From contig CAIOIC010000033.1 in assembly GCA_903858275.1 (NCBI GenBank), forward strand, positions 3,994 through 67,993: a stretch of 64,000 nucleotides of DNA, written 5' to 3'. Both the position numbers and the translations under genes were made by a program. Shown here in pieces: positions 1-64,000 of the stretch. The stretch's first letter is position 1, and each line of letters starts with the position of its first letter. This stretch comes from an uncultured Verrucomicrobia subdivision 3 bacterium (GTDB taxonomy: Bacteria; Verrucomicrobiota; Verrucomicrobiia; Limisphaerales; UBA11358). The notes beneath the pieces were generated by a model. The model saw only the letters and a list, made by a program, of their open reading frames with translations, searched no databases and had not been told where the DNA came from.

Positions 1-64
1 ATTACATAAAACCCGTCAGTTGACCCTGGCAGCGGTACAAATATAACATCTAAAAACACAAAAC

Positions 65-784
65 ATGAACCGAATCATTCAAGTGTCACTGGTTTTAATC
101 ACCCTATTAATCGGCTTGTCCCAAACCCGGGCGGCTGAAGCGCACCGGCAGAAGATGGGGAAAATATTATTTTTGGGCAACAGTATCACCAAACATGGCC
201 CATCGGCGAAGGTGGATTGGACCGGCAACTGGGGAATGGCCGCCAGCACAGAAGCAAAAGATTATGTGCATCTCGTGCTCCGTTCCATTTCCGAGACCAC
301 GGGAAAGCAGCCGGAAGCGATGGTTGTAAACATCGCAGCTTTTGAACGGGAATTGGCCAGCTACGACGTGTTGGAAAAACAGAAAGCTGCCTTCGCCTTC
401 AAACCGGATGTTGTGATTCTGGCAATTGGAGAGAACGTGCCAGCATTAAAGACCGAAACAGCCAAAGCCGAATTAAAAGCCGGCTTGCTGAAGCTGCTGC
501 GCGCACTACAGGTGGAAAACAAACCAACGATTCTGGTGCGGAGTTGTTTTTGGCCGGACCGCACCAAAGATGAGGTGCTCAAGCAAGCCTGCGAGGAAGT
601 CGGCGGTGTCTTCGTTGACATCAGTAATCTTGGCAAAGATGAATCCAACTACGCCCGTTCGGAACGAACATTCAAAAACAGCGGCGTGGCCAATCATCCG
701 GGCGATGAAGGCATGCAAGCCATCGCCACGGCGCTGGTTGAGACGATGAAAAACATCAATCTGCTTCAACCCGCCAAACAATAG
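65..784 (+). CDS. Secreted SGNH/GDSL-family hydrolase (esterase)
   Basis: 239-aa ORF. Hydrophobic N-terminal signal-like segment (VSLVLITLLIGLSQTRAAEA). SGNH block I 'LFLGNSIT'. C-terminal 'NHPGDEG' resembles block V. Confidence 0.8.
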   Translation: MNRIIQVSLVLITLLIGLSQTRAAEAHRQKMGKILFLGNSITKHGPSAKVDWTGNWGMAASTEAKDYVHLVLRSISETTGKQPEAMVVNIAAFERELASYDVLEKQKAAFAFKPDVVILAIGENVPALKTETAKAELKAGLLKLLRALQVENKPTILVRSCFWPDRTKDEVLKQACEEVGGVFVDISNLGKDESNYARSERTFKNSGVANHPGDEGMQAIATALVETMKNINLLQPAKQ

Positions 785-871
785 AATTCAAGCGGCAGGC
801 ATATCCTGCCTCACTCTTCGCGTTATCATTCTCATCAAGAGAATCCACTATTGGTATTTATAACGTCAGCG

Positions 872-3643
872 TCAGGGCTGAATCTCCAGACGCACCGGCC
901 CCAGCAAACCGGAACGCATCAGCGGGTCTTCAGAGGCATAGCCTTGGAAGGGCTTAATTGTGCGTTTGCCGGATTGGAGGGCAATGTTCGTTTTGGTGAT
1001 GCGCTTTTCATTTGGCTGGCCAGCATCACCAATGAGACGATTGGCCCAAGTATTGACCACGTCGATTTCGAGTTCGTTGCGGCCCGCTTTGGTTGCGCCC
1101 ATCAAATCGACGCTCCACGGATCGGTCCACACAATGCCGAGGTCTTTGCCGTTCAACCACACTTGGGCGATAAATTTAACTTCGCCAAGGTGCAAGCGAA
1201 TGGAGCGTTTGGCTTCATCAGCCGACAGGTCAAAGGCTTTCCGGTAGGTCGCCTTGCCGGAGAAGAACTTGATGTCGTCGTTCGGATTTTCATTCCAGGC
1301 CGCAAGCTGCTCGAACACCGCTGACTCGGGCGCGCCGCGACCGGACTGAAAACTCACCGTCCACGGGCCAGGTATGGCTTTCTCTTCCATTTTTGGCTGT
1401 TGTGAAGGCTGAACTTGCGGTGACTGGGCCGCCTTGCGGAAAAGGACAAATGTCGAACCATTTTCCGGCAAAGTGAGAGAAACGATGGTGCGCCCGTCAT
1501 TGCTCTGTCGCCAATTTGCGGCGGCGATAATCTTTCCACTCACGGCATCCCAAAGTTCCGGCTGTTTGCCGTTCACGCGGAAGGTACAATCCACCGCGCC
1601 CTGGCCAGCCACGAAGAAAATGTCCGCGTTGCCTTCGCGACGATGCGTGTAGTCACAGGGGCCTTCAAAATCCGGCAAAAGCCGCTTGGCTTTCAACGCT
1701 TCTTCCAAAGTTGGTGATTTGCCCCACAAATCGGCCGCCAACCGCCGCACTTCTTCATCGCATGCGGGAAAATTCGCTAGGCTTGGCGAATAGTTGGGCT
1801 TGCGCTGACCAAAGACAATCGTTGCTCCAGCTTTCCTCAGATCGGCAATTTTTTTCAGCACGCCAGGGAGCACCGTTTCATCATCCAAGTCCACGACGAG
1901 GATGCGGTAACTCATGCCGTCGGGCAGCACAAGTTCGCCTTTCTTCACCGTCAAGCGGTCGAGCAATACTTCGGTCGTGAGTAGGTCGTAGGTGTAGCCC
2001 TTGGGCAAATTCACCGTGGCTTTCTCGCTCCAGTTGGTGTAACGGCCCCAATGCACATACGGTTTATCGCCAATGTAAGTGCAAACGTCGCCCACGAAAC
2101 GCCCTTGGCGCAGCATGAACTGGCAACGTGCAAGATAGTCAATGAACGGGCCGACCTGCGGGAACCACGTCACGTTCGGATTGATGTGCGTGCCGGCGAA
2201 ATACTCGCTGCCCGGCAGGCCAAACTCCGGCGGAGAACAAGTGAACGTGTGCCAGACGAATTGATTCACGCCATCGCAGAACGCGGAATCAGCGAAAGGC
2301 TTCAGCGCGGCCGGATATGCCGACCAATGCTGGACCATATGCGTGAACGCCTCCGTGGCCGCAAGACGCTGGCCGTAAATGTGCGCGGTCATGGCTTGCG
2401 GACGATTCATCTCCTGGCGGCGCTTGATCGGATAGCCGGTGAACCAGAACTCCCCTTGCGGCATGTCGTTCTGGCCGAGAAACGCAAGTTGATCCGCCTC
2501 GGCAAACGCGGCGAGTTTGCGATTCCATGGCCCGCCGGATTCGGAATGCCACTCCAAACCGGCACGGTGGCAAAGCCGCCGCAATGTGCCGTAGAAATTA
2601 TCGCGGAAACAGTCGCCGAGCGTCTTGTAGTAATCGCGCTGGAACCGCTCCGAATCGGCGGTTTGCTTCACGGTGAAACCCGCCAGCACAGGCAGCCACG
2701 CCTGCACCGGATAGCCGCGCCGCTTCGCAAACTCCCGCTCGAGCCCGCGCGTCCATGTCGGTATTGCCCCCTCCCAACTGACGCTGTAGAAATGGGTCAG
2801 CGTTTTGCCCGCCAGCGGTCCGGCGTCTTGCAGCAAGGTCTTGCCCATGCGCTCAAAGTGGCGCTCTACGGCGGCCGAATCGAGCACATCCACGTCATTC
2901 TTCGTGACGAGTTGGCCGGCATGGGCGGGATCGCCTTCCATGGTCATGCAGCCAAATCGCAGCAACGTCCAGCGGCCCGGCGGCACATCAACCGTCAACC
3001 GTCCTTGCTTGTCCACCTTCGGAGTGAAATCAACAACCTCGGTAACAACCGGCTGGGAACCTAGTTTTGGCACCACCTCCTGCCATTGGCTGGACAGTTC
3101 CACCGCCGCGCCGTCATGTCGCACACCAATCACCGCCACGTCCCAGAAATGTTTTCCCTCGGGTTTTGTCAGCTCGATGCTGAACTTCGGACCGCGCATT
3201 TCCGTCGCCGTCCAGACAAGTTTCTTTGGTATGTCTTCGCCAACTTCCCACGGCCCCATCAACGCGCCGGCGCAGCGGCTCAGGTTCACGCTCATCTTCA
3301 AGCCCAGCCGATTCGCTTCCTGCATGGAATGCTTCAGCAGCCGGCGCCATTCGGGACTCATGAAGTCCATCTTGCTTGGCGGCATCACGACATGATTTTG
3401 GTCGTCATGATAACCGCGGGCATCAAACATCAGCAAACCGCCGATGCCTTGTTGCTTCATCGCTTCGAGATCGCGCGTGATGGTGCGCTCATCCACGTTG
3501 CCGTTGAGCCACCACCAATAGACCCACGGCCTGTCTGAACCGGGCACGCTGCGGAAGTTTTGCTCCCAGCTGGTTTCGGCAGCAGGCAGCCAAGCGGCAA
3601 ATGTCAGAGCAATGCCGATAACGAGTAGGTTGTAATATTTCAT
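872..3643 (-). CDS. Glycoside hydrolase, GH106-like (alpha-L-rhamnosidase-type) with C-terminal jelly-roll domain
   Basis: ORF track 872..3658 begins at TTG; the ATG at 3643 gives MKYYNLLVIGIALTFAAW (signal-like). N-terminal 'RPWVYWWWLNGNVDERTITRDLEAMKQQGIGGLLMFD' is the pattern I associate with Glyco_hydro_106. The C-terminal 'VWLNGKDLG...VVNTWANRLIGD' is sugar-binding-like. Confidence 0.65.
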   Translation of the reverse strand: MKYYNLLVIGIALTFAAWLPAAETSWEQNFRSVPGSDRPWVYWWWLNGNVDERTITRDLEAMKQQGIGGLLMFDARGYHDDQNHVVMPPSKMDFMSPEWRRLLKHSMQEANRLGLKMSVNLSRCAGALMGPWEVGEDIPKKLVWTATEMRGPKFSIELTKPEGKHFWDVAVIGVRHDGAAVELSSQWQEVVPKLGSQPVVTEVVDFTPKVDKQGRLTVDVPPGRWTLLRFGCMTMEGDPAHAGQLVTKNDVDVLDSAAVERHFERMGKTLLQDAGPLAGKTLTHFYSVSWEGAIPTWTRGLEREFAKRRGYPVQAWLPVLAGFTVKQTADSERFQRDYYKTLGDCFRDNFYGTLRRLCHRAGLEWHSESGGPWNRKLAAFAEADQLAFLGQNDMPQGEFWFTGYPIKRRQEMNRPQAMTAHIYGQRLAATEAFTHMVQHWSAYPAALKPFADSAFCDGVNQFVWHTFTCSPPEFGLPGSEYFAGTHINPNVTWFPQVGPFIDYLARCQFMLRQGRFVGDVCTYIGDKPYVHWGRYTNWSEKATVNLPKGYTYDLLTTEVLLDRLTVKKGELVLPDGMSYRILVVDLDDETVLPGVLKKIADLRKAGATIVFGQRKPNYSPSLANFPACDEEVRRLAADLWGKSPTLEEALKAKRLLPDFEGPCDYTHRREGNADIFFVAGQGAVDCTFRVNGKQPELWDAVSGKIIAAANWRQSNDGRTIVSLTLPENGSTFVLFRKAAQSPQVQPSQQPKMEEKAIPGPWTVSFQSGRGAPESAVFEQLAAWNENPNDDIKFFSGKATYRKAFDLSADEAKRSIRLHLGEVKFIAQVWLNGKDLGIVWTDPWSVDLMGATKAGRNELEIDVVNTWANRLIGDAGQPNEKRITKTNIALQSGKRTIKPFQGYASEDPLMRSGLLGPVRLEIQP

Positions 3644-3667
3644 ATCATTTGTAGTCAACGTGCTGAC

Positions 3668-4882
3668 TCATGGATTAGAAGTCCGGGTTAGCTTCATATT
3701 ATGTTCACGAAGGAGCGGGAGTTCCCACGCCCGCCGATTGGTGGCGGTGATGTTTCGTGGATCTTTTGAACCATCTTCCTGCGACGGCAAATCAAACACC
3801 CAAGCCGAAGCTAGGGGAACCTTGAGGCGTTCCAGTCGGCTTAGAAAGTCAGTGAAATATTTGCGATATTCGGGCGAGTCAGGAGCAAAATCAATCGGCG
3901 ATTGGAATTCCCCTACATAGATGGGCTTGCCGAGTTTCTGCGCCGCCGCCACCGCCCAATCAAGACGCTCCATTTCATTATTCCGCCGCGACTTGGCTTT
4001 GCCAATCAACTCATCATAACAATGCACACTGATAAGATTAATCGGATCCGGATTTCTCGCCTTGAGCATCAACCCCAACTCCTCCGACGTATCTTTGTCC
4101 CAAGCGTTCTCTTTAAACTTATGCCAGGCATTTTCTGATCCGATACTGCAGCCATTCTCAATAAGCCGGTATGGATCGTCGCGCCGCACCGCCAAAGCAA
4201 ATTCCCTGGTCGCGATGATGAAATTTGTGGTTTTAGGGAAATCCCGTGGAGTGCGAACTGCTGGTTGACCGAGCTTGGTGTTAGTTTGAGGGTAAGGCAC
4301 CGTTGGCAGATAGGTCGCCGCATTGGGCAAATCACAGTAGCTATCCCATTCATTCATAAATTCCCACGCCCAGATGGCCGGAGAGTTGCGGTAACGACTA
4401 ACGACATCATGGGTGTATTGCCGCATGAACGCGATGGTCTTGCTATTGGTGTTGCCCCATTGATCCAGCGGCTCACCCACGAGGTCGGGCACACAGGTGT
4501 TATACCAGAACAGTGACGGGATGAGACCGATGCCGTTCTTTTCGGCAGCCCGCACCACGCCATCCATCAGCCGGAAATAGGCTTCGCGGTTTTCCTGATA
4601 AAGCTTCATTTCCTTCGGAAAAAACCCGGATGCATTGAAACGCACAAAGGGAATGCGATATTCGGCCAGCACACGAAAACCCGCCTCGTAGGTGGTATTG
4701 GTGGTATTGTGCAAGGTGCGCAGGAAACAGTCGAAATAGTTTAATCCCACGCCCCGGTAGGATTTACCATCTTTAAGCACCGTGCCGCCGGGGCCGAGGG
4801 TCAATCCCAACGGTTCTTTGGCATAACCGCCACCACAGAAGACACAGGTGAAAAGGATAGTGATAACAATTTTAGCTCTCAT
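3668..4882 (-). CDS. Glycoside hydrolase family 5-like (cellulase/mannanase fold)
   Basis: ORF 3668..4930; the internal ATG at 4882 gives MRAKIVITILFTCVFCGGGYA (signal-like). 'WAWEFMNEW' is an NE acid/base-type motif and 'IYVGEFQSP' a candidate nucleophile Glu. Confidence 0.6.
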   Translation of the reverse strand: MRAKIVITILFTCVFCGGGYAKEPLGLTLGPGGTVLKDGKSYRGVGLNYFDCFLRTLHNTTNTTYEAGFRVLAEYRIPFVRFNASGFFPKEMKLYQENREAYFRLMDGVVRAAEKNGIGLIPSLFWYNTCVPDLVGEPLDQWGNTNSKTIAFMRQYTHDVVSRYRNSPAIWAWEFMNEWDSYCDLPNAATYLPTVPYPQTNTKLGQPAVRTPRDFPKTTNFIIATREFALAVRRDDPYRLIENGCSIGSENAWHKFKENAWDKDTSEELGLMLKARNPDPINLISVHCYDELIGKAKSRRNNEMERLDWAVAAAQKLGKPIYVGEFQSPIDFAPDSPEYRKYFTDFLSRLERLKVPLASAWVFDLPSQEDGSKDPRNITATNRRAWELPLLREHNMKLTRTSNP

Positions 4883-4958
4883 CTGAGATTTACGAGATGA
4901 GGCGGCAGCAAGCAGGTTGCAGATTTTCATAATTTTGTGGTGGCGTGCTGCAGGTCAT

Positions 4959-6413
4959 CTAGGTCTGACTGACGATAGCACATTCGATGTTCAGCACATC
5001 GGCGAGTTTTTTGATTACCGCCGCCTTATGCCCGACGCCAAGCGCGAAGTGATGCGTCGGACCTTCGGCCACCCAACGTTTCAGGAAGGTTCGCACGTCA
5101 GGTTTAAATTTGCCGTGGGTATTGGTGTTGCCGGTCGGCGGGATTGGCCCCTTTATGGATTCACCTTCAGCAACCACAAACTTGAATTTGCCGTCGGCCT
5201 TCACGCCAATGCTGAGCATTGTGATGGGGCCTTCCTTGATGTTGAATTCCACGCCCGCACCCGAGCCGGGTTTGCCGTGGTATTTGATCAAGCTGCGCAG
5301 GACGGGCTTGCCATTGGCAATGTTGACATGGTGCGGGCCGTCGTGGCCGACCAGCACGGTGTCGCGCACAAAATCAATCGGATGAAATTCAGCAAAACTG
5401 CCGCCGATATCGAGCCGATCCATGATGAGCATCGCAATACAAGTTTTGAGGTCGAATTCGCCACACATCGGAAAACCGGCGCCCGTGAGCAGGGAATTGC
5501 CGACGATCAGGTTTGTCACCAACTCGCGCATCGGCGTGCCGGCTTCGGCTTCATAGTAATAGGCAAGGCCGTCGAGCTTCTTGTCGGCAATGAACTTTCC
5601 CAATGCCACTGCGGCTTTGGCGGCGACATGGAGGTCTTTCTCGGTCAGTTTAGTTGTGATGGGGTCAGATATCGGTTCGGGCGTGTCGAAGAAAGCGAGA
5701 ATCTCACGTTTTTTCGCATCAATTTCAGCGGCGTGCTCATCGCGATAATGGCGCAGAATTTCATCGGGCTCGCACTGCACGACGTGGGCACCGAAGGCAG
5801 CGGTGACGGCGGTCGGGTCGGTGTGCATATCAAGCATTGCTTCGAGCACATGGCCCATGTGGCCGATCCGGGCATTCCGCAAATCGTGCAGCACGCAGGC
5901 AATGCCGCACCATTCCGCCAATTCAGCATCAGCAATCGGATCATTTTCAAGCGTGCCGATAATCACTTCCGGCGCACGGCGGCCAAGGCGGATGGCAACG
6001 CCTTGGAATTCCGGCACGGAACAGAAATCGTCGTTGCAGAGCTGCATGTAGGTCGAGGCGCGCTCATAGTCCATTGCCTTGAGCGGCTGAAGCGCGACGA
6101 GCACAATCGGGACGTCCAGCCCGCGCAAAATCGCGCCGACAGTAGACGAAGTGCCATAGGTCACCATGTCGATGAAGACAAGGTCGAAATCGGCAGCCTT
6201 GAGTTTGGGGAGCAGTTCGGCTGCGCCGAGGGCATTGTCCACCATGCCGAAATTGGTCACGGTGATACCGTGCGCTTCAACTTTGCGGACAAGGTGTTCG
6301 ATTTTACGGTGCATCTCGTCGAACAGCCCGGGGAATTGCGGCCAATAATTATAATGACCGACACCGAAGATTCCGATGTTGGCGGTAAGTGGTTTTCGAC
6401 GTGGAATGATCAT
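4959..6413 (-). CDS. L-arabinose/L-fucose isomerase family protein
   Basis: 484-aa ORF. N-terminal 'IGIFGVGHYNYWPQFPGL...' and overall length are typical of the AraA/FucI-like sugar isomerase family. Lies in an operon-like run with transporter and glycosidase genes. Confidence 0.7.
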   Translation of the reverse strand: MIIPRRKPLTANIGIFGVGHYNYWPQFPGLFDEMHRKIEHLVRKVEAHGITVTNFGMVDNALGAAELLPKLKAADFDLVFIDMVTYGTSSTVGAILRGLDVPIVLVALQPLKAMDYERASTYMQLCNDDFCSVPEFQGVAIRLGRRAPEVIIGTLENDPIADAELAEWCGIACVLHDLRNARIGHMGHVLEAMLDMHTDPTAVTAAFGAHVVQCEPDEILRHYRDEHAAEIDAKKREILAFFDTPEPISDPITTKLTEKDLHVAAKAAVALGKFIADKKLDGLAYYYEAEAGTPMRELVTNLIVGNSLLTGAGFPMCGEFDLKTCIAMLIMDRLDIGGSFAEFHPIDFVRDTVLVGHDGPHHVNIANGKPVLRSLIKYHGKPGSGAGVEFNIKEGPITMLSIGVKADGKFKFVVAEGESIKGPIPPTGNTNTHGKFKPDVRTFLKRWVAEGPTHHFALGVGHKAAVIKKLADVLNIECAIVSQT

Positions 6414-6478
6414 GGTTAAGTTTTTGTGAGTTTTAATTGGATATGTAAATTACATCATCCCGGTTGGCGGACATTGCT

Positions 6479-7741
6479 TCAGTTGCGAAGTTTCACGTCA
6501 TTGGCGTTCGCTCCACAGGATTTGACGGTCAGCAACAGAACGCCAAAAGCCAGCGGATACATGAATCCAGAAACCAGCCACACCGGACCATACGAGAAAT
6601 GATCCACCACCCAACCGATTGAGGTGTTTGCCAAGATACCGCCCAGCGCGCCAATAGCGCCGGTAAAACCAGTCACGGTGCCGATGGCATTTTGCGGAAA
6701 ACGTTCGCTGATGAGGGTGATGTAATTGGTGACCCAGAATCCATGCGCCAGCATCAACAACGCCATCATTGCCAGCGCTGCCGTGACACTGGCAACTTGA
6801 CCGGTAAGACTCGATGCCATCGTCAGCACCGCCGCGCCAGCCATGATCCAACGCCGCGCCGCAAGAGCGCCAAATCCCTTCCGCACCAAATGGTCTGAAA
6901 GCCATCCGCCAAAAACATTTGAGAGCCCAAGCGCTAAAAACGGAATCCAGCTTAATTCTCCGATTTCCTGCTGTGATGCCCCGCGTTCTTGACTCAGGTA
7001 TTTTGGAATCCAAAACATGTAAAAGTAGAATACCGGATCAACAATGAGACGAACCGTCGCCAATCCCCAGAAGTCCAAGCGTGTATATAATAGTGATAAC
7101 TTTGCTGGCCCGCTGTGATTGGAGGGAACTGTGGATGTTGATTTAGGTTTTGAAAGTATTGCGGATGAAAACCACCACGCAATCACCCATGCAACGCCTA
7201 GCAGTCCGGTCATCAGAAAAACACTGCGCCAACCTAATAATTGCGAAACCCAAACCGTCAAGGGTGGCGCCAAAACTGCGCCCAGGCTCGCGCCGCCAAT
7301 TGCCAATCCCATTGCCAATGCACGTTCTTGCCGGGGAAACCATTCAGTCACACCTTTGGCCGCACCCGGGAAACACCCGCCTTCGCCTGCTCCTAGCAGA
7401 AATCGCGCAATTCCAAGCTGCATCGCATTTTGAACCAGCGAATGAGCGGCACTGGCCAGCGACCACAAGCCGACACATAGCATCATCCCGAAGCGCGTGC
7501 CCAGCACGTCCAGCATCCGCCCGCTAAGCAGGAACATGACGGCATAACTAATCAAGAAAGCATTGGTTGCGTGCGAATATTCGAGGTTACTCATTCCCAA
7601 TTGCCGGGTAACCACCGGGGCGAGCACGGATAAAACCTGACGGTCAAGGAAACTGAGCGCCGTCGCGGCAAAAAGCAGGCCGCAGAGCCACCAGCGGATA
7701 TTCCCAGCGAAAACCGGTTTAGCCGGAGTGGACAGGTTCAT
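6479..7741 (-). CDS. MFS transporter (hexuronate/sugar-acid transporter-like)
   Basis: 420-aa ORF with about 12 hydrophobic segments and an 'LDRQVLSVLAP' MFS-type N-terminal motif. First gene of the minus-strand run MFS-isomerase-GH5-GH106. Confidence 0.85.
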   Translation of the reverse strand: MNLSTPAKPVFAGNIRWWLCGLLFAATALSFLDRQVLSVLAPVVTRQLGMSNLEYSHATNAFLISYAVMFLLSGRMLDVLGTRFGMMLCVGLWSLASAAHSLVQNAMQLGIARFLLGAGEGGCFPGAAKGVTEWFPRQERALAMGLAIGGASLGAVLAPPLTVWVSQLLGWRSVFLMTGLLGVAWVIAWWFSSAILSKPKSTSTVPSNHSGPAKLSLLYTRLDFWGLATVRLIVDPVFYFYMFWIPKYLSQERGASQQEIGELSWIPFLALGLSNVFGGWLSDHLVRKGFGALAARRWIMAGAAVLTMASSLTGQVASVTAALAMMALLMLAHGFWVTNYITLISERFPQNAIGTVTGFTGAIGALGGILANTSIGWVVDHFSYGPVWLVSGFMYPLAFGVLLLTVKSCGANANDVKLRN

Positions 7742-7845
7742 ACCAGTCCGTTTATATTATAAGAACATGATGTCATATCTGGCCTGTTCGATGTGAATAT
7801 GTTTACTGAATCTCTTTTTATGTCAAAGGAAATGTGCTTGACCAT

Positions 7846-7866
7846 ATGTTCTGAATATATGAACAT
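7846..7866. promoter_or_regulatory. Dyad-symmetric candidate operator (ATGTTC-N9-GAACAT) in the MFS/IclR divergent intergenic region
   Basis: The sequence ATGTTCTGAATATATGAACAT is seen directly. Additional GAACAT/ATGTTT half-site-like copies at 7763-7768 and 7799-7804. Lies between divergent starts at 7741 (-) and 7929 (+). Confidence 0.35.
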
Positions 7867-7928
7867 TGTGGCAGTCGGCAGCGCGGCGCAAGAGGTGATT
7901 AAGTGACCGCTCGCCGAAAAAAAACAAC

Positions 7929-8702
7929 ATGCAACGCGCCGCAACATTGGACAAAGGGCTGGATATTCTTGAAACCATCGCGGCAGCCCGCGAGCAGCGG
8001 CTGGGAATTCGGGAGCTGGCGCGCCAGCTGAAGATTAATTCCACCACGGTTCACAATTTAGTCTGGACCTTGTGCGCCCGTGGATATTTGCGACAGGATG
8101 AATCGACCCGGCGCTTTGAATTGGGGCCAGCCGGCCTGCAATTGGCAAGCCGATCCATACCCTGGCACGAACTGGCGCAGGCTGCGGAGCCATTGATTCG
8201 CCAATGCCAGCACGATCTTGACGAATCCGTAATGCTCGCGGCTTTGCATGGCACGGAAATTCTTCGCTTGGTCTATATCCCCTCCTCGCAGGCGCTCCGA
8301 GTCCACGAGCCGGATGTCATGGTGGAGCGCGCTTATGGAACAGCGGTGGGGAAGATGCTGCTGAGCACACTTGGAGAAGCCGAACTGGACGCCTACCTGT
8401 CGGCGTATCCGCCCCATGCCTTCACTTCTAAAACGCTTACCAACGCACCGGCGATTCGTGCCGCACTCGCGAAGATTCGCCGGCAGGGCTCTGCGGAAAC
8501 TCACGACGAATTGACAACCGGGGTTAGTGCCGCCGCGGTATTGGTCGAGGCCGGCCCCGGAATCCGTTTTGCCACCGGCTTGGGCGCCAGCGCGCCCACC
8601 ATCCGCTTTGGACCCCGTTTGGCGACCAAAACACGCAAAACTCTTCACCACTATGCCGGTCTAATCCGCGCCGCCTGGGCGGGGGTTGGCACGGTTTGCT
8701 AA
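7929..8702 (+). CDS. IclR-family transcriptional regulator
   Basis: 257-aa ORF. N-terminal wHTH 'LDKGLDILETIAAAREQRLGIRELARQLKINSTTVHNLVWTL' and a C-terminal effector-domain-sized region. Divergent from the sugar operon. Confidence 0.85.
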   Translation: MQRAATLDKGLDILETIAAAREQRLGIRELARQLKINSTTVHNLVWTLCARGYLRQDESTRRFELGPAGLQLASRSIPWHELAQAAEPLIRQCQHDLDESVMLAALHGTEILRLVYIPSSQALRVHEPDVMVERAYGTAVGKMLLSTLGEAELDAYLSAYPPHAFTSKTLTNAPAIRAALAKIRRQGSAETHDELTTGVSAAAVLVEAGPGIRFATGLGASAPTIRFGPRLATKTRKTLHHYAGLIRAAWAGVGTVC

Positions 8703-8757
8703 TCCCACAATTCTTCCATTCTGGACATTTGAAATTCGCAGCCACACCTTTGAGTTT

Positions 8758-9984
8758 ATGAACACACTGGGAAAACAAAATCTGACACCGAAGATAATAC
8801 CTCCCGCTTTCCTGTGCTTTTGTGTCGCATATCTGATGCTGCATTTCGGAAGCCCGGCGTGCGCCCAAGAAGGTTCTGTTCTTCCCCCGGAGGTGATCCA
8901 GCGCAGCCTGGTTAAGCTCGGCGATACGACCCGCCTGCAACAAGCCATGGCCAAAGCACGTCGGGGAGAGAAAGTGACCATCGCCTTCATCGGCGGCTCT
9001 ATCACCGAAGGCGCCAAAGCCACGCTCAAAGAGCGGCGCTATGTTGAACTCGTCGGCGGCTGGTGGCGAAAGACTTTCCCGAAGGCGCAAATCGAGGTGG
9101 TCAACGCCGGGATTGGCGCAACCGGTTCAAGCTTCGGAGCACTGCGGGTCCAGCGCGATGTGCTTTCCAAAAATCCCGATGTTCTCGTCGTGGAATTCGC
9201 AGTCAATGACTCCAATTCTGAAGCCAATGCGCAGACTTATGAAGGTCTGATTCGCCACGCACTCAATAGCCCTAAATCTCCGGCAGTGTTGTTGTTGTTC
9301 ATGCTGCACCAGGACGGCAGCAACGCGCAAGAATGGTTCACTAAAGTCGGGGCTCATTATAAACTGTCGATGGTCAGTTATCGCGATGCAATTTTTCCTG
9401 AGATTCAAGCTGGAAAAGTGAAGTGGGACGATATCAGCCCCGATACCGTTCATCCGAACGACATCGGCCACAATTACACCGCGCAGATCATTGACTCACT
9501 CTTGGCAAAGGTTTTCGCAACGCTGCCGGAAGGCGGCGTACCGATTGGGGCCGAGCCAGTGCCCGCCCCACTGCTTACCGATAGGTTCGAGCACACCTCA
9601 CTCTTCACTGGAGCAAATATGAAGCCGACCGTGAATCAGGGTTGGGTGTTTGAATCTCCCCAGAATATTAAAGCTGCCGGCTGGAAAGCCACACAACCCG
9701 GGAGTATTCTTGAATTCGAGTTGCCGGGATCAGTGATTTTCCTCCAGTGCTGGAAAATCAACGGTCCGATGGGAAAGGTGCGGGTAACCGTTGATAATGC
9801 TGCGCCAACCGACATTGATGCGTGGTTTGAGCTGACTTGGGGAGGCTACAATCTGACCAAGGTCATCGGCGAAAACCTAGCACCCGGCAAGCACCGGGTT
9901 CGCATCGAATTACTCAAAGAGAAAAACTCCAAGAGCGCCGGTCATGAATTCCGCGTCACCGGCCTCGGCTCCGCCGGGCTGTGA
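8758..9984 (+). CDS. Secreted SGNH/GDSL hydrolase with C-terminal beta-sandwich-like domain
   Basis: ORF track 8686..9984; ATG at 8758 (MNTLGKQ...). Block I 'IAFIGGSITEG', block III 'VVEFAVNDS', block V 'DTVHPND'. Confidence 0.8.
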   Translation: MNTLGKQNLTPKIIPPAFLCFCVAYLMLHFGSPACAQEGSVLPPEVIQRSLVKLGDTTRLQQAMAKARRGEKVTIAFIGGSITEGAKATLKERRYVELVGGWWRKTFPKAQIEVVNAGIGATGSSFGALRVQRDVLSKNPDVLVVEFAVNDSNSEANAQTYEGLIRHALNSPKSPAVLLLFMLHQDGSNAQEWFTKVGAHYKLSMVSYRDAIFPEIQAGKVKWDDISPDTVHPNDIGHNYTAQIIDSLLAKVFATLPEGGVPIGAEPVPAPLLTDRFEHTSLFTGANMKPTVNQGWVFESPQNIKAAGWKATQPGSILEFELPGSVIFLQCWKINGPMGKVRVTVDNAAPTDIDAWFELTWGGYNLTKVIGENLAPGKHRVRIELLKEKNSKSAGHEFRVTGLGSAGL

Positions 9985-10154
9985 TCCCGAAGGGCTCCGC
10001 CTTTAGCTTCAATGAATGATTTATGGGGCCCGATCATGCCCAACGTAAAAACCATCCAAGACGCCGCGGCAGCTTTGTTCGTTTGAACGACGACAATCAA
10101 GTTGGTGAATGACGGATGCTCTCTACATAGAGAAAGCGTAAAGGAAAGTTTAAT

Positions 10155-13100
10155 TCATTTACTTAAGGTTTGGCCGTTAACCACGATTTCGAGACCTTCG
10201 AGGCTCGGATTTTTCACAAAGCTGGCTGAGGATTCTTGAGGTGCTTTGAAATTTAACAGCAAGCGGTTGCCTTCCTTGCGCCACGAGACCTCCACCACTC
10301 CATGACGGGTGAGGGTTTTACCTTTGGCCCAGGTTAAACCACTCAAATGCGGACTGATTTCGATGGCGTTTCCACCGGGTTCAGCGGCCTTCACTCCCAA
10401 AATAATTCGATTAAAAAACCGGACCGGGGCGGCCGACCAGGCATGGCAGTGGCTGCGCGTCGGCCACTGGTCGCGACCGGTGGTTCCTTGAGGATAAGAT
10501 TCCCAGACCGTGGTGGCACCGGCCTCGATCATGGGCACATAATTGTGATATATGTCCTTCACGATTTCGTCCTGCAGGCCAAGTTTCTCATAGGCTTCAT
10601 AAAGATAAAACGCGGCGAAGGGTGAACCCAGGCGCACCATTTTCTCCGGTGGATGAACCAAGTTTTGCTCTGCCGCCGCCCGTTTTTCCGAAGGGACAAT
10701 ATCATACAACAGGCCCAGAATGCTGGTGTGCTGGGAAATGGAACCACTGATTTTGCCGTCCTCATGCACACTATCGGGATAAGCTTTTCGCGTGTCATCC
10801 CAGAGCGCGTTCACGGCCTGAACCACATTTTTACGATAGCTTTGAAGCCAGACAATATCGCCAGCCTTACCCAGCACCGTCGCCTCCTTAATTGCCGCAT
10901 CAATCGCTCCCACAACAAACATGCTATTGTGAACGACGGTTTTATGGTTCTGATCACTACCACTCCAATCGAACATGTTCCAAAAAGGACCGCTGAATAG
11001 GCCTTGCTTGTCGGTAAATTTTTCCGCGCCTTTAAGATTCTTAATCACGGCGGGATAGATTACTTCCAAAAAGTTCCGATCGCCGGTTTCAAAATAATAG
11101 TCCCAAGTGGAAATGCCCCACAGAAAACTCCACGCCGGCAGCAGCGTTTCCCAGGAAGACGGCGTCTGACAACCGGCGATGGGTAATTGCTCCAGCGATT
11201 CGGCGGTGAGTCGAGCACAGCGGGCGGCCAAATCATAGCCACCGAAAACACCATAAGCCAACAGGGATTCGTTGCGAGCATCACCCACCCAATGAGTTTG
11301 CTCGTATAGCGGACAATCCGTGAAGGTATCTTCCATGCACAGCTTCAGGGTGCGGGTCGAGATTTCCCGAATTTGGTTCAGCCGCGCATCACTGCATTCA
11401 AATGAGCCAACCTCGTTCACCGGATAGGTCGAAGAGACCAATTGCAGCCGCTGGATTTGAACCGGATTCTTTTGCTGACGCAGCGTGACGAAGAGGTAAC
11501 GGCCGGACCGGCGTTGAAGCGAGGTGAATCGGTTGATACCGGCTTTGGTGATGTAGCGCATGCCATTGCGGTTTCCCCTGGGGAATTGCAATCGTCCGTC
11601 CGGCGAAATGTATTCAATGCCGCAAATATCCACCACCACCCCGGCTTCGGCCGCCATTACAAAATCGTAATAGCCGACGTCCTGTTCACCCAAATCGTAG
11701 AGCAATTCCACATCGCCGTTGGCCGAGGGCATAACGGTGGTGGTTTCCGCGTTGTCATAAATCAACCCCGCCGGATTTTTCACCAACGCGGTTGCATCCT
11801 CCACCACCTTCCGGTCGGTGAACTGCCAGAAAGAGTCATCCACAAACATTTTTTTGTAGGGCAGAACCTCAATACGCGGCCCGGCAAATGCCTGGAGGCT
11901 GGTGATGTTTGTCGCCGTGGCGAGAATCTTACCAGTCGTTTGCTTGTAACCAGCGATGAGACTGCTCAACTTGGGGTCATCACGATAGAAGGAATTCCAG
12001 ATCAAATCATTGGTTGCAATTGTGAACTCAGGCAAGCGCACCAAAACGAATGGATTCTCATGTGATGCTTGCAGCGGGTTAACCAGCTTGTAGCCGGCGG
12101 GAGCAACAAACCGCAGCGCTTTCTCTTTATCATGTCCAAACAACTCCCGCGAGAAAGCCACCACTAGATGCCGGCCAGCGGGAAGCTCAAACCGGTTGTC
12201 TTTCATTTGCCGGCCATCCACGGCCACCTGCATTCCCTCTAGGCGAAGCTCCAGTTTTACCGGCTGCTGATTCTCAACCAGCGTCGCCATGCCGCAAGCC
12301 GCGCTGGCGTTTCTATTCGCCTCCACCACTCCGGGCGACGAAAGCCGGACGGAGGGCAGGCAGAAATTCCAGCCGTCCGCCTGAACCACTTTGGCCCCTA
12401 AAAAAGACCGAAACGGCCGCGGTTGCTTGGCCATGAGCGCAACATCCCGCGCGCGCAAATCCTTCCAAGGTCCGGCTTCCGCATCGCAAATCACGGCGGC
12501 CCGCACGAAAGTTTTTGACCCCAACCGGGCGTCATACCATTCGGCCGGTCTCATTTGAATGCTGACCTTGGGCGTTTCGCGTTTCCATTCCGGAGCATCC
12601 GCCACTTCCCAACTCCGATCCGTGATTAATGTCCATGCGCGTCCGCCCTGCTCCACCGCATCCAATTGCGCCAGCAAACCCGGCCTTTGAGAAATGTGAT
12701 GAAAATCACCGACTCCGAAATAGCACGCATAGATCAGCAACTCGTTCTGGCCGTCCCGAAGATAGGGACGAATATCGATCACGTCATATTTGTAATGCTC
12801 CGGCCAACTCCGGCAGGGGCCGTCGTTGACCCATTGGCCGTTGACCAGCAACCGGTAGATAGTGTCAGCGGTAATGCGGAGCGTCGCCTCCCTCAGCCCC
12901 TTCGCCGCGAAAGTTTTGCGGGCGATGATCGTCTGGTTGTAGGCACTGGAATCGCGTTTTGGCAGCCAAATCCATTGGGCACTCAAAGGTTTTAAGCCAG
13001 CCTCGGCGGCGGTGGATTTGGAAAGACCCAACGACAGTGTCAATGCCCAGAGCAGACTGCACAAAACGAATTTCAGATGACGGGATGAATCAAAATTCAT
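10155..13100 (-). CDS. GH78-like alpha-L-rhamnosidase family protein
   Basis: 981-aa ORF with signal-like N-terminus. 'FTDCPLYEQTHWVGDARN' resembles the GH78 six-hairpin-domain motif (DCPxRxERxGWxGD). The size and N-terminal beta-sandwich region fit. Confidence 0.65.
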   Translation of the reverse strand: MNFDSSRHLKFVLCSLLWALTLSLGLSKSTAAEAGLKPLSAQWIWLPKRDSSAYNQTIIARKTFAAKGLREATLRITADTIYRLLVNGQWVNDGPCRSWPEHYKYDVIDIRPYLRDGQNELLIYACYFGVGDFHHISQRPGLLAQLDAVEQGGRAWTLITDRSWEVADAPEWKRETPKVSIQMRPAEWYDARLGSKTFVRAAVICDAEAGPWKDLRARDVALMAKQPRPFRSFLGAKVVQADGWNFCLPSVRLSSPGVVEANRNASAACGMATLVENQQPVKLELRLEGMQVAVDGRQMKDNRFELPAGRHLVVAFSRELFGHDKEKALRFVAPAGYKLVNPLQASHENPFVLVRLPEFTIATNDLIWNSFYRDDPKLSSLIAGYKQTTGKILATATNITSLQAFAGPRIEVLPYKKMFVDDSFWQFTDRKVVEDATALVKNPAGLIYDNAETTTVMPSANGDVELLYDLGEQDVGYYDFVMAAEAGVVVDICGIEYISPDGRLQFPRGNRNGMRYITKAGINRFTSLQRRSGRYLFVTLRQQKNPVQIQRLQLVSSTYPVNEVGSFECSDARLNQIREISTRTLKLCMEDTFTDCPLYEQTHWVGDARNESLLAYGVFGGYDLAARCARLTAESLEQLPIAGCQTPSSWETLLPAWSFLWGISTWDYYFETGDRNFLEVIYPAVIKNLKGAEKFTDKQGLFSGPFWNMFDWSGSDQNHKTVVHNSMFVVGAIDAAIKEATVLGKAGDIVWLQSYRKNVVQAVNALWDDTRKAYPDSVHEDGKISGSISQHTSILGLLYDIVPSEKRAAAEQNLVHPPEKMVRLGSPFAAFYLYEAYEKLGLQDEIVKDIYHNYVPMIEAGATTVWESYPQGTTGRDQWPTRSHCHAWSAAPVRFFNRIILGVKAAEPGGNAIEISPHLSGLTWAKGKTLTRHGVVEVSWRKEGNRLLLNFKAPQESSASFVKNPSLEGLEIVVNGQTLSK

Positions 13101-13191
13101 GATGCGTGGTGGTTGATAAATAAATCATGGACTAAAACCGGCCCGCCGTCCATTGCCCTGTCCAACAACGATTGCCCCTTTTGAACTATTA

Positions 13192-15081
13192 TTATTTAGG
13201 CAACCGCCCGGCTGACGAGGCGTCCACGGGGCGCAGAGACAACTTTAGAGCGGGCGAGCCGGGTCGATAACGGAAATCTCCCCGCGCGAAATTGACAAAT
13301 TCCGGGTCGGCCACCACTGAATTAGGCGGGGCATTGGTCACAGTTTTCACTGCGGAATACCGGTTTTGCGTCACGCATTCAATCTGTCCCTTGCCGGAAT
13401 ACAAAAGGTTGTCCGTCCAGGTGGCAACCGCATTCGTGCCCTCAAACCGGATCTTGCCGGTGGCATAAAGAACGTTGCGCGCAAAGATGTATCCGGTCGA
13501 GCGCGGGAAAGTAATCTTGGCATCGCCCTCCACCACAAACAGATTGTCGCGGATGATGTTGTTGGTCGCCATGTGGTTGTGGGAAGGCCAGCTGACCCGC
13601 AACGAAACATTCCCCTCCACCACGCAATCAGAGCATTGCTCATCCAGATAATAGGCGGAAGCTCCGTAGCCGCCGTGATCCTTGAAGTCCCGCGCCAAGT
13701 TCCCGCGCAGCACGCTGTTCTTGGCACCAAACATGTAAATCGCCGCGCCATCGTGCAACACCTTCATGCAATCATAAATCAGGTTGCCCTCGATGATGTT
13801 GCTGCGACCGCCAAAATTGATGGCTGAATAAGTGCAATCATGCACCTCGTTATGGCTCACCAGACATTCGCTACCCCCACGGAAGATGCCAACTGCGCTG
13901 GGATAACTGCGTCCCACTTTGCTGATGTGGTTGTTGCGGATCACCACCTTGGTGCCGCCGGCATACACCCCTCCCGCCCCGCAATCGCTAATGTCGCAGT
14001 TCTCCACCCGCACATTGCGCAACCCGTCCCCATTAATCCCATGTCCGGCCACGCCTTTGATTGTCAGACGCTCCAGCACGCAATCCTCCGCCTGCGAGAG
14101 TGAAACCGCCCCGTCAAATTTTGCCGCCGCAAATCCGCCCGCCACCAATGGCACCGTCGTGGCGGAAAACGTCAAACCCCGCAAGGTGATGCCGCGGGCC
14201 GGTTGCTGGCGGGTGCCCCGGATGGAAAACAAAACCGCGCGACTCGGTGCCACCACCGCCACCCGGCGCATGTCCTCCCCCGGTCGCGGCCAATACACGA
14301 GCCGCTGACGCGCACGATCATGATACCATTGGCCAGGGCCGGTCATTCCTTCCTTGATGTTCCAGAGCACATATTTCTGCACTCCAAATGCCCCCGGCGG
14401 ATGCCCCGTCGCCGGTGCCAAGGTCAGCACCCGGCGGGCGGAGTCATGCCCCGCAACGCCCACGCAAGATTCATCCCACATGTGGAAAACGGTGATCTCA
14501 ACATTGGTGGTTACCAGCCAATCCCCCAAATCGCCCGCGCGATATTGGAGCGTGGTCAACTCCTCGTGAGTGGGCCGGCGTTGCCAACCTCCGCCGGTGG
14601 TGGACATCCATGGCACGCTAAAGCGGGTTTCATGCGTGAGGGTGTTTGTCGCCGGAAACCGGGCGCGCGGCCGACTCTCGCCATTGACCAGCAGCAGGCG
14701 GGGCGCCAGGCCTTTGCCAGCGGAGGCTTCAAGAATCCGGGCCACTTGGAATTTTCCTTCCGTTTCCCATCCGGTCACCAGATCGCCCCCGTAAAAAACC
14801 GGCGTTTCCCCCGGCACATTCTCAATGGTCAACCCGGAATCCGCCGCTGTCAGTTGAACCTGCGTATCGTAATAAGCACCGCCGTGCACCAGAATACGGC
14901 GCGTTTCGCCAGCCGGCAGAGAGCGCGCGGCCGCCAGCGCCGACATCATCGTCGGATACGGGGATTTCCCGCCCATGTAAATATCTTTGGCCGTCGCTGC
15001 TCCGAAGAAGAACGTTCCCACCATTCCTGCCAGCACCAAAGTCCGCACCGTCGAATTTAAGTTGTGGGTTCTTATCGTCAT
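13192..15081 (-). CDS. Secreted right-handed parallel beta-helix repeat protein (pectate-lyase-fold)
   Basis: ORF track 13192..15147; ATG at 15081 gives MTIRTHNLNSTVRTLVLAGMVGTFFFGAATA. PbH1-like repeats: 'VENCDISDCGAGGVYAGG', 'NNHISKVG', 'HNEVHDCTYSAINFGG', 'GNLIYDC'. Confidence 0.7.
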   Translation of the reverse strand: MTIRTHNLNSTVRTLVLAGMVGTFFFGAATAKDIYMGGKSPYPTMMSALAAARSLPAGETRRILVHGGAYYDTQVQLTAADSGLTIENVPGETPVFYGGDLVTGWETEGKFQVARILEASAGKGLAPRLLLVNGESRPRARFPATNTLTHETRFSVPWMSTTGGGWQRRPTHEELTTLQYRAGDLGDWLVTTNVEITVFHMWDESCVGVAGHDSARRVLTLAPATGHPPGAFGVQKYVLWNIKEGMTGPGQWYHDRARQRLVYWPRPGEDMRRVAVVAPSRAVLFSIRGTRQQPARGITLRGLTFSATTVPLVAGGFAAAKFDGAVSLSQAEDCVLERLTIKGVAGHGINGDGLRNVRVENCDISDCGAGGVYAGGTKVVIRNNHISKVGRSYPSAVGIFRGGSECLVSHNEVHDCTYSAINFGGRSNIIEGNLIYDCMKVLHDGAAIYMFGAKNSVLRGNLARDFKDHGGYGASAYYLDEQCSDCVVEGNVSLRVSWPSHNHMATNNIIRDNLFVVEGDAKITFPRSTGYIFARNVLYATGKIRFEGTNAVATWTDNLLYSGKGQIECVTQNRYSAVKTVTNAPPNSVVADPEFVNFARGDFRYRPGSPALKLSLRPVDASSAGRLPK

Positions 15082-15406
15082 AGAATTAAATATTTCCAAT
15101 GTTTTTCCCGCGCGCCATTCAACATCACCCTGCTTCCCCGCGGCCACGTGGCCATCGGTGCCGACCGAGTTTAGCCCAACTCCAGACAGATGGCATAGAT
15201 ATATAAGCTTGCTCCATGTTGATTCGGTGCCGTGATTAGAACATTGAAGTCTCAGTTAACGCAAGTGGGAAGGCAAAGGATTGGTTGACAGCACCTTTAT
15301 ATCCGCACCAAACCGCAGGCTTAGCTTTAATGCATTGATAATTCCCATCGATTTTTGGAATCGCTTCCCGCTTGCCAAGATTCCGGAGCTTGCGCATTGT
15401 CGCCGG

Positions 15407-15889
15407 ATGCAATCGCACGAACTGCTCCGCGAAGTCTTTGAGAAAAAGTCCGCCAAGGAAGTTTCCGCCGACCTCGGCCTTTCCGCTTCGATGGTTTACA
15501 AATGGGCCCAACCACCCAAAGAAAGCGGCGCCGGGCGAGTGGACAATCCCCTGGACCGGATCGAGGCGCTGCTCCGCTGCACCAACGACCACCGGCTCAT
15601 CCACTGGCTTTGCCAGCGCGCCGGCGGATTCTTTATCCTCAACCCCCGACAGACGCCGCATCCACACTTTCTCATCCCAGCGACCAACCAGATCGTCCAG
15701 GAATTCGCCGACCTGCTGCAAGTCGTCGCCGCCGCCGCGGCGGACGACCAGATCACTCCGGCCGAGGCCAAGCAAATCCGTGCGCGGTGGGAGGAATTAA
15801 AGTCCGCCACCGAAGGTTTTGTGGCCTGCTGCGAGGAAGGAAATTTCAGCCCGCTGAAAAGTCCAACCGGGAAAGGCGGCAAGCCATGA
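15407..15889 (+). CDS. HTH regulator, phage CII (CP76)-like
   Basis: ORF track 15281..15889; ATG at 15407 (MQSHELLREVFEKKSAKEVSADLGLSASMVYKWAQP...). The pattern 'NPLDRIEALL...WLCQRAGGFFI' plus a C-terminal 'ITPAEAKQIRARWEEL' resembles phage CII/CP76-type regulators from memory. Confidence 0.45.
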   Translation: MQSHELLREVFEKKSAKEVSADLGLSASMVYKWAQPPKESGAGRVDNPLDRIEALLRCTNDHRLIHWLCQRAGGFFILNPRQTPHPHFLIPATNQIVQEFADLLQVVAAAAADDQITPAEAKQIRARWEELKSATEGFVACCEEGNFSPLKSPTGKGGKP

Positions 15890-15961
15890 TTCCAAAAAAT
15901 GCCGTCACTTGTAATTGACTGTTTTAACACCGAAAGACAAGCTCGTCAAAAATCCACACAC

Positions 15962-16264
15962 ATGAAAAACCTACTCCTTACCCTCTCCGCACTGCTGTTC
16001 ACCCAGTCGCTCATGGCGGCGGATGTTCCGCCCACCACCGCTTCGTGGCATGCGCAGACCTTGATGTCAGCCATCGGCAATGTGCTGATATTCGCAGCCA
16101 TCGGCATTGCCGCCGCCATCATCGGCTTTAAGCTGTTTGACATTTTCACGCCCGGCAATCTGCAGAAAGAAATCATCGAAAATAAAAACATCGCCGCCGC
16201 CATTTTGGCGGCGGCCGCAATTCTCGGCGTGAGCATCATCATCGCCGCTTCCATGCTCGGCTAA
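15962..16264 (+). CDS. DUF350-domain membrane protein (YjfL-like)
   Basis: ATG at 15962 inside ORF 15899..16264. Two TM segments flank 'FKLFDIFTPGNLQKEIIENKNIAAAILAAAAILG', a DUF350-type signature. Confidence 0.7.
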   Translation: MKNLLLTLSALLFTQSLMAADVPPTTASWHAQTLMSAIGNVLIFAAIGIAAAIIGFKLFDIFTPGNLQKEIIENKNIAAAILAAAAILGVSIIIAASMLG

Positions 16265-16278
16265 CCGGGGTTGCGAGC

Positions 16279-16656
16279 GTGAAACGGAGCCAAAGCATCC
16301 GGCTGGTTTTACTCGGCGGCCTGTCCGCCGGAGCCTTGACCGGCTGTCAGCCGAAACCTACGGTCAGCGCGGAGAATGTTTACACCAACAATTATTTCGT
16401 GCCCGGGGCCGGTTATTATCACGCCCCGTTCCGCAACTGGTATTCGCTCCCCTACAACCATTTCGACCCGCAGAACAAGCAGTATTTCTTTGGCGGCCAG
16501 TGGGGTGCCCAGCCGTTTGAAAGCATCACCAACATTTCCTCACCCACACCTGAAGCCGTGCAACTTGCGCAAGCCGTCCGGACGGATGTCCCGCGCGGCG
16601 GCTTTGGCCGCAGTTACGGCGGCCACTACTGGGGCGGATCAGGTTTTCATTCGTGA
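16279..16656 (+). CDS. DUF1190-like lipoprotein (YjfM-like)
   Basis: GTG start. 'MKRSQSIRLVLLGGLSAGALTGC' is a lipobox-like N-terminus as in YjfM/DUF1190. C-terminal 'RGGFGRS'. The stop overlaps the next gene start. Confidence 0.55.
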   Translation: MKRSQSIRLVLLGGLSAGALTGCQPKPTVSAENVYTNNYFVPGAGYYHAPFRNWYSLPYNHFDPQNKQYFFGGQWGAQPFESITNISSPTPEAVQLAQAVRTDVPRGGFGRSYGGHYWGGSGFHS

Positions 16657-17777
16657 TGAAACGCCACCGTTGCCAACCTCGTCCCGACTGGCGCGAAAAA
16701 GTGGAAAGCGTCGGTCTCACGTTTCACTCGCATGATAACGGGCCTTACTGGGACGAATCGGCGTGTTACGAACTTACGAGCGCCGAAGTGGATGCCCTAG
16801 AATCGGCTGCGAACAAACTGCATTTCCTCTGCATTGACGCCGCCGAAGCCGTCATCAAAAACAACTGGTGGCCGCGCCTGGGCATAGCGGACGCGGCGGT
16901 TCCGGTGATTTTGAAATCATGGGAGCGCGACGATTTCAGCCTCTACGGCCGATTCGATTTCAGCTACGACGGCGTCACACCACCAAAACTACTCGAATAC
17001 AACGCCGACACCCCGACCGCGCTGGTCGAAGCTGCCGTGGCACAATGGTTCTGGCTCCGGGAACTGCATCCGCACGCCGACCAGTTCAATTCCATCCACG
17101 AACGGCTCATTGCGACATGGAAACACTGGGCGGGAAAGACGGTTCACTTCAGTTGCGTCAAGGAACTCGCCGAGGACGAGATGACCATTCTTTATCTGCG
17201 CGACACCTGTGAGCAGGCCGGAGGGAAAACCAAGTCCGTCTTCATCGACGACATCGGCTTGAATAAAAGCGACAACCATTTTGTCGATCTCGATCACGAA
17301 CGCATCGAACACGCCTTCAAACTGTATCCGTGGGAATGGCTCTGGCATGAGGAATTCAGCGCGCATCTGGCCAAAGACTCCATCCAGTTCATCGAACCCG
17401 CGTGGAAAATGCTGCTGAGCAACAAGGGCCTGCTGCCGATCCTCTGGGAACTATTTCCCGACCATCCGAATCTGCTGCCGGCCCATGACACGGCGGAAGC
17501 GCTGGGAAGCCGCTATGTCCGCAAACCAAAATTAAGCCGCGAAGGCTGCAACGTCGCATGGATTGAAGGCGGCGTGGCCGTTGAGGAAAATGGCGGCCAC
17601 TACGGCGAGGAAGGTTTTGTGTATCAAGCGACGGCAAACATTCCCGATTTCGACGGCAACCATCCGGTCTTCGGGGTATGGGTCGTGGACCATGAGGCAG
17701 CCGGGCTCGGCATCCGCGAAGATACCCGGCGCATCACCGGCAACCTGAGCCGGTTCATCCCGCATTATTTCACATGA
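16653..17777 (+). CDS. Glutathionylspermidine synthase-family ATP-grasp protein (YjfC/YgiC-like)
   Basis: 374-aa ORF. 'GRFDFSYDGVTPPKLLEYNADTPTALVEAAVAQWFWL' is typical of the YgiC/YjfC pre-ATP-grasp family. Confidence 0.85.
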   Translation: MMKRHRCQPRPDWREKVESVGLTFHSHDNGPYWDESACYELTSAEVDALESAANKLHFLCIDAAEAVIKNNWWPRLGIADAAVPVILKSWERDDFSLYGRFDFSYDGVTPPKLLEYNADTPTALVEAAVAQWFWLRELHPHADQFNSIHERLIATWKHWAGKTVHFSCVKELAEDEMTILYLRDTCEQAGGKTKSVFIDDIGLNKSDNHFVDLDHERIEHAFKLYPWEWLWHEEFSAHLAKDSIQFIEPAWKMLLSNKGLLPILWELFPDHPNLLPAHDTAEALGSRYVRKPKLSREGCNVAWIEGGVAVEENGGHYGEEGFVYQATANIPDFDGNHPVFGVWVVDHEAAGLGIREDTRRITGNLSRFIPHYFT

Positions 17778-18964
17778 GCTTCGCAAATCCAACGCGCCTG
17801 CGCATCGGAATGCACGCCAATTTCGGCGGCAAAGATTACCGGCTGGTCGGCCGCGTCGTCATGGGCGTGACGGATGACGGCGAAACTTATTACTGGAACG
17901 AGTTCAGTCTTGAAAGCCGTGACGGCAGCTATGCCGACCTGGTTTATGAGGAAACCGAACGCGGCGGCGAATGGCGGCTGTTCACGCTGTTCGAGCCGGA
18001 ATATCCGATGACGGCGGCGGATGCCGCGACCAAGCGCCTTGGCGACTCGCTGAATCTTACCGGAACTGATGTACGCGTGACCCTGCTGGACACCTCGCGC
18101 ATCTACCACATCGAGGGGAAGACTCCCGAGGGCGTCGAAACCGGCGATGTGGCGAATTATTTCAACGCCGAAGCGGGTGAAGTCATGCAGGTGGTCAGTT
18201 GGACGGGCGATGAGATTGAATTTTACAACGGGGTCAATCTTTCGAGCGGGGCGGTGAATTCAGCCTTCAATCTTTCGCAGGAACCATCCGGTTTCGCCAG
18301 AAATTTTTCCACCTTGAACAGCTCCGGTTCTGACAATTACGCCAGCGGCATCAAATTTGTTCTCAAAGCCGCCGTCGTCATCATCCTGTTCTTCATCATT
18401 TTCGGCCGGGGGCTGTCGTGTTCGACCAATCATGCGGCCGCGCCGGTGAAACACATCGCCGCCGGCCCGCCGCCGCTGGCGGCGGGCGCGGCGGGCAAAT
18501 GGCACGACAAGAACTACCGCATCACCGCCCACGCCGTCGTGGAAATCGCCCGCGTGGGATTGATCTTTGATCGGCACGAATATGAACTGACCGATGACAG
18601 CGGGACGAAAGCCTTACTGGTTTGTGGCGACAAATCGAATGCCAGCGACTGGACAGTTTACGAGCCTTTTTTGATGCTGCTGCCCGCGCCATCAGCCATG
18701 CAGATGGCAACAATGAAAACGGGCGACCTTTTGAAACTGGATGGTTTCAGCGGCAAGGTGGGCGAGTTGTTCCGATCCACCATCAAACAAACCGACGGAG
18801 ATGTTTTATCTGCCATGAAAACCGGGAATGTTGCCTATGGGTTAAGCGGTATAGGCGAGCATCAAATACTGCTGGCCCGCTGGAATCGTGACGGTTTATC
18901 GCTTTTGCGCGGCCAAAGCCTGGCGGCCGGACGGATATCCGCCTGCTTCAATTACACCAAATGA
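17774..18964 (+). CDS. Membrane protein with two DUF4178-like domains
   Basis: ATGA overlap with the upstream gene. N-terminal 'GGKDYRLVGRVVMGV...YYWNEFSLESRDGSYADLVYEE...EWRLF' is DUF4178-like. Central TM segment 'LKAAVVIILFFIIFG'. A second similar module follows ('KNYRITAHAVVEIA...HEYELTDDSG'). Confidence 0.65.
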   Translation: MSFANPTRLRIGMHANFGGKDYRLVGRVVMGVTDDGETYYWNEFSLESRDGSYADLVYEETERGGEWRLFTLFEPEYPMTAADAATKRLGDSLNLTGTDVRVTLLDTSRIYHIEGKTPEGVETGDVANYFNAEAGEVMQVVSWTGDEIEFYNGVNLSSGAVNSAFNLSQEPSGFARNFSTLNSSGSDNYASGIKFVLKAAVVIILFFIIFGRGLSCSTNHAAAPVKHIAAGPPPLAAGAAGKWHDKNYRITAHAVVEIARVGLIFDRHEYELTDDSGTKALLVCGDKSNASDWTVYEPFLMLLPAPSAMQMATMKTGDLLKLDGFSGKVGELFRSTIKQTDGDVLSAMKTGNVAYGLSGIGEHQILLARWNRDGLSLLRGQSLAAGRISACFNYTK

Positions 18965-19018
18965 AGCCTGGTGATTGAAACCACCACGCCTGATTTTGAC
19001 CTGACCCCGAAGGCAGAA

Positions 19019-22000
19019 TTATTTCCAATGGTATTCCCGCGCGCCATTCAACTTCAACCGCCACCAGTCACCCTGCGTCTGCGGCGTCACCGCAGGAGCG
19101 GAACCCTCCACACAGCGCACACTGGCTGGGCGGCCAAAACGGGATGCGCTCAATTCAACAACAAAATCACCATCGCGCGGCAACGCCCGCAACACCCATT
19201 CGCCGGCTTCGCGGCGCACCAAAAGGCTGCCGTCCGTGCGCACGTCCCCGAAGTCGAGCACCTTACCGGCCAGATTCAACCGATGCTGATATATGTCGTC
19301 ATTCTCGTCCTTAGCCGCCGCCTCGGTTTCGAAAGTGATTTTTTGTCCACCATCGCGGACGTGCAAGGTTCCCAATCGAATGCCATTCTGTCCGTCGTTG
19401 TGTCCCTGCAACACCAGCCTGCCGACCTCCGACAAAAACAATCCGATGCGCACCCCGTAATCACCATCAGACAGAGCTTCGGGCAGGCGGACGGCATGAG
19501 GACCGTCAGTCAATGTTTCGCTGGTCTTCCAAGTTGAAGTGGGACGCGGCAGGCGGTGATCGTTCTGAAAAGAGATGTCTTTGCCGCTGACGAAATGGAC
19601 GAAGCAGTGGTAGTCACGTGACAAGGTTTCGCCGACACGCCATTGGTAGGCGAGCGTGAAGGCCCGGCTGCCGGTTTGCCGGAACCCGGCAACGGTCGGA
19701 AGGATGCGGTGAATCCCGCTCCGATCCCAAACAGCCGCCGCGCGCGCGTTGGCAAAGGTGCTGTCTTGAGTTTGCGCGTAATCAGCAATGACACCCTGAA
19801 GTTGCGCCGTCCAAGCGGTAACCCCGGCCCCCTGCGCCAGCCAGCCAGATTGCGGCAGGATGAAAGCGTTTTCGCGCAAGGCATTCGTGTCGCTGTTAGC
19901 CGTTACCACCAGTCCATTGTCATAACTGACGCGACCGCGATTCCAGATGCCAGCCTTGGCCGCCGTGGTGCTGTCAACCCAACTACCAGCCACCTGATAT
20001 TCAATTTTCACGGGCTGCGCGGCCGCATAGCGGGCGGTGACCGGCGAGAGCAGATGATGTTCCAGCCAGGCCAGCGGCACATTCATGCAGGTGGCGCTGC
20101 CTAGAAAACCGGCGTGGCCATAAATGACTTCCTGCATCCGATATTGATCGAGCACTGCCATCGGCGGCAAGGCACCCCAAGTCGCCTCGCCCCACCAACG
20201 ATCATAGTAGCCCATGCCGTGATTGAATTGCAGCGGATGGATTTTCAGGAGGTCGAAATCCACCATCAAGGGAGCCGTCCGGCCCATTTTTTCAGGCCAG
20301 CCGAAACCAAACTGCGCCTCGACGCCATCGAGCAGTCCGCTCCAAAACCAATGCCGGCAGCCTTCGCCAAAAACGGGGCCGCCATGATTTTTGCGTTCAA
20401 AAGCCCACAATTGCCGGTGCGTTTCCCACACGGGCCTGAAAGTCGCAGCCCCTTCGGCACCCGCCCGATAATCCACATGAAACCAAGGCATCACCGCAGA
20501 ATGCACATCCAGAAAATTCGCGTTGGGCGAATACTGTTTTTGAATCTTCGCGCTCTCACTGCGCGCCAAAGGCAGAATCGCGTGAGGTTGGATGGCAAAC
20601 GATTGAATCTTCGTGCCCTTATTATACCAAGCCTTGATCAGGTTGCCTTTGGAATCCAGCGCCACATCGTTGGTGTCAAAGCCTTCGTAGTTCGGATAAT
20701 AATCCACATAGTTCTCATGCAAAGCGATGTCGTAACCCAGTTTTTTGGCAGTCGAGACCAACTTTATCATGCCAGCTTCACCACCCAGTTTGGGATTGGC
20801 CGGCACATGGGCGGGCAGCGCGTTGTCGTATCCGCTGCGCTGCCAATTATGGATGATGGCGGCACAGTTATTCAGCCCGTAGCTATGCAGCACGGTTAAA
20901 TTGCAGGCGATGTTTTCAAACTGGCCGCCCCAAATGTCCAAAACGATCTTGTTCGCCAAATGATCCCGGAACGGCGAGGGCGGATTCGGGATGTTGGGCA
21001 GGCTTTCCGCGAGATTCCATCCGGCAGCAAATACCACGCGTTCGTGCAGATCCACCCGGGTTCCGTCCGTGCGCGCACCATAGGTGGCGATGGTGTTTTG
21101 ATGAGTGGATGCCGAAGATTTTGTCCAATCGAGAAACGCGTTGACGAACAGGTTTTCCGTTTTGAGATAAAACACCTGACCGGAATAGTAAGGCACCGGC
21201 ACCGGCCGACGGTGCAACACCGGCCCCCAGCCGCCTGCGTTGAACGTGGCAATCTGCGGCGCGTCACAGCTAATCTCCAGCACCAGACTTTTCCCGCTCA
21301 ATTTCGCCAAACTGCGGAGCGTCGCCAGACGCCCGTCCACTTCATAGGTAGAAACACAAGTAACACCATCAGGCGCTGACTCCAAACGGCTGGACTTGAA
21401 TTTCGCCGTCTGCACCCACTCCAGCCGCGCATCGTTTGCCAGCGGAATGGTTTGGGGAATAGTCTCGCCATGCGGAGTTGCCCGCAACTGCCAGATGCCG
21501 AGTGGTGAATCATCAGCGGTAACCGGTCGGGTTAATTCGTATTGCAGCGTTCCATCGGCACCGTTGTAAGTCAGCGTTGCCTTATCTGCTCTGACTTCCG
21601 TCGTCAGCTTGCCTGCAAACCCGGAGGGCGGCGCGACATCTCCGTTTTGCATCGGATAGAGGCGTTGTAAATCCAAGGGAGGCGGCAGTGCGGATTGTGA
21701 CGTCAGTTTGGGGGTGAAACCTTCCAGCAACAGCTCGCGGCCGCCCCACAAGGCAAAATCAAATGAAGCACTATTCCGCGGTCCCGGATCAGTTTCAAAC
21801 CGCAGCGTGAGGTCTTGACCCGCCATAGCGGTAAGGTCAAAAGCAAACGATTTCCATTTCGCTTCAACGCGATTTTCATCCAGCAACGGGCGTCCGTTCG
21901 CAATGATGCGAAAAGTGGCACCATCTGATTTAGGTTTCTCGCCCGGGCCGGCCAGGGCATCGCTCCGCATCGCAGTCATGCCGATGAGTTGGATGCGCTT

Positions 22001-22339
22001 GACGCTGCCAGCAGGTGGCAGACGAAAACGATATTCCTGAAACGCCACACCGGTTCCGCCACGCCATGGCGGATGAATCAGAAACGCCGCCTGCCCGTTC
22101 TGCTCGCCCGCCGGCTGCAGGGCAACCCCGGTGCGGTCCTCAAAGCCGCCACTCCATCCGTTGGGAAACCGCTTCTCGGCCTGGCCACGATACTGGTATC
22201 CCGCCGCATACAGCCCGATTTCGTCCAAATGCAATCGGTCGGAATCAGGCACGATGGTCGGCGCGGGCGACTGACTGTCCGCCAGAACTGTAAATGGTGC
22301 GATCAATAACAGCGTGATGGCGGTGAAAAAAAGTTTCAT
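19019..22339 (-). CDS. Large secreted protein, glycosidase-like central region, function unknown
   Basis: ORF track 19019..22369 (TTG); ATG at 22339 gives MKLFFTAITLLLIAPFTVLA. No catalytic motif that I can name; the central region ('HENYVDYYPNYEGFD...FLDVHSAV') looks TIM-barrel/GH-like. Confidence 0.55.
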   Translation of the reverse strand: MKLFFTAITLLLIAPFTVLADSQSPAPTIVPDSDRLHLDEIGLYAAGYQYRGQAEKRFPNGWSGGFEDRTGVALQPAGEQNGQAAFLIHPPWRGGTGVAFQEYRFRLPPAGSVKRIQLIGMTAMRSDALAGPGEKPKSDGATFRIIANGRPLLDENRVEAKWKSFAFDLTAMAGQDLTLRFETDPGPRNSASFDFALWGGRELLLEGFTPKLTSQSALPPPLDLQRLYPMQNGDVAPPSGFAGKLTTEVRADKATLTYNGADGTLQYELTRPVTADDSPLGIWQLRATPHGETIPQTIPLANDARLEWVQTAKFKSSRLESAPDGVTCVSTYEVDGRLATLRSLAKLSGKSLVLEISCDAPQIATFNAGGWGPVLHRRPVPVPYYSGQVFYLKTENLFVNAFLDWTKSSASTHQNTIATYGARTDGTRVDLHERVVFAAGWNLAESLPNIPNPPSPFRDHLANKIVLDIWGGQFENIACNLTVLHSYGLNNCAAIIHNWQRSGYDNALPAHVPANPKLGGEAGMIKLVSTAKKLGYDIALHENYVDYYPNYEGFDTNDVALDSKGNLIKAWYNKGTKIQSFAIQPHAILPLARSESAKIQKQYSPNANFLDVHSAVMPWFHVDYRAGAEGAATFRPVWETHRQLWAFERKNHGGPVFGEGCRHWFWSGLLDGVEAQFGFGWPEKMGRTAPLMVDFDLLKIHPLQFNHGMGYYDRWWGEATWGALPPMAVLDQYRMQEVIYGHAGFLGSATCMNVPLAWLEHHLLSPVTARYAAAQPVKIEYQVAGSWVDSTTAAKAGIWNRGRVSYDNGLVVTANSDTNALRENAFILPQSGWLAQGAGVTAWTAQLQGVIADYAQTQDSTFANARAAAVWDRSGIHRILPTVAGFRQTGSRAFTLAYQWRVGETLSRDYHCFVHFVSGKDISFQNDHRLPRPTSTWKTSETLTDGPHAVRLPEALSDGDYGVRIGLFLSEVGRLVLQGHNDGQNGIRLGTLHVRDGGQKITFETEAAAKDENDDIYQHRLNLAGKVLDFGDVRTDGSLLVRREAGEWVLRALPRDGDFVVELSASRFGRPASVRCVEGSAPAVTPQTQGDWWRLKLNGAREYHWK

Positions 22340-22573
22340 GATTATTCCGTAGTGTTTTTTGTGAGACAAACTTTGGTGCCCGGTTTTACAACGCCGACAT
22401 CCTGGCCTCCGAACATCATGTACATGATAGGCCTTTATGTTGACGCGGTGTTTGCAAGAGAGAGATTTTGATTGGCTCGAGGCGAAAGCGCAAGAATCGC
22501 TTCAGATACTTTTTCGAAAGGAACCGGCATTGTCTGGTTGTCAGCCACCTAAAATCTTTGTTAGCTTCAGCTT

Positions 22574-24862
22574 GTGGCCGCCACCCCAACACCGACGCCG
22601 AAAAAATCCCCACCAACTTGGCTTGTACTGATTGCCGCAATCATTTTTCTGGCACCGGCGACAATCTGGTGGGTTACCGCGCCAACAAAATCAGGCACTT
22701 CTCGCATCAGTCACAATACTCCATTCAAACTTGCGCCGGAAAAAACGGTTTTTGCCACGTATGTCGGATCCGTCAGTTGCAAGGAATGCCATGAAGAAGC
22801 TTACAACCTCTGGGCAAAATCAAGCCACGGATTGGCGGAGCGACTGCCCGAGGCAAAACGGGACGCCGTGGCCTTTGATCCGGCGCGCACACTCAAGCAT
22901 GGCACTCAGCAAACCTCTTTCCGCCAAAGAGAGGGCCATTACGAAATCATCACCGCCGGACCCCACGGCACCAATGAGCTTTTCCCCGTGCAACGCATCC
23001 TCGCCAATGTGCCGCTGCGTCAGGCACTGATTGCCTTTCCCGGTGGACGCTTACAGGCCACCGAGGCGGCATGGGATCCGAAAGCCAACGAGTGGTTCAA
23101 TGTCTATGGCAACGAGGATCGAAAGCCGGGCGAGTGGGGACATTGGACCGGACGCGGCATGAATTGGAATTCCATGTGCGCTGCATGTCACAACACCCGA
23201 ACCCGAAAAAATTACGACACCAGCACCGACACTTATCATACCACGATGGTGGAAATGAGTGTCACTTGTGAAGCCTGTCACGGACCGCTCAAAGCACATG
23301 TGGACTGGCAGAAACAAAATCGCAACCAGAACCGGAAGGATCCTACCACCTCCAAACGAACCCCCAATCAACTCATGGACGCCTGCGCTTCCTGCCATGC
23401 CCGCCGGGCGGAATTGACCGGCGACTTCAAGCCGGGCGATACGTTTCTGGATCATTACGATCTCACCATCGTGGATCAAAGCGACACGTTTTATCCGGAC
23501 GGACAGATTCGCGATGAGGACTATGAGTTCAGCGCTTTCATGGGCAGCAAAATGCATCAGGCGGGTGTGACCTGCCTGGATTGCCACCCCCGCGCCTTAC
23601 ACCTGCCCCGATTGCAAGGCAACGACATGTGCCAGCGCTGCCATGCGGGTGGCCTGCAAAAAGCGCCCATCATCAAACCAGAAGAACACTCCCATCACCC
23701 CGCCGGCAGCAAGGGGAATGAATGCGTTGCCTGCCACATGCCGGTGACGGTTTACATGCAGCGGCACCCGCGCCACGATCATGGCCTCACCATTCCGGAC
23801 CCGCTGCTGACCAAGCAATTCGGCATCCCAAACGCCTGCGAGCGCTGCCATGCCGACAAGGGCACGGACTGGAATCTAAAATCCGTCGAGCAATGGTATG
23901 GCACGAACATGAACCGGCCCTATCGCCAGCGCGCCCAAACCGTGGCCCGCGCCCGACAAGGCGATGACGGCGCGGTGGAACCGCTGCTCAACATGTTGAA
24001 GCTGGATGACAACTCCTACTGGCGCGCCGCGGCCGCCAATCTCCTGCAACGCTGGAGCGATGAACCCCAAGTTGGCACCAACTTGCTTGGCCAGTTGAAT
24101 CACACCAACGCGCTGGTGCGGCAAATGGTGGTGCGCGCGCTGGGACCGCTGACCCGGGAAGGCCGAACCGAGGTGACAGAGGCGATTCAACCGAAGTTAA
24201 AAGACAGCTCCCGCAACGTGCGCATCGAAGCCGCCCAACATCTGGTCGCGACACTCGATACGAACTCACTGGCGGGCAGCGAGTATCTCCACTTTCTCGA
24301 CCAGATTGCCGACCAACCGCTCGGCCAGATGCAGCGCGGCGTATTTGAATTACAGCGCGGCGACCCGACCAACGCCCTGACCCATTACCAAACGGCGGTG
24401 AAATGGGATCCTTATTCGCCGGGAATCCGACATGAACTGGCCATGGTGCTCAGCCAGATGGGGCGCGCCAGCGACGCGGTGAAAGAATTGCAAGCGGCTG
24501 TCAAACTCACGCCGGGCGATGCCGAATTCCACTACAAACTGGCGCTCGCCTACAACGAACTGAGCGAACCGGGGAAAGTATTGCCCGAACTGGAAGAAGC
24601 CGTGAAACTCGACCCCCATCACGCCCGCGCCGGTTACAATCTGGGTCTCGCGCGCAACGCCGCCGGCAATCCGACCGGCGCCATCCAAGCCCTGCTTGCC
24701 GCCGAAACCGCCGATCCGCGCGACCCGCGCATTCCCTACGCCCGCGCCACGATTCATGCGCAGCTAGGACAAATCAGCGAAGCGCGCAACGCCGCGCGAC
24801 GGGCACTGGAGTTGAATCCAAGATTTACCGGAGCGGCGAGCTTGCTCCAGCAACTTCAGTAA
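22574..24862 (+). CDS. Membrane-anchored octaheme c-type cytochrome fused to HEAT-like and TPR repeats
   Basis: GTG start and an N-terminal TM segment (WLVLIAAIIFLAPATIWWV). Eight CXXCH motifs read directly: CKECH, CAACH, CEACH, CASCH, CLDCH, CQRCH, CVACH, CERCH. The C-terminal half has HEAT-like ('NALVRQMVVRALGPL', 'NVRIEAAQHL') and TPR-like repeats. Confidence 0.85.
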   Translation: MAATPTPTPKKSPPTWLVLIAAIIFLAPATIWWVTAPTKSGTSRISHNTPFKLAPEKTVFATYVGSVSCKECHEEAYNLWAKSSHGLAERLPEAKRDAVAFDPARTLKHGTQQTSFRQREGHYEIITAGPHGTNELFPVQRILANVPLRQALIAFPGGRLQATEAAWDPKANEWFNVYGNEDRKPGEWGHWTGRGMNWNSMCAACHNTRTRKNYDTSTDTYHTTMVEMSVTCEACHGPLKAHVDWQKQNRNQNRKDPTTSKRTPNQLMDACASCHARRAELTGDFKPGDTFLDHYDLTIVDQSDTFYPDGQIRDEDYEFSAFMGSKMHQAGVTCLDCHPRALHLPRLQGNDMCQRCHAGGLQKAPIIKPEEHSHHPAGSKGNECVACHMPVTVYMQRHPRHDHGLTIPDPLLTKQFGIPNACERCHADKGTDWNLKSVEQWYGTNMNRPYRQRAQTVARARQGDDGAVEPLLNMLKLDDNSYWRAAAANLLQRWSDEPQVGTNLLGQLNHTNALVRQMVVRALGPLTREGRTEVTEAIQPKLKDSSRNVRIEAAQHLVATLDTNSLAGSEYLHFLDQIADQPLGQMQRGVFELQRGDPTNALTHYQTAVKWDPYSPGIRHELAMVLSQMGRASDAVKELQAAVKLTPGDAEFHYKLALAYNELSEPGKVLPELEEAVKLDPHHARAGYNLGLARNAAGNPTGAIQALLAAETADPRDPRIPYARATIHAQLGQISEARNAARRALELNPRFTGAASLLQQLQ

Positions 24863-24949
24863 CCCCAACCGTCATCACCGATGGCAATTAAACGCGTCCT
24901 TAACTCGTATCAGCCGGATCATTTTACTCAGGCAAAAATTCCACCATAT

Positions 24950-25708
24950 ATGATTAGCAGACTAACAACTTGGCTTTTGGGCGCGGGCGCAGTCTTCTTT
25001 TTTACCATCGCCCAAGGAGCGATCCTTGAATCATGGACTTTTGAAGATAAGGATCCTTTTCATCACTTGGCGAAAGAAGGGGAAGATCCAACAATCGTTC
25101 CCGATCCGTTGAATTCAAAAAACCAGGTGATGAAGTCCGTCCTCAACACCACCTCCAAACGATCCGGGAGATCGGAGGTCCGGTGGGATAAAATCAAGCC
25201 GGGGCAGGAACGCTGGATCGGCGTCAAGATACTGGTTGCGGGAAAAAACCCGATGCGGCAGTGCCTGTTTCAACTTGGCCCCATCAACTACATGAACTCC
25301 GGCGTCCCCGGCACCGGTTATTTCCAAATTCAGCGGGGCGACAATTCGGTGGCGTGGATGCTGCGCGGCTTTTTGGAACGCGTCAATCTTCCCGGCGGCG
25401 GTCACCTGCCTCGAATCAATCTGAGCGCGGGGCCCCTGCAATTGGGGGTCTGGCAAAAATGGGTTGTTCACTCCAAGATTTCCACGGGCAGCGATGGCAT
25501 TCTGGAGTTTTGGCGGGGGACTCAGAAAGTCTATGAACTCAAGGGCCGGAACTGTTCGGTCTCACCCTATTTCTGTCCGGTCAAATGGGGCATCTATATC
25601 GGGGAAGACAATCACTTGACCGAGAATGCCACGGCCTATTTTGACAACATCCTCCTAGCCGACGAACACAGCAGTCTGACCGAGATCCTGAAGGATTTGG
25701 ATCAATAA
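24950..25708 (+). CDS. Secreted concanavalin-like/polysaccharide-lyase-like protein
   Basis: ORF track 24881..25708; ATG at 24950 gives a signal-like MISRLTTWLLGAGAVFFFTIAQG. 'RSEVRW...', 'KWGIYIG' and 'YFDNILLAD' resemble the PF14099-type lyase/jelly-roll pattern from memory. Confidence 0.4.
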   Translation: MISRLTTWLLGAGAVFFFTIAQGAILESWTFEDKDPFHHLAKEGEDPTIVPDPLNSKNQVMKSVLNTTSKRSGRSEVRWDKIKPGQERWIGVKILVAGKNPMRQCLFQLGPINYMNSGVPGTGYFQIQRGDNSVAWMLRGFLERVNLPGGGHLPRINLSAGPLQLGVWQKWVVHSKISTGSDGILEFWRGTQKVYELKGRNCSVSPYFCPVKWGIYIGEDNHLTENATAYFDNILLADEHSSLTEILKDLDQ

Positions 25709-25834
25709 TCGCCATTCCGATCACACCTCAATTTAGCCGGCGGGATTGAACCCGGAAAGTTTTCAGGAGCATTTTTAGCGTGCTTCCGTCCAATCCTTTG
25801 ATAGAACGTGAAATCTAGCAAACCCAATTCCGCC

Positions 25835-27280
25835 ATGAAAAAAAACATTATACCGCTGCTTGCCCTCACCGCCTTTGCGCTCACCGCGACCGCCCAGCCC
25901 GCGCTCACCATCTACAACCAGAACTTCGCCGTCGTGCGCGATTCCGTTGCTCTCGACCTGAAAGCCGGTGCCAACGCCTTGCGCTATTCAGGGGCAACGG
26001 CGCAGGTCGAGGCGGACTCGGTGATTCTCCGTGACCCGGCGGGCAAACGCTCGCTGCAAATCCTCGAGCAGAATTACCGGAACGACCCCGTCTCGCAGGA
26101 TTTGCTATTGTCCCTGTTTGAAGGCAAGACGGTTGATTTTGAAAAGGTGCGGATGAAAGACAACACCCAGACGCGCGAATTGATTCCCGGAAAAATCATC
26201 CGCAGCGGCTACATTCCCGGTGGCGGCTCGCAGCAGCCCATCATTGAGGTGAACGGCAAGCTGCAATTCTTCCTGCCCGGCCAGCCGCTCTTTGCCAGCC
26301 TGGGCGACGACACAATTCTCAAGCCCGCCTTCAACTGGCTGCTACAATCCGACAAATCCGGCAAGTTTGATGCGGAGGTCGGCTACGTCACCGGCGGGTT
26401 TGACTGGAGCGCCAGCTACAACCTCGTCTCGCCGGAGAAAGGCGACTACGTGGACATCGTCGGGTGGATCACGATGAACAACAACAGCGGCAAGACATTT
26501 GAGAACGCCAAGATCAAGCTGCTAGCCGGCGACGTAAATAAAATTCAGCCGGCACACGCAATTGGCGGAATGATGAGAGCGAAAGCCATGAATTTTGGGA
26601 TGGCCGATGCGGCAGCTCCGGCCGTCACCGAGAAAGCGTTTGATGAATTTCATCTTTATTCCATCGCACGGGCCACGACGCTACATGACCGCGAGACGAA
26701 ACAGGTGGAATTTGTTCACGCCGAAAAAATGCTGGCCCCAACAATCTACGTTTATGACAGCGCAACGGGTTATCGGTTTTACGGTCTCAATTACGACCAG
26801 GGCTACGGCCAGTCTGACAACAAGAAAATCATCGTCCAGCGGGAATTCAAAAACGCCGAGACCAACAAACTCGGCATCGCCTTGCCGGCGGGCAAGCTGC
26901 GTTTCTATCGCCGGGACAGCGACGGCCAGTTGCAGTTCGTCGGCGAAAACACCATTGACCACACTCCGCGCAACGAAACCGTGCGCGTGACCACCGGCAA
27001 CGCCTTCGACCTCGTCGGCGAGCGCAAGCAGACGAACTTCCGCGTGGATCGGGGCGACAAGTGGATCGATGAAACGTTTGAAATCAAGCTCCGCAACCGC
27101 AAGAAAACCGACGCCGTGGAAATCCGCGTGGTCGAACATCTTTACCGCTGGAGCAATTGGAGCATCACCAAGTCATCGGACAAGTTTGAGAAGAAAGACG
27201 CTCAGACCATCGAGTTCCGCATCCCCGTGAAGCCGGATGAGGAAAAGATCGTGACCTACACGGTGCATTATTCGTGGTGA
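25835..27280 (+). CDS. DUF4139 (MuiA-like) domain protein, secreted
   Basis: ATG at 25835 (MKKNIIPLLALTAFALTATAQP). 'LTIYNQNFAVVRDSVALDLKAGAN...' is the DUF4140/DUF4139 N-terminal pattern. Confidence 0.7.
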   Translation: MKKNIIPLLALTAFALTATAQPALTIYNQNFAVVRDSVALDLKAGANALRYSGATAQVEADSVILRDPAGKRSLQILEQNYRNDPVSQDLLLSLFEGKTVDFEKVRMKDNTQTRELIPGKIIRSGYIPGGGSQQPIIEVNGKLQFFLPGQPLFASLGDDTILKPAFNWLLQSDKSGKFDAEVGYVTGGFDWSASYNLVSPEKGDYVDIVGWITMNNNSGKTFENAKIKLLAGDVNKIQPAHAIGGMMRAKAMNFGMADAAAPAVTEKAFDEFHLYSIARATTLHDRETKQVEFVHAEKMLAPTIYVYDSATGYRFYGLNYDQGYGQSDNKKIIVQREFKNAETNKLGIALPAGKLRFYRRDSDGQLQFVGENTIDHTPRNETVRVTTGNAFDLVGERKQTNFRVDRGDKWIDETFEIKLRNRKKTDAVEIRVVEHLYRWSNWSITKSSDKFEKKDAQTIEFRIPVKPDEEKIVTYTVHYSW

Positions 27281-27361
27281 GCGGATTCGCTTCGCCAGAG
27301 AGCAACGCCGTTTCTCATTTCCGTGCTTTGACATCGCCCGGAAGTTTTTTACCTTGAACCG

Positions 27362-28699
27362 ATGATTACCCAGCGTTGCCACCTTTTTCTCACCACTCTA
27401 TTCACGTTCGGCGTCCTGCTAAATGGCGGCGCGGTGCCACCTACGGCGGACTACGAACTCAAGCCAACCAACTCCTATTTCATCAAGTTCAACCCCATCA
27501 AGGCACCGGCGCCGGGGCCATTGCTGCTGAAGACCGGCGACCGCCTCGCCATCATCGGCGATTCCATCACGGAACAAAAAATCTATTCGCGGATCATCGA
27601 GACTTACCTCACGGTCTGCGTGCCGGAACTGAAGATCACCGCGCGGCAATTCGGCTGGAGCGGCGAAACCGCCGAAGGATTTTTGCGGCGCATGACCAAT
27701 GATTGTCTTCGTTTCAATCCCACCGTGGCCACACTGTGCTACGGGATGAACGATCACCGCTACCGGCCGTTCGATGTGAAAAACGGCGACTGGTATGTGG
27801 CCAATTATTCCGCCGTGGTCAGCAGTTTGCAGAACGCCGGGGCGCGCGTGGTGCTCGGCTCGCCCGGTTGCGTGGGCAAAGTGCCCGGCTGGACGAAATC
27901 CAGCGCTTATACGCGCGATGAATTGAATGTGAACCTTTGTGTCCTGCGCGACCTTGACATCACCATCGCCAATAATGCCAACGCCCGTTTCGCCGACATT
28001 TTTTGGACGATGTTCAAGGCCGGCTACGAAGGCGAGAACCGCTACGCCACCACCAATGAGTCTTACATGATCTCCGGCAAAGACGGCGTTCATCCCGGTC
28101 TGGCCGGCCATCTGGTGATGGCGTATTGCTTCCTGCGCGCGCTGGGATTGGACGGCGACCTCGGCACGCTCACCGTGGACCTCGGCGCACAAACTGCCAC
28201 GGCGACGGCCGGCCATCAGGTGGAAAGTTTCCAGCACAATGAGCTGATTGTCACCAGCCGCAAGTATCCGTTCTGCGCCGGAGGTGAGATCAACAGCGAT
28301 AATTCCCTCCGCTCCGGCACCACGCTGGTTCCTTTCTTTGAGGAATTAAGCCGCTTCCGCATCGTGGTGAAGAACGCCGCTGCGCCGCAGTATCAAATCA
28401 TCTGGGGCCAGACCACCAACACCTATACCACCGCGCAACTCGCCAGCGGCGTGAACCTCGCCGCCGATTTCGTGGCGAATCCATTTTGCGACGCGTTCAG
28501 GAAAATGGATGACGCCGTCGCCGCGAAACAAGCCTACGAAACCAAGCAGATCAAGCAGGTCTTCCACAGCAAGGAAGCCAAGGCCAACATGGACAAGGCG
28601 GTCGCCGACACGGAAGCGGAACGATCCCCGCTCGCCGCCGCCATTGCCAACGCGATGGGGCCGGTGCGCCACAGCATCGCGATCCGGCCGGTGCAGTGA
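27362..28699 (+). CDS. Secreted SGNH/GDSL hydrolase with C-terminal extension
   Basis: Block I 'LAIIGDSITEQ', block III 'CYGMNDH', block V 'DGVHPG'. Confidence 0.8.
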   Translation: MITQRCHLFLTTLFTFGVLLNGGAVPPTADYELKPTNSYFIKFNPIKAPAPGPLLLKTGDRLAIIGDSITEQKIYSRIIETYLTVCVPELKITARQFGWSGETAEGFLRRMTNDCLRFNPTVATLCYGMNDHRYRPFDVKNGDWYVANYSAVVSSLQNAGARVVLGSPGCVGKVPGWTKSSAYTRDELNVNLCVLRDLDITIANNANARFADIFWTMFKAGYEGENRYATTNESYMISGKDGVHPGLAGHLVMAYCFLRALGLDGDLGTLTVDLGAQTATATAGHQVESFQHNELIVTSRKYPFCAGGEINSDNSLRSGTTLVPFFEELSRFRIVVKNAAAPQYQIIWGQTTNTYTTAQLASGVNLAADFVANPFCDAFRKMDDAVAAKQAYETKQIKQVFHSKEAKANMDKAVADTEAERSPLAAAIANAMGPVRHSIAIRPVQ

Positions 28700-29000
28700 A
28701 GAGATGCGGGATGCTCGATACGGGTGGCTGGATGCTCGTGGCTGGATACTGAGGTCTCGGAGGGGCAATTGTTGTAAGTGGTTGATAGAGCATCCAAAAC
28801 TTGACCGTTTCCTTGTCTCGCCTGATAAAACCCGCATGAATAAAGGGTTTCGCGACAAAAACGGTGGCCACTGTCAGTGAAATTGTCAGTTTTGAGCCGA
28901 TTTAATCACCAATCTGCTCTGCCTGACTTAAATTCCTGAGACCCGCCCACTAGCCCTTAATGGGGTAGCGACCTTCTGTTGTAAGATTCGGATTCGACCT

Positions 29001-29156
29001 ATGAAAACGAAGCTCACACTGTTCCGCCGCAACGGAATTTATTATTCACAAGACTCAACCACCGGCAATACTACATACATGGGGAACGTTGCGACAACAA
29101 CGGAACGGGCGAAACATCCAACCAGCGAACATCACGGCAAGCCCACGGCCCGATAG
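29001..29156 (+). pseudogene. Possible N-terminal remnant of a tyrosine-recombinase/integrase gene
   Basis: Short ORF MKTKLTLFRRNGIYYSQDSTTGNTTYMGNVATTTERAKH..., which resembles integrase N-termini ('...LFRR.NGIYYSQD..TGK') from memory. It is truncated after 51 codons and overlaps the 3' end of the giant minus-strand gene. Confidence 0.3.
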
Positions 29157-32100
29157 AAACGCTGCACGTTTGTCACGGAAGCCAGCAACGTGTGCGGCGA
29201 GAACGGCAACGCCGGGATATCCAACAACGTCTGCCACGAATTGCCCGGCGGAACCGACGGCGCAACTTCGATCTGATAATGCTGCCCAACTGCGCCCTGC
29301 AACTGGAGACTCACATTGCTGCCCGCCAAGTTGATGCTCAACGTGGGGGGCGCGGGATTCCAAACCAAGACGCGCACGAGAGCATCATCCGTAAACCCGG
29401 TCGAATCGGTGACGCGAGCGGAGAAGAGATTACTCCCCGCATCGAGGTTGGAAGGAACACCGGAAAGCGTGCCGCCGGGCGCGACGCTGAGCCAGGCCGG
29501 TCCGCTGAGTTTGGTGAACGCGAGAAACTCATTGGCATTCGTATCGATCACATCACCCGCCAGCGAGGCGGCATACGCGGAACCCGGAATCGCCACCGCT
29601 TTCGTCAAAGGGTCACTCGTAAAGCGCGGCGGCGAGAAACCCGCGAACGGTTGCACGAGATTGGCCGCGCTCATGAGATTGGTTGAACCGAACGGCGCCG
29701 GTCCCTGCCAGGCGACGGCAAGATTATCACCCCCGCCCCCTTCCTTGTGCAGCGTTTCAAGGTAACAGGCCTGCCCCGCCACAAGCGGGATCAAGGCGGA
29801 CTGCTGCGAGGCATATTTTGTCCACTCGCGCGGCGCCGACCAACTTGTCTGATACGCGATGATGGTTTTGTCCGCCGCGTTGCGATTCGGGCTGAACCAA
29901 AGTTCGCCGCCATCGTTCGCCGCGATCCAGAACCGGTAATCACCATTCGCCGGCGCCACGAATTGCGCACGGACGCGCGAGCCGTAGCTGTCCGCGTAAT
30001 TGGTGCGCAGCTCGAACGGGCTATTGGTGTAATACTTGACCGTGGGATTATTCGGAAAATTGGTGTGATCCGTGAGGTCCGTCACAGCTTTACCGCTCCC
30101 GATGTTATTCCAATATTCAACCAACAAGTTACCCGTGGGAACATTGGTGTTCACCACTTCGACAAACACCCTGGCACCACCGCTGCCGCCAACCGTGGAG
30201 GTCACTGAGTAAGTAAAGCTGTCATTGCCGACGTAACCCGCCGATGGCGTGTAATTAACGGAGCCATCACTATTGGCGACCACCGCTCCGTGCGCCGGCT
30301 GCGTGACATCCGCGAGGAGCAGCGGTCCGCCTTCGAGCCGCGAATCGTTGGCCAGCACATCCAGCCGCCGGGCCGCATCGCGAAAGGTCCAGCACGTGTC
30401 GTTCTTCGGCGCCAGCAAGCTGGTGACCACATTGGTCACGACGCCGTTGGTGTTCACCTCCAATTGATACGACTGGCCCTCGACGGAAATGCGCCGGATG
30501 TAACCGCGATCATCCCGCTCCAGATCGGCGAAGTGATTGAACCAGTTCACTGACGTGGGGACGGTGTTGGTCGTTTTGGTCTCGACCAGGTTCACGCGGT
30601 TCATCCCGGCGGAAAGGAAGTCGATGAAAGTCACGACCTCGTTGATGTTCGCCTTCAGCGGACCGAGGCCAGGACCGCTCGCACGCCGGAAGCGATCAGC
30701 GGCGCCAATCAAGCGCCCGAGGCCGTTGGCCCAGTGATGATTGGCCTGCGTCGCCAGCGATTCCTGCGGGGCGCCCATGAACCAATCGATGCCGCCGCGC
30801 ATGAACGACGTATTCCGGAATGGCGCTCCGACGCCCACGGCCCAATGGTTCGACCACGCGGCGTCCCAGGTTGCATTCGTGCCGTCCCAATATCCCTTCG
30901 TGAGAAAATTGGTCTTGGTCAGATTCCAATCCCACCAACCGTTGGTGCCCGCAATGACGTCAGGACCGGCGGCGGTACACAGCGTGAGCCCCCAGCGTTT
31001 GCTTAAATCCGCGTTCGCCCGGGAGTTCACATAACCATCGAGCGAATGCGTCACCTCATGCCCCATGACGAAGGTGAAATAATCGCCGCTCGCGGACCCG
31101 GGCCCGAGAACTTTTTCAATGGCTGTCGTCAAATCCCCGGCCCACTCGTTCGCCAAGCCGACCGCCCAATCGCCAAACGTGTTCTTCGTGCTGTTCGGCG
31201 TCCAGATGAAGCCGCCGCGGCCATCGCCATAAAGCTGGTCGGTTGAAATGATGGCGTCGGGGAACAGTTCGCGCGGGTGACGCCGCTGAAAGTCGCGGAT
31301 GGTGCCGTAGGCGGCGGAAATCGACTTGCCGTTATCGCCGAGCGCAAGGCCCGTCTCGAGGAAGATCGTCCGCATCGTGTTGGTGAGCCCCATCACTTCG
31401 GCGATGTTCGTCCGGCGGGTGGGCGTATCGGCGAGCGCGTATTCGAGCATCACCCAGTTCTGCAAAGCGATGCCGGGGACATGGTGGTAGAAGTTGGTAT
31501 CGAGCGTCTGATATTTCAGGAACGGATATTTCGCGATGTGATTGGTGAGCGCAGTGTAAAGGGCTTCGCGCGTGCCAAGCGTGCCGTTCTGGAGGCGGGA
31601 GACGAGATTCAAGTTCGCGTTGTTGACCACATTGAGCAGGGCGTTGGTGTTGATACTCAAGGCCGGCCCCACGTTGGCGAGGTTCGCATCGTAGATAGCT
31701 TCGATCTCGGCCAGACTATCGCCGACGCTCTTCAGCGTGCCGCGCATGAGGAAGAGATTGCCCGCCGCCCCGCCCTGCCCGCCCATCACCAAGTCCAATT
31801 TTCCATCACCGTCAAAATCACCAAAGTCCGGCACCGGCCCATCGGTGAAACCCTGCAGTCCCGGACTGACACCGGTCGAATCGGTGATGGTGAACGCGCT
31901 TGAATTGCCCAGCCCGCGAGTGCCCGCATCACACCAATAAACAATGTTGCCCCAGTTGATGCCGCGCAGCAGGTCCACCAAGCCGTTGCCGTTCAGATCA
32001 AACAGGCGCGGGTAGAGCTGATACGAACCGGAGAATAAAGTCGTGCCGGTGCTGAACCGCGGATCGGCTGCCGTGCCGCTGTTCAGAAACAACTGCACGT

Positions 32101-33619
32101 TGCCGCTGAAGGTTCCCGTGACCAGATCGGGGCAGCCATCGCCATCCCAGTCACCGACATCAAACCGCCGGTCGGCGAGAATGAAGTCCGTGCCGTTCGT
32201 GTGCTTGACGAAAACGGCAGCGGCATACACCGGCGCGGCATTCGACGCGGCCGTGTTGCGATACACGCGCAACTTATTGGCCGAATCCGACAGCACCAAA
32301 TCCTTCACGCCGTCCCCGGTCATGTCCAACAGTGCGATCGGCGAACTGCCGGTCGAACCGGCGTACACGTCCACGCCCGCCGCCTGCACTTTCACGCCCG
32401 CCGCAAAGGCGGGCATGTTCACCGTGCCGATATTGGTGTAGAGCCACACATAGCCGCCAGCACCGATGAGCAGGTCGAGTTTGCCGTCATTGTTCCAATC
32501 GATCACCCGTGGCACGCGAATGCCACTGAAGGAGATATTCGTGCCGCCCGCCTGAAGCGCGGCAAAATCGGTGAACTGCGTGACCGGCACACCACCACCA
32601 CCCGGCGGTTCGCTCATCACCGTGACATTCATGTTCGCCCGGTGAAAGCCGCCCTGCCCGTCCTCGACCGCCACCGCAAAACCATCGTTGCCGATGAAGC
32701 CGGGGTTGGCGGTGTAATTGAAAGAGCCATCGCCATTGTGTGTGACCGCGCCATGCGACGGCTGGGTCCAACTCCGGACGGAGACGGGGTCCATTTCCAC
32801 ATCGTAAGTGCGGGAGAAAATGCTCTTCGTGCTGAAGGCCCGGTCATTCACCCCCTCGGTGGTGAGATCCCAGCACTTCGGCGCGTGATTGGAGCGCAGC
32901 GTGGCGACCTCGGCCCCGGTGATCACCCGATTGAAAACATAAACCTGATCCAAGCGTCCTTGAAAATACTTCGGACTGACGCCGTTCTCGATCCGGGCGA
33001 GACTGGTGAAAGCCCCGCTGCGCAGACCACTCGCGCCCGTCGCGGTGGCGGACAACACCCCGTCGAGATAAACCTGCCCCACGCCGCTGGCACTATCGCG
33101 CGTCACCACCACATGATGCCATTGGCCGTCGCTAACGGCGCTCGTCGACCGGGCCACGAGCGTGTTGTCCACCGACAATCCGATGCGTCCCGTGTCATCA
33201 ATCCAACCCCACTGCGCGCCGCCCGCCCCCACCACACCGGCAATGCCTGGTGCGGTAGCGGCAGAGACAGCGCCGATCTGCGTGGTGCGCAGCCAGAAGG
33301 AAAGCGAGGCCGTGCCGCCCAAAGTGGACGCGAGGTTTGTCGCGACAAAGAGATGCTCATTCACCCCGTCGAAATCAAGGGCCGTGAACTGCCGGCCGGA
33401 AACCCAGTTCGCACTACCCATATTCTGCAGCGCGGCAGACGCACCGCCGACGCTGTCGACGGCCACAGTATTGGTGCAGACGGATTGAAAGACGGCGTCA
33501 TGCCAGTCGGGGCCCTCATCGAAATTCCAATGGTGAACCAAGCCGCTGGTGACCGCGGCGTTCGTGGCAGCGGCCAAGGCCATGAACAGGGAAAAAGGGA
33601 ACAAGTATCGATGGCGCAT
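29132..33619 (-). CDS. Giant secreted multidomain protein: LamG, Ig-like, FG-GAP/VCBS repeats, HExxH zincin-like region, PA14, He_PIG-like Ig
   Basis: ORF track 29132..33655 (TTG); ATG at 33619 gives MRHRYLFPFSLFMALAAATNA. LamG-like ('LSFWLRT', 'DGQWHHVVVTRD', 'GRLDQVYVFNRV'). FG-GAP ('DWNNDGKLDLLIG', 'DWDGDGCPDLVTG', 'DFDGDGKLDLVMG'). 'VMGHEVTHSLDG' lies at nt 31046-31060. PA14-like ('LLVEYWNNIGSGKAV...YRFWIAANDGGELWFS'). Confidence 0.85.
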   Translation of the reverse strand: MRHRYLFPFSLFMALAAATNAAVTSGLVHHWNFDEGPDWHDAVFQSVCTNTVAVDSVGGASAALQNMGSANWVSGRQFTALDFDGVNEHLFVATNLASTLGGTASLSFWLRTTQIGAVSAATAPGIAGVVGAGGAQWGWIDDTGRIGLSVDNTLVARSTSAVSDGQWHHVVVTRDSASGVGQVYLDGVLSATATGASGLRSGAFTSLARIENGVSPKYFQGRLDQVYVFNRVITGAEVATLRSNHAPKCWDLTTEGVNDRAFSTKSIFSRTYDVEMDPVSVRSWTQPSHGAVTHNGDGSFNYTANPGFIGNDGFAVAVEDGQGGFHRANMNVTVMSEPPGGGGVPVTQFTDFAALQAGGTNISFSGIRVPRVIDWNNDGKLDLLIGAGGYVWLYTNIGTVNMPAFAAGVKVQAAGVDVYAGSTGSSPIALLDMTGDGVKDLVLSDSANKLRVYRNTAASNAAPVYAAAVFVKHTNGTDFILADRRFDVGDWDGDGCPDLVTGTFSGNVQLFLNSGTAADPRFSTGTTLFSGSYQLYPRLFDLNGNGLVDLLRGINWGNIVYWCDAGTRGLGNSSAFTITDSTGVSPGLQGFTDGPVPDFGDFDGDGKLDLVMGGQGGAAGNLFLMRGTLKSVGDSLAEIEAIYDANLANVGPALSINTNALLNVVNNANLNLVSRLQNGTLGTREALYTALTNHIAKYPFLKYQTLDTNFYHHVPGIALQNWVMLEYALADTPTRRTNIAEVMGLTNTMRTIFLETGLALGDNGKSISAAYGTIRDFQRRHPRELFPDAIISTDQLYGDGRGGFIWTPNSTKNTFGDWAVGLANEWAGDLTTAIEKVLGPGSASGDYFTFVMGHEVTHSLDGYVNSRANADLSKRWGLTLCTAAGPDVIAGTNGWWDWNLTKTNFLTKGYWDGTNATWDAAWSNHWAVGVGAPFRNTSFMRGGIDWFMGAPQESLATQANHHWANGLGRLIGAADRFRRASGPGLGPLKANINEVVTFIDFLSAGMNRVNLVETKTTNTVPTSVNWFNHFADLERDDRGYIRRISVEGQSYQLEVNTNGVVTNVVTSLLAPKNDTCWTFRDAARRLDVLANDSRLEGGPLLLADVTQPAHGAVVANSDGSVNYTPSAGYVGNDSFTYSVTSTVGGSGGARVFVEVVNTNVPTGNLLVEYWNNIGSGKAVTDLTDHTNFPNNPTVKYYTNSPFELRTNYADSYGSRVRAQFVAPANGDYRFWIAANDGGELWFSPNRNAADKTIIAYQTSWSAPREWTKYASQQSALIPLVAGQACYLETLHKEGGGGDNLAVAWQGPAPFGSTNLMSAANLVQPFAGFSPPRFTSDPLTKAVAIPGSAYAASLAGDVIDTNANEFLAFTKLSGPAWLSVAPGGTLSGVPSNLDAGSNLFSARVTDSTGFTDDALVRVLVWNPAPPTLSINLAGSNVSLQLQGAVGQHYQIEVAPSVPPGNSWQTLLDIPALPFSPHTLLASVTNVQRFYRAVGLP

Positions 33620-33671
33620 GTTAGGAAAGTCGGTTAATAGAAACAGATTAGTCAAAACTTCACAGTTATAA

Positions 33672-33740
33672 ACTGACAGGAAGCTGCTTTTCCTGCGGGC
33701 TCACATACTGGACGCGGCGCCGGTGATCGATAAATTGATT
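33672..33740 (-). repeat. Conserved upstream element, copy A (short form), 5' of the giant gene
   Basis: Minus strand reads AATCAATTTATCGATCACCGGCGCCGCGTCCAGTATGTGAGCCCGCAGGAAAAGCAGCTTCCTGTCAGTT, which aligns by eye with copies B and C. It overlaps the last ~13 codons and the stop of the 33701..35290 gene. Confidence 0.8.
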
Positions 33741-35290
33741 ACGGCTCTGCCAAGCGTTTCTTTGCCCGGATTAAAAAGGTTAGCCCCATTTATGACAACA
33801 GATTCTTTGGTCCAGGCAGTATAATACATGGCATAATTTCCATCGGGCTGAAGTAGAAAACACAACGGTGTCCGCAAGGTGTGCCACCATTTTCCGGGAT
33901 AGTTCCAAAGATTGGTGTAAGTCACTTTTCCCCAGTGAATTCCATCACAAGACATAAAGACGGATATTCCACGGGGAGTTTTCATGAATCCATAATCACC
34001 GCCATCCGCCAGTGCAATATAGTTTCCATCTTCGAGACGTTGAACTATGGGATTTTCCGTTTGAAGTTCTGACCCTGTTTCGACTGGATTTAATTCGGAA
34101 ACTCTTTTCCAAGGCCCGGTCATACCAGTCACCGATCGTGCCAGTCCAATTCGGATTCCCTTTTTCCCCGGGCTTCCATAAAAAGCATAAAAAGTGTCCC
34201 CATTGACCTGGTAATGGTGCCACGAATTTATTCTGTTGCCTTCCCAGTGATCTGATGGCTGAGGATCTCCGGGTTTTCCCAACTTGATCATCACTTCCGA
34301 ATCCCGGTAGGGTCCCTCAATTCCATCATATCCTGCCAGCAACGAAACCGCACGGACAACCCTTTCGTTGGCATAATAATATAGATTCCACTTTCCTTCT
34401 TTTTCATTGTAGCAGGGCTGGGGACACCATTTTTGAGTCATTGGTTTTAATTTTGCTTTGCCATAGCCATCATCGTAAGGCCAGTAAGGTGCATAAAGTC
34501 TTTTCATCCCCGGGTCGGGTGTGATGGTAGCCACGCGCTCCCATTTTGTTCCTTCCTCACTTTTGTATAAGGCCAGCACCTGTTCGGCACCTGAAAGAAT
34601 ATCGCAATCGGTTATTTCATGAGTTACCATACGGTAGCCATTTTTATATCTGATAACATTTCCCCCTTCGAATCCGCATCTGGCGCCTACACTTTCAAGG
34701 TAAGTTGAGTCGACAAGCGGTTTATTATCAACCGAAACAGTTGTTAAAGTGTAGGTAGATACCGCAAGGCATGAAAAGGCGTCACAAGTAATTCCTGTTC
34801 CTTTGCCCGCAGGATTCCGGGTGCCTTTAACGCTTAATTTCAGCAGATGTTTGCCATCTTTCAAACTATCGGATTCAAAAAGAAGTGCATTAAACATCGT
34901 TTCCGTGCTGAAGCAATCAACAGTACCTTTGGGGACGCCGTCAATAGTTACCTGCATTTCACCCATGTCAACACCCTTACTCCCGAAGCACCTAACTTTG
35001 AAGCCATTAAAAGCAAAGCTTACCTCCGAATTCTTGCTGGTGCTTACACTTTGAGAACCTTTAAAGCATTTCTCGTTTTTATTGGTTATCCATTTTCCAG
35101 TGTAGGAAACAGATGCATCTGAATTGTCATATTTACTCCAAAGCGGCTGGGGTGATGAAGTCTGGCCAAATCCATCTTTGGAAAAAAAGAAAGATGCGCC
35201 TATCAATATTTGCAAGAGGGAAAACAATTTGTGAAAAACTGTTTTCCGGAAGTATACTTCCAGGTATAAAAACTTAGCTGTTTGGTTCAT
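33701..35290 (-). CDS. Secreted CBM-like plus beta-propeller-like (GH43/GH32-clan-like) protein, A+T-rich gene
   Basis: 529-aa ORF with signal-like 'LFSLLQILIGASFFFS'. The N-terminal lectin/CBM-like module ('VSFAFNGFKVRCFGSKG..MQVTIDG...LKLSVKG') is followed by propeller-like repeats. Composition is visibly A+T-richer than the neighbours. Confidence 0.65.
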   Translation of the reverse strand: MNQTAKFLYLEVYFRKTVFHKLFSLLQILIGASFFFSKDGFGQTSSPQPLWSKYDNSDASVSYTGKWITNKNEKCFKGSQSVSTSKNSEVSFAFNGFKVRCFGSKGVDMGEMQVTIDGVPKGTVDCFSTETMFNALLFESDSLKDGKHLLKLSVKGTRNPAGKGTGITCDAFSCLAVSTYTLTTVSVDNKPLVDSTYLESVGARCGFEGGNVIRYKNGYRMVTHEITDCDILSGAEQVLALYKSEEGTKWERVATITPDPGMKRLYAPYWPYDDGYGKAKLKPMTQKWCPQPCYNEKEGKWNLYYYANERVVRAVSLLAGYDGIEGPYRDSEVMIKLGKPGDPQPSDHWEGNRINSWHHYQVNGDTFYAFYGSPGKKGIRIGLARSVTGMTGPWKRVSELNPVETGSELQTENPIVQRLEDGNYIALADGGDYGFMKTPRGISVFMSCDGIHWGKVTYTNLWNYPGKWWHTLRTPLCFLLQPDGNYAMYYTAWTKESVVINGANLFNPGKETLGRAVINLSITGAASSM

Positions 35291-35310
35291 AATCTTTCCC
35301 GTTTAATTTA

Positions 35311-35464
35311 ACTGATAGGAAATTGTTTTTCATGCGGGCTCATATACCGGACGCGGCGCGGGTGAGGGGAAATTGATTTTTGCTTTTTTTATCATCAAGC
35401 CGACGTGCCAATCCAAGCGGGGGCGGGAAAATAAAAGCTGAAAGGCTGAGACTTGAGACCTGAA
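35311..35464 (-). repeat. Conserved upstream element, copy B (long form), 5' of the 33701..35290 gene
   Basis: Near-identical by eye to copy C over about 105 nt (GGCACGTCGGCTTGATGATAAAAAAAGCAAAAATCAATTTCCCCTCACCCGCGCCGCGTCCGGTATATGAGCCCGCATGAAAAACAATTTCC on the minus strand), plus a distal GCTGAAAGGCTGAGACTTGAGACCTGAA block. Confidence 0.85.
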
Positions 35465-35524
35465 TCGACCGGATGGCGGGCGGCATAGGGAACATTCAAC
35501 ATCCAACATTCAAAAACTTACCCA

Positions 35525-37900
35525 TCACCGCAATTCAATCACCTTCACGTCTTCAGCACCCAGCGTCAAGGTGGTCGCACGATTTTTCCATTCGATGATC
35601 GCGCCCGAGATGAGTTCGCGCCCCGGCGCGGGCGGCGCCTCCTCGAGGGTCAGGGTGGCGGTGCGCGGCCCGGCGCTGTCGTTGAACACGGTCAGATATT
35701 TTTCGCCGAAACGTTCGACGCGAATTTTTTTATCGCCGGTCTTCGCGCGCGTGACGGGTTCCCAGCCAGCCTCGGCGACAAGCTGGCAGAGCGGGACATA
35801 TTTTTTGAACAAATCCCGGTCGCGCTCATAGAACTCGGGTCGCGTGAAATACGCGCCGCTGGAGGCATCTGCGCTGAAGAAGCCGGGGAACATGCCGAAG
35901 GCGAGGGAGCGGCGCATATATTTTTCGACGTGCTCGTGCGTGAACCTGCCGAAGTCGGTGTTCATCAGGAAGCAGTAGGGTTTGCCGCGGCAGAGCGCGC
36001 GGCGGTAAAGGAGTTCGTCGGCACCCATCGGACGCCACTGGCCGCCGCGGTTCCAGTCGGTCTCGGTGCCGAGCACGTCGAACTGCGGCGCGAGCCAGCA
36101 GAGGCTGCCGGGGGTCGAGTTGGCCATCATCAGTTTGCCCATGCCATGCGTGTCGCGGGCGAGCGCGCGGACATACTCGAAGGCCATCAGCCCGCGGAAC
36201 AGCGCCGGCTGGTGCGAACCCGGCGAGAACGTCAGCGGCGTCTGCGCGACAGCAAAGTGGTCGCGACGGAAATTCAGCACGTCGGTCACATAGCATTCGG
36301 CCGAGTCCACATACTCGCCATCGAGGTCGCCCTTGCGCGCCGCGCCGTAGAGCTGCTCCCGCTGCCGCGCGCCCCACTTCTGCGTGAAATCGGTGACCTC
36401 GCCCGCGACGCCCGGCATCGAATTCATGCTCCACACAGCGCCATCGCACCACGGCGTATCGAGCAGCCGCGCGGGCGCGCGGCCGGACTCGTCGCGAAAG
36501 CCGCTCGCGAGGAACGCGCGCGCCGCCGGGTTACCTTGCGCCGCAAGCCGCTCCGCCTCGGCCTGGGCGGCGTCGAGCGTGCGCGGCTTATCCCCGGGCA
36601 TCTTCATCCACCACGTCATCGGCTCGGTGTAGCGGAAGGTCAGGATGTCGTGCGCGTCGTCCCACATCGTCTCGTCGTTGCCTTCCTTGAAACGGAAGCC
36701 GAAATCCTCCCACCGGGCCACCTTGCTGATCTTCGCGAATGGCATCCACAAGCCCTGCCGAGCCACGCGGCGTTGGAACTGGCCGGGGAAAAGTTCGTAG
36801 AACCGCGCCAGCGCCGACCGGAATTCCCAGGCAGGGTCGAACGCGAAGGTGCAGAAGCGCAGCTGCGCGGCCGGCTGCTCCGGCGTCAGGCCGAGATCGA
36901 ACGCGAGGAACAGCTCGTGCGTGCCGGCGTTGTAGCCCGCGCGGAAGAACGCTGGTTGTTCCATATCAATGCCGAGCGCCGTGCCCCGCCGGCCGTCGCT
37001 AATCGCGGCGAACGGCCAGCGCGAGAGCCGCCCCATGCCGGCGGGTGTGCCGTGGGTCACCATGTATTCGCGGCCCAGCACCGTCGTTTCGCCCTGGTCC
37101 GGCCCCGCGAGCCAGCGCCAGCCTTCGCCGGAAATCGGCACGGAATAAATCAGCGTCACCGCGCGATCTTTGCCCGTCAGGTTGCGCAGCGTCGCCTCGA
37201 TGAATCCGCCCCGCCGCCGGGTTTCGAGCGTCAACCCGAGCGCCTCGCGGTCGAGGCGGACGAAATCGGAACCGGCGGCGACGTCGCGAACCTGAAAACC
37301 CGCGGCCGGCGCAATTTTCACCATCACCGGCACGCCATCGAATACGCACGCGCCGGCGGGCGCCTCGACGGTGCGCAGCCCAGCGGCCCGGAATTCCGCA
37401 CGCCCGCCGTGGCCGCGCAGCAGGAGATAAAACGAAATCGACTTCACCGGCTTCTCCGGCAGCACGATCACCTCGCGCCGCTGCCAGTCGTGCGTGCCAA
37501 CGTCGAAGTCGGCGGTCTGGCCCCAGAGCTGCGAACCATCGGCATAAACGAGATCGAGGTAGAGGGCGTAGTTGCTATCGCGCCCGCCGGTGACGCCGAC
37601 CGCGCGGCTCCACGCCGAGGCGATGATCGGCTGCGGCGCGGTCTGATTCAGCGTGATGCGCTGCACCACACCGCGTTTCGCCTTCGCATCGCCGGCGTTG
37701 TCGCAGACCCAGACGCCGGCACGGGTTTCAAACCCGCTTTCATAAGCGCGCCAGGCGGAAGCGCTGATCAAATCCGCCACGCCCGTCCGCGCCGCGAGCG
37801 CCGCCTTGACGACCTCGGCGCGGGCGGAAGCCAGCGACAACAACAAGGCGGCAATAAATCCAAGATGGATTTTCATTACTGATGGGAATTTGTTTTTCAT
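35525..37900 (-). CDS. Large secreted protein of unknown function
   Basis: 791-aa ORF. The ATG at 37900 lies inside repeat copy C, and an alternative ATG at 37876 gives MKIHLGFIAALLLSLASARA (signal-like). No motif I can name. The 650-aa plus-strand ORF opposite is a G+C-rich shadow. Confidence 0.7.
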   Translation of the reverse strand: MKNKFPSVMKIHLGFIAALLLSLASARAEVVKAALAARTGVADLISASAWRAYESGFETRAGVWVCDNAGDAKAKRGVVQRITLNQTAPQPIIASAWSRAVGVTGGRDSNYALYLDLVYADGSQLWGQTADFDVGTHDWQRREVIVLPEKPVKSISFYLLLRGHGGRAEFRAAGLRTVEAPAGACVFDGVPVMVKIAPAAGFQVRDVAAGSDFVRLDREALGLTLETRRRGGFIEATLRNLTGKDRAVTLIYSVPISGEGWRWLAGPDQGETTVLGREYMVTHGTPAGMGRLSRWPFAAISDGRRGTALGIDMEQPAFFRAGYNAGTHELFLAFDLGLTPEQPAAQLRFCTFAFDPAWEFRSALARFYELFPGQFQRRVARQGLWMPFAKISKVARWEDFGFRFKEGNDETMWDDAHDILTFRYTEPMTWWMKMPGDKPRTLDAAQAEAERLAAQGNPAARAFLASGFRDESGRAPARLLDTPWCDGAVWSMNSMPGVAGEVTDFTQKWGARQREQLYGAARKGDLDGEYVDSAECYVTDVLNFRRDHFAVAQTPLTFSPGSHQPALFRGLMAFEYVRALARDTHGMGKLMMANSTPGSLCWLAPQFDVLGTETDWNRGGQWRPMGADELLYRRALCRGKPYCFLMNTDFGRFTHEHVEKYMRRSLAFGMFPGFFSADASSGAYFTRPEFYERDRDLFKKYVPLCQLVAEAGWEPVTRAKTGDKKIRVERFGEKYLTVFNDSAGPRTATLTLEEAPPAPGRELISGAIIEWKNRATTLTLGAEDVKVIELR

Positions 37901-37984
37901 GCGGGCTCATATACTAGACGCTGCGCGGGTGAGGGGAAATTGATTTTTGCCTTTTTTATCACCAAGCCAACGTGCCAACACGGG
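37878..37984 (-). repeat. Conserved upstream element, copy C (proximal part; the distal part is at 38924..38951 beyond the IS)
   Basis: Aligns with copy B. The GCTGAAACGCTGAGACTTGAGACCTGAA block that follows directly in copy B is found at 38924-38951 on the other side of the IS630-like insertion. Confidence 0.8.
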
Positions 37985-37998
37985 TAGCAGCTATCAAC

Positions 37999-38905
37999 TA
38001 TAGCATTTCATATTGACATTGGGACATAGGCTGCTAAAGTAGGCGGCATGAAAGCCCATGCGTTGGACTTGCGGGAACGGATCGTGAAATTCATCCAGAG
38101 CGGCGGTTCCAAGGCTGAAGCCGCCCGGCGGTTTGACCTCGCCCGGAGTTCGGTTTACCGGTATCTGGCGGCCGCCAAAAAAGGAGCGCTACCGCCAAAA
38201 ACCAGCTGGGGAACTTGGCGCAAACTCGATCCCGAGAAACTCCGCGCCCATGTCAAGAAACACCCGGATGCCACCCTCAAGGAAATCCAACAGGTGTTCG
38301 GCGTCAGCCATCACGCCGTTTGGGTGCGGCTGGGGCAACTGGGCTTCACGCTAAAAAAAACTCATAAAATATCGCGAGCGCAACGAGGTGCAGCGGTGGC
38401 TCTTCCGCCGCGAGCTGGAACAACTCGCCGGCCGGCCCGTCTTCTATCTCGACGAATGCGGCGTGGATCACCGCCTGTATCGTGAATTTGGTCGCGCGCC
38501 TAAAGGGGAGCGGATATACGAGGCGGTAGCGGGCAAGCGGCGGGAGCGCACCAGCATTATCTCGGCTTCGCAGCAGGGCAAGCTGATCGCGCCGCTGGTC
38601 TTTCAAGGCAGTTGCAACACCGAGGTGGTGGACGCCTATTTTGAACAGGTGTTGCTGCCCGAACTGCCGCCCGGCAGTGTGATCGTGTTGGACAACGCCC
38701 GGTTCCACCAGTCGCCCACAACCCAGCGGCTGGTCCAAGCCGCCGGTTGCCAGATGTTCTTCTTACCAGCCTATTCCCCCGACCTCAACCCCATCGAGCA
38801 TCTCTGGGCTGCGTTCAAGACCCGACTTCGTAAAGACCTGGCCAGCTCCAGCAACCCCTTCCTTTTTATCGCCAATATGTCCCAATGTTATTGTTAATTA
38901 CTATA
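37999..38905 (+). mobile_element. IS630/Tc1-mariner family insertion sequence (ISY100-like size)
   Basis: Imperfect ~31-bp terminal inverted repeats: left TATAGCATTTCATATTGACATTGGGACATA, reverse complement of right TATAGTAATTAACAATAACATTGGGACATA. TA is present at both junctions (boundaries +/-3 bp). It encodes an HTH plus DD34E transposase. Confidence 0.85.
38048..38897 (+). CDS. IS630-family transposase in two frames joined at an A8 run (38353-38360)
   Basis: Frame 1 is 38048..~38360 (HTH; '...LGFTLKK'). Frame 2 is open from 38355 ('LIKYRERNEVQRWLF...YLDECG...VLDNARFH...SPDLNPIE'; 34 residues lie between the second D and E). Fusion needs a +1 shift or loss of one A, so this is either programmed slippage or an inactivating frameshift. 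Confidence 0.8.
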
Positions 38906-39061
38906 GAGGTTTTGAGGGAGAATGCTGAAACGCTGAGACTTGAGACCTGAAAAAAGCATGGAGCGAGGAGCCAAGGAAAGAGGGCGGTAGGCAGTTGGCA
39001 AAGGTCAGGCCTCGCGGCCTTCAACATCTAGTTGGCAGTAGGCGGTGGACATGACGCGGCG

Positions 39062-42000
39062 CTAGCTTCCCGCGAGCGCAGGCACGAGTTGAGGCTGGTC
39101 GTCCGCCTTGTGGAATTTCACGCTGACGATCTTGCTCACGCCATGCTCCTGCATCGTCACGCCGTAGAGCACATCGGCCATGCCGATGGTGCGCTTGTTG
39201 TGCGTGATGATGACGAATTGCGAATGCGCGAGGAAGCGCTGCAAAATCTTCACGAAGCGGCTCACATTGGCTTCGTCCAGCGGCGCGTCCAATTCGTCCA
39301 GCACGCAGAACGGGCTGGGCTTGACCTGATAGATGGAGAACAGCAGCGAGACGGCAACCATCGTCTGCTCCCCGCCGGACAGCAGCGAGATGCTCTGCAA
39401 CTGCTTGCCGGGCGGGCGGGCGACGATCTCAATGCCGCTTTCCAGCACGTCGTTTTCATCGGACAAAATCAAGTCCGCCTTGCCGCCACCAAACACGTCC
39501 ACAAACATGAGACGGAAATTGTCGCGGATCTTCTCGAACGTCTCGATGAACATCTGGCGCGTCTGCGTGTTGATGCGGTTGATGATCTCCAGCAACTGAA
39601 TCTTGGCATTCACCAAATCATCGTGCTGCGTGGAAAGGAACTGGTGGCGCTGCTCGGTCTCCTCGTATTCCTCGATGGCCACCAGATTGACCGGCCCCAT
39701 CTCGTCAATCTTCTGCTGCAAAACTTCCACCTGCTGCTGCACCGCATTCCAATCGGTGGCGGCCCCCGCCTCGGCCATTTGCTCCGGCGTCAAGGTCTCC
39801 ACCTTCGGCTGGCCTTCGTCGGCATGGGTGATGGTGATGCATTCGCTGCGGATGTCCTCGAGGTTGAGGTGATATTTCTGCTGCACCTTCTCGCGCAGGT
39901 TCTGGACGCTCATGTTCTTCTGCGCCAGCTCCACGTCAAGCGCGCCGCGCTGAGCCTGCATTTCCGTCAGGCGGCTGCGCTGGGAACGCAAGGCCTCGTC
40001 GCGACCGGAAATCTCCCCTTCCTGCGCATTCTTCAGAGCGATGGTCTCGGCCGTCTGCGCGCTGACCTGCTCGCGCTCGTGCTGCAGCTTTTCAATCTTC
40101 GCCTGCGAATCCTGAATCTCGGTTTCCGCCTGCTCCTTGCGGGAGACAAAGGAGGAACATTCATTGCGGCGCGCCTCAACCAACTGGCTCAATTCGCCCA
40201 ACCGCAAGCCGAGCGTCGTTTTCTGCTGGCGGAACGATGATGCCAACTGTTCATCCGATGCGAGCGCCACCTTGCTCTCGGACAAGGCCGCCAGCGCGGC
40301 ATCGCGGGCGATGCGCAACTCTTCCAACTGCGCCGTCAGCGCCACGACCTGCTCCTGCGCGGTGCGTTCGCGGGCTTCGAGCTCATTCAAACGCACGGAG
40401 AGCGCCTCGCGCTTCTGCAGGCCTTCCTGCTCCTGCGCGGCGAGGCTTTCCACCTCGAACATGACGGTCTCCACCTTCTGATTGAGCAGGCGGCCGGAAT
40501 TGGTGAGCGCATTGAACTCGCCTTCGCGCGTGGCAATGGCGACTTCCTGCTGGCGCAATTCGGTCTGGGCCTGCTGCAGGCTGGCCTGCAACTCGGTCTG
40601 CTCGCTCAAGAGCGCGCCGCGCTTGCGGCTGGCTTCGGCGACGCGTTCCTGCAACTCGTTCAACTCCGCCTGCAATTCCGTGATTTGATTCTTGCGGCCG
40701 AGAATGGACGAGGGCGCCTTGCCGTTGTTGCCTTTGTTCAGATAACCGCCCGTGTAGATGCCATGGCGATTGAGCAGGTCGCCACCGAGCGTCACAAAGT
40801 CACAGCCAGCGTGACCGTTCTGGATCTGCGCCGTCGCGGTGTTCAAATCCGCCGCGATGAAGGTGCGACCCAGCAACGATTTCAGGAGCGGCTCCACATT
40901 CGGCTCGGCATGAATCACGCTCATCGCGTGAACGATCTGGCCGGTTTGCAAACCATGCTGCGCGGCTTCGCTCTTTTCGCCCGGAGCCATTTCGCCGGCA
41001 AAGGCGAGCTGCTTTTCATCCTGATATTGCTGGATGGCCAAGGCCGCAACACTCGCGCGACCGGACTTGTTCGTGTTCAATTCCGCAAGAATTTCCTGCG
41101 CGGAGGACGTCTGTTCCGTCAGCACGATCTGGAGATTGTGGCCCAGCGCATTTTCCACCGCGGTCACAAACTGGTCCGGAACGCGGATGCGATCCGCGAG
41201 CGAGCCAATGACCGAGCGAGATTGGCGCAGGGCCGCGACCGCGCCCGCGTCAAAGCCCTCGTGCGAGCCTTCGAGCTGTTCGAGGACGTGCAACCGAGAC
41301 CGCTTCTCGGCCTGCTGCTGCAAGAATTTATCCTGCTCCTGCGACGAGGCGTGCAGTTCGCCCTGCAACTCGCGGAGGCGGTTCTGCCGCTGCTCCACCG
41401 AGCCGCGCGTGGTGGCGACATTCAGCTTTTCGAGTTCCACGCTGGCGGTAAATTCCTGCAAGCGCGATTCGAGGCGGACGCGCTCCTCTTCGAGCTGAAC
41501 CTTCTCGGCGGAAAGTTTTTCCAAGCGAACCAGATTGCCCTGCTTGGCCAGGTCCAGCGCCGTGAGCTCATTGCGCACGCGGGATAGATCCTGGGCGGCG
41601 GCGAACGCCGTGGACTGTGCCTGCCGCAAGGTTTCCTGCTGCTGGCGCAGGCTTTCCTCCACTTCGCGGAGGGAATTCTGCCTGGCCTGCAAGGCTTCCT
41701 TGTGCTGCGTCAACGCGGCTTCGGCGGCCGCCAGCTTTTCCGTGACGATGGCGACTTCTTCCTGCGCGGCGCGATGGCGCTCCTCGGCCTGGGCAATTTC
41801 CTCGAGCGCCTTCAGGTTCTGCGACTCGATCTCGTGGACGCGCTCCTGATTGAAATGGATGCGGCTCTCGTGGCGCTCAGCTTCGCCTTTCAATTCCAGC
41901 CCGCGCTGCTGCTGCGCGGCGACTTCATGCTCCAGTTCCATGAGCCGTTCGCGCAGCCTGGAAATTTCATTTTCAAAGCGCAGGATGTCGTTCGAACCGG

Positions 42001-42787
42001 CTTCAATTTCGTTGCGAAGATTTTCCACCGCGGCCTGGCGCCCGGCAATCTCGCCCTGCAACACGTCAAATTGATGCCGCGCGAGCTGGGTTTCGAGATG
42101 CTGCAGTTCGTGCTGAATCTGTTTGTAGCGGCGGGCCTTGCCGGCCTGGCGCTGGAGCGAACCGATCTGGCGCTTCACTTCCTTGATGGTGTCGGCGATG
42201 CGCAAGAGATTCTGCTCGGTATATTCCAGCTTGCGGAGCGATTCTTTTTTCTGCGACTTGAATTTTGTGATGCCCGCCGCCTCCTCGAAAATCATCCGGC
42301 GATCTTCCGGCTTGCTGGAAAGAATCTGGGTGATGTGACCCTGCGCCAGAATGCTGTAGCTCGTCCGCCCGACGCCCGTGCCCATGAACAGCTGCTGGAT
42401 GTCCTTGAGCCGGCACGGCGTGCGGTTCAGGAAATATTCACTGCCGCCATCACGGAAAATCCGGCGCGTGAGCGTCACCTCATCGTAGCTGACCTCGACG
42501 CCCGCCGCCTTCAAGCTTTCCTCGCCGACACCGCCGAGCGTGAGCGAAACTTCGCCCATGCCCATCGGTTTACGGCCGTCGGTGCCGTTGAAGATCACAT
42601 CGGCCATTTCTCCGCCGCGCAAGGCCTTGGCGGACTGCTCGCCGAGCACCCAGCGGATGGCGTCCGAGACGTTGGATTTGCCGCAGCCGTTGGGACCGAC
42701 GATGGCGGTGACGCCGGGCTGGAAGTTCAAAGCGGTCTTATCCGCGAACGATTTAAAGCCAAAAACTGTTAAATTCTTGAGATACAT
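39062..42787 (-). CDS. smc: Chromosome segregation protein SMC
   Basis: ATG at 42787 (MYLKNLTVFGFKSFADKT...GPNGCGKSN Walker A). Long coiled-coil regions. C-terminal 'LSGGEQTMVAVSLLFS' signature and 'FCVLDELDAPLD' Walker B. Confidence 0.95.
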   Translation of the reverse strand: MYLKNLTVFGFKSFADKTALNFQPGVTAIVGPNGCGKSNVSDAIRWVLGEQSAKALRGGEMADVIFNGTDGRKPMGMGEVSLTLGGVGEESLKAAGVEVSYDEVTLTRRIFRDGGSEYFLNRTPCRLKDIQQLFMGTGVGRTSYSILAQGHITQILSSKPEDRRMIFEEAAGITKFKSQKKESLRKLEYTEQNLLRIADTIKEVKRQIGSLQRQAGKARRYKQIQHELQHLETQLARHQFDVLQGEIAGRQAAVENLRNEIEAGSNDILRFENEISRLRERLMELEHEVAAQQQRGLELKGEAERHESRIHFNQERVHEIESQNLKALEEIAQAEERHRAAQEEVAIVTEKLAAAEAALTQHKEALQARQNSLREVEESLRQQQETLRQAQSTAFAAAQDLSRVRNELTALDLAKQGNLVRLEKLSAEKVQLEEERVRLESRLQEFTASVELEKLNVATTRGSVEQRQNRLRELQGELHASSQEQDKFLQQQAEKRSRLHVLEQLEGSHEGFDAGAVAALRQSRSVIGSLADRIRVPDQFVTAVENALGHNLQIVLTEQTSSAQEILAELNTNKSGRASVAALAIQQYQDEKQLAFAGEMAPGEKSEAAQHGLQTGQIVHAMSVIHAEPNVEPLLKSLLGRTFIAADLNTATAQIQNGHAGCDFVTLGGDLLNRHGIYTGGYLNKGNNGKAPSSILGRKNQITELQAELNELQERVAEASRKRGALLSEQTELQASLQQAQTELRQQEVAIATREGEFNALTNSGRLLNQKVETVMFEVESLAAQEQEGLQKREALSVRLNELEARERTAQEQVVALTAQLEELRIARDAALAALSESKVALASDEQLASSFRQQKTTLGLRLGELSQLVEARRNECSSFVSRKEQAETEIQDSQAKIEKLQHEREQVSAQTAETIALKNAQEGEISGRDEALRSQRSRLTEMQAQRGALDVELAQKNMSVQNLREKVQQKYHLNLEDIRSECITITHADEGQPKVETLTPEQMAEAGAATDWNAVQQQVEVLQQKIDEMGPVNLVAIEEYEETEQRHQFLSTQHDDLVNAKIQLLEIINRINTQTRQMFIETFEKIRDNFRLMFVDVFGGGKADLILSDENDVLESGIEIVARPPGKQLQSISLLSGGEQTMVAVSLLFSIYQVKPSPFCVLDELDAPLDEANVSRFVKILQRFLAHSQFVIITHNKRTIGMADVLYGVTMQEHGVSKIVSVKFHKADDQPQLVPALAGS

Positions 42788-43139
42788 ATTGACTGCGTTT
42801 AGACAACCAAAGGTTCCGGTTCCTGTAAAGAGAAAACCACAATATGTTGTACACAAGCGCTAATGTGGCGCAACTAATTGTGAATAACTTAAGTTTGACT
42901 AGCGCAGAACCCAAGACTTTACCGTTAAAACCAATAGCCCCATCCAGCAGAAAAAGCAAACCGGTAGAATTAAATCTGAATTCCGAAATAGAAATTTAGT
43001 AGGGTGCAGAAGGTGACCATCCTCGGTCACAGCAAGGTGAGACGGGGAGTGCGTGATAATTTCCCGCAGGTGTCAATGCGGACGTGGCAGCGGCGGGGGC
43101 GGCTATCCGTTGGAGTTTCCGCCGACTTTGTAAATCGGT

Positions 43140-43961
43140 TTAAAAAAATGGATTGGATTCAACTTCTTCGGCCACGGTCGTCATCGGACCATGACCGGGA
43201 CAAATCAGTGTCTCCAGTGGCAGAGACAAAATCTCCTCCCGTACTTTTTGCCGAGCTACCTCCCATGATTGATTTCCGCGTCCGATGGATCCGGCAAAAA
43301 TCGCGTCGCCGACGAACGCCACCGCCGGCGCGGACTGCGGCCAATGGCTGACCAGATAAGTCACGCCATCAACCGCGTGACCCGGCGTCGCACGGTGCGA
43401 AATGCTCAACTCGCCGAGACGAACAATTTTGTCCGGAAGATTGCGCTGGTTTACCGGCACGTTTGGCGAACCGGAGTGCAATTGCGCATTTGGAAATGCG
43501 GCGCGGATGGCCGGCAGCGCCTCGACATGATCCCAGTGCGAGTGCGTGATAAAAATATGTTTCAACACCAACCCCCCGGCGGCGATGGTTTCGAGAATCG
43601 GCCGCGCATCCAGACCGGTGTCAAACAATGCCGCACCCCGCGTGGCTGAATCCCAGACCAAATAACAGTTCACGGCAAGCTCATCGCTTCTGGTCGTGAA
43701 CATCCGAAGCTCCCGCCAGCCGCTCAATTTTTTCGGCGAGGGAAGCCAGCCGCTGGCGAGGGCGGCAAGTTTTTGCGGATGCAGGCCGAGGATTTTACCA
43801 AGCTCCGGCAAATTAATTTTTTCGGGGATCGTGCCGGCGGCTTCGAGCGTGGCAAGTTCGCTTTCAGAAATTCCAGCTACCGCTGCGGCGGCAGCCGGTG
43901 AAACGCCGCTCATCGCGCGGGCTTTGCGGATGATGTCACCACAATGATCCTCGAGTTGCAC
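43140..43961 (-). CDS. MBL-fold metallo-hydrolase with N-terminal HTH-like domain
   Basis: GTG start. 'ITHSHWDH' is an HxHxDH motif. The N-terminal ~70 aa are XRE-HTH-like ('IRKARAMSGVSPAAAAAVAGISESELATLE'). Confidence 0.8.
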   Translation of the reverse strand: MQLEDHCGDIIRKARAMSGVSPAAAAAVAGISESELATLEAAGTIPEKINLPELGKILGLHPQKLAALASGWLPSPKKLSGWRELRMFTTRSDELAVNCYLVWDSATRGAALFDTGLDARPILETIAAGGLVLKHIFITHSHWDHVEALPAIRAAFPNAQLHSGSPNVPVNQRNLPDKIVRLGELSISHRATPGHAVDGVTYLVSHWPQSAPAVAFVGDAIFAGSIGRGNQSWEVARQKVREEILSLPLETLICPGHGPMTTVAEEVESNPFF

Positions 43962-44040
43962 AGCGGGACGTTAGCGAAATTTCCGGCGGGAGGGCAAGCA
44001 CGCGGCTTGAGGTGCAGCGCAAGCCTTGGTATAAAGCGCT

Positions 44041-44211
44041 GTGTTCTACCGCAAAAAAAACAAGCCGCGCGAACGATTCTACCTGTTTCCAGGACAAGGC
44101 GGCAGCAACTATCGCCTCAAGCAACAGCTGATTATGCGCTGGACGCTGGCGGCAGCGGTGCTGGGCGCGGCAGCGGTGGCCGCGATACTGTGGTGGCTGG
44201 GGCGCCCTTGA
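44041..44211 (+). CDS. Possible small membrane protein (56 aa), unannotated in the ORF track
   Basis: GTG-start ORF VFYRKKNKPRERFYLFPGQGGSNYRLKQQLIMRWTLAAAVLGAAAVAAILWWLGRP*. It has a basic N-terminus plus one TM-like helix. Support comes from sequence shape only. Confidence 0.25.
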   Translation: MFYRKKNKPRERFYLFPGQGGSNYRLKQQLIMRWTLAAAVLGAAAVAAILWWLGRP

Positions 44212-44262
44212 CAGGACGGCGCTTGACCGGACGGACACGGTTGTTACCATGCAAAAAATTCG

Positions 44263-45219
44263 ATGAAATATATCCGATTAATTCTCCTGCTGGCGGCGGC
44301 GATCTGGGTGCCGACCTTTTCCCGCGCTGAAGTGGCCGACGGCGTCAAGGCCGTGGTCAACGACCGCGCAATCACCTTTGCCGAGGTAGAAGAATACACC
44401 CGGCCCGCCATTGACGCCCTGCGCCGCCAATACGCCAGCCAGCCCGAAGTGTTCCAACAGAAACTCAATCAAGCCCTCAACGACAGCCTGGATCAACTCG
44501 TCGAACGCCAGATCATTTTGCATAGTTTCAACACCGAAGGTTATAAACTGCCCGAAAGCGTCATTGACGAACTCGTGCAGGAGCGCATCCGCGACCGTTT
44601 CGGCGACCGCGTCACCCTGATGAAAACCCTGCAGGCGCAAGGCATCACCTTCGAACAATTCCGCAAACAAATGCGCGAGCAATACATCGAGTCCGCCCTC
44701 CGCAACCAAAACGTCCAGCGGGAAATCAGCATTTCGCCCTTCAAGGTTGAATCCTTTTACCGCGCGAATCTCGACAAATTCAAACTCGAAGACCAGGTCA
44801 AGCTGCGCATGATCGTCCTGACCAAAGCCGACGCCAACGACACCAACACCCTCAAACTCGCCCGCGAAATCCAAGGCAAGATCAAGGATGGCGCCAAGTT
44901 CACCGAAATGGCCACCGTCTATTCGCAAGGCTCCCAGCAACATCAGGCCGGCGACTGGGGCTGGGTCGAGCGCACCGTGCTCCGCAAGGAACTCGCCGAA
45001 GCCGCCTTTGCGCTGCCGGTCGGCCAGGTCAGCGAGGTGATTGACATGCCGGACAGCTGCTACCTCGTGCTCGTCGAGGAGAAAAAACCCGCGCAAGTCA
45101 AGCCGCTCACCGATGTCCGTCCCGAAATCGAAAAAACTCTCCGCGTTCAACAGCAAGCCAAACTCCAGAAGCAATGGATTGACGGTCTTAAGAAAAAAAC
45201 CTTCATCCGTTACTTTTAA
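44263..45219 (+). CDS. SurA-like periplasmic peptidyl-prolyl isomerase (parvulin domain)
   Basis: Signal-like N-terminus, a SurA_N-like region, and a rotamase region 'FTEMATVYSQGSQQHQAGDWGWVERTVLRKELAEAAFALPVGQVSEVI'. Confidence 0.8.
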   Translation: MKYIRLILLLAAAIWVPTFSRAEVADGVKAVVNDRAITFAEVEEYTRPAIDALRRQYASQPEVFQQKLNQALNDSLDQLVERQIILHSFNTEGYKLPESVIDELVQERIRDRFGDRVTLMKTLQAQGITFEQFRKQMREQYIESALRNQNVQREISISPFKVESFYRANLDKFKLEDQVKLRMIVLTKADANDTNTLKLAREIQGKIKDGAKFTEMATVYSQGSQQHQAGDWGWVERTVLRKELAEAAFALPVGQVSEVIDMPDSCYLVLVEEKKPAQVKPLTDVRPEIEKTLRVQQQAKLQKQWIDGLKKKTFIRYF

Positions 45220-45238
45220 AACCCGTGTCGCGGACACG

Positions 45239-46234
45239 ATGAAAAACTGGATCGGAATTTCTCTCGGCGACGCCACCGGCATCGGAGCCGAAGTCGCCCT
45301 CAAGGCCATCGCGGCCGAGGCGAAAGTTGACGAGATAAAATATCTGCTCATCGGCGACGAACCATTTCTGCGCCGGTTGAATGATTCGCCGGGGCTGAAC
45401 CTGCCGCTAAATACTTTCTCCAGCTACGATGAGAGCGGAAGATTTTTCATCACCAATCCGCTGAGCGGAACCCTGCCGGAAAAACTACCCGCCGGCTCAC
45501 CCCTCGCCGCCAATGCCGCGGTGGCCGCCCTCCATGATGGCGGTCACCGCTGCCTACGCGGCGAACTGGATGCGCTCGTCACCGCGCCGGTGAACAAGGA
45601 ATCCATTGTACGCGCCGGACACAAATTTGTCGGCCAGACGGAATTTCTCTCCGACCTCGCCGGCACCCAGCGCACCGCGATGATGCTACTCGGCACCGAC
45701 GAACGCGGCCGCTGGCTGCGCGTCGCGCTGGCGACAGTTCACATTTCCATCAAGACCGTTCCGGAAAAACTCACCGCCAAAAAAATCACGCTCGCCATCG
45801 AACTTGCCGCGCAATCCTGCCGCGACCTCGGCTTATCCCGCGCCAAGGTGGCCGTCTGCGGCCTGAATCCGCACGCGGGCGAAGGGGGGGAATTTGGCGA
45901 TGAAGAAATCACCACCATCAGTCCGGCGGTCAAAGCGATGCAGCAACGTGGTTTCGATGTCGTCGGCCCGTTGAGCGGCGATACGGTTTTTCACTACGCG
46001 CTGAAAGGTGAGTTCGACGCCGTCGTGGCGATGTATCACGACCAGGGACTTGCACCGCTGAAGGCCGTGGCGTTCGACAGCGGCATCAACTGGACGCTAG
46101 GCCTGCCGTTCATCCGCACCTCGCCCGACCACGGCACGGCTTACGATATCGCGGGAAAAGGAATCGCAAACCCCGGCAGTATGATCGCGGCGATTCGCCT
46201 GGCGAAACAGCTGGCACGGAATAAAAAAGCGTAG
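45239..46234 (+). CDS. pdxA: 4-hydroxythreonine-4-phosphate dehydrogenase
   Basis: ATG at 45239 inside ORF 45041..46234. Motifs 'ISLGDATGIGAEV', 'NPHAGEGG', 'MYHDQGL' and 'IRTSPDHGTAYDIAGKG'. Confidence 0.9.
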   Translation: MKNWIGISLGDATGIGAEVALKAIAAEAKVDEIKYLLIGDEPFLRRLNDSPGLNLPLNTFSSYDESGRFFITNPLSGTLPEKLPAGSPLAANAAVAALHDGGHRCLRGELDALVTAPVNKESIVRAGHKFVGQTEFLSDLAGTQRTAMMLLGTDERGRWLRVALATVHISIKTVPEKLTAKKITLAIELAAQSCRDLGLSRAKVAVCGLNPHAGEGGEFGDEEITTISPAVKAMQQRGFDVVGPLSGDTVFHYALKGEFDAVVAMYHDQGLAPLKAVAFDSGINWTLGLPFIRTSPDHGTAYDIAGKGIANPGSMIAAIRLAKQLARNKKA

Positions 46235-46255
46235 CGTCGGCGCTAGGCACTGAGC

Positions 46256-46276
46256 CGTCGAGCCACAGGCTCGACG
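46256..46276. terminator. Perfect 9-bp stem hairpin between convergent pdxA and trpC
   Basis: CGTCGAGCC-aca-GGCTCGACG is seen directly. There is no U-tract on either side, so terminator function is uncertain. Confidence 0.4.
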
Positions 46277-46282
46277 CTACAA

Positions 46283-47125
46283 TCAACCGATCAACTCCCG
46301 CACTTTCGCGCCGATGTTGCCCTGTTTCACGAGCGATTCGCCGACGAGAATCGCACCCGCGCCGCACTTCTGAACCCTTTCCACATCGGCCCGCGTGTGG
46401 ATGCCACTCTCGGCCACAAGTAACGGCGAGGATGGAGAATGGAGGGCAGAGGATAGCGCGGACAGTTTTGCGATCTTCAATCCTCTTTCTTCGATCTTCG
46501 CAGCTAAAAACTCGGTTATGGCCAATTCCACCTTGAAAGTCTTCAGGTTGCGGTTGTTCACGCCGACGAGTGCCGGGGAAATTTTAAGCGCGCGTTCCAG
46601 TTCTTCCTCATCGTGGACTTCCACGAGCACGGCAAGACCGGCTTCGGTCGCAAGCGAATGAAATTTTGCCAGTTGCTCGTCGGTCAAAATGGCGACGATA
46701 AGCAGGATAGCATCCGCGCCCCATTCGATGGCCTCCAGGATCTGGCGCTCATCAATGATGAAATCCTTGCGCAGCAGCGGCAGTTTCACGGCGGCGCGAA
46801 TCTGGCGGAGATAATCGAGCGAGCCTTGGAAGAACTGCTTGTCGGTCAGGACGGAAAGGCAGCTAGCGCCCGCCGCTTCATATTCCCTGGCGATACGAAC
46901 CGGATCGAAGTCTTTGCAAATGACACCCATGGAGGGAGACGCCTTTTTCACCTCGGCAATCAAACCGATATTACCAACGCGAGGCTTTTTAAGCGCAGCG
47001 AGAAAATCGCGGCGTTCACCGCGCTCCAGCATCGCGTCACGCAAATCGCCGGCGGCGATGAGGCGCGCAGGCTGTTGCGCAACTTCGCGTTTCTTTTGTT
47101 CAACGATTTTGTCGAGAATGTTCAT
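46283..47125 (-). CDS. trpC: Indole-3-glycerol phosphate synthase
   Basis: Motifs 'IAEVKKASPSMG', 'LSVLTD', 'LRKDFI', 'VGVNNRNL' and 'VAESGI'. Carries an extra low-complexity segment before ESGI. Confidence 0.9.
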   Translation of the reverse strand: MNILDKIVEQKKREVAQQPARLIAAGDLRDAMLERGERRDFLAALKKPRVGNIGLIAEVKKASPSMGVICKDFDPVRIAREYEAAGASCLSVLTDKQFFQGSLDYLRQIRAAVKLPLLRKDFIIDERQILEAIEWGADAILLIVAILTDEQLAKFHSLATEAGLAVLVEVHDEEELERALKISPALVGVNNRNLKTFKVELAITEFLAAKIEERGLKIAKLSALSSALHSPSSPLLVAESGIHTRADVERVQKCGAGAILVGESLVKQGNIGAKVRELIG

Positions 47126-47604
47126 TCAGGCGTTATCCAGTAATCTTGACCTGCTGGTCTGTAAATTGGTTCCGGATTTTTGCCACACCATTCAACAGTC
47201 CGTTCGGTCAGATACTTGAATGCCTCGTCAGCGTCGTGCTTTTGAACTTTAATTTCTTCATCTCCATCCATCTCTGTGTCCAAATCTTCAGCAGCTAATC
47301 TCACTTGCTCTGCGGCATCCTTAATTTTTTGGACAGTTTGCGGGTCGAAAGTCTTCCGGTCAGCCAAATAATGCTTCAGAAATTTCACAAACTCACTGTG
47401 GTAATCACCTGGCTTCCAATTCACATTCCCATTTCGGTTGTATTCATCTTCTAACCTTCCGACGGCTCGAACGATTTCACCTTGAAGTGTTTCGGCATCG
47501 TTAGATAAAGGAACGAGTGTTTTCCATAGGTGCCCGAATTTTTCTTCGGCTGTTGGGCCAACTTCAGATTCTTTCTCAAATAGTTTTTTGAACCATTTCA
47601 TCAT
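47122..47604 (-). CDS. Hypothetical 160-aa acidic protein, A+T-rich gene
   Basis: ORF with ATGA overlaps at both ends (prfB stop with its start at 47601-47604; its stop with the trpC start at 47122-47125). No recognisable family. Confidence 0.6.
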   Translation of the reverse strand: MMKWFKKLFEKESEVGPTAEEKFGHLWKTLVPLSNDAETLQGEIVRAVGRLEDEYNRNGNVNWKPGDYHSEFVKFLKHYLADRKTFDPQTVQKIKDAAEQVRLAAEDLDTEMDGDEEIKVQKHDADEAFKYLTERTVEWCGKNPEPIYRPAGQDYWITPE

Positions 47605-48750
47605 TCCTCATCATCCTTCACGCCCTGCATCCGCTTGAGCGGGCAGCCGGCGCGGAGCCAGGCGTTCACGAACGGGTCAAGCGCGCCATCCATCACGGCT
47701 TGCACGTCGCTGGATTGTTCGCCGGTGCGCAAGTCTTTGACCATGCGATACGGCTGAAAAACGTAGCTGCGAATCTGGTTGCCCCACGAGATGCTGCCCT
47801 TGTCGCCATAGAAACGCTCCATCTCGCCCTTGGCTTGGTCCAGCTTCAGCGCGTAGAGCTTGGAAATAAGCATCTGCATCGCGGTGGCTTCGTTCTGCAC
47901 CTGACTGCGCTGGGCTTGCGAGGCGGCGACGAGGCCGGTCGGGATGTGCGTGAGACGCACGGCGGTTTCCACCTTGTTCACGTTCTGGCCGCCTTTGCCG
48001 CCGGAACGATAGGTGTCGCGACGAATTTCCGTTTTCGGAATAACTATGTCAGCTTCCACCAGATCGCTCAACTCCGCGACGATGTCCACGCTGGAAAAAC
48101 TAGTGTGCCGGCGCTTGTTGGAATCGAACGGCGAAATACGCACAAGCCGGTGAACGCCGCGCTCCGCCTTGCAAAATCCGTAGGCGTTCTCGCCTTCGAC
48201 GCGAAAAGTGACGCTCTTGAGGCCGGCCGAATCGCCTTCGAGCGCGTCGGTAACCTCCCATTTCCAGCCGCGCGAATCGAACCAACGGCCATACATGCGG
48301 GAAAGCATTTCCGCCCAGTCCTGAGCCTCGGTGCCGCCGGCGCCGGCGTTGATGGTGAAGATGCAGTTGCATTTGTCGTGCGGACCGCTGAGAAATGTTT
48401 TCAGCTCAAACGTGTCGAGTTCGGCGAGCAGCTTATTAACATCCACCGTCATCTCCGATTCAAGCTTGAGTTGCATCGCTTCCGGTTCGGCGGCGGCAAG
48501 TTCGAGCATGACCTGCAAATCTTCGACCTGCTTCCCAAAGCGAACGAGCGGTTCGAGGTTGTTGCGGATGCTGTTGGCTTCGTTGATGACCTTTTGCGCG
48601 GCTTCCTGGTTGTTCCAGAAAGATTCACCGATCATCTGCGATTCGAGTTCGGCGAGCCGTTGGTTCAATTTGGCAACGTCAAAGAAACCTCCGCAAGTGG
48701 GCGATCTTGTCGGCGGTGGTAGAAATTTGCGGTCTGACGATGTCGAACAT
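47601..48750 (-). CDS. prfB: Peptide chain release factor 2 (requires programmed +1 frameshift)
   Basis: ATG at 48750 gives MFDIVRPQISTTADKIAHLRRFL followed by an in-frame TGA. The +1 frame continues DVAKLNQRLAELES... with an SPF tripeptide ('RISPFDS') and GGQ ('SGGKGGQNVN'). Confidence 0.95.
48678..48684 (-). other. prfB: RF2 autoregulatory +1 frameshift site CTT TGA C
   Basis: Minus strand reads ...TTGCGGAGGTTTCTTTGACGTT...: an SD-like GGAGG lies 3 nt upstream of CTT-TGA-C. Confidence 0.9.
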
Positions 48751-48796
48751 CGGGGAACAATAAAGAATCCAGGAGCCAGAATCCAGCAGGGTTTTG

Positions 48797-48852
48797 GCCG
48801 CAGATGAAACACAGATTTTTTCCATCTGTGAAAATTTGCGATTATCTGCGGC
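48797..48852. promoter_or_regulatory. Nested double hairpin built from CACAGAT/CGCAGAT motifs upstream of prfB
   Basis: The outer 9-bp stem is GCCGCAGAT (48797-48805) with ATCTGCGGC (48844-48852). The inner 7-bp stem is CACAGAT (48810-48816) with ATCTGTG (48824-48830). Confidence 0.45.
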
Positions 48853-49069
48853 TAAAGCTCATCCTCACGTTCCGCGTAGAAAAGCTGGCAGGCGCGGGCA
48901 TAATCCGCTTCCGGCACAAAACCCGGGCGAGCCGGTTCAAATCGCCATCGTCCGGGGCGCTGGCATCCACAAAATCCTGCGAGGCAGGGATGCCGTGCTT
49001 TTCCAACATCACGACGAGCATCTCGGTGTTGTTGACCGGGCCGGTGTAGAACAGTTTCACGCTCCCCAA
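48852..49069 (-). pseudogene. DUF2007-like small protein, apparent frameshift at a T4 run (plus-strand A4 at 48918-48921)
   Basis: Frame A (ORF 48842..49069) gives (M)GSVKLFYTGPVNNTEMLVVMLEKHGIPASQDFVDASAPDDGDLNRLARV. Frame B (the tail of ORF 48852..49199) continues FVPEADYARACQLFYAEREDEL*. Only the fusion looks like a complete DUF2007-type beta-alpha-beta-beta-alpha-beta protein. Confidence 0.5.
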
Positions 49070-49075
49070 TTAAAC

Positions 49076-49102
49076 CATAGATGGGCACAGATAAACACAG
49101 AC
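49076..49102 (-). repeat. Three 10-bp-phased heptamers (plus strand CATAGAT, CACAGAT, CACAGAC) just upstream of the DUF2007-like gene
   Basis: Seen directly at 49076-49082, 49086-49092 and 49096-49102. The coding-strand reading is GTCTGTGtttATCTGTGcccATCTATG. Confidence 0.7.
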
Positions 49103-49246
49103 AGTGGAATCGCGAGAGCGGATCCGGCAAAGAAGGTTTCATCCAAGGGCTTGGAGCCATTGTGAATAACGGTTTGGTCTTGACGTTGGGATGAAACACT
49201 TTAACCTAGGAACTCAAAGTGGTATTGGCTGGTTCACCAGCGTGCG

Positions 49247-49279
49247 AAAGTCGGAGACACAGGTCTTTCCGACTTTTTT
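49247..49279 (+). terminator. Intrinsic-terminator-like hairpin in the nusA leader (candidate attenuator)
   Basis: AAAGTCGG-AGAC-acag-GTCT-tt-CCGACTTT followed by TTTG. Lies ~40 nt upstream of the nusA ATG (49320). Confidence 0.5.
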
Positions 49280-49319
49280 GTTCGCCAGAACCGGAGCTGA
49301 TGCCGCGCATTTGACTGAT

Positions 49320-50585
49320 ATGAATGCTGATTTTATTGCCGGATTAGAATTCTGGGAGCGCGAAAAAGGCGTCAGCCGTGAGGTCCTCATGGCTGCCGTC
49401 GAGGAAGCCTTGTTGCAGGCCGCCAAAAAAGCGGTCGGCCCCGCCCGTGAACTGCGCGTGGAGATGAACTCCAAGAACGGCGACATCAAGGCCTTCGCCA
49501 AACTCATCGTGGCGGATAAAGTCATCTCGCAGCACGACCAGATTTCCCTCTTTGACGCGCGCCGGATCAAGGCCGATGCAAAGGTCGGCGATGAAATTGA
49601 AAAGGAAGTCACGCCGCAGGGCTTCGGCCGCATTGCCGCGCAATACGCCAAACAAGCGTTGATGCAGAAGGTTCGGCAGGCCGAAAAAGCCATGCTGCTC
49701 ACCGAATACAAAGACCGCGTGGGCGATATCGTCAGCGGCACGGTGCGCCGGTTTGACCGCTCGGACGTGATTCTCGACCTCGGCAAATACGAGGCAGTCA
49801 TGCCCAACAAAGAGCGCGTTCCGACGGAGGAATACCAGGTGGGCGAACGCATCCGCTGCATCATCAAAGCCGTGCAGGAAGGCGAACGCGGCCCCGAAAT
49901 CATTTTGTCCCGCGCCGACACTAAGTTCATCGTGAAGCTGTTCCAACTGGAAGTTTCCGAGATCAACGACGGCACGATTGAGATCAAGGGCATCGCTCGC
50001 GAACCCGGTTTCCGCACGAAGATGGCGGTTTACTCCCGCGATTCAAAGGTGGACCCGGTCGGCGCGTGCGTCGGCCTGCGCGGCCAGCGCGTGAAGAATA
50101 TCGTCCGCGAGTTGAACAACGAAAAAGTGGACGTGATTCCGTGGTCTTCCGACGTGAAGGCATTCGTCACGAAAGCGCTCGAACCCGCCAAGATCAAGAG
50201 CATCGAGATGAACGAAGCCACGAAACGCGTGCATGTGCTCGTCGCGGAAGACCAGCTTTCGCTCGCCATCGGCAAGCGCGGGCAGAACGCCCGGCTCACG
50301 GCGCGGCTGACCGGTTGGGAAGTGGACATTGACGCGGAACACATCGTCACCAAAGGGTTTGACGAGAAGGTGGCCGAAGCGGTTGACCAGATTGCGGCGA
50401 TTCCCGGAATCACCCGCGAGCAGGCCGATGCGCTGGTGCATGCCGGCGTCACGCGGCTGGATGATTTATTGCAGGCGGAACCCGGCGACATCGCCGACAT
50501 CCCGCAAGTCGGTGAAAACGCAGCGGCCATTTTGACAGCCGCGCGCGCCGAGGCGGAACGCCGTTCGGTATCCGTGAAGAGTTGA
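49320..50585 (+). CDS. nusA: Transcription termination/antitermination factor NusA
   Basis: ATG at 49320 (MNADFIAGLEFWEREKGVSREVLMAAVEEAL...). S1 and two KH regions ('IGKRGQNARLTARLTGWEVDI'). Confidence 0.95.
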   Translation: MNADFIAGLEFWEREKGVSREVLMAAVEEALLQAAKKAVGPARELRVEMNSKNGDIKAFAKLIVADKVISQHDQISLFDARRIKADAKVGDEIEKEVTPQGFGRIAAQYAKQALMQKVRQAEKAMLLTEYKDRVGDIVSGTVRRFDRSDVILDLGKYEAVMPNKERVPTEEYQVGERIRCIIKAVQEGERGPEIILSRADTKFIVKLFQLEVSEINDGTIEIKGIAREPGFRTKMAVYSRDSKVDPVGACVGLRGQRVKNIVRELNNEKVDVIPWSSDVKAFVTKALEPAKIKSIEMNEATKRVHVLVAEDQLSLAIGKRGQNARLTARLTGWEVDIDAEHIVTKGFDEKVAEAVDQIAAIPGITREQADALVHAGVTRLDDLLQAEPGDIADIPQVGENAAAILTAARAEAERRSVSVKS

Positions 50586-50675
50586 TTTATGGCGCAGGCT
50601 GGAACAGTCCTTTGGATTGCGATTTCACCATGACGGCGAATCGTTCATTCCGGTTGGCGGCAGTGAAAAATATTT

Positions 50676-53144
50676 ATGCCTGTTCGTATCTACGACATTG
50701 CGAAGAAACTTGGACTCGAGAGCAAGGAAGTGCTCGTCAAGGCCAAGGAGTTGAGCATTGCCGCCGCCAAGGTCCCGTCCAGCTCGCTCGATAAAATCAG
50801 CGCCGAATGGCTTGAGGAAGAAATCATCAAGTCCAACCCTGCCGTCGCCGCCCGCCTGGCGCCAAAGCCGGTTGAGGAAAAACCCAAGCCCGCTCCCGTC
50901 GAGGAAAAAATCCAGATTATCCATGCGCCGGAACCGGAACCAGTCGTCGAAGTAATACCCGATCCGGCACCCGTCGAAGCCCCGCCCGCACCCGAACCCG
51001 TTGTCGTTGTAGAACCGACTCCGGCTCCCGCACCAGTCGTCGAAGCTCCCCAACCGGTTGCCCCCCCTGCCCTGCCAAAACCGGTGGTGCCTCCGGCTCC
51101 GCGCGTGGGCGACAAAGTTGGTTTCATCCAACTCGCTCCCCGCCCCGGCTCAACCCGTCCCGGCGAACGTGGCAGCGACCGCAATGCGCCAGCGCAACGA
51201 CCGCAGCCTGGGGCCCGCCCCGGCCAGCCGCCGCAGCGCAGCGATGGCCGCCCGCAATTTCAGCAGCGCGGCCGCGATGGCCGGCCGATCCAGAATTCGC
51301 CGCCGCCCCGCCCGACCGCCCCGCAACAACCCAAATTCTCGCTGCCGGCGGATGCCAAAATCATCACCATCAAGCCGCCCATTGTGGTGCGCGCTTTGGC
51401 CGAGGCGATGAATTTAAAACCGTTTTCAATCATCGCCGAGCTGATGAAGCAGAAGGTCATGGCGACCGTCAATCAGACGATTGACGAAAAAGTCGCCGCC
51501 CAGGTCTGCGCGCATTTCGGCTTTAAGTTTGAAGCGGAAAAACGCGCCAAGGGCGAAGGCGTCGTTCACACCACGGAGAAAAAAGTCGAGCTGGACGTGG
51601 ACGACAAGCCGGAAGATCTCAAGCCGCGCGCGCCGGTCGTGACCATCATGGGCCACGTTGACCACGGCAAAACCAGCCTGCTCGACGTCATCCGCAAGGC
51701 GAACGTCGTCGCGGGCGAAGCCGGCGGCATCACACAGCACATCGGCGCCTACACGATTGCCGTGCCGCATCCCGAGCGCAAAAAAGAGCTCGCGCAAATC
51801 ACGTTTCTCGACACGCCCGGCCACGCCGCCTTCAGCTCGATGCGCGCCCGCGGCGCAAATGTCACCGACATCGTGGTGCTCGTCGTCGCCGCGAACGACG
51901 GCGTCATGCCGCAGACCTTGGAAGCGCTCGCGCACGCAAGGGCGGCGAAAGTGCCGATTCTCGTCGCGGTCAACAAATGCGATCATCCGAACGCGAATGT
52001 GCTGCGAGTGCGCCAGCAGCTGCAGGAAAAAGGCCTCGTGCCGGACGATTGGGGCGGCGACACGATTTTCGTCGAATGTTCCGCGCTCACGAAACAGGGC
52101 ATTGATAAACTGCTTGAAATGATTTTGCTTCAGGCCGACTTGCTGGAGCTGAAGGCGAATCCGAACCGCAACGCCAAGGGCAACGTCATCGAATCCGGCG
52201 TTTCGCCCGGCGGCCCGACGGCGACGGTGCTGGTGCGGAAAGGCACCTTGCATCTCGGCGACGTGGTCATTTGCGGAGAGTTTTACGGCAAAGTCCGCGC
52301 GCTCATCAACGAGGAAGGCCAACGGCTCAAGGAAGCGGGTCCGTCGGTGGCCGTAAGCGTGTTGGGCTTGAACGGCGTGCCGGAAGCCGGCTGGGAATTC
52401 AGCTCGGTGGACGATGAAAAAGCCGCGCGAGCGCTCGCGGAAGATCGCGCGCAGGAAGCGAAAAGTCAGGATTTGGAAAGTCGTTCCAAGGTCACGCTGG
52501 AAAATTTGTTTGCCTCGCTCGAAGCCGCACAAAGCAAGGCCCTCAAGGTGGTCATCAAAGCGGACACGCAGGGCTCCGTCGAGGCGATTGTCGAAGCGCT
52601 CAAGAAAATCGAATCCGACAAGGTTTCGCTCGAAGTTTTGCACAGCGATGTTGGCACCATCACCGAAAACGATGTGGCTCTGGCGTCCGCTTCCAAGGCG
52701 GTCATCCTTGGTTTCCACACGCGGCTCGATAGCACGGCGGCGGAAAAGGCGAAGCACGCCAACGTGCAGATCAAACTTTACGCGATCATCTACGAATTGA
52801 TTGATCAGGTGAAGGATTCCATGGCCGGCCTGCTCGATCCTGACCTCAAGGAAACAGTCGTCGGCTCGGCGGAAGTGCGCCAGATTTTTGAATTGTCCAA
52901 GGGCATTCCCGTCGCCGGCTGCATGGTCAGCAGCGGTCGCATCGTGCGCGGCAAAGTCCGGGTGCGCCGCAAAAAAGATGTCATTTACGAAGGCGTCACC
53001 CAGTCGCTGCGCCGGTTCCAAGACGAAGTCAACGAAGTGCGCTCCGGCATGGAATGTGGTATCCGCATTGAAGGCTTTGGCGAATTTCAGGTGGGCGATG
53101 CCATTGAGTGTTACGCGATTGAGAAAGTCGCGGCGAAATTGTAA
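50676..53144 (+). CDS. infB: Translation initiation factor IF-2
   Basis: [13 protein letters not shown]..., a Pro/Ala-rich linker, and a GTPase domain with '[12 protein letters not shown]', 'DTPGH' and 'NKCD'. Confidence 0.97.
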
Positions 53145-53172
53145 CGCGCCGCGCAATTAAAGTTTAATTGCC

Positions 53173-53556
53173 ATGCCCAATGTCCGACATGAACGGGTGC
53201 GCGAACTGTTGAAACGCGCGATTGGCGAGGCTATCCGCCGAGAATTCAACGTCAGCGACGTCGGCCTCATCACGGTCAATGACATCGAGATGGGCGGCGA
53301 CCTGAAATCCGCCATTGTCTTCATCACGATTCTCGGCCACGCCGACCAGCAGAAATACGGCTTGCAGGTGCTGGAACAAAACCGCATCCGCATTCAGGGG
53401 CTCGTCGCCAAGTCCGTCATCCTCAAATACACCCCGACGCTTAAATTCATCGTGGACGACTCCATCGTGCGAGGCAACCGCGTGCTGCAGATTTTGGATG
53501 AATTGGAAAAGGATTCACCCACCACCAGCGGCCCGACGCTAGAACCGAAGCCGTGA
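53173..53556 (+). CDS. rbfA: Ribosome-binding factor A
   Basis: 127 aa; 'RHERVRELLKRAIGEAIRRE...' plus its position after infB. Confidence 0.9.
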   Translation: MPNVRHERVRELLKRAIGEAIRREFNVSDVGLITVNDIEMGGDLKSAIVFITILGHADQQKYGLQVLEQNRIRIQGLVAKSVILKYTPTLKFIVDDSIVRGNRVLQILDELEKDSPTTSGPTLEPKP

Positions 53557-54536
53557 AAAGTTATCCCAAAATCATTGATCGGATTCTCGAAATCGTCCGT
53601 GAAAATAAAACTTTTTGTATTGTCGGCCACGTCCGCCCCGACGGCGACTGCATCGGCTCGCAACTCGGCCTCGCCCTGGCCTTGAAAAACGAGGGTAAAA
53701 AAGTCACCGTCTGGAATCAGGATACCATCCCGCTGAAATATAAATTCCTCAACCTCGACGGACTGATAGAAAAACCCCATCGCGGCGAAAAGTTTGACTG
53801 TGTCATCGCCACCGATTGCGCGAGCTATGAGCGGCTCGGCAAGGCGGGGGATTGCGTCAAGGACCGGAAAATCCTCATCAACATCGACCATCACGCGAGC
53901 AATCCGCGCTATGGCGACGTGAACTGGGTTTCCCCGCGCGAGCCTTCCACAGGCGAATTGATTTACCGGCTGCTCAAGGTGGCGCGCTGGCCGATCACCA
54001 AGCCGATTGCCGATCTGCTGTTCGCGGCCATCTCGACGGATACGGGCTCGTTTCAATATCCCTCAACGCGGCCCGGCACTTTCCACGCCGGCGCGGAACT
54101 CGTCACGCGCGGCGCCAACCTCGCTAGAATTTGTGACGAAGTTTATCAATCCTATCCGCTTTCCCGCGCCAAACTGCTCAAGCACGTTTACAGCAAATTC
54201 CGCCTGACCGACAGCGACCGCATCGCCTGGCTCTGGCTGAAGAAAAAGGATTTCACCCGCACCGGCGCGGAAACCGACGACACCGAAGGCCTGATTGATC
54301 ATCTGCGCGCGATTGAACCGGTGGTCGTCGCCTGCGTGTTTGAGGAAGTGGAACCGGAACTGACGCGCATCAGCCTCCGCTCCAAAAGCGCGCTGGTGAA
54401 TGTGAACGAAATCGCCGGTCAATTTGGCGGGGGCGGTCATCCGGCCGCGGCGGGCGCGCGCATTGCCGGCACGCCGCTCGCCACGCAGCGCAAAGTCATT
54501 GCCGCCATCAAGCGCGCATTGAAGGCCGCGAAGTAA
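53553..54536 (+). CDS. nrnA: DHH/DHHA1 phosphoesterase (NrnA-like oligoribonuclease/pAp phosphatase)
   Basis: GTG start overlapping the rbfA stop. Motifs 'GHVRPDGDCIGS', 'NIDHHASN' and 'GGGGHPAAAG'. Confidence 0.8.
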   Translation: MKSYPKIIDRILEIVRENKTFCIVGHVRPDGDCIGSQLGLALALKNEGKKVTVWNQDTIPLKYKFLNLDGLIEKPHRGEKFDCVIATDCASYERLGKAGDCVKDRKILINIDHHASNPRYGDVNWVSPREPSTGELIYRLLKVARWPITKPIADLLFAAISTDTGSFQYPSTRPGTFHAGAELVTRGANLARICDEVYQSYPLSRAKLLKHVYSKFRLTDSDRIAWLWLKKKDFTRTGAETDDTEGLIDHLRAIEPVVVACVFEEVEPELTRISLRSKSALVNVNEIAGQFGGGGHPAAAGARIAGTPLATQRKVIAAIKRALKAAK

Positions 54537-54544
54537 TTTTTCCC

Positions 54545-55261
54545 ATGCAAGATTTCACCGCGCTCGACGGCGCCATTCTCGTTGACAAACCCCCCGGCCC
54601 CACCTCGCACGACGTGGTGGACGCCATCCGCCGCAAATTCGGCATCAAGAAGGTCGGCCACTGCGGCACACTTGATCCGAACGCCACCGGCCTGCTGATC
54701 ATTGTGCTCGGACGCGGCACGAAATTGTCCGAACGACTCATGGGCGACGACAAAGTTTACGAAGGCACAATCAAGTTTGGCGAAGCCACCGACAGTTACG
54801 ATTCCGATGGCGAACTGACCGCCTCCATGCCCGTGATGCCGATGACGCTGAACCAGCTGAACGAGGATGCCGCGACCTTCATCGGCGATTTGATGCAGGT
54901 GCCACCGATGGTTTCCGCCATCAAAAAGAACGGGGTGCCGCTTTACAAACTCGCACGCAAAGGCATTGAGGTGGAGCGCGAACCGCGCCTCATCCACATC
55001 TACAACTACCGTTTTACCGAATACACCGAGCCGCTGGGGAAATTCCGGGTGGCCTGCACCAAGGGCACTTACATTCGCAGCCTCGCACATGACCTGGGCC
55101 AGAAACTCGGCTGCGGCGCACATCTGACGGCGCTGCGCCGGAGCGCTTCGGGAAAATTTGATGTGGCCGAGGCGTTGCCGCTCGATACGATTTTGAAGCT
55201 GACCACGGCGGAACTGGAGAAGCGGGTGATGCCGTTTTTGAAACTCGCCGCCAATGCCTGA
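54545..55261 (+). CDS. truB: tRNA pseudouridine(55) synthase
   Basis: 'ILVDKPPGPTSHDVV' and 'GHCGTLDPNATGLL'. Confidence 0.93.
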   Translation: MQDFTALDGAILVDKPPGPTSHDVVDAIRRKFGIKKVGHCGTLDPNATGLLIIVLGRGTKLSERLMGDDKVYEGTIKFGEATDSYDSDGELTASMPVMPMTLNQLNEDAATFIGDLMQVPPMVSAIKKNGVPLYKLARKGIEVEREPRLIHIYNYRFTEYTEPLGKFRVACTKGTYIRSLAHDLGQKLGCGAHLTALRRSASGKFDVAEALPLDTILKLTTAELEKRVMPFLKLAANA

Positions 55262-55264
55262 CAT

Positions 55265-56185
55265 ATGAAAATCATTCACGCCGCCAAAGAAATAGCCCAT
55301 GGCAGCCGCAAGGTCGGTCTGGCGATCGGCGTGTTTGATGGCGTGCATCTGGGCCACCAGCAGATCATCCGCCAGACCGTTTCGGACGCACACGGACACG
55401 ACGCGCTCGCGCTAGTGGTGACTTTTGACAAGCACCCAAGCGCAATTGTCGCCCCGGACCGCGTGCCGCCGCAGATTTTTTCCCGTTCGCAAAAATTGCG
55501 CGCCATTGAGGCGCTCGGCGCGGAGGCGCTGCTGGAAATTCCATTCAACAAGGATTTCAGCGAAAAATCGGGCGAAGTTTTCATCCGCGAACTGGCGCGG
55601 GATGCGGGCACCATTCATAGCGTTTGTGTCGGTGCGGATTTTGTTTTCGGCCATAAACGGAGCGGCAATGTCGAACTGCTCAAGAAACTGGGAGCGGAAC
55701 TTTATTTTCGGGTTCACGGCATGGCCGAACTGGCGCTGGACGGCAAAACCGTGAGCAGCACGCGGATTCGCGAGGCCATCCGGACGGGCAATTGGGACGC
55801 GGCAAGCCAGATGCTGGGCCGCCCGTATGCAATTTGCGGCCGCATTGTGGAAGGCGACCGGCTGGGCCGGCAACTCGGGTTTCCGACGGCGAATCTGGAC
55901 GCGGCGAATCTGGTGCTGCCGCCGAAAGGCGTTTATGCGGCCAGCACCAAATTCAACGGGCAGGTTTACCATGTGGCACTGAACATCGGCACCCGCCCGA
56001 CGGTGGCGGCGGGTCCACAGTTGCGCGTGGAGGCGCACCTGCTGGATTTCGCCGGGGACCTTTACCACACGGAGCTGGAGATGGAAATCAGCTCTAAATT
56101 GAGGAATGAGCAGCGATTTGCCTCGCCGGAGGCGCTAAAGGAGCAGATTGCACGGGATGTGGCCGCGGTGCGGTCCAGGATTTGA
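55265..56185 (+). CDS. ribF: Bifunctional riboflavin kinase/FAD synthetase
   Basis: 'IGVFDGVHLGHQ', 'SSTRIREA', 'GRQLGFPTANL'. Confidence 0.93.
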   Translation: MKIIHAAKEIAHGSRKVGLAIGVFDGVHLGHQQIIRQTVSDAHGHDALALVVTFDKHPSAIVAPDRVPPQIFSRSQKLRAIEALGAEALLEIPFNKDFSEKSGEVFIRELARDAGTIHSVCVGADFVFGHKRSGNVELLKKLGAELYFRVHGMAELALDGKTVSSTRIREAIRTGNWDAASQMLGRPYAICGRIVEGDRLGRQLGFPTANLDAANLVLPPKGVYAASTKFNGQVYHVALNIGTRPTVAAGPQLRVEAHLLDFAGDLYHTELEMEISSKLRNEQRFASPEALKEQIARDVAAVRSRI

Positions 56186-56427
56186 CCACGTTTGACAAAT
56201 AATTGCCTGCACGCTTGTTGCCGCCGGCATTTTATCCGCCAACAAACCCAAAGAAGGGAAGATTATCCTTGAAATTTGCCGCAAAAAGAGTAGCATGACT
56301 GCGCGTCAGTCTTCTGGTGTTCGCAGTTCCAGCTTCACAGCCAAGAACGCGGGTGGTTTTCAGAAGCGCATTATTGTGTCCGGTGGTCATTTTTTCCTGA
56401 ACTGGCGTGGATTTAGTCTGATTATTT

Positions 56428-58317
56428 ATGTCGAAAAGCAAAGCTACGGCGCCCAAAAGCAAGCCGGGTAACAAACACAGCAGCCCAAAGGTAGCGAAAA
56501 CCAAAACTCCGCCCGTCCGGCGGAGATTTGTCATTTCCAGCAAGGCAGCCAAACCGCAATCAACGAAGGCCGCTCCGACCGCCGCCCCCGCACCTGCCAA
56601 ATCCGGCGGCAAGACGGCGGCTACAAAATTAACTGGCCCAGGCCAGACACCGCCGAACGCTCCATCATCCGGTGTGACCTCAGTGGACCTGACTGAGACC
56701 ATCAAGACGCTGCTGCACCTTTCGCAGGAGCACGGCTACGTCACTTACGACGACATCAACGACATTCTGCCGGACAATTTAAGCCCGGAAGATCTCGATG
56801 CCGTGCTTTCAAAATTGCGCGGGCTGGACGTGGAAATCGTCATGGACCAGGCCGAAGCCGAACGCGCCGAGCGCAAGCAGCCCGAGCAGGCGCAGGCGGA
56901 GGAAGTGGAGGATGATTCACGGCTGGAAATTCTCGATGACCCGGTGCGCATGTATATGAACCAGATGGGCAAGGTTCCCCTGCTCACACGCGAACAGGAA
57001 GTCGAGATTTGCAAAAAGATCGAGGATGCGGAAGTGGACATGAAGCGCATTGTTTACAGCCTCGGCTTCACCGCCAAGGAACACATTGCCATCGCGGAAA
57101 AGATTTTATCCGACCCGCCCAAAGAACGCTTCGACCGCGTGATTGTTGACAAAAAAATCGCCAACCGCGACGGCCACCTGAAAGATTTGCGCAAGCTCAT
57201 CAAAAAGGTCCACACCATGGACCGGCATGTGGATGAAAAATATTTCGCATGGCAGAAAGCCCAGCAAAAAGGCCGCAAGGAAAAGCTCGGTAAAGAGCTG
57301 AAGAAACTCAGCACCAAGCTGCAGGAAACTTTTGCCAAGTTTTTCTACAAACAAAAAGTCGTCGAGGAAATGATTGTCGTGGCCGGCAACATCCACGAGA
57401 AGTTTCAGGCCAGCAACCGGCATTTGACCGAGTTGGAATCGCACCGCAACACCGCGGAAAAGCGCGCCACCGTCGAGGCCGAATTACAGAAAGTCGCCAC
57501 GCTGGAGCAATTCGTCCGGCTGCCGCGCGAGGAATTTCAAAAAACCTTCAAGGAACTCAAAGCCGCCGCCGACCGCGGCCTCAAGGCCAAGACCCACATG
57601 GCCGAGGCCAATTTGCGCCTCGTCGTTTCCGTGGCCAAGAAATACACCAACCGCGGCCAGTCGTTCCTCGATTTGATTCAGGAAGGCAACATCGGTTTGA
57701 TGAAGGGCGTCGAGAAATTCGAATATCGCCGCGGCTACAAGTTCTCCACCTACGCGATCTGGTGGATTCGCCAGGCAATCACCCGCTCCATCGCAGATCA
57801 GGCCCGCACGATCCGCATTCCGGTGCACATGATTGAAATCATGAACAAGCTCTGGCGCGCGCAGAAGCAACTCACGCAGGAGCTTGGCCGCGAACCCACA
57901 CCCGAGGAACTGGCCGACGAGATGCACATGCCGGTCGCGCGCATCCACGCCCTACTCAAGATGGCGCAGCAGCCGGTTTCGCTGCATGCGCCGGTCGGCG
58001 ACGACGGCGATGTGAGCGTCGGCGATTTCATCGAGGACAAGTCAGCGGAAAATCCATCGGATGTGACCAGCTACAGTTTGCTCCGCGAAAAACTCGGCGA
58101 CGTGCTGACCACCTTAACCGAACGCGAACGCAAGATTTTAGAAATGCGTTTTGGTCTAGCCGACGGCTACGAGCGCACGCTCGAAGAGATCGGCAAGATG
58201 TATAACGTCACCCGCGAACGCATCCGCCAGATCGAGGCGAAAGCGCTGCGCAAGCTGCGCCATCCGACCCGCGTGCGCCATCTGCAAGGCTTCCTCGAAG
58301 GCGCGGAACCGGCGTAA
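56428..58317 (+). CDS. rpoD: Primary sigma factor RpoD with a basic low-complexity N-terminal extension
   Basis: Regions 1.2-4.2 are recognisable ('[11 protein letters not shown]', '[17 protein letters not shown]', '[35 protein letters not shown]', '[20 protein letters not shown]'). Confidence 0.97.
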
Positions 58318-58340
58318 TATTCCGGAAATTTGAAAACGAA

Positions 58341-58378
58341 AAGCCCTCAACCGCAGTGCGGTTGAGGGCTTGCTTTTG
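58341..58378. terminator. Bidirectional rho-independent terminator between convergent rpoD and the GH99-like gene
   Basis: AAGCCCTCAACCGC-agt-GCGGTTGAGGGCTT followed by GCTTTTG. The complement is followed by TTTCGTTTTC. Confidence 0.85.
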
Positions 58379-58412
58379 CCGATGTTACAAAGTGACGGCT
58401 GGCTGGCTCGGA

Positions 58413-59651
58413 TTATTTGGCGTCGGCGCCGAACACCCGTTTAACCGCCTCCAAATAGCCGTAGCCATACTTGGTGTCCGGCTCCAGATAGCTGGTCTCC
58501 GTCCATTCATTCCAACTGTTGATGGTGATCAGCGGCGTTTGATTCGGGCGGGCATCCACAAAGGCTTTGGCCTGGCGCAACGCCTGTTCGAAGTTCGCGG
58601 GTGGATTATTCCTGGTGATCGAACCTTTGAAATTGAACGTCCTCGGACTGCTGTCCCAGCCGACGGAAACATGCGGATAATAGCGCGCGGTGTAATTTGA
58701 CGAAACCATCCCCCATTCCCGCACAGCATCTTTCACAATTTCATTGTATTCCCGGTTCACGTCGGTCATGTGGACAAATTGATAGTGCGTAAGCGAGTCA
58801 AACCCGAGTTGATCGACCATCTCTTTCTGCGTGCCGATGCCGTCGCCCGCCACGGCGGACAGGCTTTTATTGTTATCGCGGCGCAGGGAGAGTTGCAGTT
58901 CCAAGCCCGGAAATCCCGCCTTGACCACCTCTGCGCGAAACCACGCGATGGCGTCCTTCGCCTGAGCCGCGCCGCCCAACCCTTGGATGAACTTGCTCAA
59001 ATCATAGAGCATGAACACCGGCTTGCCGTCGATTTTGTAATAAGTCGGCTGGGAAAAATATTTTTCGATCCACCGGTGCGCGATTTTCTCGAACTCCGCC
59101 CGCTCGACCGAACCTTTCCAGATGAGCGCCTTGTTCTTTTGGGCGAAAGCGTCATCCGCATTGCGCTTGTCCCAGTTAAGCCCCACATCGTGATTGGCCC
59201 ACATCAGGTAGAATTTCATCCGGCGGTTGTTGCCCGCCTTCAAAAAACCGTCGTTCAAGCACGCTTCCAGAAACGGCATCCGGTCATACCAATACCAGTC
59301 GTAGATGAACACATTCACGCCATGGTCGGCGGCCGCGGCGATCTGCATCTCCATGACATAACGGTCCGACTCGTTGACGTAACCCCACAACGGAATGCGC
59401 GGCTGATCGTGACCCTCGAACTTGGGCTGGTTATGCATCACCGTTTCCCATTCACCGATGCCCATCGGCCAGAAAATTCTCGCCCGGTCGTCTGGGTGAT
59501 AGGATGGCCATACAAACGCGGCGATATCGTAATGCCTGGGTTTATCCAGCACCGGCGAACCGGCGGCTGGCTGCGCCGAAACCAGATTTGCCACCGTTAG
59601 CAATCCAGATAAAACGGCGGCAAACAATATCTGCGGTTTTGGATTTTTCAT
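58413..59651 (-). CDS. Secreted GH99-like / WbsX-family glycoside hydrolase-like protein
   Basis: Signal-like N-terminus. 'DIAAFVWPSYHPDDRARIFWPMGIGEWETV...PLWGYVNESD...VNVFIYDWYWYD' matches the WbsX/GH99-like pattern from memory. Confidence 0.65.
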   Translation of the reverse strand: MKNPKPQILFAAVLSGLLTVANLVSAQPAAGSPVLDKPRHYDIAAFVWPSYHPDDRARIFWPMGIGEWETVMHNQPKFEGHDQPRIPLWGYVNESDRYVMEMQIAAAADHGVNVFIYDWYWYDRMPFLEACLNDGFLKAGNNRRMKFYLMWANHDVGLNWDKRNADDAFAQKNKALIWKGSVERAEFEKIAHRWIEKYFSQPTYYKIDGKPVFMLYDLSKFIQGLGGAAQAKDAIAWFRAEVVKAGFPGLELQLSLRRDNNKSLSAVAGDGIGTQKEMVDQLGFDSLTHYQFVHMTDVNREYNEIVKDAVREWGMVSSNYTARYYPHVSVGWDSSPRTFNFKGSITRNNPPANFEQALRQAKAFVDARPNQTPLITINSWNEWTETSYLEPDTKYGYGYLEAVKRVFGADAK

Positions 59652-59784
59652 AAAAGGGTCTGCCTATTCTGGTTCTTCAACGGACACAGGGCAAAGCTAA
59701 ATGCGAATGGTATTTGGTTTTCAATATCCCGGAAATGGCGGACGGGGGACGGAGGCGTTTTAATTGTTAAAACCGGAGAAAATC

Positions 59785-60021
59785 GTGGCGCTATTTTCAA
59801 AATAGCGCTACGGGAAGAAAGAATCCTGACTAGGAAACGAACATTTCTGATGAGCGGACGAAGATTTTCTGGAGCTATTTCTGAAATAGCTCCACGGAAA
59901 ATGATTTTTTCAGTCAGCGGACAAACAAATCGTGGCGCTATTTTGGAAATAGCACCAAGAAAAATGATTTCACTGACTAGGAAAACCACAATCCTTGGCG
60001 CTAATTTGAAAATAGCGCCAC
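59785..60021. repeat. Tandem array of four 27-nt palindromic (hairpin) units, spacing 84/63/63 nt
   Basis: The units are at 59785-59811, 59869-59895, 59932-59958 and 59995-60021 (GGCGCTATTT-nn-AAATAGCGCC core). The inter-unit segments are also related to each other. Confidence 0.85.
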
Positions 60022-60297
60022 GAAAAACTCATCCGCCAATGACATTTTCTTGGGGAATTGATGGAAAAGCAGGGTTTTTGACGGTTTCAGCTCGTTTCCT
60101 CGTCATCCGGGGAACAATCCCGGTCATGGATCAAGCGGATATGACAGGGAAATCTCAAACCACCGATGCAGAACCGGGAAAGCAGATATGAAACCTTGGG
60201 CTGAATGAGTGGAATCCTGTTGGTATTCACGGAACATGACCTTTAGAAAACGGAGCGAGGATATACGAATTAACAAACGAATTGAAAATGGCTATTG

Positions 60298-61026
60298 TCA
60301 CTTAAGCGACTGAACTTCCGCGCGATTATAAATAGCATTCGTGTAATGGGGATTTATTTCAATTGCCTTCGAGTAATCAGCCATAGCATCGTCATAATAT
60401 TTTAGACCACGTTTCGCTGTGCCACGATTATTGTATGCTTCAGCATAATGAGGGTTTACTTCAATGGCCTTATTACAGTCAAAAATAGCGCCGTTAAAAT
60501 CGTTGATATTGTTTTTTGCAGCGGCTCGACTGTTGTAAGCTTTGTCATATCGAGGGTTGATTTCGATGGCTTTGTCAAAATCCGCGATGGCTCTGGTGTA
60601 ATTATTTAACCGATACTTTGTATTACCACGATTCAAATAGGCTGCCGAATCGTGTGGATTAAGTTCAACAGCTCTGTCGTAATCTAAAACGGCTTTAGCA
60701 AAATCCTGAAGATGCGCTTCAGCATTTCCCCGATTGTAATAACCAAATTGATATTGTGGATTCAGTTTAATGGCTTTGGTGTAGTCAGCGATAGCTCCGT
60801 CCTCATCTTTGATAGCGTCTTTAGCCATGCCGCGATTGTTGTATGCCTTGATGTAATTCGGATCGATTAGGATGGCCTTATCATATTCGGCTATGGCACC
60901 GACGAAGTCACCAGAAGCATATTTGTTACAGCCTGCGTTAAAGAATTTCTTGGCGGATGGTTTTGAACATGAAGAGCAAGCAGCGACCAATAAAATCAGA
61001 ATGAATTTATTTAGCGAAGCCTTCAT
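60298..61026 (-). CDS. TPR-repeat lipoprotein, A+T-rich gene
   Basis: ORF track 60298..61044; ATG at 61026 gives MKASLNKFILILLVAAC (lipobox-like). It is followed by about six tandem 34-aa TPR units ('AIADYTKAIKLNPQY...'). Confidence 0.8.
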   Translation of the reverse strand: MKASLNKFILILLVAACSSCSKPSAKKFFNAGCNKYASGDFVGAIAEYDKAILIDPNYIKAYNNRGMAKDAIKDEDGAIADYTKAIKLNPQYQFGYYNRGNAEAHLQDFAKAVLDYDRAVELNPHDSAAYLNRGNTKYRLNNYTRAIADFDKAIEINPRYDKAYNSRAAAKNNINDFNGAIFDCNKAIEVNPHYAEAYNNRGTAKRGLKYYDDAMADYSKAIEINPHYTNAIYNRAEVQSLK

Positions 61027-61051
61027 GCAACCTGAAAATCCCACATTGTTC

Positions 61052-62419
61052 TTATTTCAACCCGTTTTCAAATTCGATTAATGCCCTCTCAATCCTCGCC
61101 ATCACGCGTTCTTTGCCGAGGACTTGGAGCAGGTGGTAGAGGCTGGGGCCAGAGGTCTTGCCGGTCACGGCCAAGCGGCACGGATGCACCAACACACCGG
61201 CTTTCACGCCCAGCGCCTTGGCCGTTTCCTTGAGCGTGGCTTCCAGCGTCTCGGCATTGAACGCCGGGGCGTGGAGGAACGCATCGCGGAGTTTTTCCAA
61301 ACGCGGCTTGTTCTCCGGCACAAAATCTTTCTTGGCCGCCTCGGCATCGTATTCCACCTGCTCGGTGAAATAAAATCCGGCGTAGGCGGGCAGTTCGGCA
61401 AAGGTTTTGATCTTGCCGCGACAGGTGTCGAGCGCGGCTTTGACGAAGTGGACGTCCAGCTTGTTCGTATCCATGCCAGCCTTGGCAAACGCGTGCACGC
61501 CGAGTTCATAGAAACGGTCAGGAGCGACTTCGCGGCAGTATTCGCCCTGCAACCACGTCAGTTTCTCGTAATCGAACTTGGCGTTGTGCCGGAGAATCTG
61601 CGGCAGGTCGAAGCGTTCGACGACGTCGGCGAGCGGCATTTTTTCCAGATTGTCCTTGGGCGACCAGCCGAGGAGGCAGAGGTAATTGTTCACGGCTTCG
61701 GCCAGGAAACCGTCGTCGAGATAGCTGGTGAGCGACGCGCCTTTGTCGCGCTTGCTCATCTTGGAACCGTCGGCATTCAGGATGAGCGGGATGTGCGCGT
61801 ATTTGGGCGGCTCGACGCCGAACGCGCGGAAGAGGGCGATGTGCTTGGCGGTGTTGCTCAAGTGATCTTCGCCACGAATGACGTGCGTGATGCCCATTTC
61901 CAAATCGTCCACGACGTTGACGAAGTGGAACACGGGCTGGCCGTCGCTGCGGACGAGCACCCAATCGGGATCGGCTTCCTCGCGGTCGGTCAGCGGCCGC
62001 AACACATCGCCAACGACGAGATCGGGAATTAGAATCGGCTCGCGCGTCATGCGGAATTTGATGGTGCCGTCGGCATGTTGGTAAGCGAGGTCGCGCGACA
62101 TCAGGGCTTCGACGCGGCGCTGGTAATTTTCTTTCCGTTGGGATTGAAAATAGGGACCACGATCGCCCTTGCTCGGCCCGGTGGCGTCACCGGTGATGGG
62201 GCCTTCGTCCCAATCCAGCCCGAGCCAGCGCAAGCCATTGAGGATGACGTCCACGGCTTCCTGCGAATTGCGCGCAGCATCGGTGTCCTCGATGCGCAGC
62301 ACGAACGTGCCGCCGGTGTGCCGGGCGTAAAGCCAGTTGAACAAAGCGGTGCGCGCGCCACCGATATGAAGATAGCCGGTGGGCGAGGGAGCAAAACGGA
62401 CGCGAGGTTTCATAGTCAT
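61052..62419 (-). CDS. gltX: Glutamate--tRNA ligase
   Basis: 'RFAPSPTGYLHIGGARTALFNW' (HIGH) and 'KMSKRD' (KMSKS). Alternative ATG at 62413. Confidence 0.95.
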   Translation of the reverse strand: MTMKPRVRFAPSPTGYLHIGGARTALFNWLYARHTGGTFVLRIEDTDAARNSQEAVDVILNGLRWLGLDWDEGPITGDATGPSKGDRGPYFQSQRKENYQRRVEALMSRDLAYQHADGTIKFRMTREPILIPDLVVGDVLRPLTDREEADPDWVLVRSDGQPVFHFVNVVDDLEMGITHVIRGEDHLSNTAKHIALFRAFGVEPPKYAHIPLILNADGSKMSKRDKGASLTSYLDDGFLAEAVNNYLCLLGWSPKDNLEKMPLADVVERFDLPQILRHNAKFDYEKLTWLQGEYCREVAPDRFYELGVHAFAKAGMDTNKLDVHFVKAALDTCRGKIKTFAELPAYAGFYFTEQVEYDAEAAKKDFVPENKPRLEKLRDAFLHAPAFNAETLEATLKETAKALGVKAGVLVHPCRLAVTGKTSGPSLYHLLQVLGKERVMARIERALIEFENGLK

Positions 62420-62429
62420 TTAATTTAGC

Positions 62430-62456
62430 CACAGATTTCCACAGATGGACACAGAT
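62430..62456 (-). repeat. Three perfect CACAGAT heptamers at exact 10-bp phasing, 10 nt upstream of the gltX ATG
   Basis: The heptamers are at 62430-62436, 62440-62446 and 62450-62456. The coding strand reads ATCTGTGtccATCTGTGgaaATCTGTG-GCTAAATTAA-ATG. Confidence 0.8.
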
Positions 62457-62522
62457 TAAAAAACAAAAATCACCGGGTTGTCACTTTTGGTTTCCAGCGG
62501 AAGGCGGTATGGTTGGCGGGTG

Positions 62523-63170
62523 ATGAGACAAATTTCGCTGGTCGTCCTTTTGTGGGCGCTGACGCTTGGCCGGTTGACGGCGGCGGAGCAGATCCGGTTC
62601 GCCGCTAATTTTTCGCGCGGCATTTCCAACGGCTGGGAGAACGTGGCGTTTTTCAAGACGCCGACGGATTATGCGGTGGGGCGCGAGGGAACAAATTATT
62701 TCGTGCGCGGCACGGCGGCAAAAACGTGTTCCGCCTTAAGCACCAAGCTGAACCTCGCGCCAACGACCAAGTTAAAGCTGCGCTGGCGCTGGCGGATTGA
62801 GGGCGTGAACCCAAACGGTTCGGAGCGCGAGTTGAAGAAGTTCGACCACGCGGCGCGGGTGTTCGTAGCGTTCGACACCTTCATCGGGCCGCCACGCTCG
62901 CTGAATTACATGTGGGGAAACACGGAACCCGCCGGCACAGTGCTGGAGCATCCCAAGTCCAGCCGCGCACAAATCTTTGTTCTGGAATCCGGCAACGCCA
63001 AGGCCGGCCAGTGGATCACCGAGGAGCGCGACGTGGCGGCAGACTGGAAACGGGTCTTCCCCGACAAGCCAATGCCGAAGATTGTGGGCCTGGGCATGAT
63101 GACCGACAGCGACAGTCTGGGAATGAAACTGACGGGAGACTACACGGATATCGAATTATCGGAGGAATGA
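62523..63170 (+). CDS. DUF3047 domain protein, secreted
   Basis: ORF track 62478 (TTG); ATG at 62523 gives MRQISLVVLLWALTLGRLTAA. The motifs 'LRWRWRIEG...FDHAARVFVAFD...LNYMWGN...GLGMMTDSDS' are DUF3047-like. Confidence 0.65.
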   Translation: MRQISLVVLLWALTLGRLTAAEQIRFAANFSRGISNGWENVAFFKTPTDYAVGREGTNYFVRGTAAKTCSALSTKLNLAPTTKLKLRWRWRIEGVNPNGSERELKKFDHAARVFVAFDTFIGPPRSLNYMWGNTEPAGTVLEHPKSSRAQIFVLESGNAKAGQWITEERDVAADWKRVFPDKPMPKIVGLGMMTDSDSLGMKLTGDYTDIELSEE

Positions 63171-63212
63171 AGAGCGCCCCGTTGCCAACGCGCTTCAGGT
63201 TGGAGGGAAAAA

Positions 63213-63746
63213 TTATTTCCGGCGCAGGGCGACCAATGCCAGCAAGCCACCAGCAAAAATGGCAACGGTGGACGGTTCTGGAACAGCGGCGGAAGTTGAG
63301 CGGTCATAGGAAAATCCACCCGTTCTTTGGCCCCAAGACGTGAACTTGATGCCGATATAGATATCGGCGGCGATGAGGCGCAGCACAACGGGCGTGCCGA
63401 CGATGTTGTTCGCAAGCGCGGTGGGGCCACCGTAGCAGGTCGCCCAGTCGGTGTAGGTCAGTGAAGCATAGTCAGCTAACTGCCCATAGGCCCATTCAGT
63501 GCCAGCCGGACTGACCAAACTAGTGTAACCGGCTTCGTAAAAAGAGTTGAATAATCCTCGCGACGAGCCACGCGTAAGCCAGACATTGTCCGTGAGCACA
63601 TCAACGTCACTAACAGAATTGTTGACGAAGCTGATGGTCGGCCCGGTCCAGATGACGCCCTGACCGGCACAGTGAAAGGTGGTAAACACGACTAGCGTGA
63701 AGACCACCCAGCAATTCGAAAAGATTCTTTTCACCACAAAGCACAC
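63213..63746 (-). CDS. PEP-CTERM sorting-domain protein
   Basis: The C-terminal 'VPEPSTVAIFAGGLLALVALRRK' is a canonical PEP-CTERM anchor. Signal-like N-terminus and GTG start. Confidence 0.8.
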   Translation of the reverse strand: MCFVVKRIFSNCWVVFTLVVFTTFHCAGQGVIWTGPTISFVNNSVSDVDVLTDNVWLTRGSSRGLFNSFYEAGYTSLVSPAGTEWAYGQLADYASLTYTDWATCYGGPTALANNIVGTPVVLRLIAADIYIGIKFTSWGQRTGGFSYDRSTSAAVPEPSTVAIFAGGLLALVALRRK

Positions 63747-63841
63747 TTATCATCAAACCCCTAGATTTTCCAATAAAATGTTTTGAAAGCGAAAATCAAA
63801 CAAAAGCTGCATAGCTGGCCGTCACACGCAACTCATTGGGG

Positions 63842-63876
63842 AAATAAAAAGAGCGCCCCGTTGACGGAGCGCTCTT
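63842..63876 (-). terminator. Rho-independent terminator downstream of the HU gene
   Basis: Minus strand reads AAGAGCGC-tccgtcaacgggg-GCGCTCTT followed by TTTATTT. Confidence 0.7.
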
Positions 63877-63894
63877 GGGGGGAAGTAATTAAAA

Positions 63895-64000
63895 TTACTT
63901 GGTGCCGAGGATCGCGTCCTTGGCAGCCTTGGCGACGCGGAACTTCACGACGCGTTTGGCCTTGATCTGGATCTGTTCGCCGGTCTTGGGGTTGCGGCCA
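63895..64000 (-). CDS. HU/IHF-family DNA-binding protein, 3' part (truncated by the window edge)
   Basis: The reverse complement translates to ...GRNPKTGEQIQIKAKRVVKFRVAKAAKDAILGTK*, the conserved HU arm and C-terminus. Confidence 0.85.
   Translation of the reverse strand, partial: GRNPKTGEQIQIKAKRVVKFRVAKAAKDAILGTK

Follow-up and report, generated by a model that had tools for sequence, protein, structure and literature searches.

A 56-nt dispersed repeat in uncultured Verrucomicrobia as a candidate portable gene head

Introduction

Three consecutive minus-strand genes of the window, by which we mean the whole 64-kb stretch of DNA analyzed here, are each preceded by a copy of a previously undescribed 56-nt repeat, and the same core stands ahead of unrelated genes in several genomes. 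A repeat family with sharp edges, the statistics of its placement and orientation, the use of its ATG as a start codon, the lack of RNA structure and the foreign composition of the flanked genes are established in this study. As the copies usually lie directly before unrelated genes for secreted enzymes and sometimes give the start codon, we tentatively favor the reading that the module may be a copied unit of 5′ leader plus start codon, a "portable gene head" of the kind known as putative mobile promoters. "Gene head" would then be the apt description, rather than classical conserved promoter or structured RNA. A search of the literature on upstream motifs or repeats in Verrucomicrobia found nothing specific.

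An outline of the proposed process is as follows. The element would be a lineage-specific dispersed repeat, a non-palindromic and unstructured DNA module of 56 nt, which is copied or recombined ahead of unrelated genes, mostly those of secreted carbohydrate-active enzymes or adhesins and often horizontally acquired ones; after copying, its sequence would drift. In the usual sense orientation, the module would make up the end of the 5′ leader of the gene that follows, and its ATG could act as the start codon, the module then supplying the first eight codons of a signal peptide (MK[S/N]NFLSV). A long form of about 190 nt probably also bears a promoter and a regulator site. We infer that the module spreads through recombination between copies and that it drives or enables expression by providing an unstructured, A-rich and SD-free leader in an SD-poor organism.

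Three copies in the window

The 56-nt core (TCACCCGCGCAGCGTCCAGTATaTGAGCCCGCAtGAAAAGCAATTTCCtATCAGT) occurs three times in the 64 kb, always on the minus strand (Table 1). A preliminary description had reported three minus-strand copies of one element and had allowed that the similarity might vanish in a formal alignment. It persists: copy A is 86% identical to B and 80% identical to C over the core, and B is 92% identical to C over 101 nt (35311-35411 / 37878-37978). A scan of the window for a degenerate 24-nt pattern of the core, tolerating at most three mismatches, returned sites A, B and C only; no match is expected by chance, and none of 100 shuffles contained one.

Table 1. Positions in the window of the repeat copies, the inserted IS and the neighboring genes.
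Feature	Position	Strand	Description
Copy A, core only	33671..33726	-	51 nt upstream of giant-gene ATG (33619)
Copy B, core	35310..35365	-	Ends 19 nt short of 529-aa gene ATG (35290)
Copy C, core	37877..37932	-	Ends at second ATG (37876) of 783-aa gene
B, proximal extension of long form, GGATTGGCACGTCGGCTTGATGATAAAAAAAGCAAAAATCAATTTCCCC	35366..35414	-	A-tract and second copy of GAAAA.CAATTTCC motif
B, distal block of long form, TTCAGGTCTCAAGTCTCAGCCTTTCAGC	35434..35464	-	TCAGC-type direct repeats
C, proximal extension of long form	37933..37981	-	92% identical to B counterpart
C, distal block of long form	38921..38951	-	94% identical to B counterpart; about 110 nt past SMC gene stop
IS630-family insertion sequence	37998..38906	+	HTH_Tnp_IS630 and DDE_3 in two overlapping frames; CTATAG flanks; splits long form of C
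Giant secreted protein gene	29132..33619	-	Laminin_G_3 (LamG), FG-GAP, Big_9 and cadherin-like domains
529-aa gene, GH43-family related	33701..35290	-	44.2% GC; cores B and A mark its exact bounds
783/791-aa conserved hypothetical secreted protein gene	35525..37900	-	66.3% GC

The internal ATG is put to a different use in each copy, as had been noticed earlier. In copy C it lies at 37900, in frame with the ATG at 37876 and 8 codons upstream of it; in copy B it opens a short out-of-frame ORF overlapping the start of the 529-aa gene; in copy A it has become AGG. Gene callers differ over starts, giving 783 or 791 aa and 1483 or 1495 aa, and the core is thus a source of start-codon mis-annotation. 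The 5′ third of copy A doubles as the final codons of the 529-aa gene, whose ORF ends at a TGA within the core. Copy A had been described as shorter and more diverged, and it does consist of the core only; its apparent AATCAATTT extension, however, falls in codons (..GRAVINLSI..) that are conserved at the C-terminal end of the 529-aa gene, and because the same motif is common to element-free homologues of this gene, it is not independent evidence for a longer element in A.

The long form and the inserted IS

The earlier observation that B and C are nearly identical over more than 100 nt and share distal blocks is borne out: they have in common an upstream extension of about 130 nt, with 94% identity in the 31-nt distal block. 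The gap in copy C, previously left unexplained, stems from an IS630-family element, about 0.9 kb long, inserted between CTATAG repeats at 37998-38003 and 38901-38906. GAAAAGCAATTTCC is present twice, 51 nt apart, and the upstream blocks of the long form, including TGGCACG and the distal TCAGC direct repeats, are conserved in two species. B and C appear to have arisen by recent duplication of a longer form, about 190 nt in length, and A is a core-only copy.

Genes beside the copies

Similarity stops at the core edge, and the downstream proteins come from unrelated families. The flanked genes are of foreign composition: at 66% GC the 783-aa gene is at one compositional extreme of the window (56.6% GC), and at 44% GC the 529-aa gene is at the other. 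Six further genes for secreted carbohydrate-active enzymes in the window are without the element, which is therefore not a general regulon signal there. More distant homologues of the 529-aa, 783-aa and giant proteins also lack it, and so do the orthologues of the giant and 783-aa genes in relatives (71-73% identity for the giant gene in other Limisphaerales).

A closer homologue of the 783-aa protein, 88% identical, is encoded on contig L020, where the core ends 2 nt before the ATG. The closest match of this core (L020 8942) is its orthologous partner, window C, and the junction between element and gene has been co-inherited with the 783-aa gene into a different neighborhood (window C vs L020 8942-9000). 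In this single orthologous pair, the two copies share 77% identity and the fourfold sites of the neighboring gene 82%, so that no purifying selection is visible there.

All six places examined from independent assemblies have the same order SMC-IS-783-529-giant, which means that no cassette polymorphism is present among them. Synteny comparison gave no clean empty site; homologues of the 529-aa, 783-aa and giant proteins stand in differing neighborhoods.

The repeat family beyond the window

About 31 non-redundant core copies were found in contigs resembling Verrucomicrobia subdivision 3, the host group being uncultured Verrucomicrobia of lake and soil. No copies turned up in viral contigs, which were scanned twice by pattern, or in plasmids. 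Pattern matches in L001, L006 and L009 were rejected as chance occurrences within coding sequence. Conservation among the cores is uniform over the 56 nt, with sharp edges and unrelated flanks. Young, near-identical arrays (L007, 99%; L010, 98%) are found alongside old, decayed ones (L020, 62%; L014, 72%), and truncated and internally deleted copies exist. Concerted evolution within genomes was rejected, identity being 0.74 within contigs vs 0.78 between contigs (permutation p=0.96).

Could the family then be a selfish or neutral miniature repeat? Such a repeat would insert strand-specifically into short intergenic spaces, for example into single-stranded DNA at the fork, and its role as leader or start codon would be an occasional exaptation. 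Sharp edges, uniform conservation, the coexistence of young and decayed arrays, defective copies, roughly neutral divergence at the orthologous position, and copies that face either way relative to genes and are strictly co-oriented within each contig, all agree with it. We nevertheless regard this explanation as unlikely: terminal inverted repeats, target-site duplication, subterminal hairpins and a consistent target are lacking, a cognate transposase was not seen, the window organism has only 3 copies in about 85 kb, and the ATG is kept in sense copies only (see below). GC skew showed no link between element orientation and replication strand in these short contigs; its values were small and of mixed sign, and it is therefore uninformative on this point.

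Placement, orientation and the ATG of the core

Of the 28 classifiable copies, 21 are in sense orientation, 0-234 nt ahead of a gene. These genes mostly encode secreted carbohydrate-active enzymes. In 10/20 cases the copy either ends no more than 6 nt from the start codon or is in frame with it. It had been argued that random placement relative to genes would mark a generic repeat; this is partly the case, as 7/31 copies are antisense or convergent to flanking genes, five of them in one contig. The ATG is intact in 14/21 sense copies vs 0/7 antisense copies (Fisher p=0.006), and is lost in 14/28 classifiable copies overall. It is the only possible signal-peptide start in at least two genes, L011 6141 (MKCNFLSVSLAVLALS..) and L020 2692 (MKNNLLSVIKLGARVFLLL..), and it is in frame with the gene in window C and L013 7103.

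Co-orientation is complete in the seven multi-copy contigs (25/25 copies), even where genes lie on the opposite strand. Junctions of the core with ORFs, at starts and at stops, are tight in both orientations, and units with a core on both sides occur in L007, L010 and L011. These features, together with the exact bounding of the 44% GC gene by B and A beside the 66% GC gene, could be explained by a cassette recombination site: incoming or circular DNA with one core would integrate at a resident core, either by a dedicated recombinase or by RecA acting on the 56-nt homology, and would leave direct-repeat flanks and co-oriented arrays, in function like the Vibrio cholerae repeats of a super-integron. 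This alternative also seems rather improbable, since the 64-kb window contains no integrase or recombinase except the IS630 transposase, the core has neither an attC-like hairpin nor a GTTRRRY core site, the gene order is identical in 6/6 places and a cassette-free empty site was not found. A more specific version is distinctly unlikely, namely that the core is a sequence-defined, not hairpin, attachment site of a cassette system so far undescribed in Verrucomicrobia, by which foreign genes for secreted carbohydrate-active enzymes or adhesins would be inserted, excised and shuffled while being provided with a leader and start codon, as in a super-integron analogue without attC folding.

Promoter signals

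The preliminary description pointed to a -10-like GTATAT and to a CGTC recalling ECF-type promoters. CGTC is indeed conserved in most copies; GTATAT is not, diverged members having GTAAAT, GCAAAT or GCGAAT. A (G/C)CAAT(T/C) motif is located 17 nt upstream of CGTC in about six copies, all of the long or medium form, and core-only copies offer no -35 candidate. ECF sigma promoters have a -35 (..AAC/AAT..) placed 16-17 nt ahead of a CGTC-type -10, and a candidate of this type ((G/C)CAATT-N17-CGTC) would fit long and medium copies only. No ECF sigma gene is present in the 64-kb window. By consensus scan, no copy has a sigma-70-like pair (TTGACA-16/18-TATAAT), the only strong site being within the IS. 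As for a sigma-54 promoter (GG-N10-GC; TGGCAC-N5-TTGC), TTGGCACGTYGRCTTG of the long form reads GG-N10-TG, and the -12 GC is absent in 3/3 long copies, though TGGCACG is present. Promoter activity is plausible only for the long form.

Would a conventional, non-mobile cis-regulatory region kept by regulon selection be sufficient, whether ECF-type, sigma-54-like with an upstream activator site, or a long operator? It would account for the widespread CGTC, for the motif 17 nt upstream of it in long and medium copies, for the TGGCACG and TCAGC repeats kept in two species and for the duplicated GAAAAGCAATTTCC. We consider it very unlikely, however, because 56 contiguous conserved positions with sharp edges are unlike promoter boxes, core-only copies lack a -35 candidate, the sigma-54 spacing and -12 GC are wanting, antisense copies exist, the element is missing from the giant and 783 orthologues in relatives and from the six other carbohydrate-active enzyme genes of the window, and no ECF sigma gene is nearby.

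The element had originally been proposed to be either a promoter with 5′ leader common to the three genes or a small mobile promoter cassette. What stands of this is the portability, the sense placement before starts and the use of the ATG; the absence of a sigma-70 or sigma-54 site, the uniform conservation, the antisense copies, the lack of RNA structure and covariation and the element-free carbohydrate-active enzyme genes of the window do not fit. In favor of the gene-head reading stand the family of about 31 copies with unrelated flanks, the sense placement, the use of the ATG and its retention in sense copies, the unstructured leader in an organism almost without SD motifs, the co-inherited junction with the 783-aa gene, the long-form blocks kept in two species, agreement with the definition of putative mobile promoters and the outlying composition of the flanked genes. 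Antisense copies, core-only copies without a -35, the missing sigma-70 site and uniform conservation were likewise counted against the gene-head reading, and so were the absence of purifying selection at the orthologous pair and the unconserved octapeptide.

RNA structure, peptide and leader

Neither a gathering-threshold scan of the whole window nor an E-value scan of 33400-39100 against Rfam returned anything relevant. It had been suggested that the leader be folded and searched for covariation, and neither structure nor covariation emerged: single-sequence folds, computed for four copies and for one reverse complement, do not improve on those of shuffles (z-scores -1.3 to +1.1), the consensus fold of 28 copies reaches -1.6 kcal/mol with no covariation, and an explicit test of a GGAAA-N5-TTTCC hairpin found none either. 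The MSPHEKQFPIS and MKSNFLSV frames were rejected as conserved peptides because codon positions 1 and 2 carry substitutions; there is a stop in the longer frame of copy C, and the octapeptide from the core has no conservation at the amino-acid level. In some cases (L008, L007 1793, L012) a short ORF opened by the ATG of the core terminates right at the main start codon, as ATGA or TAATG. Coupling through such uORFs was rejected, since these overlaps are expected where genes begin with ATGAAA and are not significant. SD motifs are almost absent from genes of the window organism, and an argument from SD was dropped because the organism is generally without them.

A structured cis-regulatory RNA (riboswitch or attenuator) or a conserved leader peptide would fit the 5′ leader position and the short ORFs that end on the main start. 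It is extremely unlikely and already largely refuted by the lack of Rfam matches at either threshold, by folds equal to shuffles and free of covariation, by a peptide that varies at codon positions 1 and 2 with its ATG lost in half of the copies, and by stop/start overlaps that ATGAAA genes would give anyway.

Implications

If the module truly gives expression signals, uncultured polysaccharide-degrading Verrucomicrobia would plug acquired enzyme genes into an existing expression context, and in some genes the module would donate even the start codon and the opening stretch of the signal peptide. In these metagenome-assembled genomes (MAGs) the repeat is usable as a marker of genes that were shuffled recently. 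The cassette explanation, if correct, would add a new platform of gene capture outside Proteobacteria.

Relation to known systems

REPs are palindromes of 20-40 bp with a GTAG or CGTC tag at one end. The present repeats are likewise short, lie between genes and contain the CGTC tetranucleotide; unlike REP/RAYT systems, the 56-nt core has no palindrome and its CGTC is internal. REP/BIME elements, CGTC-tagged REPs included, are short extragenic repeats (PMC3733652). The core does not have the terminal inverted repeats and target-site duplication of a MITE: its ends (TCACCC.. / ..ATCAGT) are not complementary, and no duplication is seen beside any of 28 copies. Correia elements of Neisseria are 100-155 bp long, carry inverted repeats at their termini, duplicate a TA target and contain a site for IHF. 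They too are small dispersed intergenic repeats that can supply promoters and overlap ORF ends, but their inverted repeats, TA duplication and IHF site are all absent from the 56-nt core.

The attC sites of chromosomal integrons are imperfect palindromes (inverted repeats R''-L''/L'-R') that are recognized as folded single strands, have a GTTRRRY core and adjoin an intI gene. The repeats of Vibrio cholerae resemble ours in forming co-oriented arrays between unrelated genes of mixed composition, with tight ORF junctions and possible translation signals, and the strict co-orientation and heterogeneous gene composition described above match an attC array. Unlike attC, the 56-nt core has neither palindrome nor GTTRRRY, its folds equal those of shuffles on either strand, and the 64-kb window contains no integrase, with no tyrosine recombinase among its ORFs and thus no intI/attI.

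The upstream homology box of the Borrelia erp/ospEF-related genes is plasmid-borne, and its promoter activity is experimentally known. There, a promoter, leader and signal-peptide start are common to unrelated surface-protein genes via recombination, in likeness to the proposed gene head; the box is longer than the 56-nt core, resides on plasmids and is not reported in antisense arrays.

The study of putative mobile promoters (PMPs) by Matus-Garcia, Nijveen & van Passel (2012; PMC3575422), in which Correia elements are also cited, sets the threshold at 80% identity or more across 50 nt or more ahead of genes that are not homologous. B and C (92% over 101 nt) and A and B (86% over 56 nt) exceed these values, and the similarity ends at the core edge before unrelated protein families, so that paralogy of the genes is not involved. 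PMPs are an operational class and not a mechanism, and the repeat described here differs in reaching the ATG plus eight codons, in occurring antisense and in being co-oriented per contig. It shares with them the presence of similar non-coding sequence before non-homologous genes in one genome, common to related species and free of Rfam matches.

Three copies in the window

The minus strand was read over 33400-39200, the copies were formally aligned, and repeats were searched across the whole window. Three copies of a 56-nt core, A, B and C, precede three consecutive genes, and the similarity claimed for them in the preliminary description holds in both alignment and repeat search. With A as reference, B is 86% and C 80% identical over the 56 nt, and a 24-nt degenerate core pattern with up to 3 mismatches matches only A, B and C in the 64 kb and gives no match in 100 shuffles. 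B and C are 92% identical across 101 nt and have in common an additional 31-nt distal block (94% identity). The genes downstream are mutually unrelated.

Element copies, neighbouring features and parts of the long form (L-numbers denote loci on contigs of other assemblies)
Feature	Position	Strand	Description
Copy A core	33671-33726	minus	strand reading, formal alignment, whole-window repeat search
Giant gene product			after copy A; LamG/FG-GAP/Big_9/cadherin-like domains
Copy B core	35310-35365	minus	strand reading, formal alignment, whole-window repeat search
529-aa protein			after copy B; homologues with GH43-type domains
Copy C core	37877-37932	minus	strand reading, formal alignment, whole-window repeat search
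783-aa conserved hypothetical protein			after copy C; widespread in Planctomycetes-Verrucomicrobia-Chlamydiae (PVC) group
IS630-family insertion sequence	37998-38906		HTH_Tnp_IS630 and DDE_3 in two overlapping frames
Long form, distal block			TCAGC-type direct repeats; B, C, L011 6141
Long form, spacer			variable, 26-60 nt; B, C, L011 6141
Long form, proximal block			TGGCACG, A-tract and second GAAAAGCAATTTCC; B, C, L011 6141

An SMC gene lies upstream of copy C, and the gap within this copy is the IS630-family insertion (about 0.9 kb), bracketed by CTATAG repeats (37998-38003 and 38901-38906). The insertion has an A8/T8 run where the frame changes and a strong predicted sigma-70-like promoter of its own (38013-38040). 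Public gene calls differ on start codons at 33583-33619 and 37876-37900: the 1483-aa call of the giant protein cuts a predicted signal peptide beginning MRHRYLFPFSLF at 33619, and the gene after copy C has two calls, 783 and 791 aa, the longer one from the ATG within the element.

Copy A is core-only, since the AATCAATTT previously assigned to it lies within the codons for ..GRAVINLSI.. of the 529-aa gene, a C-terminal motif kept in homologues from other contexts (52-89% identity), including one without any element (L019). The 529-aa ORF reaches into core A and ends at the TGA of the core; the 9-mer match may be either coincidence or microhomology used in joining gene to core.

A repeat family with abrupt edges

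When one genome per species was scanned for exact matches, three genuine ones came up, each in a MAG of 'Verrucomicrobia subdivision 3', besides a single chance match in coding sequence. A metagenome scan matched 11 contigs, several of which contain two or three exact matches. An nhmmer profile made from the matches of both scans added more diverged copies, for counts of seven in L014, three each in L013 and L007, and two each in L011 and L010; L020, a contig retrieved because it encodes a homologue 88% identical to the 783-aa protein, has five further copies. Searching relatives with the core thus recovered a family of about 31 copies after removal of duplicate assemblies, one not local to the window. 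When these are aligned with their flanks, information content is near-uniform across TCACCCGCGCAGCGTCCAGTAtaTGAGCCCGCAtGAAAAGCAATTTCCtATCAGT and drops abruptly to zero on either side, which reads as the signature of copied DNA. Promoter-type conservation was rejected, as two short boxes would be expected to stand out, and so was paralogous gene duplication, in which similarity would run on into the gene instead of stopping at the core edges.

Two 3'-degenerate copies in different genomes (L002, ~3935-3965; L014, ~2400-2446) are both followed after about 25 nt by the same terminator-like hairpin, CCGAACCGGTCGGTTTTG; this combination may represent a short transcript or what is left of an emptied unit.

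Placement and start codons

How is the element placed relative to genes? Sense placement holds for 21 of 28 classifiable copies, each with an ORF on its own strand beginning 0-234 nt further downstream; the other seven are antisense or convergent to flanking genes. Ten of 20 copies are in frame with a start codon or end at most 6 nt from one. Proteins after sense copies are mostly secreted carbohydrate-active enzymes, and those encoded downstream include WbsX-like, DUF2961, GH30-like, GH10, heparinase-like and beta-helix proteins; one, a Cys/Met PLP-dependent enzyme, is cytoplasmic. The core ATG is the sole available signal-peptide start codon in L011 6141 (MKCNFLSVSLAVLALS..) and L020 2692 (MKNNLLSVIKLGARVFLLL..); in window copy C and L013 7103 it shares its frame with a second ATG. 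A Shine-Dalgarno-like motif lies within 30 nt upstream of almost no called gene in L016, L017 and L020, whose clade appears to initiate translation without such sequences. The window organism, too, is essentially free of Shine-Dalgarno motifs; an unstructured A-rich leader is therefore plausible as an initiation context.

In L014, Pfam-supported genes (GH39-like, rhamnosidase, beta-helix, apiosidase-like) lie on the strand opposite the core, which adjoins or overlaps their stop codons. The ATG is lost in 7/7 antisense or convergent copies vs 7/21 sense copies (Fisher p=0.006, with copies non-independent because five of the seven come from one contig). The strictest placement rule is co-orientation within a contig: in each of the seven multi-copy contigs, with 25 copies in total, every copy has one and the same direction, and GC skew on these short contigs does not tell whether this direction follows replication. 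That the core is a selfish strand-specific repeat is rather unlikely; the common direction and the antisense copies speak for this reading, retention of the ATG in sense copies only against it.

Promoter, RNA and mobile-element models

The preliminary description proposed a shared promoter plus leader or a mobile promoter cassette. A repeat family at unrelated genes agrees with this; the promoter part fares less well, as no sigma-70 promoter was detected in the element and box-like conservation is absent. GAAAAGCAATTTCC occurs twice in the long form, the proximal-block copy 51 nt from that within the core. Long-form TTGGCACGTYGRCTTG matches a sigma-54 promoter in its -24 half and reads GG-N10-TG, the missing -12 GC ruling such a promoter out. 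(A sigma-54-like TGGCAC-N5-TTGG lies at L028 ~9800-9830; some 190 nt downstream of it comes a 783-aa homologue of 75% identity that has no element.) In several other sense copies these features are reduced to an A-tract and a (G/C)CAATT motif, with CGTC 17 nt downstream of the motif, which is compatible with a candidate ECF-type promoter, as suspected in the preliminary description; core-only copies are without the motif, and no ECF sigma gene lies near the element. A classical regulon promoter, with the ECF-compatible motif on its side and the uniform core against it, is improbable.

Rfam has no match to the element, on neither strand do single sequences fold better than their shuffles, and neither the 28-copy consensus fold (-1.6 kcal/mol) nor the only visible palindrome, GGAAA-N5-TTTCC, has covariation; a structured RNA was rejected. 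A conserved peptide was likewise rejected, because in either candidate frame first and second codon positions vary. Despite the leader-like placement, structured RNA or leader peptide together are very improbable.

Terminal inverted repeats, target duplications and a consistent target sequence are all missing at the element, against a classical mobile element, and searched viral contigs and plasmids hold no core copies, against phage or plasmid sequence. The window is ordinary chromosome (SMC, NusA, IF2, RpoD, GltX and several carbohydrate-active enzyme genes).

Evolution of the core and its genes

In L020 the core ends 2 nt before the ATG of the 783 homologue, as in the window, in a different gene neighbourhood, which argues that core and gene travel together. 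No purifying selection on the core is visible at this site, where the orthologous cores are 77% identical and fourfold-degenerate sites of the adjacent genes 82%. Copy-to-copy identity is 99% and 98% in young arrays (L007, L010) and 62% and 72% in decayed ones (L020, L014); concerted evolution is not supported, since identity within contigs is not above that between contigs overall. More distant 783 homologues (L022, L023, L028) and giant-gene orthologues of 71-73% identity (L024-L027) have no element, which is thus confined to a smaller clade and was no ancestral part of these genes.

The 783 and 529 genes (66.3% and 44.2% GC; window 56.6%) are compositional extremes among window genes, one AT-rich TPR gene excepted, and the limits of the low-GC segment coincide exactly with cores B and A. 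A core serving as a cassette recombination site is rather unlikely, about as probable as the selfish repeat: the window has no recombinase besides the IS630 transposase, and all independent assemblies examined agree in the SMC-IS-783-529-giant order, so no movement is visible at present. Directly downstream of the giant gene, strains of the window organism differ (L016 16900-21590 vs L017 14860-19858), one having CBS, HTH and RCC1/Ig genes and the other, as in the window, GDSL lipase, polysaccharide lyase and TPR-cytochrome genes.

Two other repeats occur in the window. A gene-free stretch at 59780-60020 contains four hairpin repeats, each about 27 nt long (GTGGCGCTATTTTCAAAATAGCGCTAC and variants) and 63-84 nt from the next; a minus-strand TPR-repeat gene of 41% GC (60300-61030) adjoins it. 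A 43-nt stretch (minus strand GGTGA.GTTGAATGGCGCGCGGGAA.A.CATTGGAAATA.TT) is common to 15088-15130, near a beta-helix gene start, and 19017-19059, at a DUF5696 gene end, with 88% identity that stops at its limits.

Comparison with known systems

The best-supported reading, which we tentatively prefer and whose probability is a little short of even, is that the element is a portable gene head, in which B and C would be recently duplicated long-form copies and A a core-only one. Such a copied module of leader and start codon would fall among the 'putative mobile promoters' (PMC3575422).

Follow-up and report, generated by a model that had tools for sequence, protein, structure and literature searches.

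A conserved non-coding module of 375 nt (59750-60124, minus strand) lies in the window, by which we mean the whole 64,000-nt stretch of verrucomicrobial DNA analysed here, and it carries four 27-nt palindromes spaced at exact multiples of 21 nt. The module is an undescribed conserved non-coding element of freshwater Verrucomicrobia, and no described family fits it. What could such an arrangement be for? Going by the sequence, we give about an even chance to its being a helically phased array of DNA sites for a dimeric protein, of the operator or centromere type. Among the roles offered by the initial annotation, the operator-like or centromere-like one agrees best with the conserved arms, the exact spacing and the phased T-tracts, and the repeat-protein option is ruled out. 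The T-rich strand, which is the minus strand in the window, is taken as the functional orientation.

The array sits in a gap of 646 nt between two minus-strand genes, a TPR gene (60298-61044) and a WbsX/GH99-like gene (58413-59651). The latter is co-directional with the array, starts 133 nt past its last unit and is the candidate regulated gene in the window genome; gltX and rpoD are close by. The setting is A+T-rich, as had been claimed, with a local G+C of 42-50% vs ~56% for the window. The four palindromes previously described, with start-to-start distances of 84, 63 and 63 nt, were recovered exactly, and a search of the 64-kb window for further 27-nt palindromes with at most three mismatches returned these four only (none expected from shuffles). 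The linkers had been called related to each other, and repeat detection indeed recovers a four-copy palindrome family together with related linkers; Tandem Repeats Finder did not detect the array because its units are too divergent. Read in minus-strand order, the first unit (59995-60021; minus strand GTGGCGCTATTTTCAAATTAGCGCCAA) has a T.T mismatch at stem position 10 and is identical in 4/5 orthologues. The second (59932-59958; minus strand TTGGTGCTATTTCCAAAATAGCGCCAC) has a G.T at position 5 and is terminator-like on the minus strand, while the third (59869-59895; GTGGAGCTATTTCAGAAATAGCTCCAG) carries a doubly changed position 5 and is the only perfect 12-bp dyad of the window. The last unit (59785-59811; minus strand GTAGCGCTATTTTGAAAATAGCGCCAC, followed by GATTTTCTCC) is the nearest to the downstream gene, and the orthologues carry the perfect consensus there. 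Between the units are a 57-nt linker made of two 21-nt lattice units (59812-59868; minus strand ...CTTCGTCCGCTCATCAGAAAT / GTTCGTTTCCTAGTCAGGATT...) and two 36-nt linkers of one lattice unit each, one with its TGACTG motif inverted relative to its neighbours (59896-59931, minus strand) and the other reading TAGTCAGTGAAATCATTTTTC (59959-59994, minus strand). The module also includes a conserved part upstream of the first unit (60022-60124, minus strand), in which 15/105 columns vary, and a conserved tail past the last unit (59750-59784, minus strand; GATTTTCTCCGGTTTTAACAATTAAAACGCCTCCG). A weaker conserved stretch between the TPR gene and the module (60125-60223, minus strand; 82-88% identity, also recovered by blastn) is found in L021, L038 and L044 and not in L041 (L-numbers are labels of comparison loci or contigs).

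How far does the conservation reach? Five orthologous copies (window, L021, L038, L041 and L044) are 92-95% identical over the module, with no indel, and beyond both of its ends the sequence becomes unalignable or the genes are different. L021 has a small glutaredoxin-like gene in place of the WbsX gene and another ORF in place of the TPR gene, and L038 and L041 have yet other downstream genes. The module thus persists while its neighbours turn over, and the orthologous arrays are kept at syntenic positions. The WbsX/GH99-like gene itself is missing at the syntenic locus of the sister MAG, and its closest homologues (77-82% identity) lie in unrelated contexts, which makes them useless as an anchor for array orthologues. 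The window sequence occurs in lake-water metagenomes, and a 6-kb stretch of it is 90% identical to L021, a contig of the MAG 'uncultured Verrucomicrobia subdivision 3 bacterium MJ-time_bin-1719', so that the window organism is a close relative of this MAG. Two same-strain contigs (L001 and L002) are identical to the window across the intergenic region and are uninformative. A scan for GGNGCTATTTNNNAAATAGCNCC with one genome per species gave 28 matches; those in three Verrucomicrobiota MAGs all carry the full 27-mer GTGGCGCTATTTYNRAAATAGCGCCAC, and the others are probably chance AAGG...CCTT hairpins of unrelated taxa. The exact pattern is found at three loci in the sister MAG bin-1719 and at two in each of two other MAGs, a metagenome scan added nine further loci, and a scan of viral contigs for the palindrome returned no match. 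Rfam gave no match on the window at the gathering threshold and only chance-level miRNA/snoRNA matches at E<=10. In the literature searched, the sequence itself matched unrelated primers only, and keywords gave only a general survey of REPs (PMC3733652).

Comparison of these loci reveals a strict grammar. The palindrome, with the consensus GTGGCGCTATTT-N3-AAATAGCGCCAC, occurs at several loci per genome and its 27-nt units are intergenic at every one of them, almost always as four to five units exactly 63 or 84 nt apart on a 21-nt lattice. The window array defines family A, and families B and C are paralogous arrays with spacings of 63/63/84 (family B: L013, L037, L040, L045) and 84/63/84 (family C: L039/L043). 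The L047 array is spaced 84/63/63, those of L048 and L050 have five units with every spacing 63, and L028 has 84/84; L019, with 85/84, provides the sole exception to 63 and 84. L029, L033 and L034 have one perfect palindrome each, inside 21-nt tandem repeats of a different unit. The earlier reading had noted that all spacings in the window are multiples of 3, which is correct, and overlooked that 63 and 84 are also multiples of 21, that is, of two B-DNA turns; at 10.5 bp per turn, 63 bp make 6.0 turns and 84 bp make 8.0. When families A and B are written in 21-nt rows, the palindrome fills two rows, and the other rows start with T-R-A-Y-Y-A, continue with TTTCC and end in a T-run. This lattice (consensus T-R-A-Y-Y-A-TTTCC...GTTTTT) has two T-tracts per 21 nt and runs on for about five rows to either side of the palindromes. 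Once these are masked, TT dinucleotides of the linkers and flanks recur every 10.5 nt in L013, L037, L040, L039 and L045 (z = 7-15) and every 21 nt in the window (z = 7.5). The distant clades L047, L048, L050, L019 and L028 do not show the 10.5-nt phasing. Bent DNA is classically recognised by T-tracts that keep step with the helical repeat. Taken together, the helical spacing and the phased T-tracts imply that all sites would face one side of an intrinsically bent duplex.

The distribution of changes along the units also speaks for recognition of their sequence. Variable columns make up 7-12% of the stems, 13-43% of the linkers and 17-67% of the loops, and between families A and B the identity is 91% in the stems, 49% in the linkers and 42% in the loops (three central bases). 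Stem positions 2-4 and 6-9 are essentially invariant among 46 units, and the unit nearest the putative promoter is the best match to the consensus. Arms that are conserved around a variable centre point to sequence-specific recognition with a free centre, and the fact that arms and exact spacing are kept while the linkers have fallen to 49% points to long-term selection rather than recent copying. The architecture, tandem units on a regular register (63/84 bp on a 21-bp lattice), would also suit a centromere or an iteron array.

Could the array instead be part of a gene? Read as GGC GCT ATT, the palindrome gives G-A-I-x-x-I-A-P on either strand, and an open frame through the array would then encode a protein with this motif every 21 or 28 residues. 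The two 113-aa ORFs listed earlier are present (59648-59989 on the minus strand and 59850-60191 on the plus strand), four orthologues have a frame of 146-164 codons open from ATG/TTG on the minus strand, and there is a period-3 Fourier signal (z = 9.7). Despite these open frames and the spacings in multiples of 3, translation is highly improbable. The multiples of 3 are a by-product of the multiples of 21, and the 21-nt lattice produces the period-3 signal as one of its harmonics. Codon positions show no bias, the 44 columns that vary among the five orthologues being split 15:13:16 over them, and every unit has a palindromic choice of codons. An in-frame TGA at 60029-60031 (minus strand) is found in the window genome alone (CGA or GGA in the orthologues), and the G-A-I frame in L013, L037, L040, L039, L021 and L041 is interrupted by 1-5 stops, in different places and on either strand. 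The 85-nt spacing in L019 breaks the frame as well, and no Pfam family matches. A second reading, a decayed CRISPR array with 27-nt repeats and 36-nt 'spacers' at a period of 63, has a repeat length and period within the CRISPR range and is still more remote: the repeats agree to no more than 73-83%, the 'spacers' resemble one another, are conserved from orthologue to orthologue and are made of the 21-nt lattice unit, paralogous loci repeat the four-unit layout, and no Cas family was found among the neighbouring proteins scanned.

If the array is not coding, is it the DNA or its transcript that matters? The initial annotation had drawn attention to the double substitution in its unit 2 (59869-59895), where GGCGC/GCGCC has become GGAGC/GCTCC with the dyad intact. 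The sequence change is real; as evidence of selected pairing it carries little weight, being a single event at chance level. According to the orthologues, the ancestral unit 2 had the mismatch GGCGC/GCTCC, and one extra change, common to the window and L038, restored pairing. The left-arm A occurs in 10/46 units and the right-arm T in 4/46, from which 0.87 doubly changed units are expected by chance and two are seen, both derived from that same single event. In the G-A-I-x-x-I-A-P frame, both also fall on third positions and are synonymous. Pairing is kept in 88.7% of the cells in the stems of 54 distinct units, and the units left unpaired at position 5 (14/54), position 10 (18/54) and position 1 (19/54) amount to 26-35% of the units. 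Cells changed on both sides number 26 vs 10.7 in column shuffles of these 54 units. Such changes are distributed by clade, an example being position 6, where every unit of L048 and L050 has T-A for G-C, and they fit equally a hairpin and a dimer site that co-evolves with its protein. Covariation across homologous arrays, which had been proposed as a check, is absent within clades, where the arms vary independently. L047 has lost the inner stem, leaving GTGG[CA]GCTA-N9-TAGCGCCAC (9-N9-9). The asymmetry between G.U and A.C mismatches amounts to about two events one way and three the other, and does not indicate a transcribed strand.

These observations bear directly on the possibility of a structured RNA, that is, of a module transcribed from the minus (T-rich) strand as a leader or as an independent ncRNA with four strong hairpins. 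A protein might then read the sequence of the hairpins, or the hairpins might serve as attenuators, terminators or stabilisers, and in one variant the last hairpin and its U-tail would end transcription ahead of the downstream gene. We consider this rather unlikely but take it, in the form of a leader or an attenuator, as a serious rival. In its support, the region as a whole is much more stably folded than its shuffles on each strand (z ~ -9), and single-stranded DNA folding of each unit gives -8.5 to -10.6 kcal/mol (z = -3.7 to -7.2); good folding is unavoidable for palindromes, however, and does not show which molecule matters. The orientation fixed relative to the downstream gene, the conserved distance from the last unit to the start codon, the U-rich tail after the last unit in the window and in the main clade of family B, and the clade-wise changes that preserve pairing at positions 5 and 6 would all be compatible with an RNA role. 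Of the four units in the window, one (59933-59957, minus strand) passes a terminator scan in the direction of the gene, as does the last unit of L037. Against such a role, arms are conserved in sequence with no covariation within clades, and about a third or a quarter of the units are mismatched at each of positions 1, 5 or 10. The U-tail is absent in L047, L048 and L019, the complementarity between linkers (CTGACTAG/CAGTCAG) is confined to family A, and Rfam has nothing to offer even at the permissive cutoff. The exact 63/84 spacing and the 10.5-nt phasing of the T-tracts lack an obvious RNA rationale; we know of no reason for an RNA to have a 10.5-nt period. Three small metatranscriptomes that share samples with the organism covered only conserved rpoD fragments of other taxa.

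Is the palindrome then simply a dispersed repeat? REPs are extragenic palindromes of 20-40 nt that are clustered, dispersed and able to form hairpins in RNA, bear a GTAG/CGTC tag and are known in Verrucomicrobia (PMC3733652). The array resembles REP/BIME elements in that its units are imperfect 27-nt intergenic palindromes, clustered with related linkers and dispersed at several intergenic loci per genome beside unrelated housekeeping genes (clpB, gcvP, pfkA, rpoD). REPs typically number tens to hundreds per genome; the exact-pattern counts given above, two or three loci per MAG, are lower bounds. As a repeat of this kind, selfish or structural and carried around by a transposase or by recombination, the palindrome would need no locus-specific role, and recent spread or gene conversion would account for its conservation; close relatives do have different genes on both flanks of the window module, and a serine recombinase adjoins one copy. 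Even so, we regard this origin as improbable. The array differs from REPs and BIMEs in its low copy density in the window, direct register, exact helical spacing, deep conservation and tie to one gene. The 64 kb hold one cluster only, and the units end in GTGG/CTGG/ATGG...CCAC rather than GTAG/CGTC, with GTAG in 1/63 units (at 59785 in the window, where the orthologues have GTGG). Orthologous arrays stay in syntenic places, and the link to the FN3-family gene described below holds down to 44% protein identity. No gene of the RAYT type (IS200/IS605) was found in any locus examined, although RAYT genes need not be adjacent. The description 'common REP-type element without positional preference', raised earlier, therefore does not apply to an element that appears to be of low copy number, has a fixed orientation and lies upstream of a co-directional gene.

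What, then, would bind an array of dimer sites in duplex DNA? Oriented by its T-rich strand, every four-unit array points the same way as the gene downstream, and this holds for six different downstream genes. The gene upstream can be divergent, so the element is not a 3' UTR. The neighbours of the arrays form no coherent regulon. A scan for the sigma-70 consensus found no promoter inside the arrays or beside them, with none on the strand of the gene in the window and none at all in L037, L045 and L047. By eye, a TTGAC hexamer can be seen 4-14 nt past the last unit in several clades. One neighbour stands out: family B arrays always precede the gene for a 207-aa protein. Its relatives form 54 clusters, of which contigs were examined at 73%, 59%, 45% and 44% identity, and in all lineages looked at, which span amino-acid identities of 99% down to 44%, an array precedes the start codon of this FN3-family gene by 116-217 nt. 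One group has 178/178/178/179 nt between the last unit and the start codon, and another has 116/116 nt. No ParA, ParB or Rep family was detected at any locus scanned, and the FN3-family gene was the only constant neighbour. This protein is encoded in the sister MAG (L013) and has no gene in the window.

The FN3-family protein has an invariant N-terminus, M-x3-K-[LF]-x-F-R-N (KLxFRN), followed by helices and a C-terminal FN3 domain, and residues K5, F8, R9 and N10 are invariant. The AF2 model of the monomer (pLDDT 92.6) has residues 1-12 extended and helices at 13-30 and 37-92, the second with 56 residues. For the N-terminal domain (100 residues), Pfam and profile searches gave chance-level matches only, while PDB sequence and fold searches with the protein returned FN3 domains and no DNA-binding fold; a profile search with the family alignment was swamped by giant multi-FN3 proteins and was uninformative on this domain. 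Going by the sequence and by the extended N-terminus of the model, this part is possibly ribbon-helix-helix-like, a fold in which an N-terminal beta-strand and two helices make up a dimeric sheet that reads DNA, although neither profiles nor folds support this. Asp at residue 7 goes with TCTA half-sites and Thr or Gly with GCTA, a match that counts as one evolutionary event at the least and would also fit simple co-descent. The Fic gene of L042 has the same palindrome in its promoter, and hhalign finds no relation between the Fic protein and the N-terminal domain of the FN3 family. That the FN3-family protein is the binder is a tentative proposal, drawn from its genomic linkage and residue pattern, and is the weakest step of the argument.

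The mechanism we propose can be put as follows. The array would act as a double-stranded platform with four dyad-symmetric sites for a sequence-specific, probably dimeric protein. Each site would consist of two conserved arms, with the core TGG-N-GCTA / TAGC-N-CCA inside GTGGCGCTATTT, and of a centre that is A+T-rich and free to vary. The sites are spaced by 63 or 84 bp from centre to centre (6 or 8 turns), and the DNA between them is made up of 21-bp units, each with a T-R-A-Y-Y-A pseudo-palindrome and two T-tracts ~10.5 bp apart. Bound dimers would touch each other and wrap the DNA into a higher-order complex, and this complex would control the promoter of the co-directional downstream gene, the WbsX/GH99-like gene in the window. 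The ancestral copy of the array probably sits upstream of the FN3-family gene, which would make the window array a paralogue. As the most likely binder, the FN3-family protein would autoregulate its own gene and act in trans on extra arrays such as that of the window.

How does this compare with known systems? The parC/ParR (R1, pSK41), parH/ParG and omega-type sites are plasmid partition centromeres that double as operators. The likeness lies in short sites kept in fixed helical register directly upstream of the gene for a small dimeric binder. In those systems cooperative binding wraps the DNA and the same site autoregulates, as is proposed here. The differences are considerable: 27-bp palindromes 63/84 bp apart instead of iterons of 7-20 bp head to tail, no gene for a ParA/ParM-type motor beside any array copy, a chromosomal location beside rpoD and gltX with several arrays per genome, and a linked protein with an FN3 domain and no recognised DNA-binding fold. 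SopB binds F-plasmid sopC at a 7-bp inverted repeat in each of its 12 tandem 43-bp units. The comparison with sopC made earlier is an analogy, since both have tandem units with an inverted repeat, and it goes no further: unit length and sequence differ, there is no sopAB-like operon and no plasmid, and the units are not near-identical. The phage lambda origin has four dyad-symmetric 19-bp iterons next to intrinsically bent DNA, on which the O-some forms. Here too, four dyad-symmetric sites and phased A/T tracts suggest DNA wrapped on an oligomer of dimers, but the spacing is three to four times larger, no replication genes are nearby, there are several loci per genome, and neither GC skew nor gene orientation clearly marks an origin. 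A replication origin was considered for the window in its own right and rejected: the cumulative GC skew has a minimum at 59-60 kb, but gene orientation does not switch there and there are several arrays per genome.

For annotation of MAGs the module calls for some caution, as its period-3 signal and the frames open on either strand make it look like a gene, and ORFs are called through it by gene callers. Verrucomicrobiota are a large and mostly uncultivated phylum for which, to our knowledge, almost no transcription-factor sites are known. If the proposal is right, the arrays would be a new regulatory or architectural DNA element with a clear grammar of site, spacing, bend and orientation. 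More speculative, and in our judgement doubtful, is the wider idea that the arrays and the protein with the KLxFRN motif, helices and FN3 domain make up an undescribed chromosomal nucleoprotein system of Verrucomicrobiota with a new type of DNA-binding protein. Such a system would wrap bent DNA into a defined complex at a few loci and serve either as a master regulatory switch or as a centromere-like site that organises the nucleoid, and the window array would be one of its trans-acting targets. The association would also provide the first functional lead for an orphan protein family, made of an FN3 domain and an unclassified N-terminal domain, for which no function had been proposed before.

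How stable is the neighbourhood of the array? Comparison of the window with L021:86-2006, on a contig of the sister MAG bin-1719, showed that gene content on both sides of the array differs in these close relatives of 90% nucleotide identity. The WbsX/GH99-like gene (window 58413-59651, minus strand) gives way to a small glutaredoxin-like gene, and the TPR gene (60298-61044, minus strand) to a 306-aa ORF for which a Pfam search returned no matches. The cumulative GC skew of the window declines throughout and then turns upwards at ~59-60 kb, the position of the array. Gene orientation does not switch there and just 4 kb of the window are left beyond the turn, so this agreement may be a coincidence.

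The 21-nt lattice that underlies palindrome spacings and linkers is also found around single palindromes. Lone perfect palindromes lie within 21-nt tandem arrays on three compared contigs (L034:4790-5030, L029:3820-4060 and L033:1720-1950), and as the surrounding units are very unlike (TCTTGGGAAAC... and CCACATGGT...), the lattice seems to be more general than the linker sequence. Gene callers predict short ORFs through the window array (59648-59989, minus strand; 59850-60191, plus strand) and through the family B array of L045 (1805-1987 and 2180-2365), and public annotations of L045 and of a further contig, L046, list 60- and 61-aa genes across the arrays. These are probably false genes, a product of the stop-poor lattice.

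Other palindromes occur close to arrays. A second type, AATAGCCCAGCC-N6-GGCTGGGCTATT, was found repeatedly (L041:655-678; family B loci L037 ~3125, L045 ~1835 and L013), with no copies within the 64-kb window, and several arrays have REP-like palindromes nearby that are rich in G+C and follow the pattern CCTCTCCCC...GGGGAGAGG with GGTGAGGGG (L028 ~2990-3110, L033 ~2140-2260 and, in family C, L039:124-210).

Which genes accompany these elements elsewhere? At the family C locus L043, the gene of a large serine recombinase (1802-3292, reverse-complement coordinates; Pfam Resolvase and Recombinase) ends 244 nt upstream of the array. On metagenome contig Ga0302307_10000023 (L042), from an organism other than that of the window, the array palindrome, ATGGCGCTATTTTCTAAATAGCGCCAC, stands at 8962-9020 with two half-site copies added in direct orientation. 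Immediately downstream lies a minus-strand gene (7579-8955) for a 458-aa Fic-domain protein, whose N-terminus, compared with that of the FN3-family proteins encoded downstream of some arrays, showed no relation. The palindrome with its half-sites looks like an autoregulatory operator of the Fic-domain gene.
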